Virus record (IMG/VR): IMGVR_UViG_3300045988_115450 | Coordinates: 1 to 64,000 of that record | From: a virus | Direction: 5' to 3' (one strand) | DNA: 64,000 nt | Shown here: positions 1 through 64,000 of the stretch, in pieces | Layout: each line of letters starts with the position of its first letter | Position numbering within the stretch: the first letter of the stretch is position 1 | Translations under genes and position numbers: made by a program | The notes under the pieces: generated by a model | What the model saw: the letters and a program-made list of their open reading frames with translations, nothing else | Database searches by the model: none | What the model was told of the DNA's origin: nothing

Positions 1-50
1 CTTTAAAAATAAGAGGGTCGCCCTGCAGGGCGACCCTCTTATTTTTAAAG
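1..50. terminator. Perfect 50-nt palindrome; bidirectional intrinsic-terminator-like hairpin
   Basis: Bases 1-25 are the exact reverse complement of 26-50. GC core GAGGGTCGCCCTGCAGGGCGACCCTC is flanked by AAAAATAA / TTATTTTT. Confidence 0.6.
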
Positions 51-243
51 GATAATTACATATGCACAAATATGTTTGACTGTCCTTGTTTTTCCTGTTG
101 CGTAAACTTCGCCGAAGGAAACAAAATCTTTGCGTACTCAACGCACTACGCAACTTCTACTCAATGCTTCTTATAAAGCTGTGATAATATATGACATATA
201 TTTCAAAAAGTTGTGCAGTTTATTTTAAAGAGCATATGCCGAA

Positions 244-263
244 AACGTTGATATTGCAACGTT
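244..263. promoter_or_regulatory. Inverted repeat AACGTTG-N6-CAACGTT followed by a T-run (operator or weak + strand terminator)
   Basis: Seen directly. A paralogous unit lies at 336-349. Confidence 0.35.
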
Positions 264-335
264 TTTTAACACTGTTACTCAGAATCCGCCGAAGACTTTG
301 TTACTTAATCATCTTTGCTAAGTTTCAAAAATCGT

Positions 336-349
336 GTTGATATATCAAC
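336..349. promoter_or_regulatory. Perfect palindrome GTTGATATATCAAC followed by a T-run; second copy of the 244-263 unit
   Basis: Seen directly. Both copies share the flank CAACGTTTTT. Confidence 0.35.
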
Positions 350-460
350 GTTTTTCCATCACACGCACACTTCACTACTCAACAACTACTCAACGCTTAT
401 TGTTTTGTGCCTCCGCCATATTTAGAACACATGACTCAACGCCACACACTACACAACACT

Positions 461-1660
461 TTACAGTAGGCTTCCAGCTTTAGCAACCTCACTGTTTGTG
501 TAGGAGTCTGTGATGTGCGTATAATGTAGAGTCGTGGAGTAACTCGAATGCCCCATCACCTGTTGAACAAATAGCGGTTCGAGACCCTTTTTGAAACAGA
601 GTGTTGCGAATGTATGTCTACATACATGCGGATGAATGTTTTTGATCTCCCTCGGAACTCGCCCCTCTTTATTTGCGTTGTAGTTCTCTTTGGCTTGCAT
701 ATTTGCACACACCCTTTTAAGATCGTGTGCAATAGGATATCTTGTAGCCGGAGACCCCATCGTTGTTGTAAAGACTAGGTTGCCGTGGTCTGGGTTTGCT
801 CTCCACCTATTGCCAAGCTCCTCTTTTAAGGTTTGTTGCTTCATCCTCCAGGCTAGTAAATATTTTTCCACATCTCCGAAGAACGGGATTCTTCTGTACG
901 CATTTGATGTTTTTGGAGTACATAGCTCTTCTACTTTCTTGCCCCCGTCATAGTATGTTCTCATTGATCTCTCAATCGTGATTACCTTGTTGCCAAAATC
1001 TATATCCTCCCAACGCAACCCGGAGAATTCTCCGATTCGTACGCCGGTAAGGAGCAAGAACATATATGCCTCATAGTAATAGTTGTTTTCGATCTCCTCC
1101 AAGAACAACTTTAGTTCCCAGTCAGCAAGCGCCCGTTTTTCTTTCGCGGCAGTTACATTGGCGTTCAGGATATTTATTCCAACACATGGGTTAACTTTAA
1201 TTACTTTGTTTACTACAGCGATGTCTAGGCACTCTTTTAGAGCACCAAGGGCTTCTTTAATTGATCTATATGAATACTCCTTTTCTACAAGTTCATTTGT
1301 CGCTGTTTGAATATTCATCTGGGATATATCTTCAACCTTTTTTGCGCCGATAATGTTGATATATGTGTTATTGATTTTTCTGTAATAGACCTTTCTGGAC
1401 ACATCAGATTTTAAACTCGGTGCTTTGCAACGTTCAAACCATTCTTCGAACCACTCAACAAGTTTTATGCCGGGGCGCTCTCCATACTCGTCCCTATGGG
1501 CGAGTGCTTTTTTCTCTTCAAACTCTTTCTTCAGTTTTGAAAGATTAGAATTATATATGCAGATCTTGGTCGTACCAATTTTTGCGCGAGCGCAATATAT
1601 CCCGTCTTTCCGTTGAGAAAACCCAACCCCAAGATCTTTCCCTTTTAAATCTTTGCCCAA
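461..1660 (-). CDS. int: Tyrosine site-specific integrase
   Basis: 399-aa ORF with LTGVRIGEFSGLRWEDID (Arg box), HVCRHTFAT (HxxR) and GHSSYSTTLHYTH (catalytic Tyr). Confidence 0.9.
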   Translation of the reverse strand: MGKDLKGKDLGVGFSQRKDGIYCARAKIGTTKICIYNSNLSKLKKEFEEKKALAHRDEYGERPGIKLVEWFEEWFERCKAPSLKSDVSRKVYYRKINNTYINIIGAKKVEDISQMNIQTATNELVEKEYSYRSIKEALGALKECLDIAVVNKVIKVNPCVGINILNANVTAAKEKRALADWELKLFLEEIENNYYYEAYMFLLLTGVRIGEFSGLRWEDIDFGNKVITIERSMRTYYDGGKKVEELCTPKTSNAYRRIPFFGDVEKYLLAWRMKQQTLKEELGNRWRANPDHGNLVFTTTMGSPATRYPIAHDLKRVCANMQAKENYNANKEGRVPREIKNIHPHVCRHTFATLCFKKGLEPLFVQQVMGHSSYSTTLHYTHITDSYTNSEVAKAGSLL

Positions 1661-1720
1661 GTCAGCACTCCTTTCTACTTACGGGCAAAACATATTTGTG
1701 CATATGTAACTAGTATACAC

Positions 1721-1909
1721 CTAGATGTCAATACCGTATTTTGCGCATCGGTTTAAGTATTCGTCAAACCTCTCCTTGTAGACGTAAAGTCTATTTCCTA
1801 CTCTAAGGGTAAAACCGCCCTCGTTTTCTTTTAGTAGTTTTCTTGTTTTTGTTTGTCCCCATCCCGTGTACTCACACACTTCTTTTAGTGATAATAAAGC
1901 TTTTTCCAT
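1721..1909 (-). CDS. Excisionase-like / MerR-type HTH DNA-binding protein
   Basis: 62 aa with LSLKEVCEYTGWGQTKTRKLLKE. Lies directly upstream of int. Confidence 0.55.
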   Translation of the reverse strand: MEKALLSLKEVCEYTGWGQTKTRKLLKENEGGFTLRVGNRLYVYKERFDEYLNRCAKYGIDI

Positions 1910-1923
1910 ATTCTCTCCTTGTC

Positions 1924-1946
1924 AGGGCTGCCCGTTGGGCAGCCCT
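1924..1946. other. GC-rich hairpin AGGGCTGCCC-GTT-GGGCAGCCCT without a U-tract
   Basis: 10-bp perfect stem between thyX and the xis-like gene. Confidence 0.5.
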
Positions 1947-1961
1947 AAATTCATACGCTAG

Positions 1962-2702
1962 TTACTTTCTTGTGTACTTATTTCTAACTTCTTCATACTT
2001 ACCACAGCTCATACTACCTTCCGGACACTTGCCCTCAGCTACACAACTAGGTCCAGCCTTTGCAAACAAGTTCGGTGCTACAGGGTAAACAAGCTCCAAC
2101 ATCTTATCGGCCAGTTCTCTGATCTCCCACTGAGCACGGTTACAACATCTAAGCTCGAACAAATGCAGCAGAGACCTTGCGTTCATAGTTACAATCATTC
2201 TTGTTGTCGCCGCATTCGGCAAGACAAATCGTGCATCCTCATTCGCAGCTTTATCCGCTGCAGACTTTTTCATTCCTGCTTCAACATACTTCTTGGACAG
2301 CCTGCTCTGGAGCACTTCGTACACTCTGTTCTCCATTGTCATCGTCTCGGAAAACAGAACATTCAGCTCCTCGTCGCCTTCTACGTCCGGTGGGATAACA
2401 AAATCGAACCCGTTCATGTTTACGTACCGCTGACTTTGTACTGAGTAAGAGGCAATGCGGTGCCGAGTCAACTGCGCAAGCAACGCGCGAGACACTCCTT
2501 CAATACCAAATGTAAAAGATACGTGCTCGATAGGCGATTGATGCCCCATGTTCGAGAGATGCTGAATGAATTTGGATACAGATTCGTCCGTCAATCCGTT
2601 CATCAAAGTCTCAATACTATCTGCATTTGAGTAACACAGCTTAGCCGCTGCAGCGACAACCTTCTCCGGTGCTGGTGTATGTGTAATTAGAGTAACCTTC
2701 AT
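1962..2702 (-). CDS. thyX: Flavin-dependent thymidylate synthase ThyX
   Basis: ThyX signature RHRxxSxxxxSxR is present as TRHRIASYSVQSQRY. Confidence 0.9.
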   Translation of the reverse strand: MKVTLITHTPAPEKVVAAAAKLCYSNADSIETLMNGLTDESVSKFIQHLSNMGHQSPIEHVSFTFGIEGVSRALLAQLTRHRIASYSVQSQRYVNMNGFDFVIPPDVEGDEELNVLFSETMTMENRVYEVLQSRLSKKYVEAGMKKSAADKAANEDARFVLPNAATTRMIVTMNARSLLHLFELRCCNRAQWEIRELADKMLELVYPVAPNLFAKAGPSCVAEGKCPEGSMSCGKYEEVRNKYTRK

Positions 2703-2711
2703 TTATAAACC

Positions 2712-3614
2712 TCACTTATCCATTCCAATCATGATGTTTCCGTCCTTCGATGTGACGACGCCAGGCATCTTGCCATCCCATTTTTCAATGTACTGGCTCT
2801 TAATAACGTTATCAGTCAGAGATTTCTCCAGCATTTTGTTTGCCTTGGACTCAGCTTCGGCATTCTTAATCTTTACCTTCGCTTCCGCCTCTGCTTTAGC
2901 GATATTTTTCTTATTGAGGATCTCTTGCTCCTCTGCTTCAAGCTGTGCTTTCTGCTTTTTAGCAATGGCTTTGTTGTAACTATCCTCAAAATCAGCACCG
3001 TTGATAACAACTTTGTTAATCACAACAACGTTCTTATTATATTTTTCGTCCAACGCTTCTTGCAGGTGCTTCATAGCGAGTGGTTCAATCTTTGTTCTGG
3101 ACGTCGCGTCGGTGTCTTGCAGCTCTTTGCTCGCAGATTTGACCGCAGAAGACACAATCCCAGTAGAAACTAGCGCATCTTTATAGTCTGAGACATTGGC
3201 GTAGATCCAAGAGGACTTGTCCGGGTTAATTTGATAGGTCACAGTCACATTTTCGTAGTACACAGCAGTTCTATTTGCAGTCTCAGACCAAATCTTATCT
3301 TCAAAAGTGACGTCTTGTTGCTTGTTGTTTACCGCTTCGATTTTCTGAACGAACGGAACTTTCCAATTGAATCCGGTTTGGACAGTTTTCTCTGAAATCT
3401 GACCGAATGTGCTGCGCACGCCGGTATATCCGGTGGGAATAATAGTGAACGTCTGTAAACCCAACATAATAACAATTCCAGCTACAATAAAAATATTGCA
3501 AGTCTTTGTAATTCTTGCTCCGGCCTCGTGCTTCATGTCCCCGCATCGACAAACGATTGATACAACAATACCTGCTAGCACAAAGATGGCAGCAATAAAA
3601 CGCAAAAACCCCAT
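2712..3614 (-). CDS. SPFH/band-7 (prohibitin-like) membrane protein
   Basis: N-terminal TM segments, then an SPFH-like core and a Lys/Glu/Ala coiled coil. Confidence 0.7.
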   Translation of the reverse strand: MGFLRFIAAIFVLAGIVVSIVCRCGDMKHEAGARITKTCNIFIVAGIVIMLGLQTFTIIPTGYTGVRSTFGQISEKTVQTGFNWKVPFVQKIEAVNNKQQDVTFEDKIWSETANRTAVYYENVTVTYQINPDKSSWIYANVSDYKDALVSTGIVSSAVKSASKELQDTDATSRTKIEPLAMKHLQEALDEKYNKNVVVINKVVINGADFEDSYNKAIAKKQKAQLEAEEQEILNKKNIAKAEAEAKVKIKNAEAESKANKMLEKSLTDNVIKSQYIEKWDGKMPGVVTSKDGNIMIGMDK

Positions 3615-3624
3615 ATAGCCCTCC

Positions 3625-4230
3625 TTATTTATCTACTTCGTCCAGGTGACTCGCCATCATGTCCGCCATATGCAGCATAAAACCGAGCGGATACTTCTCC
3701 CACGCCTTATTAAGGGATTTGTCTCCGCCTTTCACGGCGTTATCAAACTCACCCATATGCCATCTAATAGCGATTGCCTCTTCCGGCTTCAGCTTCATAT
3801 AGTTCTGAATGATGAAGTTGGTCTTCTCGCCGTGACCAATCGGGAATCTTTCGTCAATTACATAGGTTGGAACCGTTTCCCATCTACCAGTGTCCGGATT
3901 CTTTACGTTCCGTGTGCCAGGCTGGTAAAAATGAATCTTGCACAGGTCGTGCAGGAGCGCCGCAATAGCAACTGTCTCGTTAATTTCTTCGTCCGGTACT
4001 CCGGCTGGGAAGCAGCGTTCCTTGTCTGCCTGATTATCAAGCAGCTGGACCAATCTATCGTATACATTCAGACTATGGATACACAGACCTCCATCGCAGG
4101 ACAGGTGAAACCGAGTGTTGGCCGGTGCTGTAAAGAAATCAGATCGTTCCAGGTACGACAGGAGCTGGTCGCTCCCGTCGCGGTGGACGTTGTTTTTAAA
4201 CACCTCAATAAATCTTTCCTTGTAGCCCAT
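3625..4230 (-). CDS. HD-domain phosphohydrolase
   Basis: HD motif in AALLHDLCK, plus a downstream His (RWHMGEFD). Confidence 0.7.
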   Translation of the reverse strand: MGYKERFIEVFKNNVHRDGSDQLLSYLERSDFFTAPANTRFHLSCDGGLCIHSLNVYDRLVQLLDNQADKERCFPAGVPDEEINETVAIAALLHDLCKIHFYQPGTRNVKNPDTGRWETVPTYVIDERFPIGHGEKTNFIIQNYMKLKPEEAIAIRWHMGEFDNAVKGGDKSLNKAWEKYPLGFMLHMADMMASHLDEVDK

Positions 4231-4238
4231 ATTCCTCC

Positions 4239-4880
4239 TTATTCTTCGTTGATGTTGTTGTCCTCGAACATAGCTTTGCAGTTTCTTTTCATATTTTCCG
4301 CAAGCATGTTAACCATGAAATCCCAGTTATCACGTGCCTGCTTCTTCTCCAGCTCACGTACTCTCTGCTTGGCCGCACGTTTTCTCTTTTCTTTTTCCTT
4401 AGCCTTCTCTTTTTCAATCTTGAAGGCGTCCTTCTTTTTGAGGGCCTTTCTCAGCATATTATTGTACAGATTTGTGCCGGACTTTTCTCCGAACTTTTCA
4501 AACATCAGTCGGAGGATTCTTTTCATAAGGCAAATCGTCACACCGGTTTCAATTGAAAATGTATCGCCCTCGCGGCAGATAGCTTTTTCTTGTGTGCCGT
4601 CAGTAAATGTGACGATAGTAACTTTGTCGTTCACAGCCGTTACATCCGCAACCTCTGGATCAATGCCATGAGGAGTCTGATGCTTGGTTGCGCCGCGCCA
4701 GTCTGCGACAAGGCACGCACAGCCATTATCAAGTGCGCAGGTAAGACCTTCTTTATCGTCATAGTTGATAAATTTCACCTCCTCGTTGGTTACGCCAGAC
4801 ACTGGTTCTACGAGTTCAAGATATGTATCGCCAAGAAAAGGAATGTTAATTTCGTAAGTATTGTTGCATTCATAGCCCAT
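4239..4880 (-). CDS. Hypothetical protein with Lys/Glu-rich C-terminal half
   Basis: 213-aa ORF, co-oriented and tightly packed. No motif recognised. Confidence 0.5.
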   Translation of the reverse strand: MGYECNNTYEINIPFLGDTYLELVEPVSGVTNEEVKFINYDDKEGLTCALDNGCACLVADWRGATKHQTPHGIDPEVADVTAVNDKVTIVTFTDGTQEKAICREGDTFSIETGVTICLMKRILRLMFEKFGEKSGTNLYNNMLRKALKKKDAFKIEKEKAKEKEKRKRAAKQRVRELEKKQARDNWDFMVNMLAENMKRNCKAMFEDNNINEE

Positions 4881-4958
4881 TTAATTACCTCTTTCTGTTG
4901 TATTGTATTTATGTTTGTGGTATCATGAAAATTATACTTTCATGAAAGGAATGAGAAT

Positions 4959-5174
4959 ATGGCAAGAGCCAGAAAAACCCTGGAACAGCAGCTTATTGAC
5001 ATCGACGAGAAAATTGCTTTTTACGAAAACAAGATCGCAGAGCTTAAAACGAAGCGAGAAGAGCTTCTTGCTCCGTCTCCCGCCGAAATCATCGCCATGG
5101 CTAAGAGCAAGGGCATGACTATTACTGATATCATGGATGTGCTTGGCGTCAACCCTAACGAAACTGCTGAATAA
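4959..5174 (+). CDS. Small coiled-coil protein (DUF4315-like); the only clear + strand gene in the left 60 kb
   Basis: RBS GGAATGAG precedes the ATG. The coiled coil is followed by a C-terminal helix, and the gene has its own terminator. Confidence 0.55.
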   Translation: MARARKTLEQQLIDIDEKIAFYENKIAELKTKREELLAPSPAEIIAMAKSKGMTITDIMDVLGVNPNETAE

Positions 5175-5184
5175 CCTTTAACGC

Positions 5185-5210
5185 GCGTCGCTTGTCGGCG
5201 CTTATTTTTT
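5185..5210 (+). terminator. Intrinsic terminator for the + strand gene
   Basis: Stem GCGTCG/CGGCGC with a 5-nt loop, followed by TTATTTTTT. Confidence 0.6.
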
Positions 5211-5693
5211 ATTTAGCTTACGGATGATCTTATCAATCTCAATCGCGCACCCTACAAAGTCCAGCGGACCAAACCCCTTAGTCGTCATTGCGGCACAGCC
5301 AATTCTAATCCCGCTAGTCTCCGCCGGAGATCTCTTATCACCCGGTACGCAGTTCTTGTTTACTGCAATGCCTTTCTCCTCCAAAGCGTCCTGAACCATC
5401 TTGCCGGTAACATTAGGGTGGGTGTTAGTCAGGTCGATCATAAACAGGTGGTTGTCTGTTCCGCCGGACACGATCTCGTAGCCCATCTTTTTGAACTGCT
5501 CGCACATGGTGTATGTATTCAGAATTACATTGGAGATGTACTCCTTATACTCTTCTGTGCAAGCTTCTTCAGCCGCTACTGCTTTGCCTGCGATAACGTG
5601 CATCAGAGGGCCGCCCTGGTTTCTGGGAAATACTGCGCTGTTGATTTTCTTTGCCATCTCGGTTTTACAGAAGATTAACCCTCCTCTTGGTCC
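5202..5693 (-). CDS. glyA: Serine hydroxymethyltransferase, exon 2
   Basis: The real coding part starts at GPRGGLIF..., which continues the SHMT motif HKTLR|GPRGG. The upstream part of the listed ORF is intron read-through. Confidence 0.8.
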   Translation of the reverse strand, partial: GPRGGLIFCKTEMAKKINSAVFPRNQGGPLMHVIAGKAVAAEEACTEEYKEYISNVILNTYTMCEQFKKMGYEIVSGGTDNHLFMIDLTNTHPNVTGKMVQDALEEKGIAVNKNCVPGDKRSPAETSGIRIGCAAMTTKGFGPLDFVGCAIEIDKIIRKLNKK

Positions 5694-6659
5694 CAGAACC
5701 TGTGTGTCAATGGCGAGGCGGTTCTGCAAGGGCTTTTTCAACTGTCCAGCCCATTTTATCAATCCTATCAGAAATTGTGCTTCTGTTGATTCCAGTAATT
5801 TCTGCCCACTCTGCAAGGCAATGAGTTTCCCCATTACGAGTCAACAACCTATTATTTCGCTTGTTTCTTTGCTGCCCTTTTGAAGTCTCCCATCGGCAGT
5901 TTTCTGGAAAATACCCTTTATCATTATCTATTCTGTCAATAGACAGGTCATCCCGATAGCCATTTTTCACAGCCCAATCGTAAAAATTTTGAAAATTATT
6001 TTTCCATTCGTCACAGACCGTGATGCCTCGTAAACCATAATTGTTATAATTGTCTGATGAAGGGTTGCAGCATCGCGCCTTTATTCCGTGCCATGTCTTG
6101 TAAATTCTTTCATTGCGGTGACCGTGAGTATGATGCTTTGTTTTTGAATCCTTCCTTTTTTCATCATTCAAACACCCGCAAGACCGGGTTAGCCCGGCAC
6201 CTAGACTGGTAGTAGCAACTAAAGTTTTATTTCCACACTCACATAAGCACTCCCACTGAACCACTTTTCGCCCACTTTTAAAAACTTTGTCTGGGCCTCT
6301 TTTGAGGACGAGTAAACGTCCATATTTCTGACCAGTTCTATCTTTTAGATTTGACAGTTATATCACCTTCTAAATAAAAAATTACACACTTCTAAATATT
6401 TCTATTTAGCTTAGACTATATCATCTTCTAAAAAGAAGCCTACTATTTCGGAGCCTCACCTCTCCTACTTCATAAAGAATAGTCGTTGAACCTTCATCTG
6501 TTCTAGATGCTTGGATGCGTCTGGTTGCCCAATCCTTAACGATTTTACCGTACCTTGGTCGCTAACCTCGCCATCATTGTGTCCCCACAATAATTTGGTT
6601 GTTAAGGCTCTAAGGGTGTTCCCGCAGTTAAGTAGGTTTTACTTGCGCCGACCAATTCA
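5694..6659 (-). mobile_element. Group I-type intron (966 nt) in glyA, carrying an HNH homing endonuclease
   Basis: Exon 1 ends ...ACTTTGCGT (U) with an in-frame TGA right after it. The intron ends ...GTTCTG (G) before GGACCA. It shares blocks with the dnaE intron (GGTTCAACGACTATT, GATTGGGCAA). Confidence 0.7.
5707..6264 (-). CDS. Intron-encoded HNH homing endonuclease
   Basis: DRIDNDKGYFPENCRWET..QQ.N (HNH_3-like) with a C-terminal HTH-like tail. The frame is open to 6357 (CTG) and there encodes YGRLLVLKRG, homologous to the N-terminus of the 16604-17242 paralog. Confidence 0.8.
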   Translation of the reverse strand: MVQWECLCECGNKTLVATTSLGAGLTRSCGCLNDEKRKDSKTKHHTHGHRNERIYKTWHGIKARCCNPSSDNYNNYGLRGITVCDEWKNNFQNFYDWAVKNGYRDDLSIDRIDNDKGYFPENCRWETSKGQQRNKRNNRLLTRNGETHCLAEWAEITGINRSTISDRIDKMGWTVEKALAEPPRH

Positions 6660-7361
6660 ACGCAAAGTTTTATGCGTGGTAGTAGTAATCACGTCTGCAA
6701 GCCCGAACGGAGATACATGCGCGCCGCCGACAATCAGCCCGGCGATATGTGCCATATCCACCATAAAGATGGGATGGTAATCAGGATCAACAGACATTTC
6801 GATGTTAATGATTTTTCTAATCAATCCAAACTTAATTTCTCTTGAGTAAGAACTTGCACCAGCTAGGATTAGCTTAGGCTTGTAAGTTCTTATTTTTTTG
6901 CTTAGGTCGTAATAGTCAAGAATTCCATCCTCATCCAACCCATAGAAAACCGGATTGTAAAGCTTGCCGGAAATACTGGCCGGAGAAAAGTGTGACAGAT
7001 GCCCACCACAATCCAGTGACATACTCAAGACCGTATCACCTGGATTGAGCAGCGCGTAATAAACCGCTTCGTTTGCCTGGGTGCCGGAGTGCGGCTGGAC
7101 GTTCACAAAGTAGTCTGTCTTGAAAGCCTCCTGCCATTTCTTTTGGCAGTAAAGCTCAAGCTCGTCCACAAGTTCACACCCACCATAATACCGGTGGCCG
7201 GGATACCCCTCGGCGTACTTGTTAGTAAGGCAGGAACCAACCGCTCTCATCACATCTTCTGAGCAGAAGTTCTCCGACGCAATTAGGTTGATCTGGTCTT
7301 CTTGTCTTTGCCGTTCTTTTTCAATAAGATCAAATACTCTTTTCGTTGCTATACACCTCAC
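6660..7361 (-). CDS. glyA: Serine hydroxymethyltransferase, exon 1
   Basis: LIASENF, YAEGYPGHRYYGG and TTTTHKTLR (PLP-lysine motif) at the exon end. Confidence 0.85.
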
Positions 7362-7385
7362 ATTTCGTTTGTTGTATGTATATTG

Positions 7386-7937
7386 TTAATTAACCCATCG
7401 TACAATCGGGTCGCCCTGGAAACCTTTCTCCCAGACAAACCATGCGTATGCAACGGCATTATTCTTTCGGTCAAAAACACCATTCTTGCCGCAGCATACA
7501 CGCGATGAGAACACGTATATTGTTTTGGGTGGATACTTTTGGAACAGTTGCTTGCGAGCCTTTCCTTCCAAGAATGTGAGCTTCAAAAACATTGCAACCT
7601 TGTGTCCATTGCCCACACACTGTAAAGACTTCTCAACAAATTCCCGTGCGTACTTATAAGGGGGGTTGGTGATAATGTCGATGTCATCTGCCTCTGTAAA
7701 GTCCTCGTTTAAAAAATCAACAGGGGCTTTAAATCCAAAACCTCTATACACCAGGTCTGTACTTAGTACATCGTACCCTCTCTCAAGCAGGACTTTCGAT
7801 ATATGGCCTTCACCACAAGCTGGTTCCCATACATCCTTAGAGAAGGTTTCGTGATCGAGCAAGATCTCCACGGCTCTTGGTTCTGTGGCGTAGTAATCGT
7901 TAGTCGCTGCGTCATCTTTTCTGTTGTTGCCAGACAA
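7386..7937 (-). CDS. N6-adenine DNA methyltransferase (small, gamma/beta-type)
   Basis: SAM motif EPACGEG and catalytic NPPY. Confidence 0.75.
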   Translation of the reverse strand: MSGNNRKDDAATNDYYATEPRAVEILLDHETFSKDVWEPACGEGHISKVLLERGYDVLSTDLVYRGFGFKAPVDFLNEDFTEADDIDIITNPPYKYAREFVEKSLQCVGNGHKVAMFLKLTFLEGKARKQLFQKYPPKTIYVFSSRVCCGKNGVFDRKNNAVAYAWFVWEKGFQGDPIVRWVN

Positions 7938-7965
7938 GATGAACTGCTGTGTCCCAACCCAATCT

Positions 7966-8367
7966 TTATTCTTTATTGTTCAACAACTCCTTTGCAAGCT
8001 CTACAAACGGCTGGATGTCGTCTGCGAGAGTCCCAGGCCACCAAGGGCCATCTGCCTCGTTTGGTAGTTCTACGGCCTTGCAGACCGCCATTGCTTGATC
8101 ATACGTCATTCTGTTGCCGACCTCATCTTGAATCGCATAGCATACATCTCTAACACAGCGCGCATACCGCGCTTCTCGGTCTAGAATATCCGCGACGTAC
8201 TTGGCCTCCAATTCCTCGTTTCTTTTCGCAAGCTGCTCTCTGTTCCACTTGACAGATTTGTTTTCGTCGATAATCATGTGGTCAACGTATCTATCACGCC
8301 TTGGTTTACTCCGTTGAATGCGGAATCCTTCGTCCTCAAGCGCTTTCCATGCTTCTTTGTAAACCAT
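7966..8367 (-). CDS. Hypothetical protein
   Basis: 133-aa ORF, co-oriented. Confidence 0.45.
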   Translation of the reverse strand: MVYKEAWKALEDEGFRIQRSKPRRDRYVDHMIIDENKSVKWNREQLAKRNEELEAKYVADILDREARYARCVRDVCYAIQDEVGNRMTYDQAMAVCKAVELPNEADGPWWPGTLADDIQPFVELAKELLNNKE

Positions 8368-8414
8368 AAATCATCCTCTCTGACCGCCGCCCGTGCGGGC
8401 GGCGGTTCTATAAA

Positions 8415-8726
8415 TCATTTATCTGTTTTGTCGTAAATCGTCTTTACGACAGTCCCAATGCGAACACTTTTAACGACCTTGTAAGGTTGTCCAGTCATTT
8501 GATATCCAAGAAGATCCCACGTCCAAGGGATGCACCAAAGGCTATTACCAGCTTTAATGATGGTCTGCATTTCTTTAACTGATCGGCCTTCTCCCCTTTC
8601 CACCACATCAAACTCTTCGTACTTGCCAGGCTCTGTGTGACATCTATCATCATAGCCAAGTGCTAAGTAGCAGAGTTCTTCTTCGTCGAGAGGGATGCCG
8701 TGCAGCATTTTTTCAATGATTGTCAT
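8415..8726 (-). CDS. Hypothetical protein
   Basis: 103-aa ORF, co-oriented. Confidence 0.45.
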   Translation of the reverse strand: MTIIEKMLHGIPLDEEELCYLALGYDDRCHTEPGKYEEFDVVERGEGRSVKEMQTIIKAGNSLWCIPWTWDLLGYQMTGQPYKVVKSVRIGTVVKTIYDKTDK

Positions 8727-8747
8727 TACTAAGCAATCTCCTTTCTC

Positions 8748-9044
8748 TTATTCAATCTTCACGTCAATCGACTCCAGCACTTCTTTCATGCCGAGTCCGC
8801 CCTCGCTCCAAGGTTTCATGCAATATTCCCACAGCCTCGGATGGGTTTGCCTCAGCCGCTGGAACCGGTTTGGTTCTTTTTCCAGATGCGCCCCGAACGC
8901 GCAGAAGACGCAGCCCGTCCGAGCGCAACCGGTGGTATGTAACCTGCCCTTATCATTTTCCACAATCTCGCCATAGACCGAGGCATAAGGGACGTTAAAC
9001 CGCTTGAGGTAGAGTAATACATCCTGCTCTGTCCAAAAGCTCAT
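8748..9044 (-). CDS. PAPS-reductase-family protein, C-terminal segment (separate frame)
   Basis: FWTEQDVLLYL...CxxxGCVFC resembles the C-terminal part of phage PAPS reductase/DndC-like proteins. It lies in the -1 frame relative to 9041-9694. Confidence 0.6.
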   Translation of the reverse strand: MSFWTEQDVLLYLKRFNVPYASVYGEIVENDKGRLHTTGCARTGCVFCAFGAHLEKEPNRFQRLRQTHPRLWEYCMKPWSEGGLGMKEVLESIDVKIE

Positions 9045-9694
9045 CGGCTGGGACGTTGGCCTTTTTTTTTGCCAAAAGCATTACACCCGTACAACATCCA
9101 ATTAGATGCTCGTTGTCCGCTCTCGGTAGCCATTGTCGCAATAATTGCTGTCTTTCCCGTTCTTTTCTCGAATTGTTTTGCGGGTGATTTTTTCATGACA
9201 TCGCAGCATTTATCCGAGATTTTAAACGGCGCGGCGATTAACGGAACCCATCGTTTAGAAATTTTCCCTCGGCCATACTTATTCCCATTTAGCCGGATAG
9301 CTCTTAACTTCTCACTGTTTGTCGTCCTGCATTCTTGGATAAACGCTGCTTGTTCTTTCGAGATTAGCGGGTACCCATATTTTTCGATTACCTGGCGGAA
9401 ATTCATTTTCGGTTTTAGCCAAGTGACGCCATCAAACGTCTTGACAAATTCCCTAATCTCCGGGTACTCCAAGCCAGTGTCGATAAACACTGCCTCGATG
9501 TCAGGGTAAATCCTCCGTGCCATATCCAGCAGCACGGTGGAGTCCTTGCCGCCGGAGAACGACACGTACACCTTGCCGTCATAGTGTTGATACCATTCGA
9601 TGATGCGGGTCTGCGTGACCTGGATTTTCCGTTCCAGCGGCCACGCCCGCATTTCCTTTAGGTCTTCTGAGGTGTACTTCTTTTCTTTTTCCAT
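9041..9694 (-). CDS. PAPS-reductase-family (PP-loop ATPase) protein, N-terminal segment
   Basis: PP-loop VSFSGGKDS. The ORF ends just after an A9 run (T9 at 9062-9070 on the + strand). Confidence 0.7.
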   Translation of the reverse strand: MEKEKKYTSEDLKEMRAWPLERKIQVTQTRIIEWYQHYDGKVYVSFSGGKDSTVLLDMARRIYPDIEAVFIDTGLEYPEIREFVKTFDGVTWLKPKMNFRQVIEKYGYPLISKEQAAFIQECRTTNSEKLRAIRLNGNKYGRGKISKRWVPLIAAPFKISDKCCDVMKKSPAKQFEKRTGKTAIIATMATESGQRASNWMLYGCNAFGKKKGQRPSR

Positions 9695-10266
9695 CGGCTA
9701 CCTTCTTTGCTTGTACTTCCGAACCCGCCGGTTCTTTCTTCGACACCATACAACTCCACATTTTCGTTATCATACTCCGGGAGAGTAGAATACGGGACAA
9801 TGATTCCTTGTGCAAAGCCGTCATTAAAATGGAAAGTGACTGCTTCGTGGTGGTCGTGGTTAAACAGCTTAATCATAATATGTCCTTCGCTTCTAGTGCT
9901 AGGGTTATAGTAGTCGCTATCAATGACACCGACTGTATTGGCTAGGCTTACGCCGTACTTAAAGCCACTACCACTTCTAGGGACAAGCAGGAGCACAGCC
10001 GATTCCGGCATGACAATTCTCACACCAGTGGGGATCGTGGCCGAACCGCCTGGTTGAATCGTTACGTCAAACGGGATGAAGAAATCGTACCCGGCGGAAC
10101 CAGGCGTTGCCCTTGCTGGCAATCTGAACTCATCATAAGAACCTTGAATTCTTCGATTGAGGGCTGCGTCATCCTCACAAAGGCTCTGCATCTCTGGAAT
10201 TTTTGCACAGTCTGTTCTGAAGGTCTCGAAGGGAACCTTTTCAAAATAGCCTTTACATCCGATCAA
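9658..10266 (-). CDS. dut: dUTP diphosphatase
   Basis: GSAGYDFF, VPRSGSG and GVIDSDYY motifs. Confidence 0.85.
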   Translation of the reverse strand: MIGCKGYFEKVPFETFRTDCAKIPEMQSLCEDDAALNRRIQGSYDEFRLPARATPGSAGYDFFIPFDVTIQPGGSATIPTGVRIVMPESAVLLLVPRSGSGFKYGVSLANTVGVIDSDYYNPSTRSEGHIMIKLFNHDHHEAVTFHFNDGFAQGIIVPYSTLPEYDNENVELYGVEERTGGFGSTSKEGSRWKKKRSTPQKT

Positions 10267-10281
10267 TTCGTACCTCTCTTT

Positions 10282-10815
10282 CTAGTCTGTAATCCATTTA
10301 ACCCATACACCATCTTGCTTCTTCCAAACAATCTGGTTACTGCTGCCTCGGAACTGGAGGGTGACATCTCGCTTGTCGATCTCAAACCTCCCGTCTACTA
10401 CCACATCACAGTTTCCGATCACATCTTTTCTCAAGAGGTGGCTTTCGTTTGCCTTCCTAGTACAGATGCTTAGGTCTGGATTAAGGATTTCTTCCATAGT
10501 GTATCCCGTATAAATCCAAATTGTCTTTTCCGGGATCTCGTTTTTTAACTCTCTCACTAGCTTCAAAACGTCTCGCAAATTTTCATACGCAAGCGGCTCG
10601 CCTCCGAGGATTGAAACTCTCTTTATGTAAGGTTTGTTCGCAAGCGTTAAGAGTTTATCTTTTATCTCAGCCGTGAATTCTTTACCCCCGCTGAACGCCC
10701 ACGCCCCAGGGTTAAAGCACCCTGGGCAGTGGAACGAACATCCTTGCACAAAGACGGAGACACCTGCGCATTTGCCGTTACATACTTCAAACGGAACAAT
10801 CTGCGCATACCTCAT
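10282..10815 (-). CDS. nrdG: Anaerobic ribonucleotide reductase activating protein (radical SAM)
   Basis: Cys-rich N-terminus CNGKCAGVSVFVQGCSFHCPGCFN. Directly downstream of nrdD. Confidence 0.85.
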   Translation of the reverse strand: MRYAQIVPFEVCNGKCAGVSVFVQGCSFHCPGCFNPGAWAFSGGKEFTAEIKDKLLTLANKPYIKRVSILGGEPLAYENLRDVLKLVRELKNEIPEKTIWIYTGYTMEEILNPDLSICTRKANESHLLRKDVIGNCDVVVDGRFEIDKRDVTLQFRGSSNQIVWKKQDGVWVKWITD

Positions 10816-12144
10816 TACAGGATCACCCCGCTATGTTTTGTTCTCATAGAAACCTCTTGCTGTTTGCCTTCGTTAAATGCTGCCGTGTAATCGCCCGTGA
10901 GATATCCAGTCACTCTTCTCAACCTCTGAATCTTACTGCCGCCACACATGGGACAAACATCTGAGATCTCATCTGTATAACCGCAGTCCATACAGGTGTC
11001 GTTTGGGACATTCACCGCAAAATAAGGAATGTCCTTATCCATTGCGTAGTTGATAATGTCCTCTAGCGCTTCCAGATTGTTTTTCACTGTTGAATCCAGC
11101 TCGATATATGTAATACATCCAGCGCTTGAATACCCAGTCAACTGGGCTTCAAGGTCAATCTTTTCGTAAGGGGTCATTTCCTCCCACACGGGGATATGCA
11201 TCGAATTAGTAAAGAATTTTTTATCCGACACGTTCGGAATTTCGCCGTATTTTTCTTTGAATTTTTTCATAGCCGTGTAACAAAGATTTTCCGCAGGGGT
11301 AAAATATACACCAAAGTTCAATTTATATTTTTCTTTAAATTCTGCGCATCTCTTTTTAAATAAAGCCTCAATGCGCTTTGCCAAAGCCATACCTTGCGGC
11401 GTTGTATGATTACACCCGATAAGAATTTGCAAAGCTTCCGCTAATCCTAACTGTCCGACTGCTAAAGTCCCATGTTTTAGGGCAGATTGAATACCTTCTT
11501 CAGGGATATATCCCTCCATAATTCTGTTATCATACATAAACTTTGCAGACTCTGGCGGTTGGGAACAAACCAACTCAAATCGCTCAAGCAGCATATCTTT
11601 AGCTTCATGAATCTTCTTATCGAGTAAGTCCATAAATTCTCTCACGCAATCATATAGCATTACATCGTCGCAATTTACCTTGTCAATAATCGCTAGAGAA
11701 GTGAATCTATTATCCTCCTCGACTTTCTTCACCGCCTCCATAGCAATAGTTGGCAGAATAATCGTGACCGGGCAGATGTTACCTCTTCCGTCTTTCAGTT
11801 GGCCGAGGCCGTTGATATCAAACCCATTTGCAGTACGGCATCCCATGGTGCTAAAGTATGTGCAAGGATTACCCTTGTCATATCCATCGTTACCTGACCA
11901 GTCTACATTCGCATAGTTCGGGTACAACCTTTGCGCGGTAGACTTCAATGATAATTGAAACAAATCATAGTTTGGATCTCCAGGTTTTCTATTAACGCCT
12001 TGCTTACACTGAAAGATTCCGCAAGGAAAGATGGGGGTCTTGTGTAGTTTCCCCGTCCCGTTAATAGAGTTCTCTAGAAGTGCTTTAATTACCATCCTGC
12101 CCTCTGGGAGTGTACAAGTCCCATAATTCAATGAAGTGAAAGGT
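10815..12144 (-). CDS. nrdD: Anaerobic ribonucleoside-triphosphate reductase, exon 2
   Basis: Begins (L)PFTSLNYGTC. Has a C-terminal Zn cluster CMDCG..CPMCG and glycyl-radical region RVTGYL. Confidence 0.85.
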
Positions 12145-13310
12145 CAAATTTGTTATCATAAAAGTTTTTTATCTTTTATCTCCGGAGCTTTCGCCCTTTT
12201 ACCCACCATCATTTGGTGGCGGTTCAGCATACGTATTCATCTTCGGCTACACCCGTTAAGATGTGGACACTCTTGGCGGTATTATATTCTCTATACGAGG
12301 TTCAACCGCTATGCGTTACGATACCATAGGATCTTTATTTCCTTTGGTTATCTCGGCGCTACCATATTTGTACGCTTCTGCATACACTAAATCACAAAGA
12401 CGCTTTTTTCTTTCCATATACACATGCGCGTCATTATACATATAATCTATCAGCTTCAACATGCTGTAGTTTTCCCTATACGCTATCGACCATAGGTTAT
12501 CTTTTTCTCTGTAAAGGCTCACCCTTTTAATCCCAACGTTAACAAACAGGAATTCAACCAAGTCTTCTAGGAATTGTCTGCTCCCCTTACAAAAACGAAC
12601 CGCTTTCGTGTGGGACTTTCTTCCCTGCGCCGCTCTTGAGTAATACGACACAGAGCCGTCCCCGTCCAGCACCCCTCTGATAAAATGTCTGTAAAACTGT
12701 TTCGGGATATTCTTGGGAAACGCAACAGAGAGAGATTTGTTCGGCACGACACCATACTGCTTCAAATCAGCCACCATCTTACTTGACAGTATGCTTAATG
12801 AACAACAGCCTCGCCCATCTCCTGTCACTCTTTTATTCGAGTTAAGTTCTTCTTTTAGCTTCTCTAGTAAATAAGCGTCTGACTTTTGGAGCGTCAGTGA
12901 GACTAACGGTTGCCTGCCTTTTGCGCTATGGATGCAGCCGTCGGTTATAATCAGTCCCAAGAAGTACGCTTTGCATTCTGTGTCAATCGTTTCGAAATAG
13001 CTTTCCTTTAAATCAGGCGAAAACAAACGCACCTTTGAGTATCTCTTAACGTGATATTCATTTAACACCTTTATTACGGACGGCATACTGATGTTGAATA
13101 CTTCCACAAGACGATCAAGCGTCATTGGTTTGCTTTTATAGTAGCTGACTAGTGTTTCCTTCATTTCCTTTGTTATGTGTTTCGGCATATTTTTCACCTC
13201 TTTTCTGCGACATACAGCGATGATATAAAAATGATTTGTGATTTATTAGGCTCCGCCGATATTGCCCTTTATTGTTTCAATATATTTCTATAAAGCCAGC
13301 CACTTATCTT
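12145..13310 (-). mobile_element. Group I-type intron (1166 nt) in nrdD, carrying a LAGLIDADG endonuclease
   Basis: Exon 1 ends ...AACCAGTT (U). The intron ends ...AATTTG (G). The junction restores SGNQL|PFTS. Confidence 0.65.
12316..13197 (-). CDS. Intron-encoded double-motif LAGLIDADG homing endonuclease
   Basis: YFLGLIITDGCI and FIRGVLDGDGSV motifs. Confidence 0.85.
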   Translation of the reverse strand: MKNMPKHITKEMKETLVSYYKSKPMTLDRLVEVFNISMPSVIKVLNEYHVKRYSKVRLFSPDLKESYFETIDTECKAYFLGLIITDGCIHSAKGRQPLVSLTLQKSDAYLLEKLKEELNSNKRVTGDGRGCCSLSILSSKMVADLKQYGVVPNKSLSVAFPKNIPKQFYRHFIRGVLDGDGSVSYYSRAAQGRKSHTKAVRFCKGSRQFLEDLVEFLFVNVGIKRVSLYREKDNLWSIAYRENYSMLKLIDYMYNDAHVYMERKKRLCDLVYAEAYKYGSAEITKGNKDPMVS

Positions 13311-14266
13311 AACTGGTTTCCACTTCTTGATTGCAGCGTATTGAGGTTATGGTACATGCCTTCAGCCGCTTGCATGGTTTCACGTTCCGTCATCTTCAAA
13401 GCATACCGATATACCTTGTCGTTTTTCTTCCAGAACGGATCGTCAATACTCCTATCTTTATCCGAGTCTTTCATAGAGAAGATCTTTGAATTAGTATCAT
13501 CGCACAACCATTCAAGCCCATCCCTGTAGTGTTTCCAAAAACTCTTTCTTACATATGGAACCATTGTCCAGTCGATATGGCTCGCAGAGACACCACCATA
13601 CTGCTGGAGACTCTGCAGCTGGAAGATGACAGCAACTAACTGGAATGCCGTCCCCACAGAACCAGCAGAACGAATATCGGTTTGCCTTGTATCAAATCCA
13701 TTTTCCAGTAATTTATCAAAAGGAATTGTGAGACAGTTGTGACTACCCACCGCATAGCTTGATAGGTCATGGATATAGATCTCGTTGTTCAAATGATTAT
13801 TTCTCGCCATCTCAGACATGCAATAATCCAGCGCGTATTGCTTCATAACGACAGCATTTGCCTCGCCCATGCGTCCGCCAAATGATCTTTCGTCAACATT
13901 TGCGTTCTGGTTCTGCACGTTACTTGCCATAAGCTTCTCAGATACGGCTTTAATTAGGTCGCTACCACGCTCTCTAGCTTTCGTCCGCTCATTTCTATAC
14001 AGGATGTACGCTTTTGCCACATCTTTTCTGTCAGATTCCATAAGTTTGGCTTCAACAATATCTTGAATTTCCTCAACAGACTTGCTTTTCTTCATCTCAG
14101 CAGTCACGGCGACCGCAATTTCCTTTGCAACAGCTGCACACTGCCCATTTTCTTCCCCATCGACGCTTACAAACGCCTTCTTCACCGCATCTTCTATCTT
14201 TTTAGGGGAAAATTTCTCTAACCGACCGTCTCTTTTGATTACAAATAGCTCGATAATCAACCACAA
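13311..14266 (-). CDS. nrdD: Anaerobic ribonucleoside-triphosphate reductase, exon 1
   Basis: ATP-cone VIKRDGRLEKFSPKKIEDAV. The start is probably a TTG near 14260-14266. Confidence 0.8.
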
Positions 14267-14802
14267 CCTTCCATAATCTCACTTGCGACCCAATCCGCTT
14301 CAGATCTTAGGCTTTCAAGCGTCAAATTTTCAACCACATAGTCAAAATCATAGTCGTCAAGCTCATTTTCTGATTTATGCCTACGCCAAAACGCCGTTTC
14401 ATCACCGCAGTCCATTCTCTCAACACGCACGGTCACGGTTTTGAACGCCGCTTTCACTTTTTCTACCTCATTTTTGAACCGCGCGTCGGGAATCAGCACG
14501 ATATCCCACAGATACCCGATGGAATGTAGGGTATCTACCACAAAGTTCACAAAAAAATCCTCATTGTTTGCTCTAAATGTATCCCCTGTCACTTGAAGAA
14601 GCTCTCTGCCGCAAGAATCCTTCTTGCTATCCCAACTGAAGTAACTGCGGAGAATATATTTTAAAGAATCGGCATAATGAGTTGTGCAAACCTTCTTCCC
14701 ATACGCCTGTTCAAGCTCATCCGTCAGCATTCCAGCAAATGTATCCTTACCAGAACCAGCTTTCCCTGAAATCAGGACAACCAAGGGGCTTTGACTCTTC
14801 AT
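14257..14802 (-). CDS. Deoxynucleoside monophosphate kinase-like P-loop kinase
   Basis: Walker A ISGKAGSGKDT. Size and context match phage dNMP kinases. Confidence 0.65.
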   Translation of the reverse strand: MKSQSPLVVLISGKAGSGKDTFAGMLTDELEQAYGKKVCTTHYADSLKYILRSYFSWDSKKDSCGRELLQVTGDTFRANNEDFFVNFVVDTLHSIGYLWDIVLIPDARFKNEVEKVKAAFKTVTVRVERMDCGDETAFWRRHKSENELDDYDFDYVVENLTLESLRSEADWVASEIMEGCG

Positions 14803-15125
14803 GCCATCCCCTCCTCAGTCAAATCACTCAAAACCAGCCACACTTCGTCGTCTGGAACATCCTTGTTGCTGACCATTGGGGATCTTTCAATCCAATCATA
14901 TTGACATTTTGCGTCCCAGTTCTTCTTTTGTGGGCTATATCTGTCAACTCTGTTCTGCATATACAGCAGGAGCTTATAGCAATTACTTTCACTCATATAA
15001 ACGTCCAGCGGCGAGGCGTGAAGTCGGTTCATATCGTAAGACAAACCCTCCACACCTTTGAAAAAATCCGCCATGCACGTAATCAGTTTGAATTCTTCAA
15101 TATTGTACTTGTATTTCTTGATCAT
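14799..15125 (-). CDS. Hypothetical protein
   Basis: 108-aa ORF whose stop and start overlap the neighbouring genes. Confidence 0.45.
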   Translation of the reverse strand: MIKKYKYNIEEFKLITCMADFFKGVEGLSYDMNRLHASPLDVYMSESNCYKLLLYMQNRVDRYSPQKKNWDAKCQYDWIERSPMVSNKDVPDDEVWLVLSDLTEEGMA

Positions 15126-15331
15126 TCTTCCTCCGTGAATGGGTTAACCGCAAAATCAATACGGTTTACAATTTTATCAAAGCAGTCGTAACATAAAGTG
15201 CAAGAAAACCGCAGCCCATCATAGACACTTCCATATCCAACCTCTCCAAGGTCGATATCAAAGTAGTTGCCCAGGCTAAACTCTTTTAGTTCACGACCAC
15301 ACACATTACATTTCTTATGTACATCATTCAT
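15122..15331 (-). CDS. Small zinc-ribbon protein
   Basis: CNVCG...CTLCYDC. Confidence 0.45.
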   Translation of the reverse strand: MNDVHKKCNVCGRELKEFSLGNYFDIDLGEVGYGSVYDGLRFSCTLCYDCFDKIVNRIDFAVNPFTEEE

Positions 15332-15411
15332 CTTGTAAAAACTCCTGTTGTAATGATTGCTTTCGCCAACAAGGCGGGCTTCTGTTGTTCAAAAACTTTT
15401 CTGCAGTTGCA

Positions 15412-16596
15412 TCACTCCAATACTTTGTAGTCGTTCAAATACCAATACCCTTTCTTGTTCTTGTACAGACCTATACCGAACAGGATATTGTATTGAGCGA
15501 AAGGTTTCTTATCAAAAATAGACTTACGAACCGTGAGTCTTGCCTCGTTACCAGTACCGATAGACCGCACTGTAGTGGCAACACCCCACACTCCGTTAGC
15601 TCCATTTAGTTCAAACGTCTCGAGGACGAGCAACTTTCTTCTGTCTTGCGGATCATTGGTCGTGATGTCTATGTATCCCATTAGTCCAAGCTGATCCATG
15701 ATCCTACTCCTCACATCAGCCTCTTCAATACCAAGACTTAGAACATTGCGCTCACATTCCTCCAATAAGCCGGGCATATCTGTGATCGTATAAGACTTTA
15801 GCTCATTGCCTTTCACGCCAACGTCTGTCGCGTGTCGCTTTACTATTTCACACATCGGCCCTTCTTTAAGCTTTGTCTTCTTAATAGATTTGGCCGTGCC
15901 ATCATTAAAGAACTTGAAGATGTCGTATATTCTTTGCAACTCACGGGTGTTGCCATACTCAGAAAAGAAGCCTATCCGAATTAGATTTAGTAGCTGCCGC
16001 TCATTGCACGACGTCTCTGACCGAATTCTAAGAAGTGTCTCCATAAATGACTCCGGTTTCTTCTGGTGATACATGGCATAGAGTTGCTGCGGCACAACTT
16101 TGTTAAGATACTTTACAGAGCTGATGCCCTTAGACACAATCTTTCTATCCGGGTCAAACATGTACTGGTCAGATGATGCGCCGAACATCGGAGGCGTAAT
16201 CTTTAATCCGTATATTTGCGCGAGCTTAGTGCCGTTTCTGATATCCTCATCCTTCGCAGGATTGTTCAGATAACTTGTTACGAATTCATACGGATGGTAA
16301 CAGCGTAACCACGCACACAAAAAGCCAACCAAGCAGTAGCTGATAGAGTGATTATAGCCAAACTGATATGATGCACTGTCCTCTAGTATCTGAAGGAATT
16401 CTTTTGCTTCTTCTTCGGCCACTTCTCGTGGCTTATCTGACTTACTACAATACCCGTCAAGAATTTTTGGAAGCGCAGCGTCTAATCTATCTTTGTCCTT
16501 TCTACCAATGGCTCGGCGGATATTGTCACTTTCAGAACCAGACAACCCGCAGATTTGTTGCAGGAATTTAATCGTGTCTTCCTGATAAATTAGATC
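15412..16596 (-). CDS. dnaE: DNA polymerase III alpha-type polymerase, exon 2
   Basis: The frame is open upstream of the listed ORF: DLIYQEDTIKFLQQICGLSGSESDNIRRAIGRK, matching the DnaE YQEQ..GxSxxxAD.LRRAxGKK region. Confidence 0.75.
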   Translation of the reverse strand, partial: DLIYQEDTIKFLQQICGLSGSESDNIRRAIGRKDKDRLDAALPKILDGYCSKSDKPREVAEEEAKEFLQILEDSASYQFGYNHSISYCLVGFLCAWLRCYHPYEFVTSYLNNPAKDEDIRNGTKLAQIYGLKITPPMFGASSDQYMFDPDRKIVSKGISSVKYLNKVVPQQLYAMYHQKKPESFMETLLRIRSETSCNERQLLNLIRIGFFSEYGNTRELQRIYDIFKFFNDGTAKSIKKTKLKEGPMCEIVKRHATDVGVKGNELKSYTITDMPGLLEECERNVLSLGIEEADVRSRIMDQLGLMGYIDITTNDPQDRRKLLVLETFELNGANGVWGVATTVRSIGTGNEARLTVRKSIFDKKPFAQYNILFGIGLYKNKKGYWYLNDYKVLE

Positions 16597-17580
16597 CGTT
16601 TTATTATGTGCTATGTATCTCTTTCATCTTAATCGCATCTTCGAACGGGATGCCTCGACGGATTCTAGCTCTTAACGTCGTGTATTTTATTCCCGTTCTT
16701 CTGGCCCATTCTGCCATGGTTAATGTTTCGCCGTTGTAAGTAAACAGTTTATTGCTTGATTGGTTATTGCATTGTGATGTATGGTTAGACCACCTACAAT
16801 TCGACGGGCAGTAATCTTTTGAGTTATCTATCCTGTCAATTGTACATTCTTGTGGGGCCGCGTACTCGTTATATCCATTCTCGATTGCCCACTCTGAAAA
16901 CGCCGTAAAATCGTTTCGCCATTCTTCGCATACCGAAATGCCTTTCCCGCCATAATACTTATAGTTTTCAGAATTCTTATTGTAACAACGGTTTTTAATA
17001 CCAGCCCACACACGATACAGTCTTGTTTTCGACGCTTTATGTGTCGTCATTCTTTCTCTAACTAGCTCTCTTTGAAGACACCCGCATGAACGAGTGTCTC
17101 CGGTAATTAGGTCACGGCTTGACACTACCTTTTCTTTGCCACAGTCGCATCGGCAACGCCACGTTGCGTTTTTTGCCTTATCGCTACCAGCTCTATCGAC
17201 TATCAACAGTCTTCCAAACTGTTGCCCTTTTAATTGATACATACATTCACCTCCTTCATAATTTATTTACATAGCACTTAGTTCGCTAAACTATCCTCTA
17301 CCATTTCGATAGAGCGTAGACTATATCTTCATCCGTTTTATCCGGATGCCCACCGCTTCGAACCGCCGATCGCTTGCGGTCCTACTTGCATACGCAATAG
17401 TCGTTGAACCTTTCTCTGTTCGAGACTTGGCTGCTGATTGCCCAATCTACATTCTTTTCAAACCATCACGCTTATCTTTGTTTCAAAATTACGTTGTGGC
17501 GAATATAGCTCTAAGGGGTTTCCAGCAATTCAATGGGTTTGCAAGCGCATATTACTATGCACCGGGACTATCTCTAATCC
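16597..17580 (-). mobile_element. Group I-type intron (984 nt) in dnaE, carrying an HNH endonuclease
   Basis: Exon 1 ends ...GACAATAAT (U). The intron ends ...AAAACG (G). It is homologous to the glyA intron over several blocks. Confidence 0.65.
16604..17242 (-). CDS. Intron-encoded HNH homing endonuclease
   Basis: FGRLLIV..WRCRCDCG, DRIDNSKDYCPSNCRW and a C-terminal HTH-like tail. Paralog of 5707-6264. Confidence 0.85.
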   Translation of the reverse strand: MYQLKGQQFGRLLIVDRAGSDKAKNATWRCRCDCGKEKVVSSRDLITGDTRSCGCLQRELVRERMTTHKASKTRLYRVWAGIKNRCYNKNSENYKYYGGKGISVCEEWRNDFTAFSEWAIENGYNEYAAPQECTIDRIDNSKDYCPSNCRWSNHTSQCNNQSSNKLFTYNGETLTMAEWARRTGIKYTTLRARIRRGIPFEDAIKMKEIHST

Positions 17581-19527
17581 ATTATTGTCCGCAAGCAACT
17601 CGTCAATCATTGGCGACGGGTTATGATGTGGAACTCTACTTATCAAATCATTTCTATACGACGCGCCAGACGGGCGAATACACGCAGTCACCAACGACAT
17701 ATCAAAGATTGACTTCGTGTTGAAGTCCTTTAGCATCTTTCCTGCAAAAGGAGATTCCATCTGAAAGATGCCGATATTGGAAACCATCATGTCTTCCCAG
17801 ACCTTTTGGTCATCCCAATCAATTTCGTGCGACTTTGGGTAGGGGATGTTCGCCAGCTTACAGGCATCACGGATGATCTGTAGTGTGTTCAGAACGAGCA
17901 TGTCATACTTAACAAGAGACACTTCATGGATTTCTTCCATGTCAATTTGTAGAACGACGCCGCTATCCTTGTGGTGAAAGACACCGTAATTGTCATCCAG
18001 CGTAACCGGGCTAATCACGATACCAGCCGGGTGTACAGATTGAGATACTCTTGTGTTCAGGAAACCATCAAAATAATAAAAGACTTCCTTATATTTTTGC
18101 TTACACGCCTCTGCGTCTTTCCCATAATCTGCTTTAATCTTTGCTACCAAACTTACTTGGTATGGATTCTCGCCTTTGTCTGCTTCTGGATGTTGCTCTG
18201 CCCATTTATGTCTAAACCCGCGCACAATCTCTTCGATAGTCGCCAGGTCTTTTAATGTGCCGCAAGATGGAACGAAAGCAGTCTTTTGTTGCCCGAACCG
18301 TTCTATAATGTAGTTGAAGATTTTGGGCCGGTCGTCTTCAATAACGTCTGTGTCGATATCCCCCACTTCAATTCGATCCTCATTGCAAAAGCGACTAAAC
18401 ACTGTGTGCCATGTTTCTGAATTAACATCTGTGATGTCTGTTATATAAGCGACTCTTGACCCAGCCACACTGCCACGACCAGGACCTGTTATAATCCCAT
18501 TTTCATGACACCATGTAAGAATCTCACTCATAGATTGCATGAACCCGCACATCCCAAGTTTTGTGAAGACTCTAACCTCTTCTTTAATTGCGTCTCGGAA
18601 CGCTTGCTCTTGCTCTCTTGGGATGATTCCGGCCTCTAACTTTGCTTCTAGCTTTTCGTTAATATTCTGGATAAATTTTTCTCTATCTTCTTCTGCAGAC
18701 CCATAAAGGATTGGGTATTTCAAAGAAGTATCTAATTCAAACTCCTCAACCTGATTTGCCATCAAGACTGTATTGTCTATCGCGGCCTGCCATGCTTCTT
18801 CTGGGATAGCGTCCTGCTTTCTAAATGCTTCTTCCAATTCCTCACGCGACTTATACGTCAGGTCAAAATCATCTTCCGTGTCATAATGCTTGCTCTTTGC
18901 ATAAGCAAGTAATGACCGGCACTCAGCGTAGTATTGATTGATACTATGTGTATCTGTCGCTGCAATCAAAGGAATACCATACCTCTGGGATAGCGCCGCC
19001 AGATGCCTGTTGTAGACAATCTGATCCTCGCAGTCATTCGGTTGAATCTCAAGATAGTCGTACTTCTTTACGAGCTTCTCGTAGTACGGATGGCTTACGT
19101 CCAGCTTGTTTAGTGGTGAAGCCAAACAAGCGGACGTTTTGATAATATTCGGAGAGATATTCAGAAACTCATCAAACGAAAGTCGCCCGACGTAGTATTT
19201 ATGTTCTTCATCCGTTGACATACTAAGCAACTTATTAAGTTCCAAAAACCCTTGTCGGTTCTTCGCTATCAGAATCGTATGATAGTTATCTCTCACTTTC
19301 TCATGTAGAGATTCCGTCAAATAAATTTCCACGCCATGTAGGTATTTAATTCCCGCTTCATCGCAGGCCATCTTTTTAGCAACCCACCCACGGGTGTTGC
19401 CATGCTCGGTAAAACAAATAGCTTTTTGTCCGAGCTGCTTTGCCTTTTCTATGTAGAGGTTAAAATCTGTCGTCGAGTCCAACAGCGAATAGTCGCTGTG
19501 AACATGATACGCAACATAATTGTCCAA
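17581..19527 (-). CDS. dnaE: DNA polymerase III alpha-type polymerase, exon 1 (PHP + palm)
   Basis: PHP start YVAYHVHSDYSLLDS and catalytic region GDIDTD. Confidence 0.8.
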
Positions 19528-19530
19528 CCA

Positions 19531-22377
19531 TCAGCCTCCTCCCTGTATCACACCATACACTTCCGACTCCGCGTCCAATGGAGCACATGGAACGCGGGTA
19601 GTGTAAATCTTGTCATCCCATTTATATCTACGGTCGTACTCTTCATAGTTCGTGAAGAACCTCCGACACGCTTCATCGTAGTATAAGCCGAGTTCAAAAC
19701 CAGCCCTTCCTCGCATACGATCTTTTGTTACAGACACAACGCAGGAATACTGCGAGAACTTTGATGTCCCTTGCTCTTTTTCGTCCTGCCGCACCCTCCG
19801 TAGAGACAACGTCCGATGCGCGAGATTTGGAAGGTTCGATGTGCCACCAATGTCATACAGCGCAACCGCTCCCGGTGTTGTTCCGCTTGGAATCTTTCTT
19901 GGATGTGCAACTAGAATTACACACACATTAAACTTCGATGCAAACTGAATCAGCCAGTTGACCAGCTCGGTCTGCTTGTCATACTTGTTCTCATCAGATG
20001 AATGTAGGTCTATAGTCATCAGATTGTCCAGCAGGAACAACTTACTGCCATACTTTCTAGCTGAGGCTTCCATAGATTCCTGGATTGACTCAATATCATT
20101 CGGCCATTCATTCTTATACACAAACCACTGGCCTCTATAACAATCGTTGATTCTTTCTTTCGCTTCTCTCGAAGCAACCCAGTAGATCGCGCCGTTCTTA
20201 CCGGTGTGTTCTTCAACATTCCTCGGCCCTGCAAGCAAGTAATTCATCCACGCCTTACTCATGAAGTCCGGCAGCTCTCTTGAAAAGATCCATGCGCCTC
20301 TGTTTTGCTCAAGCGCATTACAGATAAGCTGGTACAAGAAGCTGGTCTTGCCGGAACCTGGCGTGCCGGTCACGAGCGTTAACGTCCCGAAGAACAGTTT
20401 AAACAGTTCCCTGTCAAGGCTTTCAATACCAAAATAAATCCCGTCCAAGTCACTGATATTAACGTCCTCGACGTCACTAAGATCCATCACACTGTCAATC
20501 GGAGATTCCTTCGCACTAAGGATTGCGTTCATCACCGCTTCTTTTCCCTTGTAATAAAGCAACTCATTTAAATCCTTAATGTGCCTACCAGTTGCTTCAT
20601 CTATTGGCGGGATGTCTACCACCTTTGTCCTCCAGGAACCAAGTCTAGGGCACACATCTTTTGCCATTTGATAACCAGCTTTATCATTGTCAGAGCAGAT
20701 AATAATTTCGGAAAACTGGTCTAGCCAATCCATATTCTCCTCAATCCAGTGGTGATTTTGAGAACCTAAAGGAACGCTCACCGCGTTTGTATATCCGGAC
20801 TCGATAGCAGCCATTGCGTCGCAGTTGCCTGTAACAAAGATTGTCCCGTATTGCCTCACCAAGATCATTCCACTTGGAACCGCCACGCAATAAACTGGAC
20901 CGCTGTAATACTGCGCGTCATATGTAATATTGTTTAAATCCGCTTTTTTCTTACCTGTGATTGACACACGATAGCTCCCGTCCAATGTAGACAACTGGTA
21001 TTTAACAGAGCATTGCTGTCCGCTTGTGTGAGCAATCGTCTGCATCACATTAGCGTTATCCAGTTTGCAGGCATAGCCTGCAGTCCATTTCTGAAATCGC
21101 CGAAGAATCACGAGCTTTTGTATTTCAGACGTGGTGCTGATCCACGAATAAGAGACGGGTTCTATGTGAACGTGTGACGGGATCTTGAACAGCAATTTAA
21201 AACCATAATCAGAAACTGGCGTCTCAACGTAACTAACGGATAGCTTCTTGAGAAGCCGCCGCAACCTACGCCGTTTTCTCTTTTCTGTCGTTAAGAGTGT
21301 GTACTCACCAGTGCTCTTGTCATAACTACAGTTCTCCGATATAGCAATTGATAGTTCGACTTCATCCGTAGTGAGAAAAAACCCATCGCCCGAATAACTC
21401 GTTGTAATTGGAGCCGATTTATACCAACCATCTGACAATTTCCTCGCCTTCGTCTTCTCTAGGAAACCAAGAGCATTATAAGTTACAATATTGTGACCTT
21501 CAGTTACACACGACACATAGTTATCCGCAGCAATGAAGGATAGGAACCCTTCGTAGTGCTCGTTGATAATTGCAACCGGTCTTACAAATTTGCCACGCAG
21601 TTTCGACCAAGTACCAACAAATAGGTCATCCGCACACACCGAATACACGTCCTGCCCGTGATATTCATCAAATCGAACCCATCCATCAGGCGTTAAAATT
21701 TCTGCGTCGCCAGGGAAGCATTCACCTTCAGTTATCAATAACGGTTGACTTATGTTTACCCTGTTCATATTAAAAAGGAGCGGACGAGTGTCCGCTCCTT
21801 TCTGACACCAGTTCTTAGCCTCACCTTTTGACTTGTCGATTTTTCTGGCCGGTCGGTATTTCACCATCGTCAGCACGTCGTTTGTGTCGTAGTAGTTGAA
21901 CACAGCATTACCATGTTCATCTTCTCGCACATCACAATGGTCTAGCGTCTTCTCACTAATCTTTCTCGTAGCCATGTACTGGTTTACGATTGACCGATCT
22001 CTTAACGGAGTCTGCTGAGGATAGCGATACCCCCTATGAGTCTTGATGCCTTTCTCTCCAAAGCTATATGCCATCCCAGCTTCTTCAAAAGTTTTCTCTG
22101 CCGCTTCAAGATATGTATCGCCAGACATCACATAGGCGTCAATAATATCAATATTGCAACCGCATCCAAAGCAGTGAAAACCATAGGCTTTCGGATTATA
22201 GATAAAGCTCGGAGTGTCTTCTTGATGCACCGGGCATAATGATTTCAAGTTAGACGGATCAAACAATTTAAGGTCAAGTGTTTCAGCAATCAAGAATGGA
22301 GTTCTGTCTCCGATCTTCTCTTTTGCCTTTTGTAATTTTTCCTTTTCAATTAGCATTTCGTTCTCACCATCTACCAC
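19531..22377 (-). CDS. Bifunctional primase-helicase (Zn finger + Toprim + DnaB/gp4-like ATPase), intein-containing
   Basis: CPVHQEDTPS..CFGCGC Zn finger, Toprim ITEGE|CDAMAAIE, Walker A GTPGSGKTS and Walker B LFLLDNL. Confidence 0.85.
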   Translation of the reverse strand: MVDGENEMLIEKEKLQKAKEKIGDRTPFLIAETLDLKLFDPSNLKSLCPVHQEDTPSFIYNPKAYGFHCFGCGCNIDIIDAYVMSGDTYLEAAEKTFEEAGMAYSFGEKGIKTHRGYRYPQQTPLRDRSIVNQYMATRKISEKTLDHCDVREDEHGNAVFNYYDTNDVLTMVKYRPARKIDKSKGEAKNWCQKGADTRPLLFNMNRVNISQPLLITEGECFPGDAEILTPDGWVRFDEYHGQDVYSVCADDLFVGTWSKLRGKFVRPVAIINEHYEGFLSFIAADNYVSCVTEGHNIVTYNALGFLEKTKARKLSDGWYKSAPITTSYSGDGFFLTTDEVELSIAISENCSYDKSTGEYTLLTTEKRKRRRLRRLLKKLSVSYVETPVSDYGFKLLFKIPSHVHIEPVSYSWISTTSEIQKLVILRRFQKWTAGYACKLDNANVMQTIAHTSGQQCSVKYQLSTLDGSYRVSITGKKKADLNNITYDAQYYSGPVYCVAVPSGMILVRQYGTIFVTGNCDAMAAIESGYTNAVSVPLGSQNHHWIEENMDWLDQFSEIIICSDNDKAGYQMAKDVCPRLGSWRTKVVDIPPIDEATGRHIKDLNELLYYKGKEAVMNAILSAKESPIDSVMDLSDVEDVNISDLDGIYFGIESLDRELFKLFFGTLTLVTGTPGSGKTSFLYQLICNALEQNRGAWIFSRELPDFMSKAWMNYLLAGPRNVEEHTGKNGAIYWVASREAKERINDCYRGQWFVYKNEWPNDIESIQESMEASARKYGSKLFLLDNLMTIDLHSSDENKYDKQTELVNWLIQFASKFNVCVILVAHPRKIPSGTTPGAVALYDIGGTSNLPNLAHRTLSLRRVRQDEKEQGTSKFSQYSCVVSVTKDRMRGRAGFELGLYYDEACRRFFTNYEEYDRRYKWDDKIYTTRVPCAPLDAESEVYGVIQGGG
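20824..21720 (-). mobile_element. Intein (299 aa, residues C220-N518) inside the Toprim EGExDA motif
   Basis: Block A CFPGDAEILT, block B TEGHNIVT, C-terminal VYCVAV..ILVRQYGTIFVTGN followed by +1 Cys. Removing it restores LLITEGE-CDAMAAIESG. Confidence 0.75.
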
Positions 22378-22383
22378 ACTCCT

Positions 22384-22875
22384 TTACTCCATTGTTGCAT
22401 CCGTACTCTCTACGTTCATCCTCGCTCCGCAATTTGGGCAATATCTTGCGAATGTATACAGCTTGAGGTTTTCTAAAAACTTTTCTAAAGCTTTTTGCTT
22501 TTCTGCTTCTAAATCCCATTCATACGTATACTCTTCCCCATCCGGCGCATATAGTCTGCGCGACCATACTACTGCATTATTTGGATGCCTTTCCCCGCAC
22601 CCAGAACACACTGCCGTGATGGACACAGAAAGCTCTCTTTCCTCAGACATTGTATCCATATAAAAGGCGGTTGGTCTTAGTCGCCACTCTTGAAAGTGCG
22701 CAGAAGAAACATTCGCCGCTGGGGCATTTTCTATAGCACTAATCACATCTTCAGGATCAAAGTTTCCTTCCGGGTATTTCATTGGTGGCCCGTACACACC
22801 GCCGCCATCTTCCCACCATGTCGGCAGATCCTTTATGTATGCTAAAAGAGATTCTCTCTCGATATATTCAGGCAC
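22384..22875 (-). CDS. Zinc-ribbon protein, function unknown
   Basis: Start reassigned to GTG at 22875, preceded by RBS GGAGA and overlapping the upstream stop. CSGCG...CPNCG. Confidence 0.5.
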   Translation of the reverse strand: MPEYIERESLLAYIKDLPTWWEDGGGVYGPPMKYPEGNFDPEDVISAIENAPAANVSSAHFQEWRLRPTAFYMDTMSEERELSVSITAVCSGCGERHPNNAVVWSRRLYAPDGEEYTYEWDLEAEKQKALEKFLENLKLYTFARYCPNCGARMNVESTDATME

Positions 22876-23791
22876 TCTTATATCTCCTATTATTCTTAGC
22901 TCTAAACGGACAGCTCTCAGCAGTGTCACAAATATATGTACATCTGAAAAACTCAGGATCTGGCTCGAACCCTCTCTCTTTTTTGATCTCTTCAATTCGA
23001 TCCAATACCCACTGTTTCACCTGCTCAAGCCGTTCTTCGTCAAATGCTTCTGCGATAAACCGCCCATGTCGGTAACAATTGAAATCCAAAGTCGCAGGCC
23101 ATTTCCCATATTCTTCTTTGATGGGGATTGAGTAAATATAAGGCTGTCTGTAGTACCTGTCTAGTTCCTTGTCATATTCTGTCTGGAACTTTCTGTTGCT
23201 TCTGAATCTCAATCCGTGTGATTTGTGGTCGGCTATATGTAATCCGTTCTCTTCGGCCAATACATCTATAAAACCAACAAAGTTGTACGGACCAATCATG
23301 AAGTGGACTTCTTTTTCAACAGCGACAATATCTTTGATATCGTATGGGAAGTCAATGTTCTCCAAATACAAAAGTGAATTATTGAAGAAATTATCCTCGA
23401 CCTTTTTGCTCGGTGGTTTACCAACGACCTCCTCGTCATAGTGATCCAGGAAATACGGTACAAGCTCTTCCTTCTTTAACGCCTGTGACAAATACTGCTC
23501 CAGCACATGGTGCATAAATCTGCCATACGTGGAAAAAAAGTGTGGCTCCGGTTTGATTCTTACCGCTGTGTGCTCAAGAACCTTTTGGTAAGTCTCGTCG
23601 TCGAGTCTTTTCTTCATCCACTCCATAACCTTCCTGTAACCCTGGTCTAATTCTTTGTTGTACGCTATGTACCGAACAAACCAGCCATACTTGCAGTCAT
23701 CAAACGAAGACAGTCTAGAATAACTCCACAGCATAGCTGAAATTGCTCTTTCATATTCGGGGTCAGAGACGACCTCAAAAGGGGTCGTCAT
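22868..23791 (-). CDS. PD-(D/E)xK exonuclease with Cas4/AddB-like Cys cluster
   Basis: N-terminal Cys (SSFDDCKYGW), core GFIDVL..IADHK and C-terminal CTYICDTAESC. Confidence 0.7.
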   Translation of the reverse strand: MTTPFEVVSDPEYERAISAMLWSYSRLSSFDDCKYGWFVRYIAYNKELDQGYRKVMEWMKKRLDDETYQKVLEHTAVRIKPEPHFFSTYGRFMHHVLEQYLSQALKKEELVPYFLDHYDEEVVGKPPSKKVEDNFFNNSLLYLENIDFPYDIKDIVAVEKEVHFMIGPYNFVGFIDVLAEENGLHIADHKSHGLRFRSNRKFQTEYDKELDRYYRQPYIYSIPIKEEYGKWPATLDFNCYRHGRFIAEAFDEERLEQVKQWVLDRIEEIKKERGFEPDPEFFRCTYICDTAESCPFRAKNNRRYKSA

Positions 23792-24134
23792 CTGTTACGG
23801 TAGGCTGATTTGCCGAAATTGCGCCATTATCAGAGTTGCCTCTGGAGTTATCTACGGACTCAAAGGAGAACACAGCAAAATTGTAGTACCGCTTGTTCGT
23901 CTCCTTGTTATAGCTATTGGTTGCGTCCATGTCGCCGATGCGAATTCTGTCTCTCGGCTTTAGTTCCTTTGCATTAGCGTGCGCCGCACCAACAAAGTTT
24001 ACGAAGTCACTAAACTTAGTCTCGTACTCGCCAGTGTTCTTATTCTTCTGGCTGACAGACAGATTTACCTTTGTATAATTACCTTTGTCTTCGACAGACC
24101 AAATTGTTGCATACGCGCCAGTATGAAAACCCAT
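23775..24134 (-). CDS. ssb: Single-stranded DNA-binding protein
   Basis: OB-fold-sized protein with acidic tip ...TVTDDDPF. Confidence 0.8.
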   Translation of the reverse strand: MGFHTGAYATIWSVEDKGNYTKVNLSVSQKNKNTGEYETKFSDFVNFVGAAHANAKELKPRDRIRIGDMDATNSYNKETNKRYYNFAVFSFESVDNSRGNSDNGAISANQPTVTDDDPF

Positions 24135-24137
24135 GTA

Positions 24138-24848
24138 TTATTCCTCCGTATGTAGTTTATTCAAATCTCTCAGCAGAGCAGTCGCTCTTGCCTTCTTTTT
24201 AATTTGTTTGTAGTCTCCAGTGGGAATCAGCCTCCCATTTTCGTCACGCTTATCTACGTGCTTTGTAACCAACTCTCTAATCTTTTCTCTCTTGCTAGGA
24301 TCTTTCGCCGCGATGTCGTTAGCGATTGCGTCAATTTCCTCAATGATAGATGCGAGTTCGTTCTTAGACTTCTCTTCTTTTTGCTTCGAGCGAATGAAGT
24401 CCGGATCGTCGGTAGTAGTAGCACACTGAAAGTATTTCAGCAGGAAATATCTGTTACTGTAGGTAAGAGCCGAACCAAACGCCTGGCTGCTATCTGCTTG
24501 ATTGCCAGTCATCGTCCAAGGCACAACGATCTTCTCTTCGGGATTGTCGTTATTGACCCAGGTGTAAACCATATCAGCAGAGACCAAGAACTCATTTACT
24601 GTTTCCGTCTTACCGCCCTTCGTTTTCTCATAGCTGAAAGGCCGTACATCTGCTGTCCCTTGAACAATCCCAGGAACCAGTGTCAAGCCATACTCCGCAA
24701 CAGCGCTGTTAATCTTCGGCAGCAATTCCACATCAGAGGTGTAGCTGTAACCATACCCCTTCTTGTCTTTCTTGACGACATCTACAGCTTTCTGCACCGC
24801 CGCGAGCTTCTGATAGATGTTCAACGTTGCGTGATTTTCTTTTTCCAT
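24138..24848 (-). CDS. erf: ERF-family single-strand annealing recombinase
   Basis: NIYQKLAAVQKAVDVVKKDKKG.GYSYTS..LLPKI pattern. Sits next to SSB and the exonuclease. Confidence 0.7.
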   Translation of the reverse strand: MEKENHATLNIYQKLAAVQKAVDVVKKDKKGYGYSYTSDVELLPKINSAVAEYGLTLVPGIVQGTADVRPFSYEKTKGGKTETVNEFLVSADMVYTWVNNDNPEEKIVVPWTMTGNQADSSQAFGSALTYSNRYFLLKYFQCATTTDDPDFIRSKQKEEKSKNELASIIEEIDAIANDIAAKDPSKREKIRELVTKHVDKRDENGRLIPTGDYKQIKKKARATALLRDLNKLHTEE

Positions 24849-24925
24849 ATTTCACCTCATCTCATTTTTTGCGCTGGCTGCGTTGCAAAATAACCTTATA
24901 TTTTTTAACCGCTCAGCGTGATTAT

Positions 24926-24954
24926 ATTATATAGCTTTATTTTTCAAATGTCTA
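24926..24954 (-). promoter_or_regulatory. Sigma-70-type promoter TAGACA-17-TATAAT
   Basis: Minus strand reads TAGACATTTGAAAAATAAAGCTATATAAT. Same family as 53389-53417 and 63140-63168. Confidence 0.7.
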
Positions 24955-24962
24955 CCCCTTTT

Positions 24963-24989
24963 CGCGAAACTCGTCTGACGAGTTTCGCG
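24963..24989. promoter_or_regulatory. 27-nt perfect palindrome CGCGAAACTCGTC-T-GACGAGTTTCGCG just upstream of the -35
   Basis: Identical copy at 53426-53452, in the same position relative to its promoter. Confidence 0.65.
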
Positions 24990-25008
24990 ACGGAGCAGCC
25001 ACTTAAAA

Positions 25009-25422
25009 TCACAGTCCTTGAATCCTCTTTGACTCCCTCCATACGTCCAGGAGTTCCTCCTCTGAAAGAAGGGCAATAGCCGAGGAGGATAGGATGTTTC
25101 CAATAGCTATGCTCTTAATATCCTCCTCTTCTAGAGCACCTAGATATTTCAGCAGTCTTGACTTTGACATCCTCTGCGGATTCTCACATAGGACAAGGCT
25201 ATCCGCCAGCAGGTTGTATTTCTCCGCTGGCAGAAGCACATGTGTGGGTTGAGTTAGATTCTTAATTCTGGTCGTGAGCGGCAGCGCTATGACGTTCGGG
25301 CTTCTGTCATTTCCAATATCGTTTTGGAAAATGATTCCCGGCCTGACGCCTTTCTGTTCACTGCCAACCCCACTGAAACTCATTAGATATATGTCGCCTA
25401 GTCGCGGCTTATCGTATTCCAT
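25009..25422 (-). CDS. mazF: MazF/PemK-family endoribonuclease toxin
   Basis: GDIYLMSF..GSEQKGVRPGIIFQND...VIALPLTT...THVLL pattern. Confidence 0.8.
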   Translation of the reverse strand: MEYDKPRLGDIYLMSFSGVGSEQKGVRPGIIFQNDIGNDRSPNVIALPLTTRIKNLTQPTHVLLPAEKYNLLADSLVLCENPQRMSKSRLLKYLGALEEEDIKSIAIGNILSSSAIALLSEEELLDVWRESKRIQGL

Positions 25423-25485
25423 GAAACCTCCTTCTACCCGATGTTAGGTTCCGCTAACACACGGGTAGAAGAGAGCACTTAATCG

Positions 25486-25656
25486 TTACTTTTCTTCCGT
25501 GTCTTTGCGTAAAGTATCGGGCTTTTCCTTAAATCTATCTGTTACCTGTCGCCATGTGCAGGCGACCCATGCTTGCCAGTCAGGACACTGGCGAGTACAC
25601 TTCCAGTCCCTATCACACAATCTACAAGGACTAGTATCCAAAATATTCTCCGGCAT
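25486..25656 (-). CDS. 56-aa Cys/Trp-rich ORF (below the ORF-track cutoff); candidate non-canonical antitoxin
   Basis: Hand translation gives MPENILDTSPCRLCDRDWKCTRQCPDWQAWVACTWRQVTDRFKEKPDTLRKDTEEK. The ATG overlaps the upstream TAA (TAATG). Lies directly 5' of mazF. Confidence 0.4.
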   Translation of the reverse strand: MPENILDTSPCRLCDRDWKCTRQCPDWQAWVACTWRQVTDRFKEKPDTLRKDTEEK

Positions 25657-25928
25657 TATTCCACCGCCTCCAACCTTTTTAATCCAAGAGTTTTAATAAC
25701 AACGTATACTGCAGACGGCGTCACCTTGATCTTTCTTGCGATATCACTAGGACTCATCCCATCCAAATACAAAGACGCCACTTCATCAATATCAATTTTA
25801 ATGCGGCGATCTCTCGCCTTGCTCTTTCGCTTTCTATGTACTTGTTCGTTTGGGCGATTCTGTGCTACCCACTGACCATAACTCAAACCAGCTTCCTTAG
25901 CCGCAGCCGCCACTTCGTCAATCGTCAT
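25656..25928 (-). CDS. Small HTH DNA-binding protein
   Basis: Start reassigned to MTIDEV (ATGA overlap). C-terminal HTH is LDGMSPSDIARKIKVTPSAVYVVIK. Confidence 0.55.
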   Translation of the reverse strand: MTIDEVAAAAKEAGLSYGQWVAQNRPNEQVHRKRKSKARDRRIKIDIDEVASLYLDGMSPSDIARKIKVTPSAVYVVIKTLGLKRLEAVE

Positions 25929-26716
25929 CCTAAACTCCCTTCCTTTTGTACTTCTGTGCATGGGACAGTACTCCATCTTTTTCTATCTATGTACTTCCAC
26001 TGTACTGATCTATCTATAACACGAGTCTCAATATCTTCAACTCTTTCTAGCATAAGCAGAAATTCCCTACACTCTGCGATTTCACGATCCGTCCTGCCGT
26101 ATATACCAGCCCATGTAGAAATGCTTTTATCAATCTGCTCGATCGACCATTCGTAGTCTGAAAGCTCCGACTGCCTAATAAACTCTTGAACGTATTTATC
26201 TACTTCCCTTTTTGCCTCTTCGTAAGAATCGTATACATTAGGGGACAAGAGACTAATACGGGTAGGGTAATTGTCGTAAAACCGCTTCACGATTCTGTAA
26301 CCATTTGTGGTAATCTCTACATCAATTACGCCACGGTTCATTTGTTTTTTAACTAAGATTCCGCGATCATATAAGTCCCTAACCTTGTTTTTATCGCTTA
26401 TTTTAAGTGCCTCAATTTCTTTTCTTTCTTCTTTACTAAAGGCATAGTCGCCAAGCTGATACAATTCTGTATCATAAGACCAACCTTTTGGGAGTTTGTG
26501 AAATGACGTCTCAGACTGGAATTCCTTTACCGGTACATCTTTGAAGTAGGCTGACGACACTGTGCGCCTGTCGTCAAGTACTAGGTAGTTAATATACACA
26601 ACACCACCAAGGTGCTCGTCAACTCTTCCAAAACCAACACTATACTCGTAGCCTTCTTTCTTACACCAGTACACAATATCACCTGTCTTGAAAACTTTTC
26701 TGCCCATAACAATCAC
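25925..26716 (-). CDS. Hypothetical protein
   Basis: 263-aa ORF, translationally coupled on both sides. Confidence 0.5.
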   Translation of the reverse strand: MIVMGRKVFKTGDIVYWCKKEGYEYSVGFGRVDEHLGGVVYINYLVLDDRRTVSSAYFKDVPVKEFQSETSFHKLPKGWSYDTELYQLGDYAFSKEERKEIEALKISDKNKVRDLYDRGILVKKQMNRGVIDVEITTNGYRIVKRFYDNYPTRISLLSPNVYDSYEEAKREVDKYVQEFIRQSELSDYEWSIEQIDKSISTWAGIYGRTDREIAECREFLLMLERVEDIETRVIDRSVQWKYIDRKRWSTVPCTEVQKEGSLG

Positions 26717-28746
26717 CTCACGATATAGCTATTTAAAAATCCTTCTTCTGAAAGAATCGGGATTCCCATACTAACAGCTTTCTTGAGTTTCGAGCTTCCG
26801 CCCTGCGGATCGTTGCAAACCAGACAAGTCGTGTCTTTTGTCACACTTGACGACACGCTCCAGCCCGCACCTTTTGCAACCTCCTCGAACTCTTTTCTTG
26901 ACTTAAACATCTTCAGCTTGCCGGTCACGCAAACCGTCATTCCTGCGTTCTTCTTGTTTTCCCTAACAGTAATAGCTAAATAACGATTCAACAACGCGAT
27001 CTCAGCAGAATGTCTTTTAACATAGTCGTTAATTCCATCACTGGTTTTTACGCCAACCCCATTGAGATTGCTCCAATCCATATCAGCATCCGCCATGTCA
27101 CACAACGTTTCAGCAAACGAGCGTTCATCCATTGCTTCAAAGATTGCCTCGGCTATAACCGGCGCAGAAGATTTCCCAACACCAGGAATTCCTATTGCAA
27201 CAATGAAGTTTTCTGCCGCGCAAGTCTTGCTTTTTTCTATCGCGGCCAGCAGCTTGTCCACGCTGGCGTCACCAAGCCCGTCGAGCTGCTTTATATCACT
27301 ACTATATCTATCAAGCCGGTAGATATCGGCAAGATTCTTCAACCATCCGTTATTGACAAAAAGCTTGATGCGCTCCGTAGATAAACCATCAATATTCATC
27401 CCTTGCCTAGACACGAAGTTTGAAATCCTGTCTACCAAAACCGCGGGACAATTATCGTTACTGCACTCAAGACGCTGAGCTTCGTTACTTGATACAGCTC
27501 TAGCAGCTTCCCCGCAGACCGGACAGTGTGCCGGAATTGAATACGTGTCACTCTGAGTAAGGTTACGAACAACCATCGGGATAATTTGATTAGCCTTAAT
27601 GACCTCGATCTCATCGCCGATTCCAAGCTTCAGCTTTTTAATCTGGCTTACGTTAGAAAGGCTCGCTCTACTCACAGTCGTGCCGTCAATTTCTACTGGA
27701 TCAAACACAGCAACCGGATTGATTGTGCCGGTTCTCGTAGTATTCCACTCAACATCTCTAAGCGTTGTCAGGTTTCTTTCCTGATAGAACTTAAAGGCGA
27801 AACTATGATTGGGGTGGTGAGAAGTCTCGCCTAATGTCCGGCCATATTTCTGGTCACAGAACGTTCCGACCATCCCGTCGATTGGATATGGTGTACACTT
27901 CATAGCTTCCATGGTGCGGCTCACAAATTCCTTGACATCAATACCATCCTTATCAAAGGGAGGGACGGATACAATCTGAACGGTTGTAAACCCTAGACTA
28001 CTCAGCATTTGCATGGCATCTCGAAAGTCCTTATCTTGAAACTTAGGCGTAGAATTTCGCCATGCTATGAAAGTGACTTTTCGTCTGCGCAAAACAGCGC
28101 TATCTAGTTGCCTGACAGTTCCGCTTACAAGGTTACGGGGGGTTTTATAATCTGTATTTTCGGCCTTTTTAATTTTTTCAAATTCTTCATAGGTGATTAC
28201 TGCCTCACCGTCCACATACAACTCACCTTTATATGGGATGGTTAAAGGGATATTAACAAACTCCCTTACGTTGTGAGTAATATCCTCACCAACAGTGCCG
28301 TCCCCTCGTGTCTCGGCGCGTTTAAGGATGCCGTGTTCATATGTAAGAGCGCAAGTAACACCGTCGAGCTTTGGCATTAGTACGAATTCATGCTGGCTAA
28401 AATACTTGATAAACTCATCTAGCCCAGTTGTCTTGGCGAGAGATAGCAACTTATGCGTGTGTGTTACTTTTTCTAGATTGCTAACTACTTTGCAACCAAC
28501 AGTTCTTGTTGGAGAGATTGAGTATGTAATACCCGTTTCTTTTTCGAGTTCAACCAGTTTATTCATAAGCGCGTCAAACTCTTTGTCGCTTACGAGGTTC
28601 TCATGCTCATTAAAATAACTGTAGTTTAAAACATTGATGGCTACGATTAGAGCATTCATGTCAGGACAGTTAGATCTTGCTTCCCGCAAAACCTGCTCTA
28701 AAGATATTGGTTCATACATTGACATAGGCACAAACCCCAATCGCAA
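26713..28746 (-). CDS. ligA: NAD-dependent DNA ligase
   Basis: Adenylation motif KLDGV, then TRGDGTVGEDITHN, Zn finger CPVCG..C..C and a BRCT-like C-terminus. Confidence 0.9.
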   Translation of the reverse strand: MRLGFVPMSMYEPISLEQVLREARSNCPDMNALIVAINVLNYSYFNEHENLVSDKEFDALMNKLVELEKETGITYSISPTRTVGCKVVSNLEKVTHTHKLLSLAKTTGLDEFIKYFSQHEFVLMPKLDGVTCALTYEHGILKRAETRGDGTVGEDITHNVREFVNIPLTIPYKGELYVDGEAVITYEEFEKIKKAENTDYKTPRNLVSGTVRQLDSAVLRRRKVTFIAWRNSTPKFQDKDFRDAMQMLSSLGFTTVQIVSVPPFDKDGIDVKEFVSRTMEAMKCTPYPIDGMVGTFCDQKYGRTLGETSHHPNHSFAFKFYQERNLTTLRDVEWNTTRTGTINPVAVFDPVEIDGTTVSRASLSNVSQIKKLKLGIGDEIEVIKANQIIPMVVRNLTQSDTYSIPAHCPVCGEAARAVSSNEAQRLECSNDNCPAVLVDRISNFVSRQGMNIDGLSTERIKLFVNNGWLKNLADIYRLDRYSSDIKQLDGLGDASVDKLLAAIEKSKTCAAENFIVAIGIPGVGKSSAPVIAEAIFEAMDERSFAETLCDMADADMDWSNLNGVGVKTSDGINDYVKRHSAEIALLNRYLAITVRENKKNAGMTVCVTGKLKMFKSRKEFEEVAKGAGWSVSSSVTKDTTCLVCNDPQGGSSKLKKAVSMGIPILSEEGFLNSYIVR

Positions 28747-28812
28747 ACATAAGCAGATAGAACAGACCCCAGAGAGACTCTATTACAATATCTAAAACCT
28801 TGCACAGCTTTC

Positions 28813-29013
28813 TCATTTCTTCGTCCCGCCTTTCAGTAGCTCCTTCAGCTTCCTAGAGATGACGTACCACAGGAAAATTGCCCCAGCTGGCATAAGGATC
28901 ACCACAGTGATAGCCGCAAACAACTCTGATACATATCGTCCCAAAAGAAAGAGGACGGCAATGATCAACGCTAACGTGATCGCCGTCCAAACTCCAACAA
29001 TTTTTTCTTTCAT
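28813..29013 (-). CDS. Small two-TM membrane protein
   Basis: Two hydrophobic segments. Confidence 0.45.
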   Translation of the reverse strand: MKEKIVGVWTAITLALIIAVLFLLGRYVSELFAAITVVILMPAGAIFLWYVISRKLKELLKGGTKK

Positions 29014-29022
29014 ATGTCCTCC

Positions 29023-29376
29023 TTAGCAAGCAATCTTACTAACCTCGATTGCCGTTGTACGGATAAACTTTTTCAGTGTTATATCTCCGGTTCTATAGAA
29101 ATCATCGTCCGGAAACAGGTCATACAAATACTGGATTGGTTGCTTTACATCCAGCATACTTACCACGTTCCTTTGCATAGCTTTTTCTACAGATTTGAAC
29201 GACGCCCCGTATTTACACTCAAGATCCATGATGAGTTCTTTCAGTTCAAACCCGTAGAAATCCTTCTCCTCTGCTACCGCACATATTGCATCCTGCAGGT
29301 ATCCAGCTCCACGCTGCGAAAACCTGCAACCTAAAGCTTGTAGTAGGTCTGCCGTTACAGCACGTACTTTATTCAC
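29023..29376 (-). CDS. Spo0A-C-terminal-like DNA-binding protein
   Basis: GAGYLQDAICAV...SVEKAMQRNV resembles the Spo0A_C pattern (GYxYLxxAI...VERAIRxAI). Confidence 0.45.
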   Translation of the reverse strand: MNKVRAVTADLLQALGCRFSQRGAGYLQDAICAVAEEKDFYGFELKELIMDLECKYGASFKSVEKAMQRNVVSMLDVKQPIQYLYDLFPDDDFYRTGDITLKKFIRTTAIEVSKIAC

Positions 29377-29388
29377 TTACCCAGCTCC

Positions 29389-29700
29389 TTAGTGAGCTAC
29401 AGACACCTGCCGCCCATCGGAGCAAGCATCACGGCACTCTTCACACTTTACACAGTCCTCTTTTAGCCACACATTAAAAAGTGTGCATTTTGGCACATGA
29501 TATTCTGTCGGAGCTTTCTTACCGTGCGTGCGATTTCTTCGTCTATGATATTTACATACATACTTCCCATAAAAGTCTCCACCGTAAGTGCAATTATTTT
29601 CGTCTGGTGACACATTATGTTCAACTGTAATTCTCGTCATTGTTTCAAAATTCATTATTAACCCCATCCATGTCTTTAAATTCAAGCGTAGTTTAAACAA
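29389..29700 (-). CDS. Cys-rich hypothetical protein
   Basis: 103-aa ORF with many Cys residues. Confidence 0.4.
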   Translation of the reverse strand: MFKLRLNLKTWMGLIMNFETMTRITVEHNVSPDENNCTYGGDFYGKYVCKYHRRRNRTHGKKAPTEYHVPKCTLFNVWLKEDCVKCEECRDACSDGRQVSVAH

Positions 29701-29853
29701 ATAGATCTATCACGGAAAGTACGATAGAGGCAAAGAAAAAAGACGTTCCTACAAAAAATTCCTTACTACAACTAGTAATCTGCTTAATACAACCAGATGC
29801 GAATGCAGCAATAACAACGAGATTTAATACGTCTATAACGAAATGTAAAATAC

Positions 29854-30123
29854 TCATTCCAACTTTTTACCTCCATCGGCTGTTCTTATTACCTCTAGCA
29901 ATTCAATATATTTCTTCACATACATTGCCAACCCACTTACATAGTCATCAAAAAATCTCGTTCCATACGACTCAAAACCCCAGCAACTCTCTTTTAAATC
30001 CCAGTAGATTCTGGCGATGGCGTAGCAGTGGTCGTCGGCAAACCATTTTACTAACTCATAGTCTCTAGTCTCTTGGTTGGCAGAATGAATGATTGGTCTG
30101 ATCTCAAACTCTTTAAATCGCAT
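29854..30123 (-). CDS. Hypothetical protein
   Basis: Start reassigned to MRFKEFEI. Confidence 0.4.
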   Translation of the reverse strand: MRFKEFEIRPIIHSANQETRDYELVKWFADDHCYAIARIYWDLKESCWGFESYGTRFFDDYVSGLAMYVKKYIELLEVIRTADGGKKLE

Positions 30124-31486
30124 CTTCTCTACCCAGTTCTTCAGCTTCCTCCATATCTGGAGCGCTAGCATCTACTTTCACGATGCCTTCCAGTACCTTA
30201 AACGACCAGTTCTTATGCTTGTACGCGCAAAATCTCGGTCTATTCACGACTCTAACAACCACACCTTCACGAATATGAGTGAGACCAATTGGGTCCACGC
30301 CATCGCAATATTTCCCCGCAATCTCCTTAACAGCATTCCCAGCAATACCCTCATGAGGGAATACACGAAAATTATTATTCGCGTCCCAGACACACACGCC
30401 GCTGTTATTGATAGTCGCTTTTGCCATAAGAGGCACGCACTTACATCCCATCTGCTCACATCTATATCGCATGAAGTCCGGTGTGTATTCAACAACGTCC
30501 CCATCCTCGTTCGTCATTGTCATCCTGTATACATAAAAGTCGGATTGCGGGTCCCCGTCATGACCATACGGGTCGCACCCATAAGAAAAGGTGGTGTATT
30601 TGCCGTACCTCTTAACAAAATCTTTGTCTCCCGTTTTCTTGTTGTTTGCTACTGGCATAATTGGCGTACCATTAGTGGTGAACCCAACGATCTCGTAGAA
30701 GACCTCCTCGCCCTTCCATAGCTTGCCCTCGAAAAACTTTGCGTGCTGTTCTCTAAATTCATTCGACCCGTGATACCCGTCGCTATAATTATCTAACACC
30801 ACTCTACGTGTGCCAGTTACATATCCCCAATCATAAATAGGAATACCGGTTCGCCGCTTGATTCTATCAATAATAGTCTTCTTATATCCTTTAAAGATTG
30901 GAAGATACGCCGTGCGCCCGCTGGTTCCGTGCATCTTTAGTGTGAATTCAAGTTCGTCACCAAGAGAAAAAGCAGACAGATTGTACGCGAGCTGCTCTGT
31001 GTCTGCGTGTTCTTTGAATAGTGGCGCGATAGACACATTTTTCTTTCTCGTCTTATTCCCGACACGCTGCTGGCTACCCCTCTTGTTAGGGATATACTTT
31101 TTACAAATCTCATGTCCATTGAATACGTCGATAGTATCTCCAACTTTTAACACGCCAATATCACCAAAGCTATTCAGGCAATTCAGAGGCAGAAATAAGC
31201 CATCAGACTTCTCTCCCCTGAGTCTGATGGCCGACACGTTGCGTTTTTCTGGGTTCATATAGCCGCCGATATTATTACCGTTAGCGTCTTTCTTTCTAAG
31301 AAGATTGTTGGCTGCGGCAAATTCGAGTGACAGCTGACCGTCAGTGGGGAAATAAACGCCCACTTGGCCTTCGCTGTAATCCATATTGACGCACACCGTA
31401 TTCCCGAAACACTCTCCGAGTTGAAGTCTGTCAGCGTTCGGATGTTTTCTAACATTTGTAATTTTTGTCACATAAGCTTTATACAT
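30113..31486 (-). CDS. RNA ligase (Rnl2/DRB0094-like nucleotidyltransferase with N-terminal OB domain)
   Basis: Start reassigned to MYKAYV, preceded by RBS GGAGG. OB-like KHPNADRLQLGE and motif I LKMHGTSGR (compare KxHGxN of Rnl2). Confidence 0.6.
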   Translation of the reverse strand: MYKAYVTKITNVRKHPNADRLQLGECFGNTVCVNMDYSEGQVGVYFPTDGQLSLEFAAANNLLRKKDANGNNIGGYMNPEKRNVSAIRLRGEKSDGLFLPLNCLNSFGDIGVLKVGDTIDVFNGHEICKKYIPNKRGSQQRVGNKTRKKNVSIAPLFKEHADTEQLAYNLSAFSLGDELEFTLKMHGTSGRTAYLPIFKGYKKTIIDRIKRRTGIPIYDWGYVTGTRRVVLDNYSDGYHGSNEFREQHAKFFEGKLWKGEEVFYEIVGFTTNGTPIMPVANNKKTGDKDFVKRYGKYTTFSYGCDPYGHDGDPQSDFYVYRMTMTNEDGDVVEYTPDFMRYRCEQMGCKCVPLMAKATINNSGVCVWDANNNFRVFPHEGIAGNAVKEIAGKYCDGVDPIGLTHIREGVVVRVVNRPRFCAYKHKNWSFKVLEGIVKVDASAPDMEEAEELGREDAI

Positions 31487-31793
31487 CTGTGCCCTCCTTC
31501 TTTGCGTTTGTATATGCGACAACCGCATCATTCCAATTCCGCTTCGCCTGTTTGGCGGTTTCTGCGGGCGCTCCCTCAAACGCACAGATCTTTCGACTAC
31601 CTCTCACGCAAAACTGATCGTCAGACTCAGCCTGCCAGTTTCTACAGCGCCGAATATATTTTCCACCACCAGACCACTCGCTAGTAGTTTTGCTGCCGCA
31701 CACAGGGCACGGCAGCAACTTAATACTTTCTGGTTTTTTCGTGAGATTATAACCTAACTTATCGGCCTCAATTTTCAATTCTTCAATAGTCAT
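31479..31793 (-). CDS. Zinc-ribbon protein
   Basis: CPVCGS...CRNW. Confidence 0.45.
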   Translation of the reverse strand: MTIEELKIEADKLGYNLTKKPESIKLLPCPVCGSKTTSEWSGGGKYIRRCRNWQAESDDQFCVRGSRKICAFEGAPAETAKQAKRNWNDAVVAYTNAKKEGTDV

Positions 31794-31826
31794 TATGTAC
31801 TCCTTTTCGAATCTGTGTCGCCATAT

Positions 31827-31997
31827 TTACATACCAGTTAAATCAAATCCTGCATGGCAAAAGCCATAAGCATCAGACAGAAAATCTGAAACTTCATCTA
31901 CATCCGCCATACCCTCCGGGATCTCAACAGATTGCGGCAGTTGGTTTAGAAGCTCTTTATCGCCATCTGTGTCCCACTTAATGTTTGCTGTAATCAT
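31827..31997 (-). CDS. 56-aa hypothetical protein (below the ORF-track cutoff)
   Basis: Hand translation gives MITANIKWDTDGDKELLNQLPQSVEIPEGM...GFCHAGFDLTGM. It fills an otherwise empty gap. Confidence 0.4.
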   Translation of the reverse strand: MITANIKWDTDGDKELLNQLPQSVEIPEGMADVDEVSDFLSDAYGFCHAGFDLTGM

Positions 31998-32002
31998 GAG
32001 GC

Positions 32003-32221
32003 TTACTCCTTCAGCTCAAAGTTTCCTTCCGGATAAAAGTCGGTGCTGACATTGATGTACGGTTCCGCATCTAGATCGTCAACATAGCAAGTAACGATAA
32101 CGCCTTTCGAGTATTTGTAATTACCAATAATACTCTCCGCGTTGTCGATCAAAGACTGCCCACACTTTTTAATAGCACGAATTTTCCTTTCGTTATCCCA
32201 GATATTAAATTCTGTCGCCAT
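32003..32221 (-). CDS. Hypothetical protein
   Basis: 72-aa co-oriented ORF. Confidence 0.4.
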   Translation of the reverse strand: MATEFNIWDNERKIRAIKKCGQSLIDNAESIIGNYKYSKGVIVTCYVDDLDAEPYINVSTDFYPEGNFELKE

Positions 32222-32245
32222 ATGTATCCCTCCATGAAAAGTAGT

Positions 32246-32485
32246 TTAAATTTTGATGCCTCGCTTGGTTAGCTCCGCCTCGAACACAAGCGACCAATAC
32301 TTGTCTAACGGTCTTACCATACGATAACAGTTCTTAATATGATCGTCTGTCATGCTTCCAACCGTGAGTTTATCCCCAGCTTTAGTAGTCCAAATTTCGT
32401 CTGACGGGTTGCCCACATATATCAGTTTTCGCTCCGGGAGTGCCGCATCATCGCTCCATATATTGACAAAATCATGTCGCTTCAC
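32246..32485 (-). CDS. Hypothetical protein
   Basis: 79-aa co-oriented ORF. Confidence 0.4.
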   Translation of the reverse strand: MKRHDFVNIWSDDAALPERKLIYVGNPSDEIWTTKAGDKLTVGSMTDDHIKNCYRMVRPLDKYWSLVFEAELTKRGIKI

Positions 32486-32492
32486 TCACCTC

Positions 32493-32750
32493 TCACTCCC
32501 ATTCTTTTTTCGGCAGAGGAGGTAATCCTTTCCCGTTCTTGATGTCGTCCATTAGATCGCGACTGCCGCCCGACGACTTCTTCTCAACCTGTTCATACAC
32601 AACAATTACTCCGTGCTTCGGTGTCGCCGCCATTGTAACCACTCTATAATCGCCCTGAATTATTTCGCGTATTGCACCACTTGCAGTAATCACGTCTTCA
32701 TAAAGACTTACGGTTTGTCTAGACACTATCTTCGCCTCCTTTAAACCCAA
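32493..32750 (-). CDS. Hypothetical protein
   Basis: 85-aa co-oriented ORF. Confidence 0.4.
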   Translation of the reverse strand: MGLKEAKIVSRQTVSLYEDVITASGAIREIIQGDYRVVTMAATPKHGVIVVYEQVEKKSSGGSRDLMDDIKNGKGLPPLPKKEWE

Positions 32751-33040
32751 ATAATATCTTCGTATTTCCCCATATAAAAATTACGGACTGCTCTGTCAAT
32801 CATTCTCTTGTCTTTTTCCTTGTTGCACCAGAGCCTACCAACTCTTTTCACACAAGTGGCTTCGTCCGGCATCCATGACAGTACGGTGCCGTCCGTAAAT
32901 TCCGTAAATGCCATATGTTCATGTCGCCTGTATCTGTGCCTCACTTCTTTGCCGCAGGTCTGTTCGATCTTATCCATTAAGGCACAGCCAGATTCATAGT
33001 CGAACCCGATAACAGCCCAGTATTTTCTAAACACGACCAT
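32741..33040 (-). CDS. Hypothetical protein
   Basis: 99-aa co-oriented ORF. Confidence 0.4.
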   Translation of the reverse strand: MVVFRKYWAVIGFDYESGCALMDKIEQTCGKEVRHRYRRHEHMAFTEFTDGTVLSWMPDEATCVKRVGRLWCNKEKDKRMIDRAVRNFYMGKYEDIIWV

Positions 33041-33045
33041 TTCCT

Positions 33046-33213
33046 TTACTCATCTAAATCCTTTGCCCGGCATACAATCTCATCAATACCATTCATCAGA
33101 TTCTCAACTAAGATTTTAGATACGTCTTTTCCGTTGATAGTTTTCAAAGGATATCTTTTACCACATTTAACAACAAAAATATCCACATAAATTCCGTCCG
33201 TAATCTTATCCAT
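33046..33213 (-). CDS. Hypothetical small protein
   Basis: Start reassigned to MDKITDG, preceded by RBS GGGGGA. Confidence 0.35.
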   Translation of the reverse strand: MDKITDGIYVDIFVVKCGKRYPLKTINGKDVSKILVENLMNGIDEIVCRAKDLDE

Positions 33214-33224
33214 ATAATATCCCC

Positions 33225-33377
33225 CTACTCCACATCCTCTTTTTCGCAATAACAATTAAACAACGGGTCGTTCACATCACACACACAACATGGTTTCCCG
33301 TCACAAGAACTAGGCGGGTAGAACATACAAGACTCACACACCCACTCCGCTTTTCCTTTTTCTTTTTGAACCATCAT
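33225..33377 (-). CDS. 50-aa Cys-rich ORF (below the ORF-track cutoff)
   Basis: Hand translation gives MMVQKEKGKAEWVCESCMFYPPSSCDGKPCCVCDVNDPLFNCYCEKEDVE. Confidence 0.35.
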   Translation of the reverse strand: MMVQKEKGKAEWVCESCMFYPPSSCDGKPCCVCDVNDPLFNCYCEKEDVE

Positions 33378-33389
33378 AAAGCTAAAATT

Positions 33390-33626
33390 CTATGTATTAA
33401 ATCCACGGATATTTTGATATATGCTGATAACGTAGCGATAATATTCTTTCTCTACATCGCCGCCTTTTCTCTCCCGCATAAACCCGGCGTCTAAGTTATG
33501 ACAGTCAGAGCATTCGTAGTGATGGATTGGTATGCCGTATCCATCGCGAGGATTCCCGACGGTATCGCGGGGTAGTTCACGGGCCTCATATTCCTTCCCA
33601 CAGTTAGGACAATAAAAATAATACAT
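33390..33626 (-). CDS. Zinc-ribbon protein
   Basis: CPNCG...CSDCH. Confidence 0.45.
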   Translation of the reverse strand: MYYFYCPNCGKEYEARELPRDTVGNPRDGYGIPIHHYECSDCHNLDAGFMRERKGGDVEKEYYRYVISIYQNIRGFNT

Positions 33627-33662
33627 ACTGCTTATTTCCTTCTTTAATCTATAATTTTTATT

Positions 33663-34247
33663 TTAAAAAAACCTCTTCTCAATCAGCTTATTTAGCACGT
33701 CAGTGACATCTTTATTCGCCTGCGCTACTTTGACGCAGTTGTTGTTGATGATAATCTTGTACGCTTCACTCAACTCTTCTAGGTTCTTGATCTCAGATCT
33801 TCTCTCTTTAATCTGGGTATCTGCCTCATCAATCATTTTCCTATACATGTCAGACTCTTTCTGCACTTGCTTCTGAATATCCTCCAGAGTTGCCTTAGTA
33901 GAGTTCAATTTATCCAGCATTTTAGTTACATATGTATTGTTAAATTCATCGCCTAAACCAAGGTCGATCTTGTAGAGAGTCACGACAACCTTTTCTCGCT
34001 CGTCTACAAGGAGCACCCAAGTATCTTGCACATAAACGTCAATTACTTTGCCCTTGCCATCCTTCTGAGATTGTCTGCCTGAATAAATACAGCTGCCGTA
34101 TTCTATCATCTTGTTAATATCTGTCTTAATCTTATCTTCATTCAGAGAAACAAAACGAGCAGCGTCTGACTTCTCCCCTTTGCCCATAACGCGTTCCGCG
34201 TAGCGAGTTTTACAATGCGCTGAAACCTGATACTTTATATTTTCCAT
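33663..34247 (-). CDS. Hypothetical coiled-coil protein
   Basis: 194-aa ORF. Confidence 0.45.
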   Translation of the reverse strand: MENIKYQVSAHCKTRYAERVMGKGEKSDAARFVSLNEDKIKTDINKMIEYGSCIYSGRQSQKDGKGKVIDVYVQDTWVLLVDEREKVVVTLYKIDLGLGDEFNNTYVTKMLDKLNSTKATLEDIQKQVQKESDMYRKMIDEADTQIKERRSEIKNLEELSEAYKIIINNNCVKVAQANKDVTDVLNKLIEKRFF

Positions 34248-34275
34248 GCACTACCCTCGAACCTTATTTTAATTT

Positions 34276-34602
34276 TCAAATAGAAATCTCAACCAAGAAA
34301 TCATAAACTTTATCCCACGATGATAGATCGATGCACTCTTTTTTCTCCTCCCCGTGTGAGACAAATACATCTCCGATCTTAAAATCCTTTAGCCAGTCTT
34401 TCTCATAAACGCAATAACTAACCCAATGTTCGTCATCGTGCATCGCGTCTTCGATCAGTTGTATTGCTATGTCGAAAATATCCGTGATGTAGAGGCCGCA
34501 GAAATCAGGATTAAGTTTTTTCATGGCAGAATTCACTGCACTCATCCTGCTATCCAAATCCATAAGCCGCTTCATCGTTTTTACGAAACTTTCCTTATTC
34601 AT
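34276..34602 (-). CDS. Hypothetical protein
   Basis: 108-aa ORF. Confidence 0.4.
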   Translation of the reverse strand: MNKESFVKTMKRLMDLDSRMSAVNSAMKKLNPDFCGLYITDIFDIAIQLIEDAMHDDEHWVSYCVYEKDWLKDFKIGDVFVSHGEEKKECIDLSSWDKVYDFLVEISI

Positions 34603-34623
34603 GTCGCATACCCATATGTATAG

Positions 34624-34974
34624 TTACTCCTCGCTGACTTCTTCTTTGATATCCTTTACGATATCCTTTACTGCCTTAGTTCTTCTAAGTCTTTCGGCCA
34701 GCCTGTCAGCAGCTAGGTTAATGATCTCATCTTTATGCTCGTTGATTACTTCAGTGATCTTTTTGTCAAAATATATCGTCGGCTCATCATTACCACACCA
34801 CCTCATAACCAAAGCTTTACGCACCTGCTCCGCCATCTCCTTAGCAACAACATTCTCAGCCGATTTCTCAATATTCTTCTTGATGTATTCGTCGTCAATC
34901 GTAATGCCAAACTGTACGATATGTTCCATTGAAACTCCTCCTGTCACATGAGTTGATAATCTATACGCCCGCAC
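34624..34974 (-). CDS. Hypothetical protein
   Basis: 116-aa ORF. Confidence 0.4.
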   Translation of the reverse strand: MRAYRLSTHVTGGVSMEHIVQFGITIDDEYIKKNIEKSAENVVAKEMAEQVRKALVMRWCGNDEPTIYFDKKITEVINEHKDEIINLAADRLAERLRRTKAVKDIVKDIKEEVSEE

Positions 34975-35171
34975 TTATCGCACCGATACATATAGGTTTC
35001 TGGATGTGTAAGCATTCTGATTGTCTGATTCTTGCACATATTCCCACCGCAGTCCGGACATAGGTACTTTGGCTCTGACCACTCTGACCATTCTAAAGGT
35101 GTCGCCCTCACCATCTTCCTATACTCCTCCGCAGTAGGCAGACGTTCCCCGTAATTATCACTCACTTTCAT
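34944..35171 (-). CDS. Zinc-ribbon protein
   Basis: CPDCGG...CDKCG. Confidence 0.45.
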   Translation of the reverse strand: MKVSDNYGERLPTAEEYRKMVRATPLEWSEWSEPKYLCPDCGGNMCKNQTIRMLTHPETYMYRCDKCGRIDYQLM

Positions 35172-35613
35172 TCACCCCGTTCAACATCTTTATCGTCTCT
35201 CGTTTGTTTTCTTCGGTCAACCCGTGGCTAAACAGAGTTCGTACTAACCGCTCCATATTTGGTTCCATGTCGTCTCTGTCATCCAGGATAACAAAGCTAC
35301 CTACATCCGTATGCGCGTCTAGCCACGACTGGATTTCCTGGCCCCTATGGTTGTTTATAACCGGTGTAAAGTCATATAAGGCTAAACCGTACTCCGACAG
35401 CTTGTCTTCCAGCTCGTCAAGTTCTGGACTTAATTCAGTATGAGCGTCGTATCTCCAGTCGCTCGACAAGACAATCTCGCATCCAGTTTGATCTACAATA
35501 TTCTTCAGTCGGCGAACAAAAATATCTTCAACGAAGCTACACCCGGTCGCAGTCTTTTCTTTTGTGTTCGCTTTATTTAAAACACCATCTACATCTAAGA
35601 ACAAAACTTTCAT
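35158..35613 (-). CDS. HAD-superfamily phosphatase-like protein
   Basis: Motif I FLDVDGVLN, and a later LDDRDD motif. Confidence 0.6.
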   Translation of the reverse strand: MKVLFLDVDGVLNKANTKEKTATGCSFVEDIFVRRLKNIVDQTGCEIVLSSDWRYDAHTELSPELDELEDKLSEYGLALYDFTPVINNHRGQEIQSWLDAHTDVGSFVILDDRDDMEPNMERLVRTLFSHGLTEENKRETIKMLNGVNESE

Positions 35614-35625
35614 GTAATAGCGGAC

Positions 35626-35808
35626 TCACCACCCTCTCATTTTCATTTGCTCTCCTTTGCACTTCTTCTGTTTGCTTCCTTTCGCTAATTTCCTATTTTC
35701 CTTGCACTGACTGCAATTGTTTCTATCTCTGCAAAGCCAGCACCCATCCCTATTTCCCCACGCCCAATGCGGTATAGAAGGACGTGGCTTTCTTCTAGCT
35801 TTTCCCAC
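35626..35808 (-). CDS. Basic Cys-rich small protein (possible GTG start)
   Basis: CWLC...CSQC within a Lys/Arg-rich ORF. Confidence 0.3.
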   Translation of the reverse strand: MGKARRKPRPSIPHWAWGNRDGCWLCRDRNNCSQCKENRKLAKGSKQKKCKGEQMKMRGW

Positions 35809-36169
35809 CACTACACCACCTCTTACAAAACCGTTCAAATTCTTCTACTTCGTCTAGGTCTGCATCAAAATACACACCTTGCGTCGGAAGAGCCGAATGC
35901 TGCGGGCCAATCATCATGTAAGCAGTTCCTTTGTGCCGTCGTTCTTCTAGAAAGATTGGGTTCCCAGACTTAGTAAAAGCCTCTCGGATTGTTAGTTTGT
36001 TTGTTAGCATTTTTCTACAGTGGTTAACGGACACCTTCGTAGACACGCAACTCTCATCTTCACTTCGGCAGCATAAGAAAAGCTCACCTTTAGATGAGCT
36101 TAAAAATAGCACCGGATATCGGTGCTCGAAGAATACATATTCAATAGACCAGTCTTTAATAAGCTCCAT
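35795..36169 (-). CDS. Hypothetical protein
   Basis: Start reassigned to MELIKDW. Confidence 0.4.
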   Translation of the reverse strand: MELIKDWSIEYVFFEHRYPVLFLSSSKGELFLCCRSEDESCVSTKVSVNHCRKMLTNKLTIREAFTKSGNPIFLEERRHKGTAYMMIGPQHSALPTQGVYFDADLDEVEEFERFCKRWCSGGKS

Positions 36170-36407
36170 CAAACCCCAACCTTTCATCAATAATAGCCTC
36201 GGTTGCATCTTGCTGGATAACGCCAGCCAGCATGTGAGCAGTTGTCGGAGTACACTCGTAGTAATTAGAATAAATCTCCTCCGTGTCTTTACCAATAGCA
36301 ACAATAGCAATGCTCGTTACGTCGCTAATCACGCTACTGATCTCATCTAAGGATTCCGCAAAGAAGTCCTGATACCGAACGTCTTTATTTGAAATAATAT
36401 GTACCAT
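36156..36407 (-). CDS. Hypothetical protein
   Basis: 83-aa ORF. Confidence 0.4.
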   Translation of the reverse strand: MVHIISNKDVRYQDFFAESLDEISSVISDVTSIAIVAIGKDTEEIYSNYYECTPTTAHMLAGVIQQDATEAIIDERLGFDGAY

Positions 36408-36419
36408 ACAGTGTCCTCC

Positions 36420-37667
36420 TTATTCGCTTGCCTTGAAATTGTATACAGGCTTGATGATGTTCGCGACCTCTACGGTGTCCGCAATATTGGCAATGATTTC
36501 CTCCATCGTCTTGTAAGCCATCGGACTTTCATCAATGGTGGAACGGCTGACAGATGTGGTGAAGATACCCTTCATGGAATCCTCATACTCCTCGAGAGAA
36601 ACCAGCTCTTTCGCCTTACTGCGGCTCATTACTCGACCAGCACCATGAGGAGCTGAACAGTTCCAATCATCATTACCCTTGCCGATACCGATGATACAAC
36701 CATCACGCATATTGATAGGAATGAGGAGCTTTTCACCAGCTTTCGCAGAGATAGCCCCCTTGCGAACCATATTCGTTCCAAACTCAATGTAGTTGTGAAC
36801 GGTCTCGAACATCGGCAAATCCCAGTAGGCGATGTCACTTCCGAACAAACTGCTGACGATTCGATTTGCGATTTCATATCGGTTGGTTGCCGCAAAATGC
36901 TGACACGCTTTCATGTCGTGAAGATAATCTTCCCGGTGCTTTCCTGTGAGGTAGCACAGTTCCTTCGGAATCCCGAGAGGGTTCGGAGAGAACTTTCTAT
37001 GAAGCTCGGCAATCGCTTTCTGAATTTCCTTTTTGCGCCCCTGCGCCTTGTAATCAACAATCAGTTTCTCTTGTATAGCAATGAGTTCGTCCTTACCTTG
37101 CATAGTCTCAACGGCAAGGTTCTGATAGTATTCGGCAACCTGTTTTCCCAAATTGCGGCTACCAGTATGAATCACAAGGTATTTTACCCCTTCGGAATCA
37201 GTATCAATCTCGATGAAATGGTTTCCACCCCCGAGAGAACCGATGGAGCGAACCAGTCGTTCCGGGCCTTTGAGTGCCTTATAGCACCGAATATATTCAA
37301 TTACCTCGGTAGGGTAGATAGCCGTCTCGTTTACTTCACGACCACTTGGGACGTTCTCCCGGATAGCCTTGTCGAGATAATCGAAGTCAATGTCAATCTT
37401 ACCCAGTTCCACGGTCAGCATACCGCAACCAATGTCAACGCCAACGATGTTCGGAATGACCTTATCCCCCAAATCAGCCGTAAAGCCAACGACACAACCA
37501 GCCCCAGCATGAACATCGGGCATGATACGAACCTTGCAATCTGCGAAAGCTGGTTGTTTGACAAGGGTATAAATCTGATTCAGAGCCGTAGGCTCGATGT
37601 TATCAGTAAAAATCTTTAAGTCGCTCATTACACCACCATCACAATCCATGTTAAAATAATCTGACAA
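36420..37667 (-). CDS. rtcB: RtcB 3'-phosphate RNA ligase
   Basis: MPDVHAGAGC, GGGNHFIE, HTGSRNLG and APHGAGR motifs. Confidence 0.9.
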   Translation of the reverse strand: MSDYFNMDCDGGVMSDLKIFTDNIEPTALNQIYTLVKQPAFADCKVRIMPDVHAGAGCVVGFTADLGDKVIPNIVGVDIGCGMLTVELGKIDIDFDYLDKAIRENVPSGREVNETAIYPTEVIEYIRCYKALKGPERLVRSIGSLGGGNHFIEIDTDSEGVKYLVIHTGSRNLGKQVAEYYQNLAVETMQGKDELIAIQEKLIVDYKAQGRKKEIQKAIAELHRKFSPNPLGIPKELCYLTGKHREDYLHDMKACQHFAATNRYEIANRIVSSLFGSDIAYWDLPMFETVHNYIEFGTNMVRKGAISAKAGEKLLIPINMRDGCIIGIGKGNDDWNCSAPHGAGRVMSRSKAKELVSLEEYEDSMKGIFTTSVSRSTIDESPMAYKTMEEIIANIADTVEVANIIKPVYNFKASE

Positions 37668-38005
37668 ATATGAACCAGCTGATCCTGAACCAGGTTGATT
37701 TTCTTAAAGTTCGCCTTCAAGTCGTCAACACAGAAGTGAATAACGCAGTTCACTACCAGCATAACAAAAAACAGGACCGGTAGGTTGAGCTTCAGATAAA
37801 CCGCCACCGGCAGCATCGTCATGAACGTCCAGCTAGAAGCGTGCATAAACAGTGCTGCAAGATAGTCGTGCCTGTACTTCTCTCCAGGAGAGTTCTTTCT
37901 CCACCAATCCTTCTGCTTCATACTGGCAAGCACACCCTGCAGGTAATAATCATCCACGATGTGAGCAAACAGCATCACCAATAACACAAATAGCTTAGTC
38001 TGCAT
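37628..38005 (-). CDS. Multi-TM membrane protein (DUF3307-like)
   Basis: HIVDDYYLQG plus several hydrophobic helices. Confidence 0.45.
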   Translation of the reverse strand: MQTKLFVLLVMLFAHIVDDYYLQGVLASMKQKDWWRKNSPGEKYRHDYLAALFMHASSWTFMTMLPVAVYLKLNLPVLFFVMLVVNCVIHFCVDDLKANFKKINLVQDQLVHICQIILTWIVMVV

Positions 38006-38022
38006 TCATCATACCTCCACAA

Positions 38023-38235
38023 TCATCTACTATCAGTGGGAAACATAATTATATTTTCTTCTTCATCGTACCCAACATACACAAATGCCGCTTCGTGAAC
38101 ACCGTAATTACACTGATTATCATAACCATAGTAAGTATGGGCACACATCGTATCATCGGGGATATTATTCAAGAACTCTTTCAGAGCACCAACATCTTTC
38201 ATGCACTTAAAATTCATTAAATTCAGCCCCCACAA
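38023..38235 (-). CDS. Hypothetical protein
   Basis: 70-aa ORF. Confidence 0.35.
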   Translation of the reverse strand: MWGLNLMNFKCMKDVGALKEFLNNIPDDTMCAHTYYGYDNQCNYGVHEAAFVYVGYDEEENIIMFPTDSR

Positions 38236-38253
38236 CCAGTTTCTTTATATAGG

Positions 38254-38478
38254 TTATTCCATAGTTCTTCTAACCTTACATCTGTTAAATACTTCACTTG
38301 TGACCAACCACTCTTCAGCCCATACATCAATTTCAGTACCAGAATAGTCGCTGTTGTCCAGTACGATCTCCTCATTATTATACTTGCGCTTCACAATCTC
38401 GTAAGCCTGTTCCTTGCTCTCTGCCTCAATTTCCAGCTCTCTCCGGAGTTCTTCCGTAACAGCTACAACGTACTTCAT
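38254..38478 (-). CDS. Hypothetical acidic protein
   Basis: Start reassigned to MKYVVAV. Confidence 0.4.
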   Translation of the reverse strand: MKYVVAVTEELRRELEIEAESKEQAYEIVKRKYNNEEIVLDNSDYSGTEIDVWAEEWLVTSEVFNRCKVRRTME

Positions 38479-38485
38479 ACGAACC

Positions 38486-38644
38486 TCACTTTCTCCCAAT
38501 TACAACGTGCTTTACACGCCCGCACTTCTTACACATATAAACAAGTTCAATCCCGTCTGGCACAGTTACGTTGTCGCCAAACTTCTTTACGCCTGTCACG
38601 TAATGAAAGTCGTGTTTGCAAAACAGCTTAGTTAACAACCCCAT
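38486..38644 (-). CDS. 52-aa zinc-ribbon ORF (below the ORF-track cutoff)
   Basis: Hand translation gives MGLLTKLFCKHDFHYV...YMCKKCGRVKHVVIGRK. Confidence 0.35.
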   Translation of the reverse strand: MGLLTKLFCKHDFHYVTGVKKFGDNVTVPDGIELVYMCKKCGRVKHVVIGRK

Positions 38645-38829
38645 TTGTCACCTCTAGCAACCAGATTTTTATATCTGGAACGTGAATATCGACCGTATTC
38701 ACCTCTAATACGCTTCTGCCACTTAATCCAATTATCCATTTTCTTCGCCGCTTTATATTTTTCGCAAAAACTATGGCATCCTACCTCTCTACTTTCGCAG
38801 CCTTTACACGGATACACCATCTTTACCAC
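38632..38829 (-). CDS. Cys-rich small protein
   Basis: CKGCESREVGCHSFC. Confidence 0.4.
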   Translation of the reverse strand: MVKMVYPCKGCESREVGCHSFCEKYKAAKKMDNWIKWQKRIRGEYGRYSRSRYKNLVARGDKWGC

Positions 38830-39248
38830 CCATCTTTCGTGTATACATCCAGCAGCCGCATTCTATCCTTGCCACGCCAAATAAGATACGGAAGCTCGAA
38901 CTCCTCATATCGTGTGTAACCAATAAATCCATACGTTATTACATACGGGAAAATAAAATCCAAGAATTTAGAAATTTCTCCATCATAGTTTTTTAAATTA
39001 CATCTCACATTTAAATTATAGCGTTTTGTGATGACATCGTAGGTTATCGAACTATCGGTTATGCCATCAAAATAGTAACTATCACTCACCAGCATATACC
39101 GCCATCCTTCAGTTTGAAACAGCGGATGATCTGGAATATCGACATCCACTTCTTCATCGCCAAGCATGTAATTAAGAACCTTGATTACACTGTCAGGCGT
39201 CGAGGGCGCTAAGTCCACCCCGATATTTAACTCCGTATACATTCCCAT
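38823..39248 (-). CDS. Hypothetical protein
   Basis: 141-aa ORF. Confidence 0.45.
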   Translation of the reverse strand: MGMYTELNIGVDLAPSTPDSVIKVLNYMLGDEEVDVDIPDHPLFQTEGWRYMLVSDSYYFDGITDSSITYDVITKRYNLNVRCNLKNYDGEISKFLDFIFPYVITYGFIGYTRYEEFELPYLIWRGKDRMRLLDVYTKDGW

Positions 39249-39268
39249 AATTCCACGTCCTCGTTCTC

Positions 39269-39946
39269 TTACTGAATAATCATTTCGTCCGCAAAGATTT
39301 TTTCACGCTGACTAGCATCAATCTTCTCCAGATTTACCGGCAGAATACCTGCAATGCCAATACTAGTCTCAATCATCAGCATACCAAGCCTATCTTTGTA
39401 GTATACTTTTGCCACACTGCCGTCATTAACAATACTAAACGCTCTATCCAACAGCGACATCTTGTATCCTCCATCCTTATACCGGAGCATATAGCGAAAG
39501 TCTTGCTTCATCTCTGCCTTCTTGAGTTTATATCCTTTGGATTTCGCTTCCGCGAGCACTTTGTTAAGGTCAACTCGGTCTACCTCTGTGTAATTGGTGT
39601 AGTTCACAAACCCGTCCAGCCTAAAATACGGGCCATGTTCTTCCTCGTTATATGTATCCATCTCACCAAGAGGTTCCTTAGTAATCACAAAGGAATAACC
39701 GTCCATAAAACCGTTGTAAATTTCCCCATTCACTTTAACGTTGTCACACGGGTAGTGACAACACGGATTTGGCTTATCTGCATACTTAAAGTACCGCTTC
39801 ATAGCAGCGTAACGCTCTTTCGCGCCAACATTTTTCTTCAAACTGTCCTGATAGATTTCATCAGTCAACAAGCTTTTAAGCTCGTCAATCCGCCCTTCTT
39901 TCAACATTTCAAGTACAACTGTATTTTTCATATTTACTCCTTTCAA
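39269..39946 (-). CDS. Hypothetical protein
   Basis: 225-aa ORF. Confidence 0.45.
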   Translation of the reverse strand: MKGVNMKNTVVLEMLKEGRIDELKSLLTDEIYQDSLKKNVGAKERYAAMKRYFKYADKPNPCCHYPCDNVKVNGEIYNGFMDGYSFVITKEPLGEMDTYNEEEHGPYFRLDGFVNYTNYTEVDRVDLNKVLAEAKSKGYKLKKAEMKQDFRYMLRYKDGGYKMSLLDRAFSIVNDGSVAKVYYKDRLGMLMIETSIGIAGILPVNLEKIDASQREKIFADEMIIQ

Positions 39947-39956
39947 ATTATCTTTT

Positions 39957-40184
39957 TTAATTGCTTACCAATCTAACCTTACTTTTTCTTACATAGATTC
40001 CGACATCACCTTCTCCGTCAATCGAATCAAGCGTAACATAAATTTTCTTATCATACTTTTTTGGTGTTACCTCTACTGTACCTTCCGTAACAACTCTACA
40101 ATTATAATCATGAATCCAAAGTTCCGATGTATCACCAGAAATATAAACTCTATCTCCTGCCTTGAACATATTTAAATCCTTCAC
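39957..40184 (-). CDS. Hypothetical protein
   Basis: 75-aa ORF. Confidence 0.4.
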   Translation of the reverse strand: MKDLNMFKAGDRVYISGDTSELWIHDYNCRVVTEGTVEVTPKKYDKKIYVTLDSIDGEGDVGIYVRKSKVRLVSN

Positions 40185-40207
40185 TTAAAAATTACATTTT
40201 TATAGAG

Positions 40208-40447
40208 TCACTCAATATAGCCATCATAAATCAGGACTTCCGACCATCCTTTAATATTGATTGAGTCATGTAAAATAATATCTCCGTATTTATTCTTGAA
40301 ATCCATAAGCTCCTCCAGAGAGTTTATCTCAACAGTCCAGAACTTTTTTTCTTTTTTACTAATACCATCGAAGAGCATCATTTGTTTTGATTCTTCGCAG
40401 GGGCAACCAGTACCCCACAAACTTACTCTATTAACAATAAAGGTCAT
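40208..40447 (-). CDS. Hypothetical protein
   Basis: 79-aa ORF. Confidence 0.4.
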   Translation of the reverse strand: MTFIVNRVSLWGTGCPCEESKQMMLFDGISKKEKKFWTVEINSLEELMDFKNKYGDIILHDSINIKGWSEVLIYDGYIE

Positions 40448-40470
40448 AAAATTCCTCCTAAACCATCTTG

Positions 40471-40743
40471 TTAAAACATGTAATACGTGCCATCTTCGTC
40501 GAACACAAGACGCTCACTTCCGTCCAGAATAATATACTCTTCAAGTAGGATATCAACGTCAACGTCAACACATTGAATATCAAAAACTTCATTGGTTTCC
40601 GTATCCACTTTGCAATCAGTAGTTATAGTCACGCCTCCGCCCCACACCGTTACAAACTTAGCATCTTTAACCATAGCAGCCTCCTTCATAAGCTCATAAG
40701 CCACACGAACAAATCCTCCTGATAACCCTTCTTGTAACCACAA
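40471..40743 (-). CDS. Hypothetical protein
   Basis: 90-aa ORF. Confidence 0.4.
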   Translation of the reverse strand: MWLQEGLSGGFVRVAYELMKEAAMVKDAKFVTVWGGGVTITTDCKVDTETNEVFDIQCVDVDVDILLEEYIILDGSERLVFDEDGTYYMF

Positions 40744-40884
40744 CTCTACAACTCACTCATCCACTAATCCCATAGAAGATAAAAGACTTCTTTGAATAGA
40801 TCAAAGAAGTCGTTCTTGTATTTGTCGGCCATATTTTGTGCCCACATATCTCTCTCTAGCAGGCTCATCTCTTCGGGAGCCTTC

Positions 40885-41133
40885 TCAAACCATTCTGATT
40901 CCCGCATATTCTTCATCAGTATATCCGCCTGGGATTCCCCATCGTGTATCTGAGTATCTGGTCATTACTCTCGTCATCGTTTTGATGAACCAAAGTGACA
41001 TATCATATTCCGCTTCTCTGGTGAATCCGTATTTCAGAAGGTACTTCCGCTCTTTAAAGTAATAAGGTATCCCAAACACGTTCCGCCACCAGTGAATACT
41101 TTCATGTTGAAAACTTTTCTTCCAATCTACCAT
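40885..41133 (-). CDS. Hypothetical protein
   Basis: 82-aa ORF. Confidence 0.4.
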   Translation of the reverse strand: MVDWKKSFQHESIHWWRNVFGIPYYFKERKYLLKYGFTREAEYDMSLWFIKTMTRVMTRYSDTRWGIPGGYTDEEYAGIRMV

Positions 41134-41162
41134 ATAGTACCTCCAGCATAGCTGCTTTAAGA

Positions 41163-41402
41163 TTACTCATTACCCTTCTTGTCTTTCTGCTCGCCGCCAT
41201 TTTCCTTCACACAAATCGGAAGCCGCCGAACATGGTAGTCCTTTCTTTCTCTTACCACGTTATACTTCTCACAGGTGTGTGTCGGGTATGGATGAGTCCC
41301 AGGGAGTCCGTACATGGCAGCGAGAGAGCTAGAGATACCAGCTCTGTACTTAGAGAATCTACACTCATTACACAATACTGTTTTAGTTTTCATATATGAC
41401 AC
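41163..41402 (-). CDS. Cys-rich small protein immediately downstream of the RT
   Basis: CNEC...HTCEK...C. There is a 9-nt gap after the RT stop. Confidence 0.45.
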   Translation of the reverse strand: MSYMKTKTVLCNECRFSKYRAGISSSLAAMYGLPGTHPYPTHTCEKYNVVRERKDYHVRRLPICVKENGGEQKDKKGNE

Positions 41403-41410
41403 CTCGTCCT

Positions 41411-42577
41411 TTAGTTTTTGAGATCCTTCTTCATCGTGGCTTCAATATCAAAGCCAAACTTCTGACTATAGCGAGTGATAACTCCATCAATACTTCCTCT
41501 GTTAACCATTCGATAGTAGCTCATAAGACCGAGCACATATTGCAGTTGCTCAAGAGGCCAATAAGTTCCGCTCTTTCTGTCCTTCGCGTAATTGAAAAGC
41601 ATCGCCTCGAAGTTGCGCTTCTTCTTATACCCAATCGTGATCTGGTTGTCCTTGTTGATCATCACACCGAGTACCCAATTCTTATGATACGAGGGGCCGT
41701 AATGAGTTTTCTCATCTTTGATGAGATAACTGGCCCCGAAAAGTCTAAACAGATTTTCAATCTTTCTGATAATGAAGCTCTTATCAAACTCAATACCACA
41801 GCTGATGTTCATATCATCAGCATATCTGGTATACGCGAACCTTCTACCCTTTTCATCAGGGTTGTTTTCCGGGTTCTGCAGGCTACGCAGAAACTTACTG
41901 AACTCAAAATCAAACGGAATCATAATCAGATTGGTCAGCATCGGGCTGATCGGCGTTCCCATAGGTAGACCTCCATCCAGGAAGCAAAGCGACAGAGCTT
42001 TTCTAAGCTCTTCTCTCCCGCTTTTGCACTCCATAATGAGACAGAACGGGTAAATCATAGACAGCGCGTTCCATACAAACTCCGGAGTGGTATTAGGAAA
42101 GAAACCGCTGATGTCAGTCTTTAAATACCACTTGCTCTTATTCCACTGATGGACTTTTGCGGCGTCTACACTACTTCTGTTTTTGACATAAGCGTATGCA
42201 GCGGCATGGCTGCTCGCATAAAACTCAGATTCTAACAGCAGTTTTAGCTCTCGCAGACAATTCATCAGTTCGTCGTCCGGCGCGTTAATCTCTCTCATGC
42301 CGCCGCTCTTTTTCGGGATAAAAAACTTATGGTAATGTGTATGAAGATCGCTTTCAAGCAGTTCCTGATGCTTTTTGTTAAATGCTCTCAGTAGTTCAAT
42401 CTTTTTCCCCGTGTCAAACCCTGCCAGGATTCTCTCGGGCAGTCTCTCATATGCAACTGTTCTAGTATATAGAGATCTCGATTCCCTCACATGTTTATCT
42501 TGAAGCAGCGCAGACATAATATCCTCTAAAGAAATCTGCTTATACGGCTCTGTAATTCTTGCTGTTACATAAATCAT
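41411..42577 (-). CDS. Reverse transcriptase, retron-type
   Basis: KKSGGMREINAP (motifs 1-2), YAYVKNRS, LKTDISGFFPN, GLPMGTPISPMLTN, YTRYADDMNIS (YADD), then NWVLGVMINKDNQITIG (retron VTG-like region) and LGLMSYYRMVN. Confidence 0.85.
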   Translation of the reverse strand: MIYVTARITEPYKQISLEDIMSALLQDKHVRESRSLYTRTVAYERLPERILAGFDTGKKIELLRAFNKKHQELLESDLHTHYHKFFIPKKSGGMREINAPDDELMNCLRELKLLLESEFYASSHAAAYAYVKNRSSVDAAKVHQWNKSKWYLKTDISGFFPNTTPEFVWNALSMIYPFCLIMECKSGREELRKALSLCFLDGGLPMGTPISPMLTNLIMIPFDFEFSKFLRSLQNPENNPDEKGRRFAYTRYADDMNISCGIEFDKSFIIRKIENLFRLFGASYLIKDEKTHYGPSYHKNWVLGVMINKDNQITIGYKKKRNFEAMLFNYAKDRKSGTYWPLEQLQYVLGLMSYYRMVNRGSIDGVITRYSQKFGFDIEATMKKDLKN

Positions 42578-42594
42578 ATTATTCTCCTTGCTTT

Positions 42595-42935
42595 TATCTG
42601 AAACTATATATGGATTTGGATGTCAGTACGAGATGCTCATCGCGGAGCTTGTCGTCGTCTGAGACGGTGAAATCCCTGACTTGGCGTTTATTGTTTGCCG
42701 GATACCCCTGCTGGTGGCGGATGTTGACCCTGTCGAACGAATATCCTTCTGGTTTTTCCTGTTGTTCGGGCGCTGCTTCTCATCAGAGAAGATGCCACCG
42801 GGGTGTTAAGCCTTCTTGGAGGGCACCAAGCATTGGTCTGCTATCGCACGCAGCGGGGTTCCTCTTTCGGACGATGTGCCACTCTTCCGTTCCGGTAAGA
42901 GTTTCTATTTTTTTAAATAGAAAGTGCTTTCAGAT
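42595..42935 (-). ncRNA. Structured RNA copy A (about 341 nt) directly 5' of the RT; retron msr/msd-like candidate
   Basis: 9-bp closing helix (42595-42603 / 42927-42935). On the minus strand this is followed by G, hairpin 42901-42923 and hairpin 42881-42900. Homologous to 48537-48883. The only ORF here is a junk-like antisense one. Confidence 0.65.
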
Positions 42936-43037
42936 ATTTAGATTGAATTGGTTGTTAGCAGGCGTGCCATTCCCCTGCATCTCTTTAGCCATTAAGGCGC
43001 GTGGCGACACGAAATTTCCACCTCAAACAACCAATAT

Positions 43038-43706
43038 TTAATATGCTTCCATAGTAAAATCAAAGGCGTCGATCAAAACTATCTTCTTGATCGAACGCCC
43101 ATTCACAAAATTCATGAAGTTTGCTACTGCACAAGAGCAAATCATCCGCACAGAAGGAGCGATACTAAGCTCCAGGTTACATGCAGATCGAGGAGTTTCA
43201 GCCAGAGCTTCCTCTTGAGTAAACTGCATGGAGTTAATCAGATTTTCAACCATCGCACTAGAACTCCAGTCAGCCGCAAAGTGTTGCGCGTCCGTCAGCC
43301 GAAGTCTGGTATCAAACACAGCTTTGATATACGGGTTTCTAGCATTTTCTTCGCAAATTTTTCTGCGGAGATCAATGTTGTCCACCATAAGGAAGACATA
43401 GCCGGACAGACGCTGGTTGGTATACCCCTCCTGAACTACTTCAATACCATTTGCATCAGGATTGATACTCAACATCATATCTTTCACGGCTTCAGCTTTA
43501 TTTCTACCGATGTCGCTATCATTGAACATCTGATTCGCGATATTGTGCGACTCAACCTTGTCAAAATCGTACAGAGTGACCTTCTCAAGCCCAGCTCTTG
43601 CCAACAATTCGGCTACAGTGGAACCGGACGCACCACAACCGATGATATGTACTCTTTCTTTAACCTTCGTGGGATTAAAGAACTCAATACTCTTCGATAA
43701 ATTCAT
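43038..43706 (-). CDS. Minimal ThiF/MoeB/E1-like adenylyltransferase
   Basis: HIIGCGASGSTVAELLARAGLEKVTLYDFDKVESHNIANQMF..DIGRNKAEA (Rossmann GxGxxG plus the E1 DxD..N..RQ-like region). Confidence 0.8.
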   Translation of the reverse strand: MNLSKSIEFFNPTKVKERVHIIGCGASGSTVAELLARAGLEKVTLYDFDKVESHNIANQMFNDSDIGRNKAEAVKDMMLSINPDANGIEVVQEGYTNQRLSGYVFLMVDNIDLRRKICEENARNPYIKAVFDTRLRLTDAQHFAADWSSSAMVENLINSMQFTQEEALAETPRSACNLELSIAPSVRMICSCAVANFMNFVNGRSIKKIVLIDAFDFTMEAY

Positions 43707-43718
43707 CTTTATACCTCC

Positions 43719-43997
43719 TTATAGCATTAAACAATTCAAAAATACATCACTATCGACTTTACTTTCAATCGGCTCAAACATCCAAGAAGCCCAAGCAACA
43801 AATCTTAATTTGCCTCTTTCTTCAATGCAAATACGTTCAACTTGAATGCCGTTAATCAAGGATGTCAATGAGCGCACTGTTATGATCTTACCGCAATAGC
43901 GCGTTTTATCCCCTTCAAATATCCCGTGATCATTTTTAGAAAGAATCGCCGTTCCACTACCTGTATCTACGGAAAACAGATCAGGGTCAGACATCAT
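43719..43997 (-). CDS. Tail-family paralog P1 (divergent), C-terminus ...FLNCLML
   Basis: Shares the C-terminal tail with P2-P5. A 16-aa N-terminal remnant ORF (MKLEDMYVGQKVRVRS) lies just upstream at 44004-44054. Confidence 0.5.
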   Translation of the reverse strand: MMSDPDLFSVDTGSGTAILSKNDHGIFEGDKTRYCGKIITVRSLTSLINGIQVERICIEERGKLRFVAWASWMFEPIESKVDSDVFLNCLML

Positions 43998-44061
43998 GTC
44001 TTCCTAACTCCTCACCCTGACCTTCTGCCCAACATACATATCTTCAAGTTTCATACGTCAC

Positions 44062-44394
44062 CTACAACAACAAACAGTTCATAAAAACCTGCTCATCAAT
44101 AGATTGCTTTAACCGCAACACACTTTTATAGAAAGACATCTCTTTTTTGCTAACCCTTACCCTGTACCAACCGCCAAGTTCATACTCAACGATCTCGCCG
44201 CCGTCTCTTATAAACTCTCTGAGGCAAGGATCGCCCTCCGCGTACATCACATCGTCGGCGTATATAAATCTTTCGTTTGTGATGATGTCTACGCTCTGCG
44301 ACACAGCCCCATTCGGAAATACCGCCCGTAAGTTATCATTAAATTCATCCCACGTTTTTGGAATAAACTCAACCCGCTGCCCAGGTCTAAACAT
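44062..44394 (-). CDS. Tail-family paralog P2, C-terminus ...FMNCLLL
   Basis: MFRPGQRVEF..WDEF...GGWYRV...FYKSVL...DEQVFMNCLLL. Confidence 0.6.
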   Translation of the reverse strand: MFRPGQRVEFIPKTWDEFNDNLRAVFPNGAVSQSVDIITNERFIYADDVMYAEGDPCLREFIRDGGEIVEYELGGWYRVRVSKKEMSFYKSVLRLKQSIDEQVFMNCLLL

Positions 44395-44403
44395 TATATC
44401 ACC

Positions 44404-44745
44404 TCACAATAATAAGCAATTTATGAACAATTTTTCATCAATTGACCTCATGTCTTCTTTCAGACACAACACGCTTTCGTGAAATTTCAGTTTTACTCCA
44501 TTTATATTCACCATATACCAACCAGTAGCATAGTACTTGATAATCTCACCTCCATTTATTAGAAGCTCGTTAAACCAAGAATCGCCTTCCCCATAAAGCA
44601 CCCCTGCAACCAATATCATTTCTCTATGAGTAGTTGAGAATTCATCTAATATCATATCTCTCGCAAACAACTCCATTAAAGCATCCCGAAATTCATCCCA
44701 TGACTTTGGGGCAAGCGTAACTTTCTGTCCAAGTTCAAACATCAT
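44404..44745 (-). CDS. Tail-family paralog P3, C-terminus ...FINCLLL
   Basis: MMFELGQKVTL..WDEF...TGWYMV...FHESVL...DEKLFINCLLL. Confidence 0.6.
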   Translation of the reverse strand: MMFELGQKVTLAPKSWDEFRDALMELFARDMILDEFSTTHREMILVAGVLYGEGDSWFNELLINGGEIIKYYATGWYMVNINGVKLKFHESVLCLKEDMRSIDEKLFINCLLL

Positions 44746-44752
44746 ATTACCT

Positions 44753-45082
44753 CTATAGCAGCAAACAATTCATAAGTACCTCTTCGTCAACATATGCTTC
44801 TTCCATCGACCGTAGCATCGTCTCATAGAACCACGCTCTTTCTCCGCCAAAGTCTACAATGTACCAACCACACTCGAAGTCTAATTCAATCACGCCACTC
44901 ATCCTGCGTAACTTATAAAAATCGGGAGCGCTATATCCTGCTGCACTAGCTGCAAGATACCCAGTGGTATCACAGCTCGTAAACCTTTTTGCGCTGCGAG
45001 GAAGATGCTTTAGGTAAGCGCTGCAAAACTCATCCCAGCTCCTCAATGCTATCCTGACTCGTTGTCCGATCTCGAACATCAT
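44753..45082 (-). CDS. Tail-family paralog P4, C-terminus ...LMNCLLL
   Basis: Start reassigned to MMFEIGQRVRI, preceded by RBS GAGGAG. CGWYIV...FYETML...DEEVLMNCLLL. Confidence 0.6.
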   Translation of the reverse strand: MMFEIGQRVRIALRSWDEFCSAYLKHLPRSAKRFTSCDTTGYLAASAAGYSAPDFYKLRRMSGVIELDFECGWYIVDFGGERAWFYETMLRSMEEAYVDEEVLMNCLLL

Positions 45083-45092
45083 ATCAACTCCT

Positions 45093-45437
45093 CTATAACA
45101 GCAGGCAATCCATAAGTGTCTTTTCGTCAACACTTTTTTCTTTTAATTGACACGGCGCTGTTTCGCCCGGCCCACCCACCAAACACTCATCTCTTACTTC
45201 GCCAAAGTCAACGCGCCAAATCCAATAGTCATCCGGTTCCAGATAAATTGTCGCTCCGTATTTATCTGGAGCATTAAAATTGTCACCTTCAATCATTTCG
45301 CATCCATCATCGACGCATTCTTGAAACACTGAATGAAACCTACGTTTCACGTGTTCCACCGCACTCTCCAAATTCCAATAAACACCGGATAAATCAATAC
45401 CCTGGTCTGTTTCTGTTATCACACAATATACCTTCAT
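45093..45437 (-). CDS. Tail-family paralog P5 (divergent body), C-terminus ...LMDCLLL
   Basis: Start reassigned to MKVYCVI, preceded by RBS AAAGGAGAAG. The tail is VDEKTLMDCLLL. Confidence 0.55.
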   Translation of the reverse strand: MKVYCVITETDQGIDLSGVYWNLESAVEHVKRRFHSVFQECVDDGCEMIEGDNFNAPDKYGATIYLEPDDYWIWRVDFGEVRDECLVGGPGETAPCQLKEKSVDEKTLMDCLLL

Positions 45438-45611
45438 ACCGGTCTTCTCCTTTCTTATGTACCTCTGAACAGCTAACCAGCTGTTTAAGTTCAAAAGTTT
45501 TCTGCTCTGGGAGTAGGAAAACTTTTGAAGCGACACAGCCATTTGTTACTCCCTCGTTCCGACAAGAGTGATATGTAATTTAACATATCTGTACAGGCAC
45601 ATATGTTTTTT

Positions 45612-46298
45612 TTACTTAATTAACATCTTACCGTCACGCCAATCGGGCCGCTCATCAATAATTTTATCTGCGTCCTCCATGAATTCTTCAAGCTCAACCG
45701 CGGCGTTCATAATCCACTCGATGCCATCCTGTACATCACGCACGTCCACCTTCTCAAACCGGTCAATGTTATCGAAAAACCATCTGCACAAATCATATAC
45801 AGCGGGGTTCCATCGTTCCACTGCGAGTTCCACATTGTCGCTTTCGTATAGGATGCCTTCTCTAACATCATAAACCTGTGAAGATATGTAGCCTTTCTTA
45901 TTGAAAATCTGAAAGACGTAGAAATCATCAACGTCTGTCAGCAAATCTGCTCTATACTTTATATCCGTAGAAGATGGACTGACACCCATGTTCACATGAG
46001 AATGCCCGTACAACCGAACCTTATTGAATATCTCCGTGTTAAGAGAATCCTGCCAGTTCACATAGTCCGCATCTTCAGGTTCGGTGCTTGCCGACGTGAC
46101 CTTCTGAGGGAATACCAAGACGTCCTCCACGATAAACTCAGCTGGATTTTCCAACCTTCTTACAACTCCGTGCCATCCAACCTCCAGATTCCTATTCATA
46201 ACAAGCAAACACGTCTTCATCCATGCCTTCTTACTGTATACGATTTTGCACGGATTTGTCGCGGCCAACAAATCCGTTGCATTAGTTGCCTTATTCAT
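45612..46298 (-). CDS. JAB/MPN (JAMM) metallopeptidase
   Basis: Exact JAMM signature HxHx7SxxD (GHSHVNMGVSPSSTD), with an upstream Glu (LEVGWHG). Confidence 0.8.
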   Translation of the reverse strand: MNKATNATDLLAATNPCKIVYSKKAWMKTCLLVMNRNLEVGWHGVVRRLENPAEFIVEDVLVFPQKVTSASTEPEDADYVNWQDSLNTEIFNKVRLYGHSHVNMGVSPSSTDIKYRADLLTDVDDFYVFQIFNKKGYISSQVYDVREGILYESDNVELAVERWNPAVYDLCRWFFDNIDRFEKVDVRDVQDGIEWIMNAAVELEEFMEDADKIIDERPDWRDGKMLIK

Positions 46299-47706
46299 TG
46301 CTCTTATTCTCCTTTATCCATTTAATTGCGTCGATGTAATTAACTACTCGCCCATCCGGCAACTCCAATACTACAGCGCCTTTTCTCAACAACTCTTCAA
46401 GGAATGATCTCAATACGACAGTATCACTAAGATTCAGATTCCCGCTTTCGGCGCACGTCGTGTCTACCGTATAAACGTAGTCACATTTGTCGCAAGATTT
46501 CTCTAGCGCCTGTTGCCAGCTCCCCATGCAACCATATTTATCAAGGTGTGTGTTGGGGAGATAGCTGTTGTATTCACAGCCATACCCATATGCCTTGATG
46601 GGTAGTACCATTCCTCCGAAAGAAAGTCTCCATGCGGAACACATTCTTACTTTGATATTAGAGTCAATGAAAATCCCTGTCATTAACTTTTTAGTATCAC
46701 TTTCTGTCAGGCCCACATACGAAGACCGCGTATAAAAAATCGACGACCGATTGTTGATGTACTCTCTCGCAATCTCTGGATCAAACAGTGTCATATAACC
46801 AGTTACAACATATACGATATTCCCATCTTTGTCACCGCTCTCAACGGACACATTTTTGTTCGACAAAAAATAATCCATTAACTCGTTCTTGCTTTCAACA
46901 TTACTGTTGTCAATTGCTTCCACCAACAAAGACCAACCTTCGTATTCTCTATACCAATCTCTCAAATCGGACATCAATTTATTGATCTGACTTCTTGCAC
47001 TCTCCATCTTCTTTGCGTATCTTTCCCTCTGTACGTTCCTTAGCTTTCCCTCATAGCCATAAAGGTAATATCTCTTTTTAGCTGAGGCCACGTCCACAGC
47101 AGCGGCAACCATATCGTTCATCGCTTTACAGATTACACTCATGCCGGAGTCTTCTTTAGACAGAATCTTAATAAACTTTGACTCCGCTTCAGTCCTGTCT
47201 TTAATGTACCATGGGCAGAATACATTGAAAAGACACACTAGGTAATGCCACGAGCCATAGTTATCCACGTTGGTAAGGACAACCGTACTCTTCCTCTCTT
47301 CATTACTGAAAATTCTCAGTATGATACCGAGTCGTTCTTTCATTAGATTCAGCTCTCTTGCCGTCTTCTCTTTCCAACTGCTCGCACATTTCATATTACT
47401 GACTAAAGTTTCTACGGCCTTAACCTTATCACACACGCAAAATGTAATCGTGTTGTCTTGAGAAGTTACCTCCGAAAAACGCTCTTTGTCTTTTATCCAC
47501 GTAATCCAATCAGCACAATTAGGATCTACCACTCTAACCATGATACGCACGTCCGCCGGAACTCTTGGCTTCAAAAACAACCGAGCCATTGCCAACGCAA
47601 AGTCATCGCCTTTGAACGTCCCGTCACCAGCAATATTAGAAAACTCAGACTCCAGCTCTGGGGCCAGCACTAAAACTTCACTGCGTTTCAAACAATTTGA
47701 AAACAT
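46291..47706 (-). CDS. Large (471-aa) protein of unknown function in the E1/JAB cassette
   Basis: Start reassigned to MFSNCLKRSEV, preceded by RBS AAAGGAGAAG. Cys-rich C-terminal region. Confidence 0.55.
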   Translation of the reverse strand: MFSNCLKRSEVLVLAPELESEFSNIAGDGTFKGDDFALAMARLFLKPRVPADVRIMVRVVDPNCADWITWIKDKERFSEVTSQDNTITFCVCDKVKAVETLVSNMKCASSWKEKTARELNLMKERLGIILRIFSNEERKSTVVLTNVDNYGSWHYLVCLFNVFCPWYIKDRTEAESKFIKILSKEDSGMSVICKAMNDMVAAAVDVASAKKRYYLYGYEGKLRNVQRERYAKKMESARSQINKLMSDLRDWYREYEGWSLLVEAIDNSNVESKNELMDYFLSNKNVSVESGDKDGNIVYVVTGYMTLFDPEIAREYINNRSSIFYTRSSYVGLTESDTKKLMTGIFIDSNIKVRMCSAWRLSFGGMVLPIKAYGYGCEYNSYLPNTHLDKYGCMGSWQQALEKSCDKCDYVYTVDTTCAESGNLNLSDTVVLRSFLEELLRKGAVVLELPDGRVVNYIDAIKWIKENKSNE

Positions 47707-47786
47707 ATATCTTCTCCTTTCTTTATGAACTCTTGGCAGGCCATCCGACGTAACCGAATGCCCTCCCAGCAACTCACTGTGTTATG

Positions 47787-47815
47787 TACGAGGCCGGACA
47801 ATGTCCGGCCTCGTA
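47787..47815. other. 29-nt perfect palindrome (14-bp GC-rich arms) without a U-tract
   Basis: TACGAGGCCGGACA-A-TGTCCGGCCTCGTA, between the Ubl-like gene and the 471-aa gene. Confidence 0.55.
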
Positions 47816-47832
47816 GATTGTGCTAACTCAAA

Positions 47833-48072
47833 TCAGATCGCGTTACCTTGCGCCTTAACAATAGCACTCAGAGTACAAATACCAGCGGCACCAAGTTCGG
47901 CAAAAGTGCAATCCATATCATCAGGCGTCAGAATCGTGCCGGAAAGAGAATTGACGCTACGGCTGCACTCAATTCCGATCTTCTCGAACAGAGAACGAGG
48001 GGTCTCTACATGTTCATCTACGGCCTGGCTATCAAAACGGCGGGTGGTACTTCTAACATTCACAATAATCAT
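47833..48072 (-). CDS. Small beta-grasp/ubiquitin-like (ThiS/MoaD-like) candidate, C-terminus ...VKAQG-NAI
   Basis: 79 aa. MIIVNVR..., a mid helix, then GTILTPDDMDCTFAELGAAGICTLSAIVKAQGNAI. This is a ThiS/MoaD-like layout with a Gly 3 residues from the end. Confidence 0.45.
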   Translation of the reverse strand: MIIVNVRSTTRRFDSQAVDEHVETPRSLFEKIGIECSRSVNSLSGTILTPDDMDCTFAELGAAGICTLSAIVKAQGNAI

Positions 48073-48113
48073 AATATACTTCCTTTCTGTTATTACATCT
48101 ATGCTTATTTGTT

Positions 48114-48503
48114 TTAGCCAGCTACTACGATCTTGGAACTGACCCGTGCCATCATAACGTCGATCTCTTCCAGCGCTTCGCGCACCTGGGCTTCAATCTT
48201 TTCTACCTTCTCGATAACAGAAGCATATCTCTCGGCAACAACCTCACGTACGGAACGGTCAGCTTCGGTAATAAGACTCACAGTTACGACCGCACGACCA
48301 GAGCCATCACAAGACTCAGCCTCATAGATAATACCGGTCGGTGCTACTACGCCTCTCTCGCCAGCGAGAGTGTAAAACAGTGCGTTGCCATCTTCGTCCA
48401 GCAGTTGCACAGACTTAGGCCGGTACAGAGCTGCGCGATTGATTTCTTCAAGAGTGAAAGCACTCTTGAGTGTTACTGCGTTACCACACACAATAATTTC
48501 CAT
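48114..48503 (-). CDS. 129-aa protein ending ...KIVVAG; first gene downstream of RNA copy B
   Basis: ORF preceded by RBS AAAGGAGAAG. C-terminal Gly. Confidence 0.5.
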   Translation of the reverse strand: MEIIVCGNAVTLKSAFTLEEINRAALYRPKSVQLLDEDGNALFYTLAGERGVVAPTGIIYEAESCDGSGRAVVTVSLITEADRSVREVVAERYASVIEKVEKIEAQVREALEEIDVMMARVSSKIVVAG

Positions 48504-48536
48504 ATTCTTCTCCTTTTCATATGTCTAATTATGTAT

Positions 48537-48883
48537 TATAAAGTGATTCTATATATGGAATGATAGACCTAACCCGTGCGTTAGTACGCTGACGGGCTTG
48601 GTTATCTGAGGTACTGTGTGATCGACGTCGCTCCAACTCCGCATCGCTTTGGCGTTTGATGCCTTACGCTGTAACGGTGGTAGGCAAGTTGTGCGGCTTT
48701 CTTTATATGCTTCGCTTAGTAATCTTAGCCTTCTTGTCGCATCCATGACGCCGAGAGGTTTCTGGTCGAGAGCCATCGAGGTTGGTGCAACCTTTGCGAT
48801 GCTTCCCACACCTTCGGACGATATGTTACTCTCCCATTCTGGCAAGAGCCTCTGTGAATTTCAGAGTTTGCAATCACTTTATA
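48537..48883 (-). ncRNA. Structured RNA copy B (about 347 nt), a diverged paralog of copy A
   Basis: 12-bp closing helix (48537-48548 / 48872-48883) at the equivalent position but with a different sequence. It is followed by G and then two hairpins. Shared blocks are CCATATATAG, CGTCCGAA, CTCTTRCCRGAAYGGRAGAG and AAACGCCAA. Confidence 0.65.
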
Positions 48884-48944
48884 AATACATTTCTAATACG
48901 GTTAAAAAAATCAGATAAAAGAATTATTTGGACTAAATGCTCAC

Positions 48945-49799
48945 TTAGTTTTCCTGCTGTCCACTCCAAACAACCAGACAATCAGGATTGGGGACACCTC
49001 TGGTTTCCTTACCATCTAGCCATCTAGCCAGTACATAAGAGGTCGTCAAGAACACACGGTGGCGGTAATGCTTGCACCGGCCATCAATAGCAGAATCCTT
49101 AATCCAATCTCTCAAGCGGACAATCTGCCTATCCAAACTAGACTCAGCATAACCAGTCTGAAGAACATTCCAGAAATATTCGAGCCTAACATCGCTCGCC
49201 CCGGCTTCTTTCGCCAGATACATGGCAGCTGTGATCGGAGCCGTGCCAAGCTTTCTCTGTCTCACCTTCAAGAAACTATTAACCCAGGAGAATTCAGCGA
49301 TGTGCTTCGAAATCATGTCCGCTCTCTTAGCTTCATTCTCCAAGTGCCTCGCACTAAATTCATTCAGCACCATGCAGATTGCAACCGAGCGCTTGTAAGA
49401 AGAAATCTTTCCTCTGTTTCCGCCCTCGGCCATACACAAAGCGTCGGCTTCACTTCTCGCCCTACCCCGGTCAATGTACGGACTGCGTTCCATATTGAAC
49501 AGGAAGAACATCTTTACTGTCTTACCGCAGCGCTTCACCGCTTCGAGCCGGTGATGCCCGTCAATAAGAACACCAGCCTTATCAAACATAATAAAGCCGG
49601 TCGGAGTATTTTCATCCCATGTGCCATTCATCATATGGGACTTGTACTTATTCACAGTGCTCTTACTGATCGGACGATTGCCGCCGGACATAGCCAACAA
49701 ACCCGTCGCCATTTCCGGAGACACGTAAGCATACGCCAACTGTCCACCGTTCCGTTCTTCTAGCAACAAGTTGCTCAACAATTCTTCATAAGCTGTCAT
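48945..49799 (-). CDS. ParB/sulfiredoxin-like nuclease-domain protein
   Basis: Start reassigned to MTAYEEL, preceded by RBS GGAGG; the listed N-terminal extension would overlap a tRNA. Motif LIDGHHRL. Confidence 0.6.
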   Translation of the reverse strand: MTAYEELLSNLLLEERNGGQLAYAYVSPEMATGLLAMSGGNRPISKSTVNKYKSHMMNGTWDENTPTGFIMFDKAGVLIDGHHRLEAVKRCGKTVKMFFLFNMERSPYIDRGRARSEADALCMAEGGNRGKISSYKRSVAICMVLNEFSARHLENEAKRADMISKHIAEFSWVNSFLKVRQRKLGTAPITAAMYLAKEAGASDVRLEYFWNVLQTGYAESSLDRQIVRLRDWIKDSAIDGRCKHYRHRVFLTTSYVLARWLDGKETRGVPNPDCLVVWSGQQEN

Positions 49800-49825
49800 T
49801 TGTATGTACCTCCTAAAAATTTTGC

Positions 49826-49902
49826 TGGTGGTTCCTGCCCGGCTCGAACGGGCGACCATCCAGTTATGAGCTGGACGCGCTAACCAACTGCGCTAAGGAA
49901 CC
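49826..49902 (-). tRNA. tRNA-Met/Ile2 (anticodon CAT), CCA encoded
   Basis: Hand-folded cloverleaf: GGTTCCT/AGGAACC acceptor, TCCAG-CTCATAA-CTGGA, GCCCG-TTCGAGC-CGGGC. Confidence 0.85.
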
Positions 49903-49978
49903 AGGTACGTTTAAAGCCGCTGAATTTATCAGCGGCTTTAAACTGTTAATGAAAGCAAGTGTCCGTATAAAACGAACG

Positions 49979-50053
49979 TGGCAGCGCCGGACTGAGATCG
50001 AACAGTCTTCCACGGAGTCAAAGTCCGTTGCATTACCGTTATGCTACGGCGCT
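49979..50053 (-). tRNA. tRNA-Gln (TTG), CCA encoded
   Basis: AGCGCCG/CGGCGCT acceptor and ACGGA-CTTTGAC-TCCGT anticodon arm. Confidence 0.8.
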
Positions 50054-50164
50054 ATATAAATCAAGCAGAGCAGAGCAGAGTTTAAAGCCATTCCAGGCTA
50101 TGTAAAGAAAGGAGGTGGTTTATCAACAATAACAGGTAGGAGAATCATTTTCTGTTGCTTGATA

Positions 50165-50239
50165 TGGGGTAGGCGACGAGTGCCGATCTCGCGTTTCCGG
50201 TTTGGAAGACCGGTGTTCTAGCCGTTGAACTACGCCTAC
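50165..50239 (-). tRNA. tRNA-Gly (TCC), CCA encoded, atypical T-loop
   Basis: GTAGGCG/CGCCTAC acceptor and CCGGT-CTTCCAA-ACCGG. The T-loop reads ATCGGCA instead of TTCRANY. Confidence 0.7.
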
Positions 50240-50269
50240 ATTTTTGCGGTTCCGCAAACCGCATTTTTT

Positions 50270-50899
50270 TTAATTCATATATAAATCATAATAACTTTGT
50301 TTTCTTCTTGGTTTCAAATCTGGATTTTTTAAACGCCTTTTGATGAACTCAACTGTATTATCCAGCCCATAGTTCCTGACGTATGTATTGATCCTGTTTG
50401 CTCCCAAACCTAAAGTTTTAGCCCAGTCCTTCCCAGTATGTATCGTTCCGTCAACATCAATAAGCGAAGTTGTAGACTTGTATTTCGAATTATCTGCCAA
50501 TGTTACCCATCTGCAATTATCAGGAGAATAATCCCCGTCCCAATCAATTCTATCAATAGTCAAACCATCATCGTACCCGTTAGTTAATGACCAACTCTCA
50601 AATAATTCTGGATTGCGCATCCAATCATCACAAACCTTAACACCCTTAGCGCCATACCATCTGTAGCTCTTATTACTCTTATCATAGCACCTAGCTTTCA
50701 TATCGCTAAAAATTCTCCGGAGCTTGTCGTCACTCCATGAAGCATCATAATTTATATAACCCCCGCTTCTTCCGATATGTCTACAAGCTTTCGCCTGCTC
50801 AATATGCCTTTTCTGTTTGTTCGTTTCAAACCCACACTCAGCACATCTCACATGGTATAATCTATGCCCGTCCCTATGCCTGAAATCACACTCATACAA
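50270..50899 (-). CDS. Free-standing HNH homing endonuclease inside the tRNA cluster
   Basis: DRIDWDGDYSPDNCRWVT..DN and a C-terminal HTH-like tail. Same family as the two intron HNH genes. Confidence 0.8.
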   Translation of the reverse strand: MYECDFRHRDGHRLYHVRCAECGFETNKQKRHIEQAKACRHIGRSGGYINYDASWSDDKLRRIFSDMKARCYDKSNKSYRWYGAKGVKVCDDWMRNPELFESWSLTNGYDDGLTIDRIDWDGDYSPDNCRWVTLADNSKYKSTTSLIDVDGTIHTGKDWAKTLGLGANRINTYVRNYGLDNTVEFIKRRLKNPDLKPRRKQSYYDLYMN

Positions 50900-51047
50900 G
50901 ACATCGAAAATACCTATCCTAGTACCAACAATATTCTCTTTTTCCAGAATATCACCATCTTTCTGCGTGTTGCTAAATAATAATCCGATGAGAGTGCTGC
51001 CCTCTCGCCTGCGTTGTTCACTGTACTACTGTTATACTAATCGGATG

Positions 51048-51128
51048 TACGGGCGACAAGATTTGAACTTGCAAGCCTTACGGCACCGGGGCCTAAACCC
51101 GGCGTGTATACCGTTCCACCACGCCCGC
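51048..51128 (-). tRNA. tRNA-Leu (TAG), long variable arm
   Basis: GCGGGCG/CGCCCGT acceptor and CCGGG-TTTAGGC-CCCGG. Confidence 0.75.
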
Positions 51129-51210
51129 ATGGCACCACTAAGTCATGGTCGGCTGCGCATTTATCCTTTTTTGAATCGTGGTAGATGATTTTGCTTCGTA
51201 CAACCACGCA

Positions 51211-51285
51211 TGGACTGAGTGGAGAATTTTGAAATCTCGACCTCTGGTTCCCAAAACCAGCGTTCTGCCTCTGAACTACACCCAG
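51211..51285 (-). tRNA. tRNA-Pro (TGG), CCA encoded
   Basis: CTGGGTG/CACTCAG acceptor and CTGGT-TTTGGGA-ACCAG. Confidence 0.75.
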
Positions 51286-51288
51286 ATA

Positions 51289-51363
51289 TGGAGGCCGATG
51301 CGAGTTCGAACTCAGCGTCTGTGGGTTACAAAGCCACTGTTTTACCACTTAAACTAATCGGCC
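51289..51363 (-). tRNA. tRNA-Thr (TGT), CCA encoded
   Basis: GGCCGAT/ATCGGCC acceptor. Anticodon loop TTTGTAA, with a C:C at the loop-closing pair. Confidence 0.7.
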
Positions 51364-51513
51364 ACGCACCCCGTTTTGCGGGGTGGCTATGTAAGGGAAT
51401 CAAAAAGGGGAACTCCTGTCTCTTCCAGGATGCCAACACACTACTACGGACTGCCAGAGGCAAACCGCCACTTTTCAGGTGTCATAGTCCGCAAACTATG
51501 GGCTTTTCTTTAG

Positions 51514-51595
51514 TGCGGGATAAGAGACTTGAACTCTTACGTCTATCGACATCGAGACTTAAACACGAGGTGTCTACCGATTCCACCAATCCCGC
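51514..51595 (-). tRNA. tRNA-Leu (TAA), long variable arm
   Basis: GCGGGAT/ATCCCGC acceptor and anticodon loop TTTAAGT. Confidence 0.75.
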
Positions 51596-51948
51596 ATATT
51601 GAACTTGCTACAACCCAGCCTGGTGGTTGACCCGTGGGCGTTGATAACTGACCCAAACCATTAACCCAGGATTTTGTAAAACTTTAACCGTTAACCTTTG
51701 ATTCTTGAACTTTAATCTTCTGAAGATCTTTGAGCCTTGAATTTTGAAATTTTAACTTTGAAGTTTGAGCTTTACAGCAACATTTCTTCTATAAGAAATT
51801 AGATTAACAGTCCAATCTTTTTGTAAGCGCAAAATTTCAAGTTTTGCTTTGTAGTTGGCACATATTTGTTCATTTTTACATCGAACCAAGTGCCGTCAGC
51901 ACGATGGGTTACCGTTTTAGGTTTTCGGGTTGCAGCAAGTTGCTTATT

Positions 51949-52602
51949 TTAGTATTCTACGGTGATTGTAGTGGTCGCATTGGACACAGATAGCTGAGAA
52001 TCTACATCCGCAGTAAACGTGTCAATCCAATCGCTCAAAACCTTGATTTCATTACCAATGTCAAGCGGATCAACGAGTTCATACGTATTGTTGGCAATAT
52101 ACTCTTCTCTCAACCGCTTAACGACCTCAGAATCCTTGGTTGTCTTGGCCTCTTTAGGCTGGCACTGGAGGAAATTCATGATATACTGTTCAGCTTTCGC
52201 TTCAATCCACTCGCCTTCATGTTTGGAAACCTCAGCACGGGCTCTTTCGTACTGCCGGACCATTACATCAAGCAAATCTTTCTTAGCCATGATTCCATGG
52301 CTTTTCATTTCGATGGCTTCGGCTACGGTGTAAGGTTCGCCGCCAATTACCACCGGGGTTTTGGCATTGGAGAGCACAACTGCTCTCTTAATAGCCGTCC
52401 GACGAGCAATCAAGTCCGTAACAGACTGATAATCAGACTTCATATCCTTCTTGAGGGTTTCGACCAGCACACCGCCGATCTTTTTGTCGCTCACTTTCTT
52501 ACTGGCAACGAAGGTTTTACCAGAAGTAGCATTGAAAATTCTAGCGTCCAAAATTTTCAGCTCTGCAAGAGCTTTATGGACGGTCATAGTTTCTTTGTTC
52601 AT
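51949..52602 (-). CDS. Hypothetical 217-aa protein embedded in the tRNA region
   Basis: ORF preceded by RBS GAGGAAC. No motif recognised. Confidence 0.5.
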   Translation of the reverse strand: MNKETMTVHKALAELKILDARIFNATSGKTFVASKKVSDKKIGGVLVETLKKDMKSDYQSVTDLIARRTAIKRAVVLSNAKTPVVIGGEPYTVAEAIEMKSHGIMAKKDLLDVMVRQYERARAEVSKHEGEWIEAKAEQYIMNFLQCQPKEAKTTKDSEVVKRLREEYIANNTYELVDPLDIGNEIKVLSDWIDTFTADVDSQLSVSNATTTITVEY

Positions 52603-52653
52603 ATTAGTTCCTCACTTTCTTATTTATGGAATTAGATTTTTATCGTGGTATCG

Positions 52654-52744
52654 TGGTCTCCCTGGGTGAATTCGAATCACCATATACCTTATGAGGGCCT
52701 TCCAATTATAAGTTGGAAGCTATAACCAATTTAGCTACAGGGAG
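52654..52744 (-). tRNA. Type II-like tRNA (19-nt variable region) with anticodon TAT, CCA encoded
   Basis: CTCCCTG/CAGGGAG acceptor, GCTA/TAGC D stem, TCCAA-CTTATAA-TTGGA, variable AGGCCCTCATAAGGTATAT, GGTGA-TTCGAAT-TCACC, discriminator A. Confidence 0.7.
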
Positions 52745-52933
52745 ATATTTGTTCAGCAACCACAACCGCCCTATCAATCAGTCGGCCTAACCAAAAGATA
52801 GGGCTGGATTGTGTTGCCCAACCGTGCCTGAGAGCTTTCTTGCCTAGCCTGTACTTAACCAGGTGTCTGCAATCAATGTTTAGGTTGCTGGTTTTGACCC
52901 TCGCTCTAGAACCAGTTAACTAGAGCGATTGAG

Positions 52934-53019
52934 AGCTACTAGACGGAATTGCACCGCCTTGAAGTCATAAGTGAGGCGCGAGAGGAGTTACGCCCACCTC
53001 TTCACCTGCTTGGAGTAGC
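52934..53019 (-). other. tRNA-like element / degenerate tRNA (no canonical anticodon arm)
   Basis: Acceptor-like GCTACT/AGTAGC and T-arm-like GGCGG-TGCAATT-CCGTC. The central stem AGAGG/CCTCT carries an 11-nt loop. Confidence 0.3.
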
Positions 53020-53024
53020 ATATG

Positions 53025-53100
53025 TGGCACCAGCACTAAGATTCGAACTTAGAACTACGGTTTTGGAGACCGCCGTTTTTCCACTTAAAACTATGCTGGT
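53025..53100 (-). tRNA. tRNA-Trp (CCA), CCA encoded
   Basis: ACCAGCA/TGCTGGT acceptor and GCGGT-CTCCAAA-ACCGT. Confidence 0.8.
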
Positions 53101-53244
53101 AAGTAAAAGCACCGTCAGCACCCGGTGCTTTTGGAGATAGCACAGACAGTACATTTTTTTAACAAAGGAGGACATTTTTTTGAGAAAGGAAGTGAACAAA
53201 ACCATGCCTGGTTTGACCTATCAAAGTGCTGTTTGATGGTCTTG

Positions 53245-53336
53245 TGGCGAGGAGCTGAGGTGTCGATCCCCATACGGTTACTAGCCGTACCAGCTGTTTT
53301 CAAGACAGCGCTGCGAGCCGTCGCAGGTAACTCCCC
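53245..53336 (-). tRNA. tRNA-Ser (TGA), long variable arm, atypical T-loop, CCA encoded
   Basis: GCTGT-CTTGAAA-ACAGC and variable stem TACGG/CCGTA. The T-loop is ATCGACA. Confidence 0.75.
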
Positions 53337-53388
53337 ATGCACCCCATGCAATTTAATCTTGTGTTTTTTAACCGCTCACCGTGGTTAT

Positions 53389-53417
53389 ATTATATAAGAT
53401 TATTTTTCAAACGTCAA
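53389..53417 (-). promoter_or_regulatory. Sigma-70 consensus promoter TTGACG-17-TATAAT driving the tRNA cluster
   Basis: Minus strand reads TTGACGTTTGAAAAATAATCTTATATAAT. Confidence 0.75.
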
Positions 53418-53425
53418 CCCTTTTC

Positions 53426-53452
53426 CGCGAAACTCGTCTGACGAGTTTCGCG
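53426..53452. promoter_or_regulatory. Second identical copy of the 27-nt palindrome CGCGAAACTCGTCTGACGAGTTTCGCG
   Basis: Exact repeat of 24963-24989, in the same position relative to the -35. Confidence 0.65.
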
Positions 53453-53532
53453 GTTTAAATTTTTACCCTGGGCAGCTTGCGACTACCCAGGGCAAAGAAA
53501 CAACCGCAGCGGAAAAAGGCAAGGCTGCGGTG

Positions 53533-53694
53533 TCATTCTTCGTCTTCGATATGTAATCTGTAACCACTCTTCCATAGGGCGATCAAAGAAATTGCAAGCG
53601 CCGTGTCAGCCAGGGATGCCAAACCCATAAGTTGCAACGGGATAGCCGCTACCATAAAGGGTAGGGATAGCAAAGCGCACATTTCACGTTTCAT
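53533..53694 (-). CDS. 53-aa membrane peptide (below the ORF-track cutoff)
   Basis: ATGA overlap with the upstream gene. Hydrophobic sequence MKREMCALLSLPFMVAAIPLQLMGLASLADTALAISLIALW... Confidence 0.35.
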   Translation of the reverse strand: MKREMCALLSLPFMVAAIPLQLMGLASLADTALAISLIALWKSGYRLHIEDEE

Positions 53695-53957
53695 TTGATC
53701 AGCATCTCCCTCAGATAGTTGCGGATACGAACCCTAACCTCCTTCAGTTTCCCAAGGATATGAACCTGGTCTTCCAGCATATTTTTTACCTTCTTCCGAT
53801 CATCAAGAGCGGCCTGGGTGTCACACAGCGTGTTGCGGGACTCGAGTTCTTCGGCGCGTTTCTTTCTAAACTGAATATCGTATTCTAGTTCGTTAAGCTG
53901 TTTGACTAAGGTCTTCTCGTCATTCAGCAAATCCAACAAAGCAAATTCCATTTTCAT
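53691..53957 (-). CDS. Hypothetical coiled-coil protein
   Basis: 88-aa ORF. Confidence 0.4.
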   Translation of the reverse strand: MKMEFALLDLLNDEKTLVKQLNELEYDIQFRKKRAEELESRNTLCDTQAALDDRKKVKNMLEDQVHILGKLKEVRVRIRNYLREMLIK

Positions 53958-53969
53958 TTTTATTCCTCC

Positions 53970-54302
53970 TTAATCTACGGCATTGACTTCCCCTGTTTTC
54001 ATCATTGAGACAATACCGTTCAGCTCGTTACATACGAACCGGTAGCAGGTTCTTAATACAGCATCTAGTTTCTTCTTGCTTGCCTTGATATTAACCAGCT
54101 TCATGTAATCAGCCCATGGAGAGAAGTCTGGTTCAAAAAGGCAGCATCCAGTTTTCTCTTCGCAAAATTCAAACACCCGCTTTACCTCGAAGCATTTAGA
54201 TGTGTGTTCGATTCCTTTATTGACAGACCACTTCGTGGATTTTACTAAGTCTGCGCATTCGGCTAATGCGCTGTAACTATAGGTTGCTACTTCAAATTCC
54301 AT
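53970..54302 (-). CDS. Hypothetical protein
   Basis: Start reassigned to MEFEVAT. Confidence 0.4.
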   Translation of the reverse strand: MEFEVATYSYSALAECADLVKSTKWSVNKGIEHTSKCFEVKRVFEFCEEKTGCCLFEPDFSPWADYMKLVNIKASKKKLDAVLRTCYRFVCNELNGIVSMMKTGEVNAVD

Positions 54303-54398
54303 CTTATTATTACCTCGCTTGTGCAACCACTGCAAACACACATACCCAGAAAGGCACCGCTATAGCGGTTACAATATACATGAGGTTTCCTCTCACTT

Positions 54399-55058
54399 TC
54401 ATTCCTCCTCAAAATTCAACACTCGATATTCATCGGGGATATCCTCGACACCCTCGTAGTACTCCGTAAAGCTCGACCCATCATGCAAGACATATCCGGC
54501 GGAAGTGAAGCACCCTTCTTCTTCAGACCGGACGTCTCGACCAAAACTTTCATAGTCGATATACCTGGCCAGCGTGCCGAGCTTGTCCGTGTCGTAACAA
54601 CCACTCTCCTCGATGTAGTAATAACCAAGGTCATAGTCGTTAGTTACATTAGAGAAGACCATGTAGTTATCCAAGTTATCTATGAGGTTAATAAGGTCTT
54701 TCACAGAGTCGCCGTGATTCCCTACCTCAATAGCCGCTTCGAACAATTTAAAGTCATAATCACTCATCTCGTCCAATCTTGCCGCTAGGTAATTCAGCTC
54801 GTCCAGATTTTCGTACTCGCCGAATCCCCGACAAAGCCCAGTTACATAACAGTCATAGTCCGTAATGAACCATTCCTCATATAGGCAACCAAAATCATCC
54901 TTCTGGCCGATCCCAATACGCTTGAACACATCCTTCATTTCTTTGGTCGTTGTGGGAAGGTGAACCCACTCACCAACCAACATACCCTCGTTGTACTTAC
55001 CAAGATTCGTGACGTAGACAGCAAAAGGATAATCTTTGTTGTATTCAAATTTAGCCAT
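54399..55058 (-). CDS. ardA: ArdA-like antirestriction protein
   Basis: VYVTNLGKYNEGMLVGEWVHLP...EEWFITDYD... and a strongly acidic C-terminal half. Confidence 0.7.
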   Translation of the reverse strand: MAKFEYNKDYPFAVYVTNLGKYNEGMLVGEWVHLPTTTKEMKDVFKRIGIGQKDDFGCLYEEWFITDYDCYVTGLCRGFGEYENLDELNYLAARLDEMSDYDFKLFEAAIEVGNHGDSVKDLINLIDNLDNYMVFSNVTNDYDLGYYYIEESGCYDTDKLGTLARYIDYESFGRDVRSEEEGCFTSAGYVLHDGSSFTEYYEGVEDIPDEYRVLNFEEE

Positions 55059-55070
55059 GGCGAGACCTCC

Positions 55071-55481
55071 TTACCGCACTTCAACCAACCGACCACCAAT
55101 GTAATCAAACCGGGCTAGGACTTCATATTCGTGCTTGTTGTCAAGCACGAAGTAGGACGTGACAACCATTCCAGCAGGAATGTTCCCACGATATGCAATG
55201 TAATCATGACCGCAGTCACAATCTTCCACATACCCTTCGCCATTTCCACCGGCAATCCAATCCTCTTTTACGATATAGATTGCGTTGGGGTCCAGAGCGT
55301 CATTGACGTACTGCTGGTGGGTAATCAGCTTAACCTTGTCGTCGTTAAATCTGGGCTGTTCCTGCTCAATTACCGTAGTAGCATCATCACCAGCACACTT
55401 CACCGTTACGACGATCCCCCACACTGCCATAGCTGCGATGACGATTGCCAGGATAGCGACACACTTTTTCTTGACGTTCAT
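55071..55481 (-). CDS. Membrane-anchored hypothetical protein
   Basis: N-terminal TM segment CVAILAIVIAAMAVWGIVV. Confidence 0.45.
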   Translation of the reverse strand: MNVKKKCVAILAIVIAAMAVWGIVVTVKCAGDDATTVIEQEQPRFNDDKVKLITHQQYVNDALDPNAIYIVKEDWIAGGNGEGYVEDCDCGHDYIAYRGNIPAGMVVTSYFVLDNKHEYEVLARFDYIGGRLVEVR

Positions 55482-55534
55482 TTTAAATTCCTCCTACCTG
55501 TTTCTTTCATTGTTACTTCCATAGGTATACCTCC

Positions 55535-55912
55535 TTACAAAACCCTGCATTCAATAACGGGGATGCCATTCTCTTCGAGCTTCTTATATGCTTCGGCTTG
55601 TTCTACCCATACCTTCTTGTCGTCTTCAAAACCATCGTGTTCCATAATGGCCTCCCTGTATTTATCCGAGTTCGTGCTACGGATGGCATACAGGAAACCA
55701 TCCTTAACGAAGAAGCATTTTGCTCCGAGTGTGTTATACACGCCAATCTTTTTCAGCGTGTGCCAGAACTCAAGACTCTGGCTAAGTTGAACATCCCCTA
55801 GCTTAGTGACTCCTCTCACAATTCCGCGAGTCTTACTGTCGTCGTCTTTAATCGTGATGGTAGACTTGCCGATTTTGACGTTTCGACCGACCAAATCCAT
55901 CATGCTTGCCAT
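55535..55912 (-). CDS. Hypothetical protein
   Basis: Start reassigned to MASMMDL, preceded by RBS AAGGAG. Confidence 0.45.
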   Translation of the reverse strand: MASMMDLVGRNVKIGKSTITIKDDDSKTRGIVRGVTKLGDVQLSQSLEFWHTLKKIGVYNTLGAKCFFVKDGFLYAIRSTNSDKYREAIMEHDGFEDDKKVWVEQAEAYKKLEENGIPVIECRVL

Positions 55913-55933
55913 GGCTATTCTCCTTTCTACCCA

Positions 55934-55965
55934 TAAGAAAAGACCGTGCTGATTAGCACGGTCTT
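55934..55965 (-). terminator. Intrinsic terminator (minus strand)
   Basis: AAGACCGTGC-loop-GCACGGTCTT followed by TTTCTT on the minus strand. Confidence 0.7.
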
Positions 55966-55998
55966 GCAATGGATTTATTAACTTAAGAGTCATGGGTG

Positions 55999-56415
55999 TC
56001 AAACCCGCGCCTCTGTTCCATACAAGTGCTTTACCTTCCTGCACCCGTCTGGGACCATATCGCTTACAACGATGTTCCACCTGATACTATAGGTCTTTGT
56101 TCTGCAATATGCCTGTGTGTCTTCCGCCCATGCTTCCAAAACTGATGTGCTACTTTCTTCCGCAGCACATCTATAGCTATTCAGCATATGCGAGTGACAC
56201 CCATCAAGGCCGTCATATACTTCCACGATTCCGCACTCCACTTCGTCGCCTATCTTAGTGTAAGCAAGGACATAGACGTATGGGATTTCCTTTTCTATTA
56301 TATCCCAACTCTCGCCCTGTAGCTCAGCGACTTCCATAGCGTACTCACGAGAGACATAACCTTTATCGTAGGTTGTGCCTTTGTTGGTCTTCGTGCGGAT
56401 CGTGTATAGTTTCAT
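55999..56415 (-). CDS. Hypothetical protein
   Basis: 138-aa ORF. Confidence 0.45.
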   Translation of the reverse strand: MKLYTIRTKTNKGTTYDKGYVSREYAMEVAELQGESWDIIEKEIPYVYVLAYTKIGDEVECGIVEVYDGLDGCHSHMLNSYRCAAEESSTSVLEAWAEDTQAYCRTKTYSIRWNIVVSDMVPDGCRKVKHLYGTEARV

Positions 56416-56478
56416 GTCTGGCCTCCTGTCGTGTAAGTGCTACCATATTATAACACCTACACCACCAGAGGTCAAACG

Positions 56479-56931
56479 TTAGAAGCACTCTCTATCCCGC
56501 TCTCTTTGCTCTTTGTATTCCATGAGATACTGGGCAGCCTCTCGACACACATCACCGCCTAATTCCTGGAGGAGCTTTGATACCTCCGTAATCCGCGCGT
56601 CCTTTCTCTCTTCTTCTGCGAGGCACTTGTTATACACCTCATCATCACTCATCATGCCCATAGCATGATAGAGGTCACTTCTGGATTTTATACCGGACAG
56701 CCATTCCTGACCATCCTTGGACTGCAATGCTTCCGCCATCTGAACGAGAGCCTGGTTGCGACATTCACTCGTAAAAGAGCAAGCAACCCATCTCAGTAGG
56801 CAGTCCTCGCAATCAGTATGGCAACAGTACCTAGTTACCCTCTCAATAGCTTTATACCAGCTCTCGCAGGTACAGCCACAGCAACCATCCACGCGATAGC
56901 TCTCGCAATTTTTGCATACGTTCACTTCCAT
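56479..56931 (-). CDS. Cys-rich hypothetical protein
   Basis: Start reassigned to MEVNVCKNCES, preceded by RBS GGAGG. Confidence 0.45.
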   Translation of the reverse strand: MEVNVCKNCESYRVDGCCGCTCESWYKAIERVTRYCCHTDCEDCLLRWVACSFTSECRNQALVQMAEALQSKDGQEWLSGIKSRSDLYHAMGMMSDDEVYNKCLAEEERKDARITEVSKLLQELGGDVCREAAQYLMEYKEQRERDRECF

Positions 56932-56951
56932 ATTTGTTCCTCCATTTCTAA

Positions 56952-56978
56952 TCAAAACCACTAGTAAACTAGTGGTTT
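56952..56978 (-). terminator. Intrinsic terminator (minus strand)
   Basis: AAACCACTAG-TTTA-CTAGTGGTTT followed by TGATT. Confidence 0.55.
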
Positions 56979-56984
56979 GCACAG

Positions 56985-57700
56985 ACCCTAGAAGGGTCAT
57001 TACAGGCAGAGCCCCTAAAGGGGCATTGAAAAGTTTGACACCGCATTACCATTACAGGCCGCCGCTAAAGCGGCCTGTTTTTATGCCTTCCTATTCTTGC
57101 TACCCGTAAACGGGTCAATGTATTCTTTCATCGTAATCTGATCCATCATTTCATCTTCAATCAACTGATTGCGGATATACTCTTCGATCACCCGCTTGTT
57201 CTTCCCTACCGTATCTACATAATAACCACGGCACCAGAAATGTCGGCTGCCATACTTGTATTTCAGATTTGCGTGGCGATCAAAAATCATCAGTGTGCTT
57301 TTTCCCTTGAGAAACCCCATAAACTGTGATACACTCAAATGCGGAGGCATACTCACCAACATATGCACATGGTCAATGCACGTTTCTGCTTCAATAATCT
57401 CCACTTTCTTTTCGTCGCACAACTTCCTCAAAATCTTCCCAATATCCGCCCGCAATTCTCCATAGATTGCCTTACGACGAAATTTCGGTGCAAATACCAG
57501 ATGATACTGACATCTCCATGTCGTGTGTGCTCCATGGTGCAAGTCATTCTTTCCCATATCTATAACCTCCTTTTTGTTTCTTGGTAATGCGGTCGCCAAA
57601 CCTTTACCATCTTACACTAGGAGGTTATTCTTTTCTACTTTTACTGAAGTTTTTCCCACCCCCAGTAGAACTGGGGGTTTTTTCATGCTAAAGCGCCAAC
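56985..57700 (-). mobile_element. IS200/IS605-family insertion sequence (tnpA only); ends approximate
   Basis: Y1 transposase gene flanked by subterminal hairpins. CATTACAGGC-hairpin occurs twice at 56998-57078, and CCCCCAG...CTGGGGG lies at 57649-57671. Confidence 0.6.
57081..57557 (-). CDS. tnpA: IS200-type Y1 (HUH) transposase TnpA
   Basis: YHLVFAPKFRR, HUH in IDHVHMLVS, and a C-terminal RGYYVDTVG (catalytic Tyr region). Confidence 0.85.
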   Translation of the reverse strand: MGKNDLHHGAHTTWRCQYHLVFAPKFRRKAIYGELRADIGKILRKLCDEKKVEIIEAETCIDHVHMLVSMPPHLSVSQFMGFLKGKSTLMIFDRHANLKYKYGSRHFWCRGYYVDTVGKNKRVIEEYIRNQLIEDEMMDQITMKEYIDPFTGSKNRKA

Positions 57701-57703
57701 GAC

Positions 57704-57736
57704 AATAAAAACGCCCGCTAAGTAATAGCGGGCGTT
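57704..57736 (-). terminator. Intrinsic terminator (minus strand)
   Basis: AACGCCCGCTA-loop-TAGCGGGCGTT followed by TTTTATT on the minus strand. Confidence 0.7.
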
Positions 57737-57806
57737 GAAGACTTATTAAACCACCGTCATGGTAAAAAGAAAGCCGTACTTAGTACGGTGGTAAGACAGG
57801 TATGTA

Positions 57807-58118
57807 TTAGTTGAACCATTCCAGTTCGTGCGGTTCCAGGGTTACGTCAAAGCAGACACAATCCCAAAACCAATTTGCGCTATCTCCATTTTCAGCGCGG
57901 TCAATGACAAGTGCGAACTCGTTTTCCCAACTGACGTCCTTCACCAAGGTCAATCGCTCGATGTCAAAACACGGCGGAAGCTCATAATAGATATTCTCTT
58001 CTCCATAGGTAACATTCACCTCCACCTCATCTACCGAAATTTTGACCGGGACAACACCGACCCGCGCAAAACCATGAGCGCTATTTACTACTTCTGTTTT
58101 TATGTACAATTTTATCAC
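57807..58118 (-). CDS. Hypothetical protein
   Basis: 103-aa ORF. Confidence 0.45.
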   Translation of the reverse strand: MIKLYIKTEVVNSAHGFARVGVVPVKISVDEVEVNVTYGEENIYYELPPCFDIERLTLVKDVSWENEFALVIDRAENGDSANWFWDCVCFDVTLEPHELEWFN

Positions 58119-58264
58119 CCTATCCCTTTCTCTTATTGTATAATATACCGTTAGAGGAAAAAATTCCAGAGGTAAAATATTCCTCTGTTGATAGAGTGGA
58201 TTGCCTAGCGCTCACCGTGCCCCTCTATTTTTATAGAGGGGTGCCGTCAACGTTAGGTATACCA

Positions 58265-58687
58265 TCAAATTCCCAGGGCATGAACCTTCGCCTTGATGCT
58301 CTTGATAGAGCTGGCGTGGCAAGTAAAGACCACTTTCACTACCCCTTTACCACGCATGGCGGTATAAGGAATCATGATTGTCCGGAGGTAGCGCATGAAC
58401 TCCATAGCAGGCTCGCCTTTCAAAACCACGTAGCACTTCTTCATATCGGGGACTCGCTGGGTCGCTGCTTCCAGCTTATTGATGTGGTTGATACCTTCCA
58501 TAGCGTCCAGAGCGCCATTCCGCGCCATGAGTTCTACGTGGGCGCGAACCAAGTTTCTGAACCGCTCCGGGTAACTATACCAGGAGAGGCCGGTCATCTT
58601 ACATTCTACCACTGCGGCGATGGCTTTCTTGCCTTCTTCTTTCCAGATAAGGTTAAAGGTCTTTTCTCTTTTTTCTCCGTATTTCAT
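58265..58687 (-). CDS. Hypothetical protein
   Basis: Start reassigned to MKYGEKRE, preceded by RBS AGGAGG. Confidence 0.5.
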   Translation of the reverse strand: MKYGEKREKTFNLIWKEEGKKAIAAVVECKMTGLSWYSYPERFRNLVRAHVELMARNGALDAMEGINHINKLEAATQRVPDMKKCYVVLKGEPAMEFMRYLRTIMIPYTAMRGKGVVKVVFTCHASSIKSIKAKVHALGI

Positions 58688-58738
58688 AGTTACCCTCCTA
58701 AAGTAAAACCATCCTAGCAAAACTAGGATGGTTGGTAA

Positions 58739-59725
58739 TTACAGATTAAACGCTTCTTTGTAAACCTTATACATCTTTATAGCGTTGTAATACCCTTTTT
58801 TCTGACGGAATACATCTTCCACCAGCGACTGATTCGTGTGATCAAAAACATCTACACCAGACTGTTCAATTCTGTACAGCTCGTGATACCGCCCAGACCG
58901 CCAAACATTTTGATACGTATGGCGGCGTGGGTAGCCTAGCGCTTGGTATTTTTTAGCCATTCTGCTGCATTGGTTGTTGACTGCTGCTAGAGAATATTCT
59001 TTCCCAAACTCCTCTATTCCAACCAAAACCATTCGCTTTAAGAACGAGCCTACAGATGTGTCTTTTACCGCTTGGACCGTTCCAGAACCTTTCGTTCTAA
59101 CAGAGTACTTACACGCACAATATCTTTTCAAAGTATCACAGACAGTATCAGAAAACCCGCTTGTGAGGATAGAACCATCTTGACCGTAGATAATCCTATC
59201 GTCTAAATCCACATCGTTATCTCTTAGGGCGATAATTTCTACATTATTCAATCCAATCCAGTTCAAGCAAAAAACAGGATACTCTATATACCCTGCATCA
59301 ATAGGAAGCACTTTTTTAATAGACTCCACTAAGTCAATATCGTCTTTGAATAGAGACTGCTCTAGCGGTTCTATTAACCGGATGTCTTCTGGAGACACTT
59401 CGAAGATCCCGTCTGACACATTTACAAAAACCTTGTTTTTCTTGCACCATTTTGAATACTGTCTTAACATGCTAATAGCACTTTTTACGGTCGCAGATTC
59501 TGCTATTCCCATAGCATGAACAGCTGCGACGCAATGGCCTTGATCCATCTGCGCAATATCTAACCTGCATTCTTCTTCATAACTAGCTATTTTGTTAAAA
59601 ACCCACGTGATAGAAGATTTCTTAGTATACCCCATCTCCTTGCAAAATCCCATTTTAACATCCTCGTTATACAAGATACCACCACCTTTTAGGCAATGAT
59701 ACCATGTATAATCAAAATCCGTCAA
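58739..59725 (-). CDS. Hypothetical 328-aa protein (start uncertain: TTG at 59725 or ATG at 59653)
   Basis: Long co-oriented ORF. No catalytic motif recognised. Confidence 0.5.
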   Translation of the reverse strand: MTDFDYTWYHCLKGGGILYNEDVKMGFCKEMGYTKKSSITWVFNKIASYEEECRLDIAQMDQGHCVAAVHAMGIAESATVKSAISMLRQYSKWCKKNKVFVNVSDGIFEVSPEDIRLIEPLEQSLFKDDIDLVESIKKVLPIDAGYIEYPVFCLNWIGLNNVEIIALRDNDVDLDDRIIYGQDGSILTSGFSDTVCDTLKRYCACKYSVRTKGSGTVQAVKDTSVGSFLKRMVLVGIEEFGKEYSLAAVNNQCSRMAKKYQALGYPRRHTYQNVWRSGRYHELYRIEQSGVDVFDHTNQSLVEDVFRQKKGYYNAIKMYKVYKEAFNL

Positions 59726-59752
59726 GCGGAAGTTATTACAACAATAGCGCCG

Positions 59753-59781
59753 TTGCGCACCACCTCCATTTGTGATATGAT
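59753..59781 (+). promoter_or_regulatory. Candidate + strand promoter TTGCGC-17-TATGAT with TGn extension
   Basis: Reads TTGCGCACCACCTCCATTTGTGATATGAT. Confidence 0.4.
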
Positions 59782-59956
59782 TAGTGTACCCTTCCAGGGA
59801 GGGTCGAAGCCCTCCCCTTTAGGGCGGTCAGGCCGCTCCTGCTTCCATGGCTTCGTCGATGGTAGCATATTCTACCCCATCGGAACCCATGTAGCCGTAA
59901 TCGGTATAGTCACCGGTTACATATGTATGGTTGCTCATACAGCGTCCTACCTTTCC

Positions 59957-59994
59957 GCTACCCTAGCAAGCTGCTGCTAGGGTAGCTTTTTTTT
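59957..59994 (+). terminator. Strong + strand intrinsic terminator
   Basis: 12-bp stem GCTACCCTAGCA/TGCTAGGGTAGC followed by T8. Confidence 0.65.
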
Positions 59995-60107
59995 GCAGGC
60001 ATAGACAGAATCCACCTATGTTATCCCTGCGACCTCGCAGGCCAGGGCGATCCCAGCCTACGAACGCTCCCGGCCTAACGCCTGTTTATAGTCGCCGGGA
60101 CGACTCT

Positions 60108-60428
60108 TTAAACCGGAATGAACGGCTCGATTCCAAACTTCACGAGATGGCTACATCTATCCCCCTTGCCCATAACGTCAAAACTTTTCGCCTCGTCTAA
60201 CACCTGGATAAGCATTCCTGCACGGGTGGCGAAATCAGGGCTATCCCACCCCGCCATAGTCTCAATACTACCTAACAGATCTACGAGATGATTCCACTCG
60301 TTCCACATCATAGTATCAATGAGGTCATAGGTGTGCATGGCCTTATACATGTCACGAATACCTTCTTTCTGCCCGTAGTTAATGTAGGTCAGCAGCATGT
60401 CAGACATAGTGACCTTGTTCATTTCCAT
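60108..60428 (-). CDS. Hypothetical protein
   Basis: Start reassigned to MEMNKV. Confidence 0.45.
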   Translation of the reverse strand: MEMNKVTMSDMLLTYINYGQKEGIRDMYKAMHTYDLIDTMMWNEWNHLVDLLGSIETMAGWDSPDFATRAGMLIQVLDEAKSFDVMGKGDRCSHLVKFGIEPFIPV

Positions 60429-60553
60429 AGTAATTCCCCTTTCTGGGTGCTGTTTAGCACTCACCGCGTTTTTCTACAGGGTAGAAAAATCCCGTCAATG
60501 CTAATCCTGCTCCGGTTATAACCCCGCCAATGGCGGGGTTATAACCTTTGCTA

Positions 60554-61324
60554 TTACTTCTCCTTTTTGGCGCGGATTTCATAGTTTGCACCGTTCTTTC
60601 TGGTGCGATAGCACCGGAAAACGAGATTGATTAACCCCTTGTCATTCTTCTGGGCATAGTGTCCGTTTTCCCCCGCCTTGTCCACAGCAGGCAGGGAGGC
60701 AGTACGGAAGAACACAACGTCCTTCCAAACCATCTTGACGCCGCCATCAGGATCTACCCAACGCTGAACCAGTTCGGTGAACTGATCCTGAAGCGCGTCA
60801 CGACCCGTCTTAGTCCATCCCAGTTCGTCCCTTTTTAGGGAATCCTCCGGGGACAGAGTGAACGCTTTATCCCCATTATCCCGCGCCCATTTGAGCGCGG
60901 TATTGTACAGGAACACACGACAGGCCGCCTTTAACCCGTCCGCGCTCTGCCCTTGGCACTGGGACACCATATCCCAGAAGTAGATACGGGTATCAGTGCC
61001 CGTCTTAACCTCATAGGTGCCGTTAGTATCCGTCACAGAGACGGACGGCGCACATTCGTTTTCTGCAAAGTGTGCAAGGGCTTCCGGGTATGTCATCTGG
61101 GTATATCCCCAGATAGCACGATACCGACTACAGTCATTGTAACGCTGGACAGCGGCTGCCACGTTTGCTTCTGCCTGGATAATTTCGCCAGGCATGACTT
61201 CCACGCCCTTGTTCAGGGCATTGCGTGCCGCAACGGCGTCACGGACGGACTGAAGCAGTTCAGTTTCAGTAACACCCTTGTTTTCCCGCAGCACCTTTTC
61301 CATCTTGCTTTCATTCTTTGCCAT
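60554..61324 (-). CDS. Hypothetical 256-aa protein
   Basis: Start reassigned to MAKNESK, preceded by RBS AGGAGG. Confidence 0.5.
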   Translation of the reverse strand: MAKNESKMEKVLRENKGVTETELLQSVRDAVAARNALNKGVEVMPGEIIQAEANVAAAVQRYNDCSRYRAIWGYTQMTYPEALAHFAENECAPSVSVTDTNGTYEVKTGTDTRIYFWDMVSQCQGQSADGLKAACRVFLYNTALKWARDNGDKAFTLSPEDSLKRDELGWTKTGRDALQDQFTELVQRWVDPDGGVKMVWKDVVFFRTASLPAVDKAGENGHYAQKNDKGLINLVFRCYRTRKNGANYEIRAKKEK

Positions 61325-61414
61325 GATATTTTCCTCCTGTGTAGTTATGTAAATGTGTTTCAAAAACAAATCAGAGCGGCGGGTAAGGTATCGGCTCTTC
61401 ATCAAGCTGGCTTC

Positions 61415-61678
61415 TCACATATCGGCGGCACAGGAGCACACATTTTCATCATGGACATACAGCCAGAGTTCGTAGCCATTCAACTCCCAGCCTTCTACCA
61501 CATACGTATACGGGTCAATACTGATATATGGCGCGATATACTCCGGACTACCACTTTCAACGTCTTTCAACTTCCCGGCCATGTAAATTTCGCCTGTTAA
61601 CGATTCCATAACAAGAATGTTCATTTCGCCGTCACGACGATTAGCTGCACAAAATTGTCCCACGTTCATCTCTTTCAT
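61415..61678 (-). CDS. Hypothetical protein
   Basis: Start reassigned to MKEMNVGQ. Confidence 0.45.
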   Translation of the reverse strand: MKEMNVGQFCAANRRDGEMNILVMESLTGEIYMAGKLKDVESGSPEYIAPYISIDPYTYVVEGWELNGYELWLYVHDENVCSCAADM

Positions 61679-61733
61679 GTTTCCACGTCCTTTTCTTGAT
61701 ATTGGCGTTCCCGCCGGTCTGATTTGTTTTTGA

Positions 61734-62520
61734 TTTTTTAGCTTTATCGCTACCATAGAAAAATAAACGTATCCCGTTGCCTGGAATGTCGTTTACAATG
61801 CAAACGCACCATAACAACGGGATACGTGAAATTTCCATTGATACATTTTTCCGTTTCAACCTTCAAGTCAACCTAGCAATGGTTTTTCACGTGGCGAGCC
61901 ACGCAACCTTGAAGAATTTTTGGGGACATCTTTCCGCTCCGGATAACAACAGAATCGCTACTTCTGTTATATCCATCATAACATAGCGTGACACGGCACT
62001 TCCTGGAACGCCCCATCCACCGGTTCCCGGCGCTATCACACAAAAATAGCGCTCCCTTCGGACGTTTGACAAGTCACGATTGAAAGATAGTTACTACCCT
62101 ATCCTTTGCTATCAAATCGAGCTTGCCAGGCCAGTCAACTATCACAGAATGTAAAAAACTGTGTAGTACCACGTGTTCCCACGTGGGGTTTGCACCCTAG
62201 ACACGACTACCCCTATTCGCTATCATACATACGCTTTTTTGACTTTTGGGCGACACTCACTCTAGCGATAGAGCGTCGTCATAGCTTTTGTACAAATCAC
62301 CTATCGGCATTTTGTACCAGCAGTCAATCAACGCAGTGTGTAGACTGTCATTGTAACGCTGTTTTCTCGGTAACACCTGGCTTGTGTCCCAGGGAGGTTT
62401 CCGATTGTCCAGCTACTTCCATGGAGTTTCGGTTTTTTAGCTTTATCGCTACTACCCAAAACTTTCCGCCCTTTCGAGCTGTCCCTATCCTATCACATCG
62501 ACCCGCCCTTGTCAAGGGGT
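61734..62520. repeat. Gene-free, hairpin- and repeat-dense region
   Basis: Exact 20-nt repeat TTTTTTAGCTTTATCGCTAC at 61734 and 62433. Three units, read on the minus strand, of TTGACA-like ... TGATAG ... ATAGGG (about 62097-62139, 62210-62250 and 62484-62519). Multiple 7-12-bp hairpins. Confidence 0.55.
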
Positions 62521-62680
62521 TTTTGCGATTTTCTAGGGATTTTTTTTGCCTGGCTTTCGCTACTGGAGCAAGGCCGCCGGGCTGGCCTGGTTTACGTCAT
62601 ACAATCAGGTTAGGACATAACCGGCGACTGTCACTTTTCGCCGTCCGTCCGGTTTGTGCCCGTCCCTTGACTGTGCCTTG

Positions 62681-62710
62681 AGTATACCATACATGGACAT
62701 GGTTTGTCAA
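62681..62710 (-). promoter_or_regulatory. Leftward promoter TTGACA-18-TATACT (TGn extended)
   Basis: Minus strand reads TTGACAAACCATGTCCATGTATGGTATACT. Confidence 0.65.
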
Positions 62711-63139
62711 CCCCTTTTTTGCATTTTTTTATTTTTTGGGTAGAAGGTGTTATTGAGACTCATTCCTATTATTGATTCGGGCCAGGCAAGCTAATGACCA
62801 TTAGCTGTTTTAGACTGCGTTCTAGACTGTAGTCTATTATAATACCTAACACTGTTAATTACTAACGTCCCATTTCCCGCCTATGAGGTGTACAGGGGGG
62901 CAATTTCCATATTTTCAGATTGATTTTTATATATAATATGGAATTAGTTACTCCACCATTTCACAACTTTTTCTCGCCAAAACTCACCGCCTCCATCCAT
63001 AACACATTGATTATCAGAACTTTTTATTTCACTTTATTTGGTTAAAGTTTCCTCTTCGTTTCTCCAGTCTCTGATTTTGGGACGTAATCAGTAGCTCATA
63101 AATTTTGGAAAATTTCTTGGAATCTGCCGTCCAAAAATC

Positions 63140-63168
63140 TTGACATTTGAAAACATTTTCGCTATAAT
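63140..63168 (+). promoter_or_regulatory. Rightward consensus promoter TTGACA-17-TATAAT
   Basis: Reads TTGACATTTGAAAACATTTTCGCTATAAT. Shares the TTTGAAAA spacer start with the two leftward promoters. Confidence 0.75.
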
Positions 63169-63218
63169 AGTAACATAATCAATAGAAAACATTTCAAATT
63201 TAAAAGGAGGTTTTGCCA

Positions 63219-64000
63219 ATGAGCAACCTAATTTCTTTCCCCAACGGTACTGTCAATCCCGCCAGCAAAACTGTCAACCCCGCGTCCATCGACGTCAACT
63301 CTGTCCGCCGCTCACGGACTGCCGACAGTAGCCGTTCACGGGTACTCAAGCAGTCCGCTGCCAGCCGGATCACCGCTCAGAGCGACCAGCCGGTAGAGGT
63401 CATCACCGCACCTGACCGAGCGGCTGACCCTATTAAGAGTGTTGACGACATTCGTAAAGCGTGTTCCTACCTACTGGACAGCCATCGCTACAGAGACCAC
63501 ATGCTGCTGGTTATGGGTATCAATTTCGGCCTGCGAGTCAGTGACCTGCAGCGTCTCCGGTTCACCCACATCCTGAACGAGGACTTCTCCTTTAAAGAAT
63601 CCTTTGAGATCCTGGAAAAGAAAACTGCCTCCACCCGTAAAAGAAAAAAGAACCGCTACGTTGTCATCAACGACGCGGTCATGGACGCTGTGGAACTCTA
63701 CCTGGAACACGCTCCCTACCCCGTCAGCCTGTCTGACCTCGTGTTCCGTTCTGAGAGCAATAACCGTGGTGCTTACGAGCCTGGTCCTCTCAACAGAAGA
63801 TCCGTCAATCGTATCCTAGAAGATATCGCCGACCACTGCAATTTCGATTTCCGGTTCTCCTCTCATTCCCTCCGCAAGACATTCGGCTACCACCAAATGA
63901 TGATGTCCGGCAACGATCCTCGCAAGCTGGTACTCCTCCAGAAGATGTTCGGCCACTCCTCCATGAACGAGACCCTCTGCTATATCGGCCTCACCAAGGA
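63219..64000 (+). CDS. Second tyrosine recombinase (partial; runs off the window; not in the ORF track)
   Basis: RBS AAAGGAGG and ATG at 63219. The frame stays open to 64000. GLRVSDLQRL (Arg box), SSHSLRKTFG (HxxR) and GHSSMNETLCYIG (His/Tyr). Confidence 0.8.
   Translation, partial: MSNLISFPNGTVNPASKTVNPASIDVNSVRRSRTADSSRSRVLKQSAASRITAQSDQPVEVITAPDRAADPIKSVDDIRKACSYLLDSHRYRDHMLLVMGINFGLRVSDLQRLRFTHILNEDFSFKESFEILEKKTASTRKRKKNRYVVINDAVMDAVELYLEHAPYPVSLSDLVFRSESNNRGAYEPGPLNRRSVNRILEDIADHCNFDFRFSSHSLRKTFGYHQMMMSGNDPRKLVLLQKMFGHSSMNETLCYIGLTK

What the first reader, a model, noticed from the sequence alone, without database searches (positions are those of the whole stretch)
43038..48503. Minimal E1-like (ThiF), JAMM peptidase and Ubl-like gene set in a phage, with no recognisable E2
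- The 222-aa ThiF-like protein has the GxGxxG adenylation fold but no Cys-rich or rhodanese parts.
- The JAB protein has an exact HxHx7SxxD motif.
- The 79-aa protein has a ThiS/MoaD-like layout and ends ...VKAQG-NAI. A Gly followed by a short extension is what JAB peptidases trim in QbsE/CysO-type systems.
- The 129-aa protein ends in ...VVAG.
- No E2-like protein is evident. The 471-aa protein is a candidate for a missing component.

Prokaryotic E1/JAB/Ubl operons are established (Iyer-Burroughs-Aravind neighbourhoods, Bil, Bub, CBASS Cap2/Cap3). This gene content and its phage early-region context look different from those.
Basis: partly seen in the sequence, partly recalled or inferred. 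Interest (0 to 1): 0.8.

Follow-up and report, generated by a model that had tools for sequence, protein, structure and literature searches.

The report
Phage ubiquitin-like conjugation module with RT
This uncultured gut phage carries a widespread but undescribed six-gene cassette: a ubiquitin-like protein, a partner protein, a probable E2-like protein, a JAMM peptidase, a minimal E1 and a retron-type reverse transcriptase, so some phages appear to run their own ubiquitin-style protein-tagging system.

Summary

**Components confirmed**
- The 222-aa protein is a ThiF/E1 adenylation domain.
- The 228-aa protein is a JAMM/MPN+ peptidase with an invariant E…HSH…S..D motif.
- The 79-aa protein belongs to a beta-grasp, ubiquitin-like family.

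**Two details that are wrong**
- The Gly in "KAQG-NAI" is not conserved. The family tail is VKAD(N/S)A followed by 0-3 residues, or by a whole fused protein.
- The "VVAG" end of the 129-aa protein is not conserved either.

**The 471-aa protein**
- It is probably the missing E2.
- Its C-terminal domain has an invariant PNxH…C…G motif.
- It is homologous to a distant clade (hhalign 95-96%), and that clade aligns to canonical E2 enzymes over the whole UBC core (85.5%).
- The direct comparison with E2 enzymes and the Foldseek search both failed.

**Conservation**
- The order 129aa, Ubl, 471aa, JAB, E1, retron-type reverse transcriptase (RT, window 41411-42577) recurs in more than 100 phage or MAG contigs.
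- The flanking genes vary between these contigs.
- None of the non-E1/RT families is in Pfam, PHROGs or PADLOC.

**Verdict**
- It is a new, phage-borne variant of the bacterial Bil/Bub-type Ubl-E2-JAB-E1 systems, linked to an RT.
- The target and the biological role are unknown.

The parts
48114..48503 (-). p129: partner protein of the Ubl. It is an alpha/beta domain followed by a ~40-residue C-terminal helix, with no invariant residue. In many relatives it is fused C-terminal to the Ubl.
   Evidence: - The family was found in 84 of 88 sources, always next to the Ubl gene.
- About 60 protein clusters are Ubl-p129 fusions of 200-209 aa.
- Secondary structure comes from the AlphaFold model of the fusion.
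- The alignment has no invariant column.
- There is no PDB or Pfam match.
- hhalign finds no link to the Ubl or to E2 enzymes.
47833..48072 (-). p79: ubiquitin-like beta-grasp protein. Its tail is ...IVKAQGN-AI, and the family consensus is VKAD(N/S)A followed by 0-3 residues.
   Evidence: - The family HMM finds it in 85 sources.
- The model of homolog P0073 has pLDDT 83 and a bb-a-bb-b order.
- The top 50 Foldseek PDB matches are almost all ubiquitin-fold proteins (ubiquitin, SUMO including SMT3 fusion tags, NEDD8, ISG15, Parkin's Ubl, Mth1743). Target-normalised TM-scores are 0.56-0.73 for the single-domain targets.
- The C-termini of 60 distinct homologs were tabulated.
46291..47706 (-). p471: N-terminal alpha/beta domain, a long helix, and a C-terminal UBC/E2-like domain. 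The E2-like domain has an invariant P384-N385-x-H387...C393-x-G395 motif.
   Evidence: - The start is fixed by invariant M1-F2 in homologs.
- The AlphaFold model has pLDDT 85.8.
- There is no PDB fold or sequence match.
- The C-domain is homologous to a distant clade at 94.6-96.2%.
- That distant clade matches canonical E2 enzymes at 85.5%, P=5.7e-6, over 116 columns.
- The family has 2232 clusters at 50% identity.
- The gene overlaps the JAB gene by 8 nt.
45612..46298 (-). JAMM/MPN+ (JAB) metallopeptidase
   Evidence: - E39, H99-S-H101, S109 and D112 are invariant.
- A core profile searched against the PDB hits RPN11 at 0.0033, Caldiarchaeum Rpn11-like at 0.0086, JAMM1 at 0.028, and also PSMD14, BRCC36 and CSN5.
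- 4 of 27 members weakly hit PF14464 Prok-JAB.
43719..45542 (-). Five tandem paralogs (149, 126, 113, 110 and 92 aa) ending ...(M/I)(N/D)CL(L/M)L. They are a lineage-specific insertion between JAB and E1, probably not part of the core module.
   Evidence: - The alignment and DNA show the tail is kept through different codons.
- The paralogs occur only in the window's close relatives L001 and L008.
- The JAB-E1 junction is an insertion hot spot in other loci.
43038..43706 (-). Minimal single-domain E1-like adenylyltransferase (ThiF family)
   Evidence: - It matches PF00899 at 5e-24.
- A family profile searched against the PDB hits UBA5 at 1.9e-18, then MoeB, ThiF, TcdA, Cap2 and MccB.
- Invariant residues are G23, G25, G28, D47, D49, N55, Q59, K70, D109, R134 and C176.
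- The conserved Arg of the NxxR(Q/L) motif of UBA5 and MccB is Asn58.
42951..43031 (-). skipping-rope RNA (Rfam RF02924) in the E1-RT gap. It is lineage-specific, and its membership of the module is doubtful.
   Evidence: - It scores 50.3 bits against a gathering threshold of 36.7, E=8.4e-10.
- It was not found in 8 other loci.
- The remaining 360 nt of the gap fold with z=-2.95.
41411..42577 (-). Retron-type reverse transcriptase (YADD), the conserved sixth gene of the module
   Evidence: - It matches PF00078 at 2.5e-13.
- It matches NF038233 (retron St85 family) at 1e-47, but with 162.9 bits against a cut-off of 235.
- It matches PADLOC RT_II-A at 5e-41.
- It lies downstream of the E1 in 81 of 88 sources and in 66 of 87 non-redundant loci.
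- The gap to the E1 is often 20 nt or less.

Best explanation
The region is a phage-encoded ubiquitin-like activation and conjugation cassette of the bacterial Bil/Bub type. Its gene order is partner (p129), Ubl (p79), E2-like (p471), JAB peptidase, minimal E1. In most relatives a retron-type reverse transcriptase follows directly.

**Proposed mechanism**
1. The JAMM peptidase trims the Ubl precursor. In the window it removes Ala-Ile after ...VKAQGN. In relatives it removes 0-3 residues, or releases the whole p129 domain where the two are fused. This is inferred from the tail pattern and from the Bub precedent.
2. The E1, probably a homodimer like UBA5, MoeB and BubD, adenylates the exposed C-terminal carboxylate. 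It may take it onto the invariant crossover-loop Cys176. The enzyme family and conserved residues are shown. The chemistry is inferred.
3. The Ubl passes to the invariant Cys393 of the UBC-like C-terminal domain of p471. The N-terminal domain and long helix of p471 would select the target (inferred).
4. The target and purpose are unknown. The tight and widespread linkage with p129 and the reverse transcriptase suggests one of two things. The RT, its product or p129 may be what is regulated or modified. Alternatively, all the proteins may act together early in infection, for counter-defence or for exclusion of rival phages.
For: **Components**
- The E1 domain matches PF00899 at 5e-24. Its closest solved relative is UBA5 at 1.9e-18. 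Invariant residues include the nucleotide-binding set, R134 and C176.
- The JAMM motif is invariant, and the core profile hits 20 JAMM enzymes among 21 PDB hits.
- The Ubl fold is supported by a model with pLDDT 83. Its Foldseek matches are ubiquitin, SUMO, NEDD8 and ISG15.

**Processing**
- The Ubl tail behaves like a precursor. A fixed VKAxxx core is followed by 0-3 variable residues, or by a whole fused domain in about 60 clusters.
- This parallels BubAB, which the JAB domain of BubCD cleaves (PMC11601596).

**E2-like domain**
- PNxH...C..G is invariant in p471.
- hhalign links the main clade to the distant clade at 94.6-96.2%.
- hhalign links the distant clade to E2 enzymes at 85.5%, P=5.7e-6, over 116 columns. 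APH..G..CLGN lies on HPN..G.ICL, and controls score 6.5% or less.
- The model shows a UBC-like order of elements with a helical insertion.

**Module**
- The same order recurs in about 75 of 88 viral sources and about 30 MAG contigs.
- In 87 non-redundant loci only these families are widespread, in 66-87 loci. The next most common neighbour is in 24.
- The p471 and JAB genes overlap.
- The JAB-E1 and E1-RT gaps are often 20 nt or less.
- In the distant clade the core set is E2-like, JAB, E1 and Ubl.
Against: **E2 assignment**
- It is indirect. The main clade against E2 enzymes is not significant (P about 0.3-0.5).
- Foldseek of a confident model found no UBC fold.
- Profile searches of the PDB and Pfam found nothing.

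**Other weaknesses**
- The Ubl does not end in Gly. Its probable last residue varies between Ala, Asn and Gly. That is unusual for E1 substrates.
- The E1 lacks the otherwise conserved Arg of the NLxRQ motif.
- No target, no E3 and no biochemical data exist.
- All loci were collected through the JAB protein, so the frequency of the module within the phage group is unknown.
- Linkage with the RT could still be conserved synteny within one phage lineage. The RT is absent from the distant clade.
Confidence: 0.6

Rival explanations
1. Sulfur-carrier pathway. p79 would be a ThiS/MoaD/CysO-like carrier. JAB would trim it. The E1 would adenylate it and convert it to a thiocarboxylate. The thiocarboxylate would donate sulfur, for example to thiolate tRNA, DNA or a small molecule during infection.
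For: - The E1 is a minimal ThiF/MoeB-like domain. Its best NCBIfam hits are ThiF models.
- C176 sits where MoeB has its crossover-loop Cys. The spacing to the following Pro matches the E. coli MoeB sequence as I recall it (inference).
- Sets of JAB, E1 and a small beta-grasp protein with a trimmed tail are known from CysO and QbsE pathways (Iyer et al. 2006, PMC1779556).
- The phage invests heavily in tRNA genes and RNA repair.
Against: - The family has no Gly-Gly terminus.
- No rhodanese, cysteine desulfurase or sulfur-acceptor enzyme was found among conserved neighbours.
- All ThiF/MoeB equivalog scores are far below their cut-offs.
- The conserved 471-aa partner carries an E2-like Cys motif rather than a known sulfurtransferase fold.
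Confidence: 0.1
2. Protein-nucleotide chemistry feeding the reverse transcriptase. The E1 would act like MccB and attach a nucleotide to the C-terminus of the trimmed Ubl. The retron-type RT would then use that nucleotide's hydroxyl, or an RNA held by the complex, as its primer. The product would be a protein-linked cDNA.
For: - The best single-sequence PDB match of the E1 is MccB.
- The canonical phosphate-binding Arg is replaced throughout the family. This hints at altered nucleotide handling.
- The probable last residue is Asn in the window and in the distant clade, where tails read KGN*, KIQGN* and KKIKGN-C. MccB's substrate also ends in Asn (my own knowledge).
- The RT is the most conserved neighbour.
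- In many loci there is no room for an ncRNA between the E1 and the RT.
Against: - With a family profile UBA5, not MccB, is the closest relative.
- The E1 lacks MccB's N-terminal peptide-clamp domain. It is only 222 aa.
- Most family members probably end in Ala, or have Ser or Gly at the Asn position. That does not fit succinimide chemistry.
- The distant clade has no RT.
- The E2-like Cys domain has no role in this scheme.
- The idea is entirely speculative.
Confidence: 0.05
3. Cargo defence or counter-defence cassette whose parts are only loosely related. The RT would be a retron-like abortive-infection module carried by the phage. The JAB, E1 and Ubl genes would mainly serve to undo or jam host ubiquitin-like immunity, such as Bil tail tagging or CBASS Cap2 priming, rather than to tag targets of their own.
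For: - Retron-type RTs are typically defence genes, and PADLOC retron models hit at 5e-41.
- The junctions of the module take up other defence or anti-defence cargo. Examples are MNT/HepT, an N6 methyltransferase and ParE/Phd nearby.
- Host Bil and CBASS systems depend on JAB-reversible conjugation (PMC11601596).
Against: - The phage keeps a full set of Ubl, E1 and an E2-like Cys protein under strong conservation. A simple deconjugase or decoy would not need these.
- The order and the gene overlaps suggest one operon.
- No retron effector or msr/msd RNA was identified.
Confidence: 0.2

Closest known systems
Type I Bub (6E.1 / DUF6527) operons: BubAB (Ubl-E2 fusion), BubCD (JAB-E1 fusion), BubE (Ye et al. 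2024, PMC11601596)
   Same: - Same gene order: Ubl, E2, JAB, E1.
- The E1 is a minimal single adenylation domain of the UBA5/ThiF type.
- The Ubl is often made as a fusion that a JAB peptidase must cut.
- There is no E3.
   Different: - Here JAB and E1 are separate genes.
- The Ubl is fused to p129, which has no catalytic residue, and not to the E2.
- The E2-like domain sits at the end of a 471-aa protein and keeps a Cys. The E1 also keeps a crossover-loop Cys. Bub works through oxyesters and lacks that Cys.
- No DUF6527 protease is present.
- The Ubl tail is not Gly.
- The system is phage-encoded and linked to an RT.
Bil systems (BilA Ubl, BilB E2, BilC JAB, BilD E1)
   Same: Both have four activities: Ubl, E2, JAMM peptidase and E1. 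In both, the E2 is thought to pick the target without an E3.
   Different: - BilD is a large IAD-AAD-CYS E1, whereas this one is 222 aa.
- The Bil Ubl ends in Gly.
- Bil is a host defence that tags phage tails, whereas this module is in the phage.
- No sequence-level hit to any Bil-type model was obtained.
Type II CBASS Cap2 (E2-E1) and Cap3 (JAB)
   Same: - The Rossmann part of the E1 hits PADLOC E1-E2 models (3e-17) and the NCBIfam 6A-MBL cap2_3 model (1e-19).
- A JAB partner is present.
- The idea of E1, E2 and JAB regulating a nucleotide-polymerising enzyme, CD-NTase there and possibly the RT here, is analogous.
   Different: - There is no CD-NTase.
- There is no E2-E1 fusion.
- A separate Ubl exists.
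- The hits cover only residues 15-96.
ThiS-ThiF, MoaD-MoeB, CysO and QbsE sulfur-carrier systems
   Same: Both have a small beta-grasp protein, a minimal E1 and, in CysO/QbsE, a JAB that trims the tail.
   Different: - The terminus is not Gly-Gly.
- No sulfur-transfer partners are present.
- An E2-like Cys protein is present.
Lambda/T1 tail assembly TAPI (Ubl) and TAPK (JAB + NlpC/P60)
   Same: Both are phage-encoded pairs of a Ubl-like domain and a JAB domain. In both, the Ubl is followed by another domain.
   Different: - Those lie in the tail gene block and have no E1 or E2.
- This module lies in the replication and early block and has both.
Retrons (RT + msr/msd RNA + effector)
   Same: The RT is closest to retron RT models: St85 family at 1e-47 and PADLOC types II-A and I-A.
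   Different: - Scores are below the family cut-offs.
- No msr/msd was found.
- The partners are Ubl-system proteins, which are not among the retron effector types I know of.

Membership tests
ThiF/E1-like adenylyltransferase superfamily (PF00899) | Rossmann adenylation domain scoring above the Pfam gathering threshold | tested here: met
   85.2 bits against a cut-off of 28.1, E=5e-24, residues 17-218
ThiF/E1-like adenylyltransferase superfamily (PF00899) | Nucleotide-binding residues: GxGxxG, DxD, N..RQ, Lys, Mg-binding Asp, substrate Arg | tested here: inconclusive
   G23/G25/G28, D47/D49, N55, Q59, K70, D109 and R134 are invariant. The Arg of N..RQ is Asn58 in all 86 members. The alignments to MccB and UBA5 show this directly.
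ThiF/E1-like adenylyltransferase superfamily (PF00899) | Catalytic or crossover-loop Cys, as in E1 enzymes that form thioesters | tested here: inconclusive
   C176 is invariant. It lies a few residues before the segment that aligns to UBA5 'SLPTTMG'. Exact equivalence to UBA5 C250 is not shown.
JAMM/MPN+ metallopeptidases | E ... HxH x7 S xx D zinc and catalytic motif | tested here: met
   E39, H99, H101, S109 and D112 are invariant in both clades.
JAMM/MPN+ metallopeptidases | Sequence or fold similarity to solved JAMM enzymes | tested here: met
   The core profile hits RPN11 at 0.0033, Rpn11-like at 0.0086, JAMM1 at 0.028, and also BRCC36 and CSN5. 20 of 21 hits are JAMM enzymes. The fold itself was not modelled.
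Ubiquitin-like beta-grasp modifiers | Beta-grasp fold | tested here: met
   The model is of family member P0073, 36% identical to p79 in this domain. It has pLDDT 83. Foldseek matches ubiquitin, SUMO, NEDD8 and Mth1743 with TM-scores of 0.56-0.73. The window protein itself was not modelled.
Ubiquitin-like beta-grasp modifiers | C-terminal Gly or Gly-Gly exposed after processing | tested here: not met
   The tail consensus is VKAD(N/S/G/C)A followed by 0-3 residues. Gly is rare at the predicted terminus.
UBC/E2 superfamily | HPN-type loop followed by a catalytic Cys | tested here: inconclusive
   The window has P384-N385-T-H387 ... C393-M-G395, invariant in the family. The distant clade has APH(I/V)xxxGxxCLGN.
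UBC/E2 superfamily | Profile or fold similarity over the UBC core | tested here: inconclusive
   - Distant clade against E2 enzymes: 85.5%, P=5.7e-6, 116 columns. Controls score 6.5% or less.
- Main clade against distant clade: 94.6-96.2%.
- Main clade against E2 enzymes: not significant.
- Foldseek PDB: no match.
- Pfam Prok-E2 families: no hit.
Type I Bub (6E.1) | Ubl-E2 fusion, JAB-E1 fusion and the DUF6527 protease BubE | tested here: not met
   The genes are separate. The Ubl is fused to p129 and not to the E2-like protein. No DUF6527 hit was found. Only the gene order is shared.
Bil | Large IAD-AAD-CYS E1 (BilD) | tested here: not met
   The E1 is 222 aa with a single adenylation domain.
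Type II CBASS | CD-NTase plus a Cap2 E2-E1 fusion | tested here: not met
   No nucleotidyltransferase is among the conserved neighbours. PADLOC E1-E2 models match only E1 residues 15-96.
PRTRC (ParB-related, ThiF-related cassette) | PRTRC ThiF above its cut-off, plus PRTRC proteins A-F and ParB | tested here: not met
   TIGR03736 scores 35.4 bits against a cut-off of 144.75. No other PRTRC model was hit. The ParB-like neighbour is present only in the window's close relatives.
Retron | Retron-clade RT above a family cut-off | tested here: not met
   NF038233 scores 162.9 bits against 235. PADLOC RT_II-A hits at 5e-41, and that library has no curated cut-off.
Retron | Adjacent msr/msd non-coding RNA | tested here: inconclusive
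   - Rfam finds only a skipping-rope RNA in the gap.
- The rest of the gap is structured, with z=-2.95.
- The gap is not conserved in other loci.
- Many loci have a gap of 20 nt or less.
MccB-type peptide nucleotidyltransferase | N-terminal peptide-clamp domain and a substrate ending in Asn | tested here: not met
   The match to MccB covers only residues 17-90 of the Rossmann core. The protein starts 16 residues before that core. Most family tails do not end in Asn.

The most novel reading that the evidence does not exclude
Phages of gut Clostridia carry their own complete ubiquitin-like conjugation machinery: a Ubl with a non-Gly tail, a new type of E2 and a minimal E1. This machinery is mechanistically coupled to a retron-type reverse transcriptase. 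The coupling could take one of three forms:
- the RT is switched on by Ubl conjugation;
- the Ubl is attached to the RT's nucleic-acid product;
- a nucleotidylated Ubl C-terminus serves as the primer.

Any of these would be a new link between protein tagging and reverse transcription.
Probability: 0.15. Interest if true: 0.95.

Novelty: new variant of a known kind. Interest (0 to 1): 0.72.

Why it matters
Bacterial ubiquitin-like conjugation (CBASS Cap2/Cap3, Bil, Bub) has so far been described as host immunity against phages. This work points to a large, unannotated family of the same kind of machinery on the phage side.
- The p471 family alone has 2232 clusters at 50% identity.
- It is found in many large phages from animal guts.

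If the module is active, it would show that phages also use Ubl tagging. It would also add:
- a new E2 architecture;
- a Ubl with an Ala/Asn tail;
- an E1 without the canonical Arg;
- a reverse transcriptase as a fixed partner, which no described Ubl system has.

The module is compact enough to reconstitute in vitro, so the questions are directly testable.

Tried and rejected
**No close relatives in isolate collections**
- A near-identity search of 9 kb against INPHARED phages found no match.
- A tblastn search with JAB found one unannotated faecal phage. No cultured relative is available.

**Library searches that found nothing**
- Pfam, NCBIfam, PHROGs and PADLOC on single proteins gave nothing for p129, p79, p471, JAB or the paralogs.

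**PRTRC idea rejected**
- The idea came from the ParB-like neighbour plus ThiF. The scores are far below the cut-offs, and the ParB-like gene is lineage-specific.

**p129 is not an E2 or a second Ubl**
- There is no invariant residue.
- hhalign against E2 enzymes and against p79 gives 0.8% or less.
- There is no PDB or Pfam match.

**p471 searches**
- Foldseek against the PDB gave a best E of 0.05.
- Foldseek against BFVD found only one family member.
- Sequence profiles of p471 and of its C-domain against the PDB gave no hits.

**Direct E2 test**
- hhalign of the main-clade C-domain against E2 enzymes was not significant, with or without the helical insertion.

**Reference E2 or PRTRC sequences**
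- Plasmid hits to the E1 were checked for reference sequences. They were only ThiF/YcaO or double-ThiF loci.

**Retron RNA**
- Rfam finds only the skipping-rope RNA, which is absent from 8 other loci.
- The E1-RT gaps of different loci share no common sequence.

**Promoter and terminator scan**
- Counts were at chance level.

**Literature**
- Searches for ThiF, JAB, RT and phage combinations found no description of this module.

Full report
**1. What is in the sequence**

All genes in 41-50 kb lie on the minus strand. In the direction of transcription the order is:
- a ParB-like gene at 48945-49859, matching phrog_5931;
- p129 at 48114-48503;
- p79 at 47833-48072;
- p471 at 46291-47706, whose ATG start is fixed by the invariant M1-F2 of its homologs;
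- a 228-aa protein at 45612-46298 that overlaps p471 by 8 nt;
- five tandem paralogs at 43719-45542;
- a 222-aa ThiF protein at 43038-43706;
- a 460-nt gap;
- a 388-aa reverse transcriptase at 41411-42577.

The window is a phage replication region.
- Upstream lie nine tRNA genes, an HNH endonuclease and a tail-fibre-like gene.
- Downstream lie RtcB, an RNA ligase, an NAD-dependent DNA ligase, a primase-helicase, a DNA polymerase and NrdD.
- A 97%-identical protein is encoded on a 106-kb IMG/VR contig.
- No isolate phage is similar.

**2.

*E1.* The 222-aa protein is a ThiF-family adenylation domain.
- It matches PF00899 at 5e-24.
- A family profile is closest to human UBA5 at 1.9e-18. Next come a ThiF-type protein (9EGB-D), TcdA, MoeB, ThiF, MccB and Cap2.
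- In 86 family members G23, G25, G28, D47, D49, N55, Q59, K70, D109, R134 and C176 are conserved.
- The Arg of the N-x-x-R-Q motif is Asn58 throughout. The alignments to MccB and UBA5 show this directly.

*JAB.* The 228-aa protein has no library hit on its own.
- Its family keeps E39, H99-S-H101, S109 and D112 invariant.
- A core profile built from both clades finds RPN11 (0.0033), the Caldiarchaeum Rpn11-like protein, Pyrococcus JAMM1, PSMD14, BRCC36 and CSN5.
- 20 of 21 PDB hits are JAMM enzymes.

*Ubl.* For p79 I modelled a natural fusion homolog, P0073.
- Its N-domain is 36% identical to p79.
- The model has mean pLDDT 83. It shows a beta-grasp order of elements, followed by a low-confidence linker at residues 72-74.
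- The top 50 Foldseek matches are almost all ubiquitin-fold proteins: ubiquitin, SUMO (including SMT3 fusion tags), NEDD8, ISG15, Parkin's Ubl and the ThiS/MoaD-like Mth1743. Target TM-scores are 0.56-0.73 for the single-domain targets.

**3. The tails**

Among 60 distinct p79 homologs the C-terminus is (V/I)VKAD(N/S/G/C)A followed by 0-3 variable residues.
- Examples are NA*, NAA*, SAF*, SAM*, NAR*, GARC*, GGC* and NAID*.
- The window protein reads VKAQGN-AI. Its closest relative, L009, reads IKADSA-AI and has the same length.
- By position, the window's mature end is therefore probably Asn77, with Ala-Ile as the propeptide.
- A profile alignment to ubiquitin puts VVK on VLR. The four residues ADNA or AQGN then correspond to LRGG.

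In about 60 protein clusters the Ubl is fused, through ...VKADNA-A(T)V..., to the p129 domain.
- A fixed core followed by a variable extension or a whole protein is how ubiquitin precursors look.
- It is also how BubAB is built before the JAB domain of BubCD cuts it (PMC11601596).

The VVAG end of p129 is not conserved either.

**4. The 471-aa protein**

The AlphaFold model is confident, with pLDDT 85.8. It matches nothing in the PDB. In BFVD it matches only one uncharacterised siphovirus protein.

The family is large. It has 2232 clusters at 50% identity, nearly all of them 460-510 aa.

The C-terminal domain has an invariant P-N-x-H ... C-x-G motif, with C393 in the window protein.

JAB homologs in more distant contigs (L121-L129) are preceded by 343-563-aa proteins. 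These end in ...APH(I/V)xxxGxxCLGN...AIQF(V)ESVNxDDxAGK. That motif resembles the E2 signature HPN(I/V)xxxGxICLD ... PNPDDP.

Profile-profile tests gave the following.

| Comparison | Probability | P-value | Columns |
|---|---|---|---|
| Main clade vs distant clade | 94.6% | 7.3e-8 | 93 |
| Main clade vs distant clade, helical insertion 306-349 removed | 96.2% | 2.3e-9 | 109 |
| Distant clade vs seven canonical E2 enzymes | 85.5% | 5.7e-6 | 116 |
| Six unrelated control alignments | 6.5% or less | 0.0056 or higher | n/a |
| Main clade vs E2 enzymes directly | not significant | about 0.3-0.5 | n/a |

- In the comparison of the distant clade with E2 enzymes, the Cys lies on the catalytic Cys.
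- In the direct comparison, the best local alignment uses the same register.

The order of elements in the model is helix, two strands, a helical insertion, two strands, the PNxH loop, Cys, then helices. This fits a UBC core carrying an insertion.

I rate p471 as E2-like at about 0.6. "No recognisable E2" is true for routine tools but probably not for the biology.

**5. The module is bigger and widespread**

Homologs of the JAB protein lie in at least 191 IMG/VR stretches. I fetched 80 of them. A further 43 lie in contigs of MAG bins, mostly gut Clostridia.

Iterated HMMs on all ORFs give the order p129, p79, p471, JAB, ThiF, RT in about 75 of 88 viral sources and about 30 MAG contigs. Most exceptions are contigs cut at an end.

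In 87 non-redundant loci only these families are common:
- JAB in 87;
- ThiF in 84;
- p471 in 74;
- p129/p79 in 73;
- RT in 66;
- the next most common neighbour in 24.

This is therefore a discrete module in variable surroundings.
- The p471 and JAB genes overlap.
- The JAB-ThiF and ThiF-RT gaps are often 20 nt or less.
- The same two junctions also take up insertions: an N6 methyltransferase, an MNT/HepT pair, a DHH phosphoesterase and, in this window, the five paralogs and a skipping-rope RNA.

The distant clade has only E2-like, JAB, E1 and then a Ubl.
- Its Ubl ends ...KKIKGN-C, ...KIQGN or ...SKGN, or is fused to further domains.
- It has no RT.

The Ubl, E2-like, JAB and E1 set is therefore the old core. 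p129 and the RT mark the large gut-phage clade.

**6. The reverse transcriptase**

- It has YADD.
- It matches PF00078.
- It matches the retron St85 family model at 1e-47, but below the cut-off.
- It matches PADLOC retron RT types II-A and I-A.
- I found no msr/msd.
- The gap in the window holds an Rfam skipping-rope RNA at 50.3 bits. This is a motif of unknown function noted for its association with nearby genes (Weinberg et al. 2017). It is absent from eight other loci.
- The rest of the gap is more structured than shuffled sequence, with z=-2.95. It is not conserved between loci.

**7. Mechanism**

Shown:
- the families and folds of the E1, JAB and Ubl;
- the conserved residues;
- the precursor-like tails and fusions;
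- the conserved order and coupling of the genes.

Inferred:
- JAB trims the Ubl;
- the E1 adenylates it and may use C176;
- C393 of the E2-like domain accepts it;
- the N-terminal part of p471 chooses the target.

Unknown:
- the target;
- the role of p129, which has no invariant residue and is therefore probably not an enzyme;
- the role of the RT.

Rivals:
- a sulfur-carrier pathway, which has no Gly-Gly tail and no sulfur enzymes;
- MccB-like nucleotidylation feeding the RT, which is attractive but speculative;
- a loose cargo of defence or anti-defence genes.

**8. Comparison and novelty**

The closest described systems are type I Bub and Bil.
- The module shares the set of activities and the Ubl-E2-JAB-E1 order with Bub.
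- It fails the defining features of each family. The fusions, the DUF6527 protease, the oxyester chemistry, the large BilD E1 and the Gly tail are all absent.
- It is also not PRTRC, not CBASS type II and not a ThiS/MoaD pathway by the tests listed.

I found no paper that describes it.

I file it as a new variant of a known kind. It is a phage-borne Ubl system with new protein families and an RT partner.

Noticed in passing
window 43719-45542 (-): Five tandem paralogous genes (149, 126, 113, 110 and 92 aa) all end in ...(F/L)(M/I)(N/D)CL(L/M)L. Each copy uses different codons for this tail, so the peptide tail itself is under selection. It resembles a CaaX box or a C-terminal degron. There is no Pfam or PHROG hit apart from one weak, sub-threshold match of the 149-aa copy to DUF7336 (E=0.015). 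The genes occur only in the window's close relatives (L001, L008).
   Followed up: partly
window about 43998-44052 (-): The fifth paralog has an in-frame TAG. The reading MKLEDMYVGQKVRVRS*EDMMSDP... carries the family's N-terminal GQ(K/R)V motif upstream of the stop. This could be a nonsense mutation with a restart at the ATG ATG, or a sequencing error. No suppressor tRNA is among the nine tRNAs.
   Followed up: partly
window 42951-43031 (-): A skipping-rope RNA (Rfam RF02924, 50.3 bits, E=8.4e-10) lies directly after the ThiF stop codon. This is a motif of unknown function. The next ~360 nt are G+C-richer and fold with z=-2.95.
   Followed up: partly
window 15412-19527 (-): The DNA polymerase is split into two ORFs, 17530-19527 and 15412-16545. 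They match consecutive parts of phrog_405. A 212-aa ORF (16604-17242) lies between them, which suggests an inserted mobile element or a naturally split polymerase.
   Followed up: no
window 30113-37667 (-) and 49826-53100 (-): RtcB (36420-37667), an RNA ligase (30113-31585) and nine tRNA genes occur together. They look like a tRNA repair and replacement kit against host anticodon nucleases.
   Followed up: no
window 48945-49859 (-): A ParB-like protein (DGHHR motif, phrog_5931) lies directly upstream of the module. Its longest ORF overlaps tRNA-Met (49826-49902), so the true start is probably further downstream. The gene is present only in close relatives.
   Followed up: partly
L004 9091-10026; L007 10747-11478 and 12469-13081: The junctions of the module are insertion hot spots in relatives. 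A DHH/DHHA1-like phosphoesterase sits between p471 and JAB. An N6 methyltransferase sits between JAB and E1. An MNT/HepT toxin-antitoxin pair sits between E1 and RT.
   Followed up: partly
L122 (1.2-Mb contig of a Saccharibacteria MAG) 6866-10591: A distant version of the core (E2-like 355 aa, JAB, E1, then Ubl proteins, one with two beta-grasp-like repeats and a helical tail) lies in a megabase-size contig. This may be a prophage or a cellular copy.
   Followed up: partly

Follow-up and report, generated by a model that had tools for sequence, protein, structure and literature searches.

A shared C-terminal tail on otherwise different small proteins in the variable slot of a phage JAB–E1 cassette

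A five-gene array between JAB and E1 genes

The window analysed here is a stretch of 64,000 nucleotides of the IMG/VR virus record IMGVR_UViG_3300045988_115450, in which an initial reading of the sequence alone (the original prediction) had singled out five adjoining minus-strand open reading frames (ORFs) with a common CL(L/M)L tail. All five are found as described at 43719-45437. The array's first gene in every case is P5, a C-type slot gene (45093..45437; 114 amino acids; C terminus LMDCLLL; tail codons and stop at 45093-45131), followed by three A-type slot genes: P4 (44753..45082; 109 amino acids; LMNCLLL; 44753-44791), P3 (44404..44745; 113 amino acids, or 112 if counted from the second ATG; FINCLLL; 44404-44442) and P2 (44062..44394; 110 amino acids; FMNCLLL; 44062-44100). 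The last, P1, is a B-type slot gene that spans 43719..44054 at full length but contains an in-frame TAG at 44004-44006, leaving a restart ORF at 43719-43997 (92 amino acids; FLNCLML; 43719-43757). As the prediction had it, each next start lies 7–12 nucleotides after the preceding stop codon, with a GGAG-type ribosome-binding site between the two. P1–P4 could be assigned to no family in Pfam, NCBIfam, PHROGs or PADLOC, and the N terminus of P5 resembles DUF7336 only weakly (E=0.009, below the cut-off). Orthologues of P2 in related loci (L numbers) are 62–91% identical, and the orthologue of P4 is protein P0002.

A 16-residue ORF at 44004-44054, originally taken for the remnant of a decayed sixth copy, turns out to be the N terminus of P1 itself, split off by the in-frame TAG. 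This codon arose by a TGG-to-TAG mutation at a position that is Trp in orthologues, and the P1 orthologues in L001, L002, L005, L006, L010 and L013 are uninterrupted and read MKLEDMYVGQKVRVRSWEDMMSDPDL.... An amber-recoding genetic code was rejected because TAG is the working stop of P2, P4 and P5 and no amber-suppressor tRNA was found in the 64-kb window. Without the supposed remnant, the idea that the array has been through gene birth and death still stands on its turnover: relatives carry 2–5 copies, truncated copies occur (P0021, for example, is P4-like) and P0004 is a chimera of P3 and P2.

The predicted neighbours of the array were also recovered, the E1-like gene by its match to Pfam ThiF (5e-24, 85 bits against a cut-off of 28) and the JAB gene by an exact JAMM motif. 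Both belong to a phage-borne cassette ordered as a 129-residue protein, a 79-residue ubiquitin-like (Ubl) candidate, a 471-residue protein, JAB, the slot, E1 and a retron-like reverse transcriptase (RT), all on the minus strand. A ParB-like gene (48945-49859) lies upstream, and ArdA and other host-directed genes are present in the region in syntenic loci. A promoter and terminator scan did no better than on shuffled sequence.

The JAB/JAMM metallopeptidase (45612..46298, 228 amino acids) contains the motif HSHVNMGVSPSSTD and an upstream Glu, in the pattern E...HxHx7Sx2D, and its residues E39, H99, H101, S109 and D112 are invariant in six homologues. The window protein has no Pfam match and its distant homologue in L012 reaches Prok-JAB at E=0.0099, below the cut-off; metagenomes hold 432+ relatives. 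Between the JAB stop and the P5 start lies a conserved, apparently structured leader (45438..45611, minus strand), for which an alignment of eight loci analysed with RNAalifold gave 40 pairs, eight of them with compensatory double changes, and which matches no Rfam family.

On the other side of the slot, the E1-like enzyme (43038..43706, 222 amino acids) is a minimal adenylation domain without an E2 domain. It matches NCBIfam ThiF and the 6A-MBL cap2_3 models, all below their cut-offs; its N-terminal domain matches NF058523 (1.1e-19, below the cut-off) and the PADLOC E1-E2 (Cap2-type) models (3e-17), and its best PDB sequence match is MccB (4.5e-10, over the Rossmann part only). A conserved cysteine in the motif 'SAC' is present in the window, L012, L038, L104, L117 and L128.

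No E2 (UBC) component was found in the cassette. The 471-residue protein ('B471', 46291..47706) matches nothing in Pfam, NCBIfam, PADLOC or PDB sequences; its C-terminal domain carries an invariant His-x5-Cys-x-Gly (His387, Cys393, Gly395), and the profile of that domain retrieves no E2 from the PDB. Profiles of this protein, of its C-terminal domain and of the 129-residue protein gave only coiled-coil noise against PDB sequences, so the idea that the 471-residue protein is E2-like is unsupported. Its start, MFSNCLK, had been read as an echo of the tail, a resemblance that disappears in homologues, which begin MFSSRLE, MFGRRIT or MFSEILR.

The 79-residue protein (47833..48072) is a candidate beta-grasp protein. 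In a search of the PDB with a profile of its family (26 homologues), eight of the ten best matches were ubiquitin-like domains or small archaeal modifier proteins, among them ubiquilin-1 (the best, E=0.0021), SAMP2 and PF1061, and there are weak matches to ThiS, DUF348 and DUF2604. Its AlphaFold2 (AF2) model is poor (pLDDT 54) and therefore unusable for a fold search; the family C terminus, ...VVKADNA, conserves KADNA and not GG. The neighbouring 129-residue protein ('E129', 48114..48503) is fused to the Ubl candidate in some lineages (L045, L046 and L076).

The RT (41411..42577, 388 amino acids) is the cassette's last gene and lies downstream of E1 in most loci that reach far enough. It matches Pfam RVT_1 (2.5e-13) and PADLOC RT_II-A (5e-41), and its best NCBIfam model is the retron St85 family (1e-47, 162.9 bits against a cut-off of 235). 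A diversity-generating retroelement acting on the array was rejected on the grounds that the tails do not vary and that the RT resembles those of retrons. The sole Rfam match in the 460-nucleotide spacer upstream of the RT is a skipping-rope RNA (RF02924; 42951..43031, minus strand) directly 3' of the E1 gene (50.3 bits against a gathering score of 36.7, E=6.7e-10). It recurs in the closest relatives, L008 and L013, and is absent from L001, L002, L006, L010 and 15 distant loci; since most relatives are without it, we do not count it as part of the cassette.

A conserved tail on different bodies

Among 447 ORFs of at least 40 amino acids in the window, five end in CL[LM]L and all five are adjacent, against 0.015 expected from composition, so the contribution of chance is negligible. 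The tail occurs on no ORF of the window other than the slot genes. It comprises about 12 residues with the consensus (V/I)-D-(E)-x-x-hydrophobic-hydrophobic-(N/S/D)-C-L-(L/M)-L-COOH. The original prediction turned on the tail being conserved in homologues, and 15 of the 15 that were retrieved with a profile built from the bodies only end in [NSD]CLLL. Run exhaustively against 1.84 billion representatives, the body-only profile yielded four real clusters and P0021, the remaining matches being repeat proteins, one with SH3b repeats.

Across the clade there are 34 distinct tail DNAs, in which TGT and TGC, the Leu codons TTG, TTA, CTG and CTA, and the three stop codons interchange while the peptide stays constant. 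By the Nei–Gojobori method, pooled dN/dS comes to 0.14 over the final 12 codons, compared with 0.26 over the bodies. This combination of shuffled synonymous codons and low dN/dS means that the tail is kept at the protein level; it is conserved by protein-level selection. Selection on the tail itself, which had been suggested from the divergence of the bodies, is thus borne out by its presence on non-homologous bodies, by its synonymous codon variation and by the dN/dS values. Synonymous divergence is higher in tails (pS 0.42) than in bodies (0.24), which suggests exchange of tails between copies.

The clade contains 49 CLLL-type tails, 44 of them at the end of intact ORFs, and all stop at one identical position. 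Cys is invariant in 49 of 49; all 49 fit C-[LM]-[LMS]-L, which is the search pattern itself, and the forms seen are CLLL, CLML and CLSL. The last array gene is frameshifted shortly before the tail in L001, L002, L004, L005, L014 and L094, and independently in L009; these relatives seem to manage without the tail there.

A search of other phages for the tail, one of the checks first proposed, returned hits from this clade only: a degenerate DNA scan of IMG/VR found the tail in three contigs of about 106-109 kb, all belonging to it. In L093, both hits fall where the array genes P5 and P2 end, and each of the remaining two contigs gave as many hits as it has array tails matching the pattern. Because this clade is narrow, many of the CLLL tails in it do not count as independent of one another.

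The array had been described as five tandem paralogues. For P2–P4 this holds, and the common body motifs listed for them are present; P1 and P5 are not full-length paralogues. When aligned with the P2–P4 profile by hhalign, P5 matches over its last 48 residues only and a full-length P1-type protein over the 13-residue tail only. Judged by these profile comparisons, the tail is a portable module carried by at least three unrelated or partly related body types.

The AF2 model of P2 (pLDDT 90) is globular and confident over residues 1-95, and its last ten-residue block has a mean pLDDT of 58, with a short helix at 101-108; in the model, the tail looks like a short linear motif on a flexible linker. 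Foldseek searches with this model returned no match at E <= 0.001 in the PDB or BFVD, and the 50 PDB matches listed include no ubiquitin-like beta-grasp, the weak ones being SH3-, Tudor- or Agenet-like. Two identities for the array proteins were set aside: ubiquitin-like modifiers, given the lack of a beta-grasp match for the confident P2 model and C termini that read CLLL and not Gly-Gly; and MccA-like RiPP precursors, given confidently folded domains of about 100 residues with bodies under purifying selection.

The slot across related loci

Related cassettes were located in contigs through a DNA pattern for the JAMM motif; a scan of genome contigs with the JAB profile retrieved nothing, and the locus itself had no megablast match among GenBank phages. 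JAB and E1 genes occur together at no fewer than 126 distinct loci. They sit side by side in 90 of these, enclose a single gene, mostly for an acidic 'MTRxEF' protein, in 21 and flank larger inserts in 15. With the slot empty in most relatives, slot proteins are accessory to the cassette and not part of its core. Contigs that carry related cassettes are binned mostly with gut Clostridia.

Although the CLLL tail is limited to the one phage clade, tail sharing is not. L128 has four tandem slot genes whose bodies are unrelated (local alignment scores 21-41) and which all end ...[SED][ED]FI-COOH, with synonymous codon differences and a stop at the identical position in all four. In L038, two unrelated slot proteins, one with a P1-like body, end EDFISILNVAV and QDFESILNR (...DFxSILN). 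The tails of both loci are acidic and lack Cys. Across the six multi-gene slots outside the clade, tail sharing is clear in L128 and L038, arguable in L104 and L117, and absent in L035 and L053. The link first drawn between the array and its E1 and JAB neighbours gains from this survey: the slot is a variable site in a widely conserved cassette, and two other lineages share tails of their own. The fixed stop of the 49 CLLL-type tails and of the four FI tails argues for recognition of the free C terminus.

A candidate recognition tag

Comparisons of sequences across these loci lead us to favour, with a probability of about one half, the view of the tail as a C-terminal recognition tag, specific to the lineage, that some component of the cassette reads. 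The five genes occupy a hypervariable 'cargo slot' between the JAB and E1 genes, and a cassette-encoded partner, co-evolving with the tail, would recognize slot proteins that otherwise differ. Since enzymes of both kinds take hold of protein C termini, the E1 and the JAB peptidase would be the most plausible readers; the Ubl candidate or the 471-residue protein could also serve. Tagged proteins may be clients that the machinery processes or conjugates, or adaptors whose variable bodies bring targets to it. We infer the reading of the tail by a cassette protein, the identity of the reader and the later fate of a tagged protein from these patterns. Several observations weigh against this view: slot proteins are accessory, the cassette has a Ubl candidate of its own, tails are not shared in every multi-gene slot, some relatives seem to do without the tail on their last array gene, and the CLLL tails come from a narrow sample.

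It is unlikely, in our estimation, that the tails are instead substrates of the E1, which would adenylate their terminal Leu carboxylate, possibly after trimming by JAB, for C-terminal conjugation of the slot proteins to targets as in type II CBASS. Such a role would suit the place of the array between the two genes, the invariant length after Cys and the equally fixed end of the L128 tails, as well as an E1 whose best PDB sequence match adenylates a peptide C terminus, whose N-terminal domain scores well against Cap2-type models and which keeps a conserved Cys. However, the separate Ubl candidate is a more conventional client, and with it the E1 would have no need of the tails. The E1-type enzymes known to us take substrates whose last residue is small (Gly, Ala or, in MccA, Asn), whereas these tails end Leu-Leu-Leu or Phe-Ile. 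Furthermore, the enzyme is reduced to its adenylation domain, and 90 of the 126 cassettes have no slot protein to offer it.

Alternatively, the tail could be a host-directed signal unrelated to the cassette, acting as a protease degron, a membrane-binding hydrophobic helix or a CaaX-like lipidation site with Leu as X. All three tail forms fit CaaX and none lacks the Cys; the tail is hydrophobic and sits on a predicted flexible linker, and the company of ArdA and other host-directed genes would be in keeping with such a signal. We nevertheless doubt this explanation, as the tail is confined to slot genes, and the Cys-free, acidic tails of the sister lineages (EEFI, DFxSILN) are still common to the proteins within one slot. 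The tail has the layout of the eukaryotic CaaX box (Cys exactly four residues from the C terminus, two aliphatic residues, then Leu), a likeness that is probably coincidental: the setting is a bacteriophage, related cassettes are binned mostly with gut Clostridia, we know of no CaaX prenyltransferase in bacteria and the sister tails have no Cys.

The active-site cleft of JAB enzymes accommodates extended C-terminal tails, and the tail might regulate JAB as a pseudo-substrate or 'cysteine switch', its thiol ligating the catalytic zinc so that slot proteins tune deconjugation. An invariant Cys at a fixed distance from the C terminus and an array that begins directly downstream of JAB, behind the conserved leader, would both accord with this; the Cys-free tails of L128 and L038 would not, and we consider the proposal improbable. 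Most improbable of all is a tail without a function of its own, be it a relic of tandem duplication homogenized by gene conversion or a translated DNA- or RNA-level signal (a recombination boundary or translational coupling), for although the paralogues recombine, tail pS exceeds that of the bodies and a ribosome-binding site directly follows every tail, the peptide is kept where the DNA is not (Cys, Leu and stop codons differ among copies), tail dN/dS is low, the bodies show no detectable homology, the ribosome-binding sites lie after the stop codons and outside the tail codons, and L128 and L038 repeat the pattern with different sequences.

If, as we favour, the tag is read by the cassette, it would give an experimental handle on the role of the machine, offer a natural case of a short, portable and orthogonal targeting peptide, and explain the build-up of fast-evolving orphan genes at the slot. 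More speculatively, and with clearly less confidence, gut-Clostridia phages may carry a self-contained, programmable protein-tagging machine made up of the Ubl, E1, JAB, the 471-residue Cys/His protein and the retron-like RT. Interchangeable small proteins would be enrolled in it by a short C-terminal 'address code' particular to each lineage (CLLL in this clade, EEFI or SILN in others). They would act either as C-terminally conjugated cargo or in the manner of E3 adaptors, with rapidly evolving bodies that choose defence proteins or other targets in the host. Were this true, the slot proteins would be a viral analogue of the substrate-receptor families of eukaryotic ubiquitin ligases.

Comparison with known systems

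A literature search found no account of this cassette, and a cassette with a tail-sharing slot appears to be undescribed. Bacterial ubiquitin-like systems, among them CBASS Cap2/Cap3 and Bil, have lately moved to the centre of research on phage defence, and those characterized are, to our knowledge, all host-encoded. What is new here is a phage-encoded and widespread cassette (at least 126 distinct loci and more than 432 metagenomic JAB relatives), the coupling of a candidate Ubl, E1 and JAB to a retron-like RT, and a built-in slot whose occupants have a common, lineage-specific C-terminal tag.

In type II CBASS, Cap2 (E1-E2) conjugates the C terminus of the CD-NTase and Cap3 (JAB) reverses the reaction. 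The window cassette likewise places an E1-type enzyme and a JAB in one operon beside folded, non-ubiquitin proteins with a C-terminal tail. It differs in its minimal E1 without an E2 module, in having no CD-NTase or effector, in its separate Ubl candidate and RT, in being phage-encoded and in offering several candidate clients with bulky hydrophobic C termini. The E1-like enzymes MccB (with MccA, in microcin C) and PaaA work on short ribosomal peptides, whose C-terminal residue they adenylate and which they hold with an extra N-terminal clamp domain; by contrast, the slot proteins are folded domains of about 100 residues and the window E1 has no clamp.

PRTRC systems (TIGR03734-03742) also sit on mobile elements downstream of a ParB-like gene, and bring together a small E1 of the ThiF family, a protein the size of a Ubl, a larger uncharacterized protein and a JAB-like protein. 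Membership was rejected, as PRTRC_ThiF scores 35.4 bits against a cut-off of 144.75 and the other PRTRC components match neither the proteins of the window nor, for A, B, C, E and F, any of 80 cassette proteins. By analogy only, the array may be compared with the poxvirus ankyrin/PRANC (F-box-like) families, in which tandem, fast-turnover genes encode diverse target-binding bodies with a short common C-terminal motif that docks onto one ubiquitin-type machine. There the machine is the host SCF ligase, whereas the presumed partner here is phage-encoded, and the two share no sequence or fold relationship.

The Ubl candidate of the window ends ...KADNA, whereas that of prokaryotic Ubl-E1-(E2)-JAB operons ends in Gly-Gly. 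Those operons, which combine beta-grasp, E1-like and JAB proteins on mobile elements, also contain accessory proteins that differ between lineages and have been proposed to choose targets (Iyer, Burroughs and Aravind 2006, PMC1779556). The RT, the 471- and 129-residue proteins and the tail-tagged slot set the window cassette apart from the operon types found in that source; as far as its descriptions go, the likeness lies in a mobile cassette with a Ubl candidate, an E1, a JAB and lineage-specific accessories.

A common C-terminal tail on five array genes

Five minus-strand genes, P1 (43719-43997, 92 aa), P2 (44062-44394, 110 aa), P3 (44404-44745, 113 aa), P4 (44753-45082, 109 aa) and P5 (45093-45437, 114 aa), end in FLNCLML, FMNCLLL, FINCLLL, LMNCLLL and LMDCLLL, respectively. 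The window has 447 ORFs of 40 aa or more, and these five alone carry a C-terminal CL[LM]L, against 0.015 expected from amino-acid composition. The tail occurs nowhere else in the 64 kb, and the original observation of a tail common to all five is thus real and lies far outside chance. Its description of the array layout also holds: the intergenic gaps are 7-12 nt long and each contains a GGAG-type ribosome-binding site right behind the stop codon, and the array lies between an E1-like ThiF-family protein (43038-43706, minus strand; Pfam 5e-24), which is transcriptionally downstream at lower coordinates, and a 228-aa JAB (45612-46298, minus strand), which is upstream at higher coordinates and has an exact JAMM motif that is invariant among homologs. 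The 174-nt spacer between JAB and P5 (45438-45611, minus strand), conserved in eight loci, has a predicted RNA fold with several stems and 40 pairs, of which 8 show compensatory double changes. It has no counterpart in Rfam and might act as a leader that regulates the array.

A profile of the P2-P4 bodies (type A) with the tails removed, searched against 5.8 billion proteins, retrieved 15 homologs, and all 15 end in [NSD]CLLL, so the tail is kept in homologs found through the body alone. When 1.84 billion cluster representatives were searched exhaustively, only four real clusters and P0021, a truncated P4-like copy, came back, which confines the family to one phage clade. Likewise, a degenerate DNA scan of IMG/VR for the tail in other phages found it in three contigs, all of this clade: in L093 the two matches lie where the P5 and P2 array genes end, and the other two contigs each have as many matches as they have array tails conforming to the pattern.

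Fourteen clade sequences (the window and 13 loci) yielded 49 tails with 34 distinct DNA sequences. Codons are swapped among copies (TGT/TGC, TTG/TTA/CTG/CTA and the stops TAG/TGA/TAA) around a constant peptide, (V/I)D(E)xx-hydrophobic-hydrophobic-(N/S/D)CL(L/M)L, in which the Cys is invariant and the stop always lies four residues beyond it. Pooled Nei-Gojobori dN/dS, computed over non-independent pairs, is 0.14 for the last 12 codons versus 0.26 for the bodies, in agreement with the proposed selection on the tail itself. A constant peptide under synonymous change, together with the low dN/dS, indicates at the sequence level that the array ORFs genuinely encode proteins, in which the tail is under the strongest constraint.

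AF2 models P2 with high overall confidence (pLDDT 90) and places a globular α/β domain at residues 1-95; the last 10-residue block has a mean pLDDT of 58 and contains a short helix at 101-108, as is usual in models of short linear motifs that hang on a flexible linker. Fold searches with this model gave no significant match, the weak ones being barrels of SH3-, Tudor- or Agenet-like type, and the 50 PDB matches listed include no ubiquitin-like β-grasp domain.

Body types and array turnover

The five genes had been described as tandem paralogs. This stands for P2-P4, which form one family, but P5 (type C) aligns with the type A profile over its last 48 residues only, and for a full-length P1-type protein (type B) the alignment is limited to the 13-residue tail. 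A second type B variant, ending in FLSCLLL, is also present in relatives. The proposed birth and death of array genes is supported by copy numbers of two to five among relatives, where the first gene is always type C and the last always type B, and by truncated or split copies in three loci (L010, L011 and L014). Array copies also recombine with each other: the homologous protein P0004 is 75% identical to P3 and 38% to P2 over residues 1-52, and 78% identical to P2 and 38% to P3 over residues 53-92, and is thus a chimera of P3 and P2.

The supposed decayed sixth copy at 44004-44054 proved to be something else. The 16-aa peptide encoded there, MKLEDMYVGQKVRVRS, is the N-terminus of P1 itself, divided from a 92-aa restart ORF by an in-frame TAG (44004-44006, minus strand) in place of the Trp codon TGG of the orthologs, which are uninterrupted (MKLEDMYVGQKVRVRSWEDMMSDPDL...) in at least six related contigs. 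TAG does function as a stop in this phage, since P2, P4 and P5 terminate at it, and the nine tRNAs of the window include no suppressor; P1 is hence either N-terminally truncated, with a restart behind an internal GAGGAG, or decaying.

In several relatives, the last array gene, which adjoins E1, is frameshifted a few codons ahead of the tail (L001, L002, L004, L005, L014 and L094), and L009 acquired such a shift independently of the L001-type loci (sites at L001 10606-10685 and L009 7900-7974). One type is an additional C (GTACTTTTTG versus GTATTTTTG) and the other an A4-to-A5 expansion. The shifted gene continues to ...IRRYKDEFIEEY, overlapping the E1 start, and the tail with its stop codon is still intact in the +1 frame, such that ...LLNCLML or ...KLFLSCLML would be recovered by shifting +1 at CUU-U or AAA-U. 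This could reflect tail loss, programmed frameshifting or, in L009, a homopolymer error.

The cassette and its distribution

Contigs with homologs of the array proteins and the 471-aa protein have one gene order: a 129-aa protein, a 79-aa ubiquitin-like (Ubl) candidate, the 471-aa protein, JAB, array, E1, a spacer of ~400 nt and a reverse transcriptase (RT). In the window this cassette occupies 41411-48503 on the minus strand. A JAB profile found more than 432 metagenome relatives, of which 80 loci were kept, and a JAMM-motif DNA pattern added 86 loci, mostly MAGs of gut Clostridia (for example, Oscillospiraceae, Lachnospiraceae and Christensenellaceae) and often contigs of ~100 kb. Once ORFs were labelled by BLAST, the same cassette was seen in all loci; it is present in at least 126 related loci (L012-L176) and often found on phage-like contigs of ~100 kb from gut, rumen and termite metagenomes, as well as in MAGs of Clostridia. 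PRTRC membership was considered and rejected, as the cassette falls short of the PRTRC HMMs. Our literature search found no description of it, and the protein family, the tail and the cassette appear to be undescribed.

The RT matches NCBIfam retron St85 (1e-47, below the model cut-off) and PADLOC RT_II-A (5e-41), and is retron-like by these profiles. For the 79-aa family (26 homologs), 8 of the 10 top PDB matches are ubiquitin-like domains or small archaeal modifiers (ubiquilin-1, E=0.0021; SAMP2, PF1061, BAG-1 and others), and there are weak matches to ThiS, DUF348 and DUF2604; it is probably a ubiquitin-like β-grasp protein. Its C-terminus, ...VVKADNA, is conserved, and natural fusions to the 129-aa protein, with the junction ...KA(E/V)NAA..., occur in three loci (L045 2185-2811, L046 2689-3309 and L076 2171-2800). 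By analogy with ubiquitin fusion precursors, such a fusion would be a plausible substrate of the cassette JAB. The 'SAC' cysteine of E1 is conserved in every lineage inspected.

The C-terminal domain of the 471-aa protein (residues 330-471) contains an invariant His387-x5-Cys393-x-Gly395 within PNPH...C(L/M)G, followed by ...AIEQCIAS..LNFxD, and looks like a thiol active site. Its likeness to the HPN...Cys motif of E2 enzymes is superficial, and no E2 turned up when PDB sequences were searched with a profile. The MFSNCLK start of this protein, previously compared to the tail, is a coincidence: homologs begin with MFSSRLE, MFGRRIT or MFSEILR.

Slot occupants in other lineages

In 126 distinct loci with both JAB and E1, the two genes abut or overlap in 90, are separated by one gene in 21 and by a larger insert in 15, 8 of the latter belonging to the window's own clade. 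The single gene in this variable slot usually encodes a very acidic protein (~100-200 aa, 27-39% Asp+Glu) of one family (L012 3381-3941 and ~20 other loci). Its conserved N-terminal domain, MTRxEF...W.D...L, is accompanied by a poly-acidic linker and, at the C-terminus, by a short hydrophobic motif (for example, FEQLFA, ILSILW or EISILF). These proteins might mimic DNA or make up a further class of tagged clients.

Different bodies with one tail in one slot recur, as judged from the sequences, with other tails in other lineages. L128, an Oscillospiraceae MAG contig, has four tandem slot genes with dissimilar bodies (local alignment scores 21-41), and all four end in ...[SED][ED]FI (TETIDISEFI, NLLDLEEFI, IINIDDFI and LANIEEFI), with different synonymous and stop codons and a ribosome-binding site after each. 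The L038 slot pairs an acidic protein with a P1-like 88-aa protein, ending in EDFISILNVAV and QDFESILNR. Within L104 and within L117, the slot proteins resemble one another more weakly at their tails, and those of L035 and L053 have no shared tail. We also observed in L104 (1540-2697) a 385-aa slot protein ending in ...DLSDIEEFVAQS, resembling the EEFI tails of L128; its size and N-terminal sequence style are those of a DNA polymerase III β sliding clamp, which makes it a candidate clamp.

Genomic neighbourhood

The window comes from a large phage genome and has nearly all its genes on the minus strand, including those for primase-helicase, DNA polymerase, NAD-dependent ligase, RNA ligase, RtcB, NrdD and integrases; near-identical contigs in IMG/VR and GenBank metagenomes measure 106-109 kb, and IMGVR_UViG_3300045988_107889 and JABLTO010156956.1 are examples of full genomes in this size range. 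Nine tRNA genes (Met, Gln, Gly, two Leu, Pro, Thr, Ile and Trp; 49826-53100) lie just upstream of the cassette and overlap the start of a ParB-like ORF; tRNA genes are more numerous in five related loci (L001, L006, L008, L010 and L013). In syntenic loci, the cassette is flanked by ArdA and DpnD/PcfM genes, pointing to an early or anti-defence region.

A skipping-rope RNA (RF02924; 42951-43031, minus strand; 50.3 bits, E=6.7e-10), a motif associated with particular neighbouring proteins (Weinberg et al. 2017, PMC5737381), follows the E1 gene immediately and precedes the RT. Among relatives it occurs only in the two closest (L008 and L013), and so seems to be a recent insertion rather than part of the cassette. 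Outside the slot, a 75-aa ORF (39957-40184, minus strand; MKDLNMFKAGDRVYISG...) recalls at its N-terminus the GQ(R/K)V motif of slot proteins and lacks the tail.

Discussion

The most economical explanation, which we hold at roughly 50% probability, is that the tail serves as a C-terminal recognition tag for a partner that the same cassette encodes. Co-evolution of this partner with the tail would account for tails that are lineage-specific yet common within a slot. Tails of the CLLL set, like those of the FI set, end at a fixed point, an argument for the free C-terminus being part of what is recognised. The likeliest readers are E1 and the JAB peptidase, since families of both grip C-terminal tails, and the originally proposed link of the tail to this pair is supported and considerably strengthened by the comparative genomics of the slot.

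That the tails are instead true E1 substrates, adenylated directly, we consider unlikely: the cassette encodes a Ubl candidate of its own, most relatives have an empty slot, and the C-terminal residues are bulky. A host-directed signal, whether a degron, a membrane anchor or CaaX-like lipidation, is equally unlikely. Regulation of JAB by the tail seems improbable, and a tail without function is very improbable.

Under a tag read within the cassette, the slot proteins would be either clients, trimmed or conjugated in the way that Cap2 and Cap3 act on CD-NTases, or adaptors that recruit targets for the Ubl machinery, a choice that we can only infer.

Follow-up and report, generated by a model that had tools for sequence, protein, structure and literature searches.

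A phage-borne retron-type RNA gene, probably one of three served by a single reverse transcriptase

Retrons are bacterial anti-phage systems that consist of one reverse transcriptase (RT), one non-coding RNA (ncRNA) and one effector. In classical retrons, the msd region forms a single long hairpin and the msDNA measures about 50–165 nt. Structured RNAs of another kind are the put RNAs of phage HK022, which consist of two stems within roughly 70 nt and act on RNA polymerase without an RT. The consensus retron transcript carries an a1/a2 stem with two opposing G residues (Mestre et al. 2020, PMC7736814). For Staphylococcus jumbo phages, a ‘retron-like RT’ preceded by a long non-coding region has been mentioned without being analysed (bioRxiv 10.1101/2020.12.14.422802), and full-text literature searches turned up no account of phage-encoded multi-ncRNA retrons or of an RT–E1–JAB cassette.

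The RNA gene described here, referred to as copy B, shares a window of 64,000 nucleotides (the whole stretch of DNA that was analysed) with two further RNA copies, A and C. The element is best filed as a phage-borne, multi-template form of the retron kind, with a layout that is unreported in the literature found. As in retrons (PMC7736814), the RT falls into the retron clade, the ncRNA of copy A immediately precedes the RT gene on the same strand, and the a1/a2 helix comes with opposing G residues. The retron msr holds one to three hairpins, and the present RNAs have two, HP1 and HP2, which are both supported by covariation. Several features depart from the retron scheme. Retrons are found in bacterial chromosomes or prophages, whereas the present loci belong to uncultured phages of the gut that are large and apparently lytic. 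Each RT is accompanied by two to four ncRNA genes, and copies B and C are not contiguous with the RT. The msd-like part of A and B spans about 250 nt without one long hairpin, and this centre is hypervariable between near-identical genomes. The neighbouring genes are E1-like, JAB and Ubl-candidate genes and not any effector of retron types I–XIII; ThiF is not mentioned in Mestre 2020 (PMC7736814). Finally, the RT reads VLG for VTG, and the msDNA is putative.

Other RT-associated systems offer partial parallels. Like the hybrid RNA of type VI retrons (Retron-Vpa2; bioRxiv 10.1101/2025.10.22.683967), the template RNA stands on the same strand immediately before a protein gene, which suggests that one transcript may be both template and mRNA. 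Unlike Retron-Vpa2, the present loci have another effector family, no HTH partner and several templates per RT. With phage diversity-generating elements (DGRs), the locus shares a phage RT and repeated, internally divergent non-coding segments; however, the RT is not of the DGR type, no variable repeat occurs in a target gene, the differences are not adenine-only, and no Avd gene was noticed near the RT. As in DRT2 and DRT9 (PMC12039810), an RT is found near a structured ncRNA, which there is used as a template and here may be, but the RT clade is another one, the a1/a2 stem is flanked by G/G, and the cDNA sense shows no enrichment of ORFs. A last parallel had been drawn in an earlier note on this DNA, which compared the RNAs with the two put sites of HK022. 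At least two structured RNA copies indeed head different transcription units in a phage in both cases, yet the anatomy is that of a retron msr–msd and not of a two-stem put RNA, and the comparison has found no support.

Three RNA genes and one reverse transcriptase

Copy B is located between a ParB-like gene and the gene for a 129-aa protein, 5.9 kb away from the RT. Its parts, from the 5′ to the 3′ end of the RNA, are as follows.

48537..48883, minus strand: copy B, retron-like msr–msd RNA, recognized by its fold and by a CM R1 match at 48814–48881 (74.9 bits, E = 2.7e-15)
48883–48872, minus strand: a2 arm, DNA TATAAAGTGATT, RNA UAUAAAGUGAUU, pairs with a1
48871, minus strand: unpaired G directly after a2, candidate 2′-OH priming (branch) G
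48866–48850, minus strand: HP1, CUCUG-AAAUUCA-CAGAG (DNA stem CTCTG/CAGAG)
48848–48829, minus strand: HP2, CUCUU-g-CCA GAA UGG-GAGAG, putative RT recognition hairpin
48828–48813, minus strand: conserved tail 3′ of HP2, UAACAUAUCGUCCGAA (DNA ATCGTCCGAA), delimited by alignments
48812–48559, minus strand: variable centre, msd-like putative template of 254 nt, C-rich, T-poor, non-coding
48558–48550, minus strand: pre-a1 block, CCAUAUAUA
48549, minus strand: unpaired G directly before a1, opposes G48871
48548–48537, minus strand: a1 arm, DNA AATCACTTTATA, RNA AAUCACUUUAUA

The 12-bp closing helix with a sequence of its own (48883–48872/48548–48537), the unpaired G48871 behind it and the perfect stem that takes the place of HP1 (48866–48850) were all read as the earlier note had described them. 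The closing helix can be extended to 48530–48889, which gives 19 bp with one bulge. Upon folding, copy B reaches an MFE of −104.7 kcal/mol (z = −4.3), and the closing helix, HP1 and HP2 all form. The claim of a minus-strand RNA likewise holds, since it is fixed by U–G wobbles: the pair U48844–G48833 in HP2 corresponds to a C–A mismatch on the plus strand.

The closest reference for copy B within the window is copy A, which directly precedes the RT gene.

41411..42577, minus strand: retron-clade RT, 388 aa, the only RT in the 64-kb window (of a genome of about 106 kb)
42595..42936, minus strand: copy A, retron-like RNA immediately preceding the RT, recognized by its fold and by CM R1 (76 bits)
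42936–42928, minus strand: a2 arm of copy A
42927, minus strand: G of copy A
42901–42882, minus strand: HP2 of copy A
42604, minus strand: opposing G of copy A
42603–42595, minus strand: a1 arm of copy A

The 3′ end of copy A lies 18 nt from the start of the RT. Its folding (MFE −101.7 kcal/mol, z = −3.7) again yields the closing helix, HP1 and HP2, and copies A and B share the order a2–G, HP1, HP2, tail, a centre of about 250 nt and CCAUAUAUA–G–a1. That copy B is a diverged paralogue of this RT-adjacent RNA is borne out by the 20-nt HP2 pattern, which occurs exactly twice in 64 kb (in copies A and B) against 0 occurrences expected, as well as by the CM R1 score of copy B. The likeness is restricted to the two ends, with 63% identity in the 5′ module and 73% in the last 22 nt, while global alignment of the centres gives 53% identity (z = 1.5, not significant). 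Hence, of five sequence blocks that had been proposed to be shared, HP2, the tail ATCGTCCGAA and CCATATATAG stand, whereas the central blocks CAAGAAGGCT and AAACGCCAA do not; two shared 9-mers or longer are seen in 2% of shuffles.

A third copy was found 2.9 kb from the RT.

45456..45603, minus strand: copy C, short retron-like RNA, recognized by its fold (z = −4.1) and by CM R1 (72.5 bits at 45534–45604)
45603–45595, minus strand: a2 arm of copy C, UAUGUGCCU
45594, minus strand: G of copy C, followed by HP1, HP2 and the tail UAACAAAUGG
45465, minus strand: G of copy C, preceded by a short interior with a 13-bp hairpin
45464–45456, minus strand: a1 arm of copy C, AGGUACAUA

Copy C is followed on the minus strand by a Shine–Dalgarno sequence and an ATG at 45437. 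It is kept in three related contigs, where its hairpin shows compensatory changes. CM R1, which was built from related 5′ modules, detects exactly three sites in the window at 72–76 bits, and the next match scores 12.6 bits. The closing helix measures 12–19 bp in B and 9 bp each in A and C. No Rfam family was assigned to any of the three copies, neither in the whole window at the gathering score nor in 41000–50000 at E ≤ 5 with retron RNA models included, and the RT-proximal regions of seven distant loci gave no Rfam match at the gathering score. Copy C, the opposing G48549, the hypervariability of the centre and the membership of the 129-aa and Ubl-candidate genes in an RT-linked cassette had been absent from the earlier note.

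As had been stated before, the single RT of the window does not adjoin copy B. In PADLOC, its top 25 matches are all retron RTs (RT_II-A 5e-41). The best NCBIfam match is retron_St85_RT with 1e-47 (163 bits, at a family cut-off of 235), compared with 1.5e-18 for group II intron RTs, and the Drt2 model scores 3.3e-06 over only 77 residues. The motifs YADD and PMGTPISP are present, AAKVH stands at the NAxxH position (its His being invariant in 22 relatives), and VLG stands at the VTG position. By these matches, the RT is a member of the retron clade, with a score below the cut-off and two deviating motifs. The search for relatives at E ≤ 1e-10 returned 2122 RTs; 368 phage contigs of IMG/VR encode one, as do 79 loci in GTDB genomes, all on MAG contigs and mostly from gut Clostridia. 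Among INPHARED phages, megablast with the 8-kb module gave no match, and tblastn with the RT retrieved one uncultured faecal phage (42% identity) as the sole match and no cultured phage.

Conserved plan and variable centre

The gene order of the window is shared by five IMG/VR and three metagenome contigs with RT identities of 52 to 97%. In all of these contigs, the A and B slots are occupied by RNA of the same plan with different helix sequences, as illustrated by the closing helix.

A-type copies: UAUCUGAAA/UUUCAGAUA
Copy B of the window: UAUAAAGUGAUU/AAUCACUUUAUA
Copy B of contig L005: AACCAACA..ACAUUC/GAGUGU..UGUUGGUU
Copy B of contig L010: UUCUAGUUAGAUGUUC/GAGCGUCUAGUUAGAA, including four G–U pairs that are possible on the minus strand only

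Every close relative shows the arrangement a2–G ... G–a1. In a set of 14 5′ modules taken from related phages, pairing in HP2 reaches 98% and four of its pairs differ on both sides, and HP1 displays double-sided changes at seven of eight pairs, its sequence being unrelated between copies although a hairpin forms in all of them. The covariation score of these modules amounts to 0.45 compared with 0.20 for shuffled alignments (reached in 0 of 500) and at most 0.21 for slid partners. Pair 44–55 is U–G in 11 of the 14 modules, which again fixes the strand.

For the two G residues, a separate test was applied to 92 distinct HP2 + tail modules, in which the best long-range helix between upstream and downstream flanks was sought without assuming the Gs; it took the place of a test for a seven-base-pair closing helix, which was dropped because its background was too high. 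In 40 of the 92 modules (43%), the best helix has a G at each of its inner sides, as opposed to 5 of 113 (4%) when the downstream flank was shifted by 1.5 kb. Among 29 distinct G-anchored helices, 95.9% of the cells are paired, which is partly so by construction because the helices were picked by complementarity search, and all ten pairs are changed on both sides. Their covariation score is 1.14 compared with 0.23 after shuffling (0 of 500 reach it) and at most 0.22 for slid partners. Construction does not account for the enrichment of G/G, for the constant distance to HP2 (20–33 nt) or for the constant span (230–345 nt).

Even distant clades with RT identities of 40–47% retain the plan of the RNA, which there reads ...(U)GUAAU-G, HP1, HP2 with a CUYY/RRAG base, UAAC(A/G)AnUUG, variable centre and (A/U)UGUA-G-AUUAC..., with UAAC(A/G)AnUUG being the family consensus of the tail. 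In this distant set, HP2 exhibits compensatory changes at every pair (in 7–21 of 42 sequences), and the types of HP2 differ between genomes, for example, CCGGAACGG and GCUGUCAGC.

One could regard copy B as a functionless remnant left by duplication of copy A, given that the centres of the two copies are not significantly similar (z = 1.5) and that copy B has no RT beside it. Yet all seven related genomes that were examined, across RT identities of 52–97%, have the B slot filled, and in each the closing helix, G/G, HP1 and HP2 are intact despite differing sequences. Decay would lose pairing instead of retaining it by double changes, which makes a relic very improbable.

The conservation of the ends is set against a rapid turnover of the centre. 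Between copy B of L010 and that of L011, the 5′ modules are 96% identical and the centres 47% (z = 0.0). Similarly, copy A of the window and that of L007 agree at 89% in the 5′ module and 95% at the 3′ end, but at 52% in the centre (z = −0.1), while copy B of the window and its counterparts in L002 and L003 share 94–97% of the 5′ module and 61% of the centre. In the closest genome, L005 (RT 97%, DNA flanks 95–96%), a different allele even replaces the whole of copy B, so that 48531–48965 of the window remains unaligned. The downstream 129-aa protein is 100% identical in L005 and 52–53% identical in the phages that share the window's allele of copy B. This discordance between protein identity and RNA allele suggests that the RNA gene moves as a cassette. 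Across the family, 127 centres fall into 69 BLAST clusters, each of which comprises only orthologous slots of near-identical phages, and BLAST comparison of the centres all against all and with 1.5 Mb of fetched loci gave no match outside orthologous slots, hence no target or source. The centres are C-rich (0.25–0.32 compared with 0.18 for the genome), T-poor (0.12–0.21 compared with 0.25) and mildly structured (mean z = −1.4 for the family). Those of A and B are multi-branched, about 250 nt long and devoid of a single long msd hairpin, and the centre of copy C has its 13-bp hairpin.

In copy B, one of the sense frames runs without a stop from HP2 as far as the TAG of CCATATATAG, and the 98-codon minus-strand ORF at 48549–48845 might be a real hypervariable gene with HP2 as its leader. 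However, three-frame translation of 14 variants revealed stops in all sense frames of copy A and of most orthologous copies. Stop-free frames in 60 centres are not in excess either (13 in sense where 8.4 are expected, 10 in antisense where 8.7 are expected), and the start position reads AUCG in A and B, which is not a start codon. A small protein gene is thus most improbable, and on these comparisons the centre is hypervariable and non-coding. The same frame counts, which cover both strands, argue against a cDNA-encoded gene as in DRT2. This option and a DGR-like pair of TR/VR repeats would be in line with two copies of diverged interior near an RT, with a centre that is hypervariable between phages and with long ORFs overlapping the elements. 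Against them, the RT carries a PxGxxxSP motif of the retron/group II type and matches retron models, the interiors of A and B are unalignable and do not differ specifically at adenines, and no copy lies inside a gene. Scans for a DGR-like A-to-N pattern returned 0 matches, which is a weak test given that other bases differ too, even in the closest relative. Both the DGR and the DRT2 reading are hardly credible on this evidence.

Probable templates in trans and possible leaders in cis

Taken together, copy B is probably a functional retron-type msr–msd ncRNA gene, one of three that would all be served in trans by the single retron-clade RT. The earlier note had left open whether the RT serves two templates in trans or whether the RNAs are cis leaders of two operons, and the comparative data favour the former option, namely one RT with several templates. 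At least two full-size RNA copies were counted in 48 of 61 related loci (those with at least one full-size module). Within the family, an RT comes with two to four ncRNA genes, of which some lie kilobases off or in tandem; usually, one copy closely precedes the RT, and one or two copies closely follow it. Back-to-back tandem pairs separated by about 20–30 nt occur in L040 (10604–10833 and 10862–11120), L075 and L037. Moreover, the median identity of HP2 + tail is 0.83 for copies of one genome and 0.63 for copies of different genomes, while the other parts of same-genome paralogues are at the level of unrelated sequences (a2 0.50, HP1 0.54, centre 0.52). The fact that paralogues of one genome have HP2 + tail, and nothing else, in common points to one protein that reads one element on several RNAs and constitutes the main argument for use in trans.

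In the fold of the minus-strand RNA, a2 closes on a1, which places G48871 opposite G48549, and HP1, HP2 and the tail come after a2. By analogy to retrons, the following course can be envisaged. The RT may bind HP2 + tail and prime from the 2′-OH of G48871. Copying would begin with CCAUAUAUA, immediately on the 5′ side of the opposing G, and continue through the centre of about 250 nt toward the tail, which would afford a branched RNA–DNA molecule (msDNA) with a lineage-specific DNA part. Three RNAs would accordingly give rise to three different cDNAs.

Alternatively, A, B and C may be cis-acting structured 5′ leaders of three units, that is, the RT, the operon of the 129-aa gene and an array of small genes, with reverse transcription absent or secondary. 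HP2 would be recognized by one RNA-binding protein for all three, which could be the RT itself and which would thereby control translation, stability or termination. Each copy of the window ends 18–40 nt upstream of a Shine–Dalgarno sequence and gene start on the same strand, and GGGAGAG, the 3′ arm of HP2, is itself similar to a Shine–Dalgarno sequence. A precedent exists in the hybrid RNA of type VI retrons, in which the template is joined to a translationally repressed effector mRNA (bioRxiv 10.1101/2025.10.22.683967). On the other hand, the a1 arm of copy B leaves the Shine–Dalgarno sequence of the 129-aa gene uncovered, and a plain leader does not explain the closing helix flanked by G/G or the strict linkage to a retron-clade RT. 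Since other clades (L040, L075, L037) carry copies in tandem arrays, a cis role cannot account for everything. Leaders of this kind in place of templates are therefore considered unlikely, although the two readings are compatible and may both apply. As the copies end just before genes, reverse transcription of a template could affect the expression of the gene behind it, speculatively in a manner comparable to the type VI hybrid RNA.

The linked gene cassette and its possible role

Between the RT and copy B, the window encodes five proteins that recur with RT relatives, as determined by tblastn with the module proteins of the window against about 82 independent loci.

43038..43706, minus strand: ThiF/E1-like adenylyltransferase, 222 aa, PF00899 5e-24; directly upstream of ncRNA and RT in 79 of 82 loci
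45612..46298, minus strand: JAB/JAMM metalloprotease-like protein, 228 aa, with the motif E...HSHVNMGVSPSSTD; 78 of 82 loci
46291..47772, minus strand: conserved protein of 493 aa with no known fold, likely start ATG 47706 giving 471 aa; 74 of 82 loci
47833..48072, minus strand: 79-aa protein, candidate Ubl; 53 of 82 loci
48114..48503, minus strand: 129-aa protein, the first gene downstream of copy B; 17 of 82 loci

The counts for the 79-aa and 129-aa proteins are too low because both are short and divergent. The gene order is constant across loci and ends in ThiF–ncRNA–RT. By profile, the 228-aa protein matches RPN11, CSN5, BRCC36 and JAMM1, with RPN11 as the best (E = 0.001). The 79-aa protein resembles the Ubiquilin UBL at E = 0.43, has a pLDDT of 41 in a single-sequence AF2 model and, in two loci, forms a fusion with the 129-aa family. 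For the 493-aa protein, AF2 provided a model with a pLDDT of 84 and a pTM of 0.48, for which Foldseek found nothing in the PDB below E = 0.09. Neither Pfam nor NCBIfam nor PADLOC gave a match for the 129-, 79-, 493- and 228-aa proteins. In a promoter and terminator scan, matches were no commoner than chance. On the basis of these counts and the gene order, the E1-like, JAB, 493-aa, 129-aa and small Ubl-candidate genes are a cassette conserved with the RT.

Speculatively, the system may act jointly with the products of the ThiF/E1-like, JAB, Ubl-candidate and 493-aa genes in phage–host or phage–phage conflict, and the fast turnover of the centre could reflect that conflict. A previously undescribed phage system, common in uncultured gut phages that are mostly associated with Clostridia, can be pictured in which one retron-type RT generates several msDNAs from swappable hypervariable templates, together with a co-inherited E1-like/JAB/Ubl-like module, and in which the variable DNA would provide sequence-specific or decoy molecules in the conflict. 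Retron biochemistry would then serve the virus instead of being directed against it. We put this wider picture forward as a tentative and rather doubtful proposal.

In any case, the retron architecture of RNA and RT is encountered here in large phage genomes and in a multi-template version, whose putatively reverse-transcribed part turns over far faster than the remaining genome, and the RT is tied to the E1-like/JAB cassette in nearly all of the loci examined, which number about 80 among the 368 IMG/VR contigs that encode a relative. Should the RNAs be reverse-transcribed, the locus would represent a natural case of one retron RT with several templates in trans, a point of relevance to tools for multiplexed retron editing. 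In that event, a link would exist between retron-type cDNA and ubiquitin-like chemistry, and phages themselves would turn out to use retron chemistry. No member of the family has been cultured, so that experiments can start from the sequences gathered here.

The window belongs to a phage genome that measures about 106–109 kb, in which nearly all genes are on the minus strand. It additionally contains a nine-gene tRNA array at 49.8–53.1 kb, two group I introns, a pistol ribozyme and a skipping-rope RNA.

Exchange and variability of the RNA copies

The clearest case of variation concerns copy B, one of the three retron-like msr-msd ncRNAs of the window. In L005, the closest relative of the window, the entire copy B has been swapped for an unrelated allele (L005 3641-4097 versus window 48531-48965), while the flanks of the exchanged segment are 95-96% identical. 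Since the allele type of copy B in L005 is discordant with the type of the neighbouring 129-aa gene, the RNA gene is swapped as a cassette. The hypervariable non-coding centres of the RNAs additionally harbor a threefold tandem duplication of about 21 nt (CTTCTCTGATGAGAAACAGCC) as well as extended homopolymer tracts (A12, T21), found at the following sites:

L002/L006, copy A of contig IMGVR_UViG_3300045988_122191
L011 1200-1290, related locus

Tandem duplication and homopolymer runs hint at slippage as one possible source of centre variability.

In the more distant relative L012 (8455, 9405, 9715), whose RT is 52% identical, four modules of the second 5′ hairpin (HP2) type occur, one of which precedes the ThiF gene. 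The number and position of RNA copies therefore differ among lineages. Several distant clades carry, downstream of the RT, an additional RNA copy that is followed by one common protein family of about 177 aa (MIQLTVEVSDLDCGE...):

L020 10513-11055
L031
L017, about 4640

Genes accompanying the reverse transcriptase

Almost every one of the roughly 82 related phage loci (L005-L093) has a gene cassette conserved alongside the RT, an association missing from the Mestre 2020 classification of retrons.

45612-48503 and 43038-43706, minus strand: cassette

Its order is 129-aa, 79-aa, 493-aa, 228-aa and ThiF/E1-like gene, followed by ncRNA and RT, where the 79-aa product is a Ubl candidate, the 493-aa product a protein matching no known fold and the 228-aa product a JAB/JAMM protein. 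Further genes surround these elements:

48945-49859, minus strand: 304-aa protein gene, upstream of copy B
49826-53100, minus strand: array of nine tRNA genes, just upstream of the RT module
43719-45437, minus strand: array of four or five small paralogous genes, downstream of copy C

The 304-aa protein, a match to phrog_5931 (9e-33), contains the ParB/Srx-like motif DGHHRLEA. Its gene and the ThiF-like gene recall PRTRC ("ParB-related, ThiF-related cassette"), although the PRTRC ThiF model gives only 6.8e-9 here. The tRNA array adjoins the RT module in most related loci as well. The small paralogous genes, whose number differs among related phages, encode products with the C-terminus ...(F/L)(M/I)NCL(L/M)L.

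Other structured RNAs and introns

42951-43031, minus strand: skipping-rope RNA (RF02924, 50.3 bits)
L021 11669-11774, related locus: drum RNA
L066 14987-15096, related locus: drum RNA
L020 13341-13761, related locus: tmRNA
6392-6683, minus strand: group I intron (RF00028, 52.4 bits)
17296-17622, minus strand: group I intron (RF00028, 82.8 bits)
60028-60105, minus strand: pistol self-cleaving ribozyme (RF02679, 63.9 bits)

For skipping-rope and drum RNAs, association with particular neighbouring proteins has been reported (Weinberg 2017). The skipping-rope RNA of the window follows the ThiF stop codon and precedes copy A; the related locus L011 has it as well, whereas L010 lacks it.
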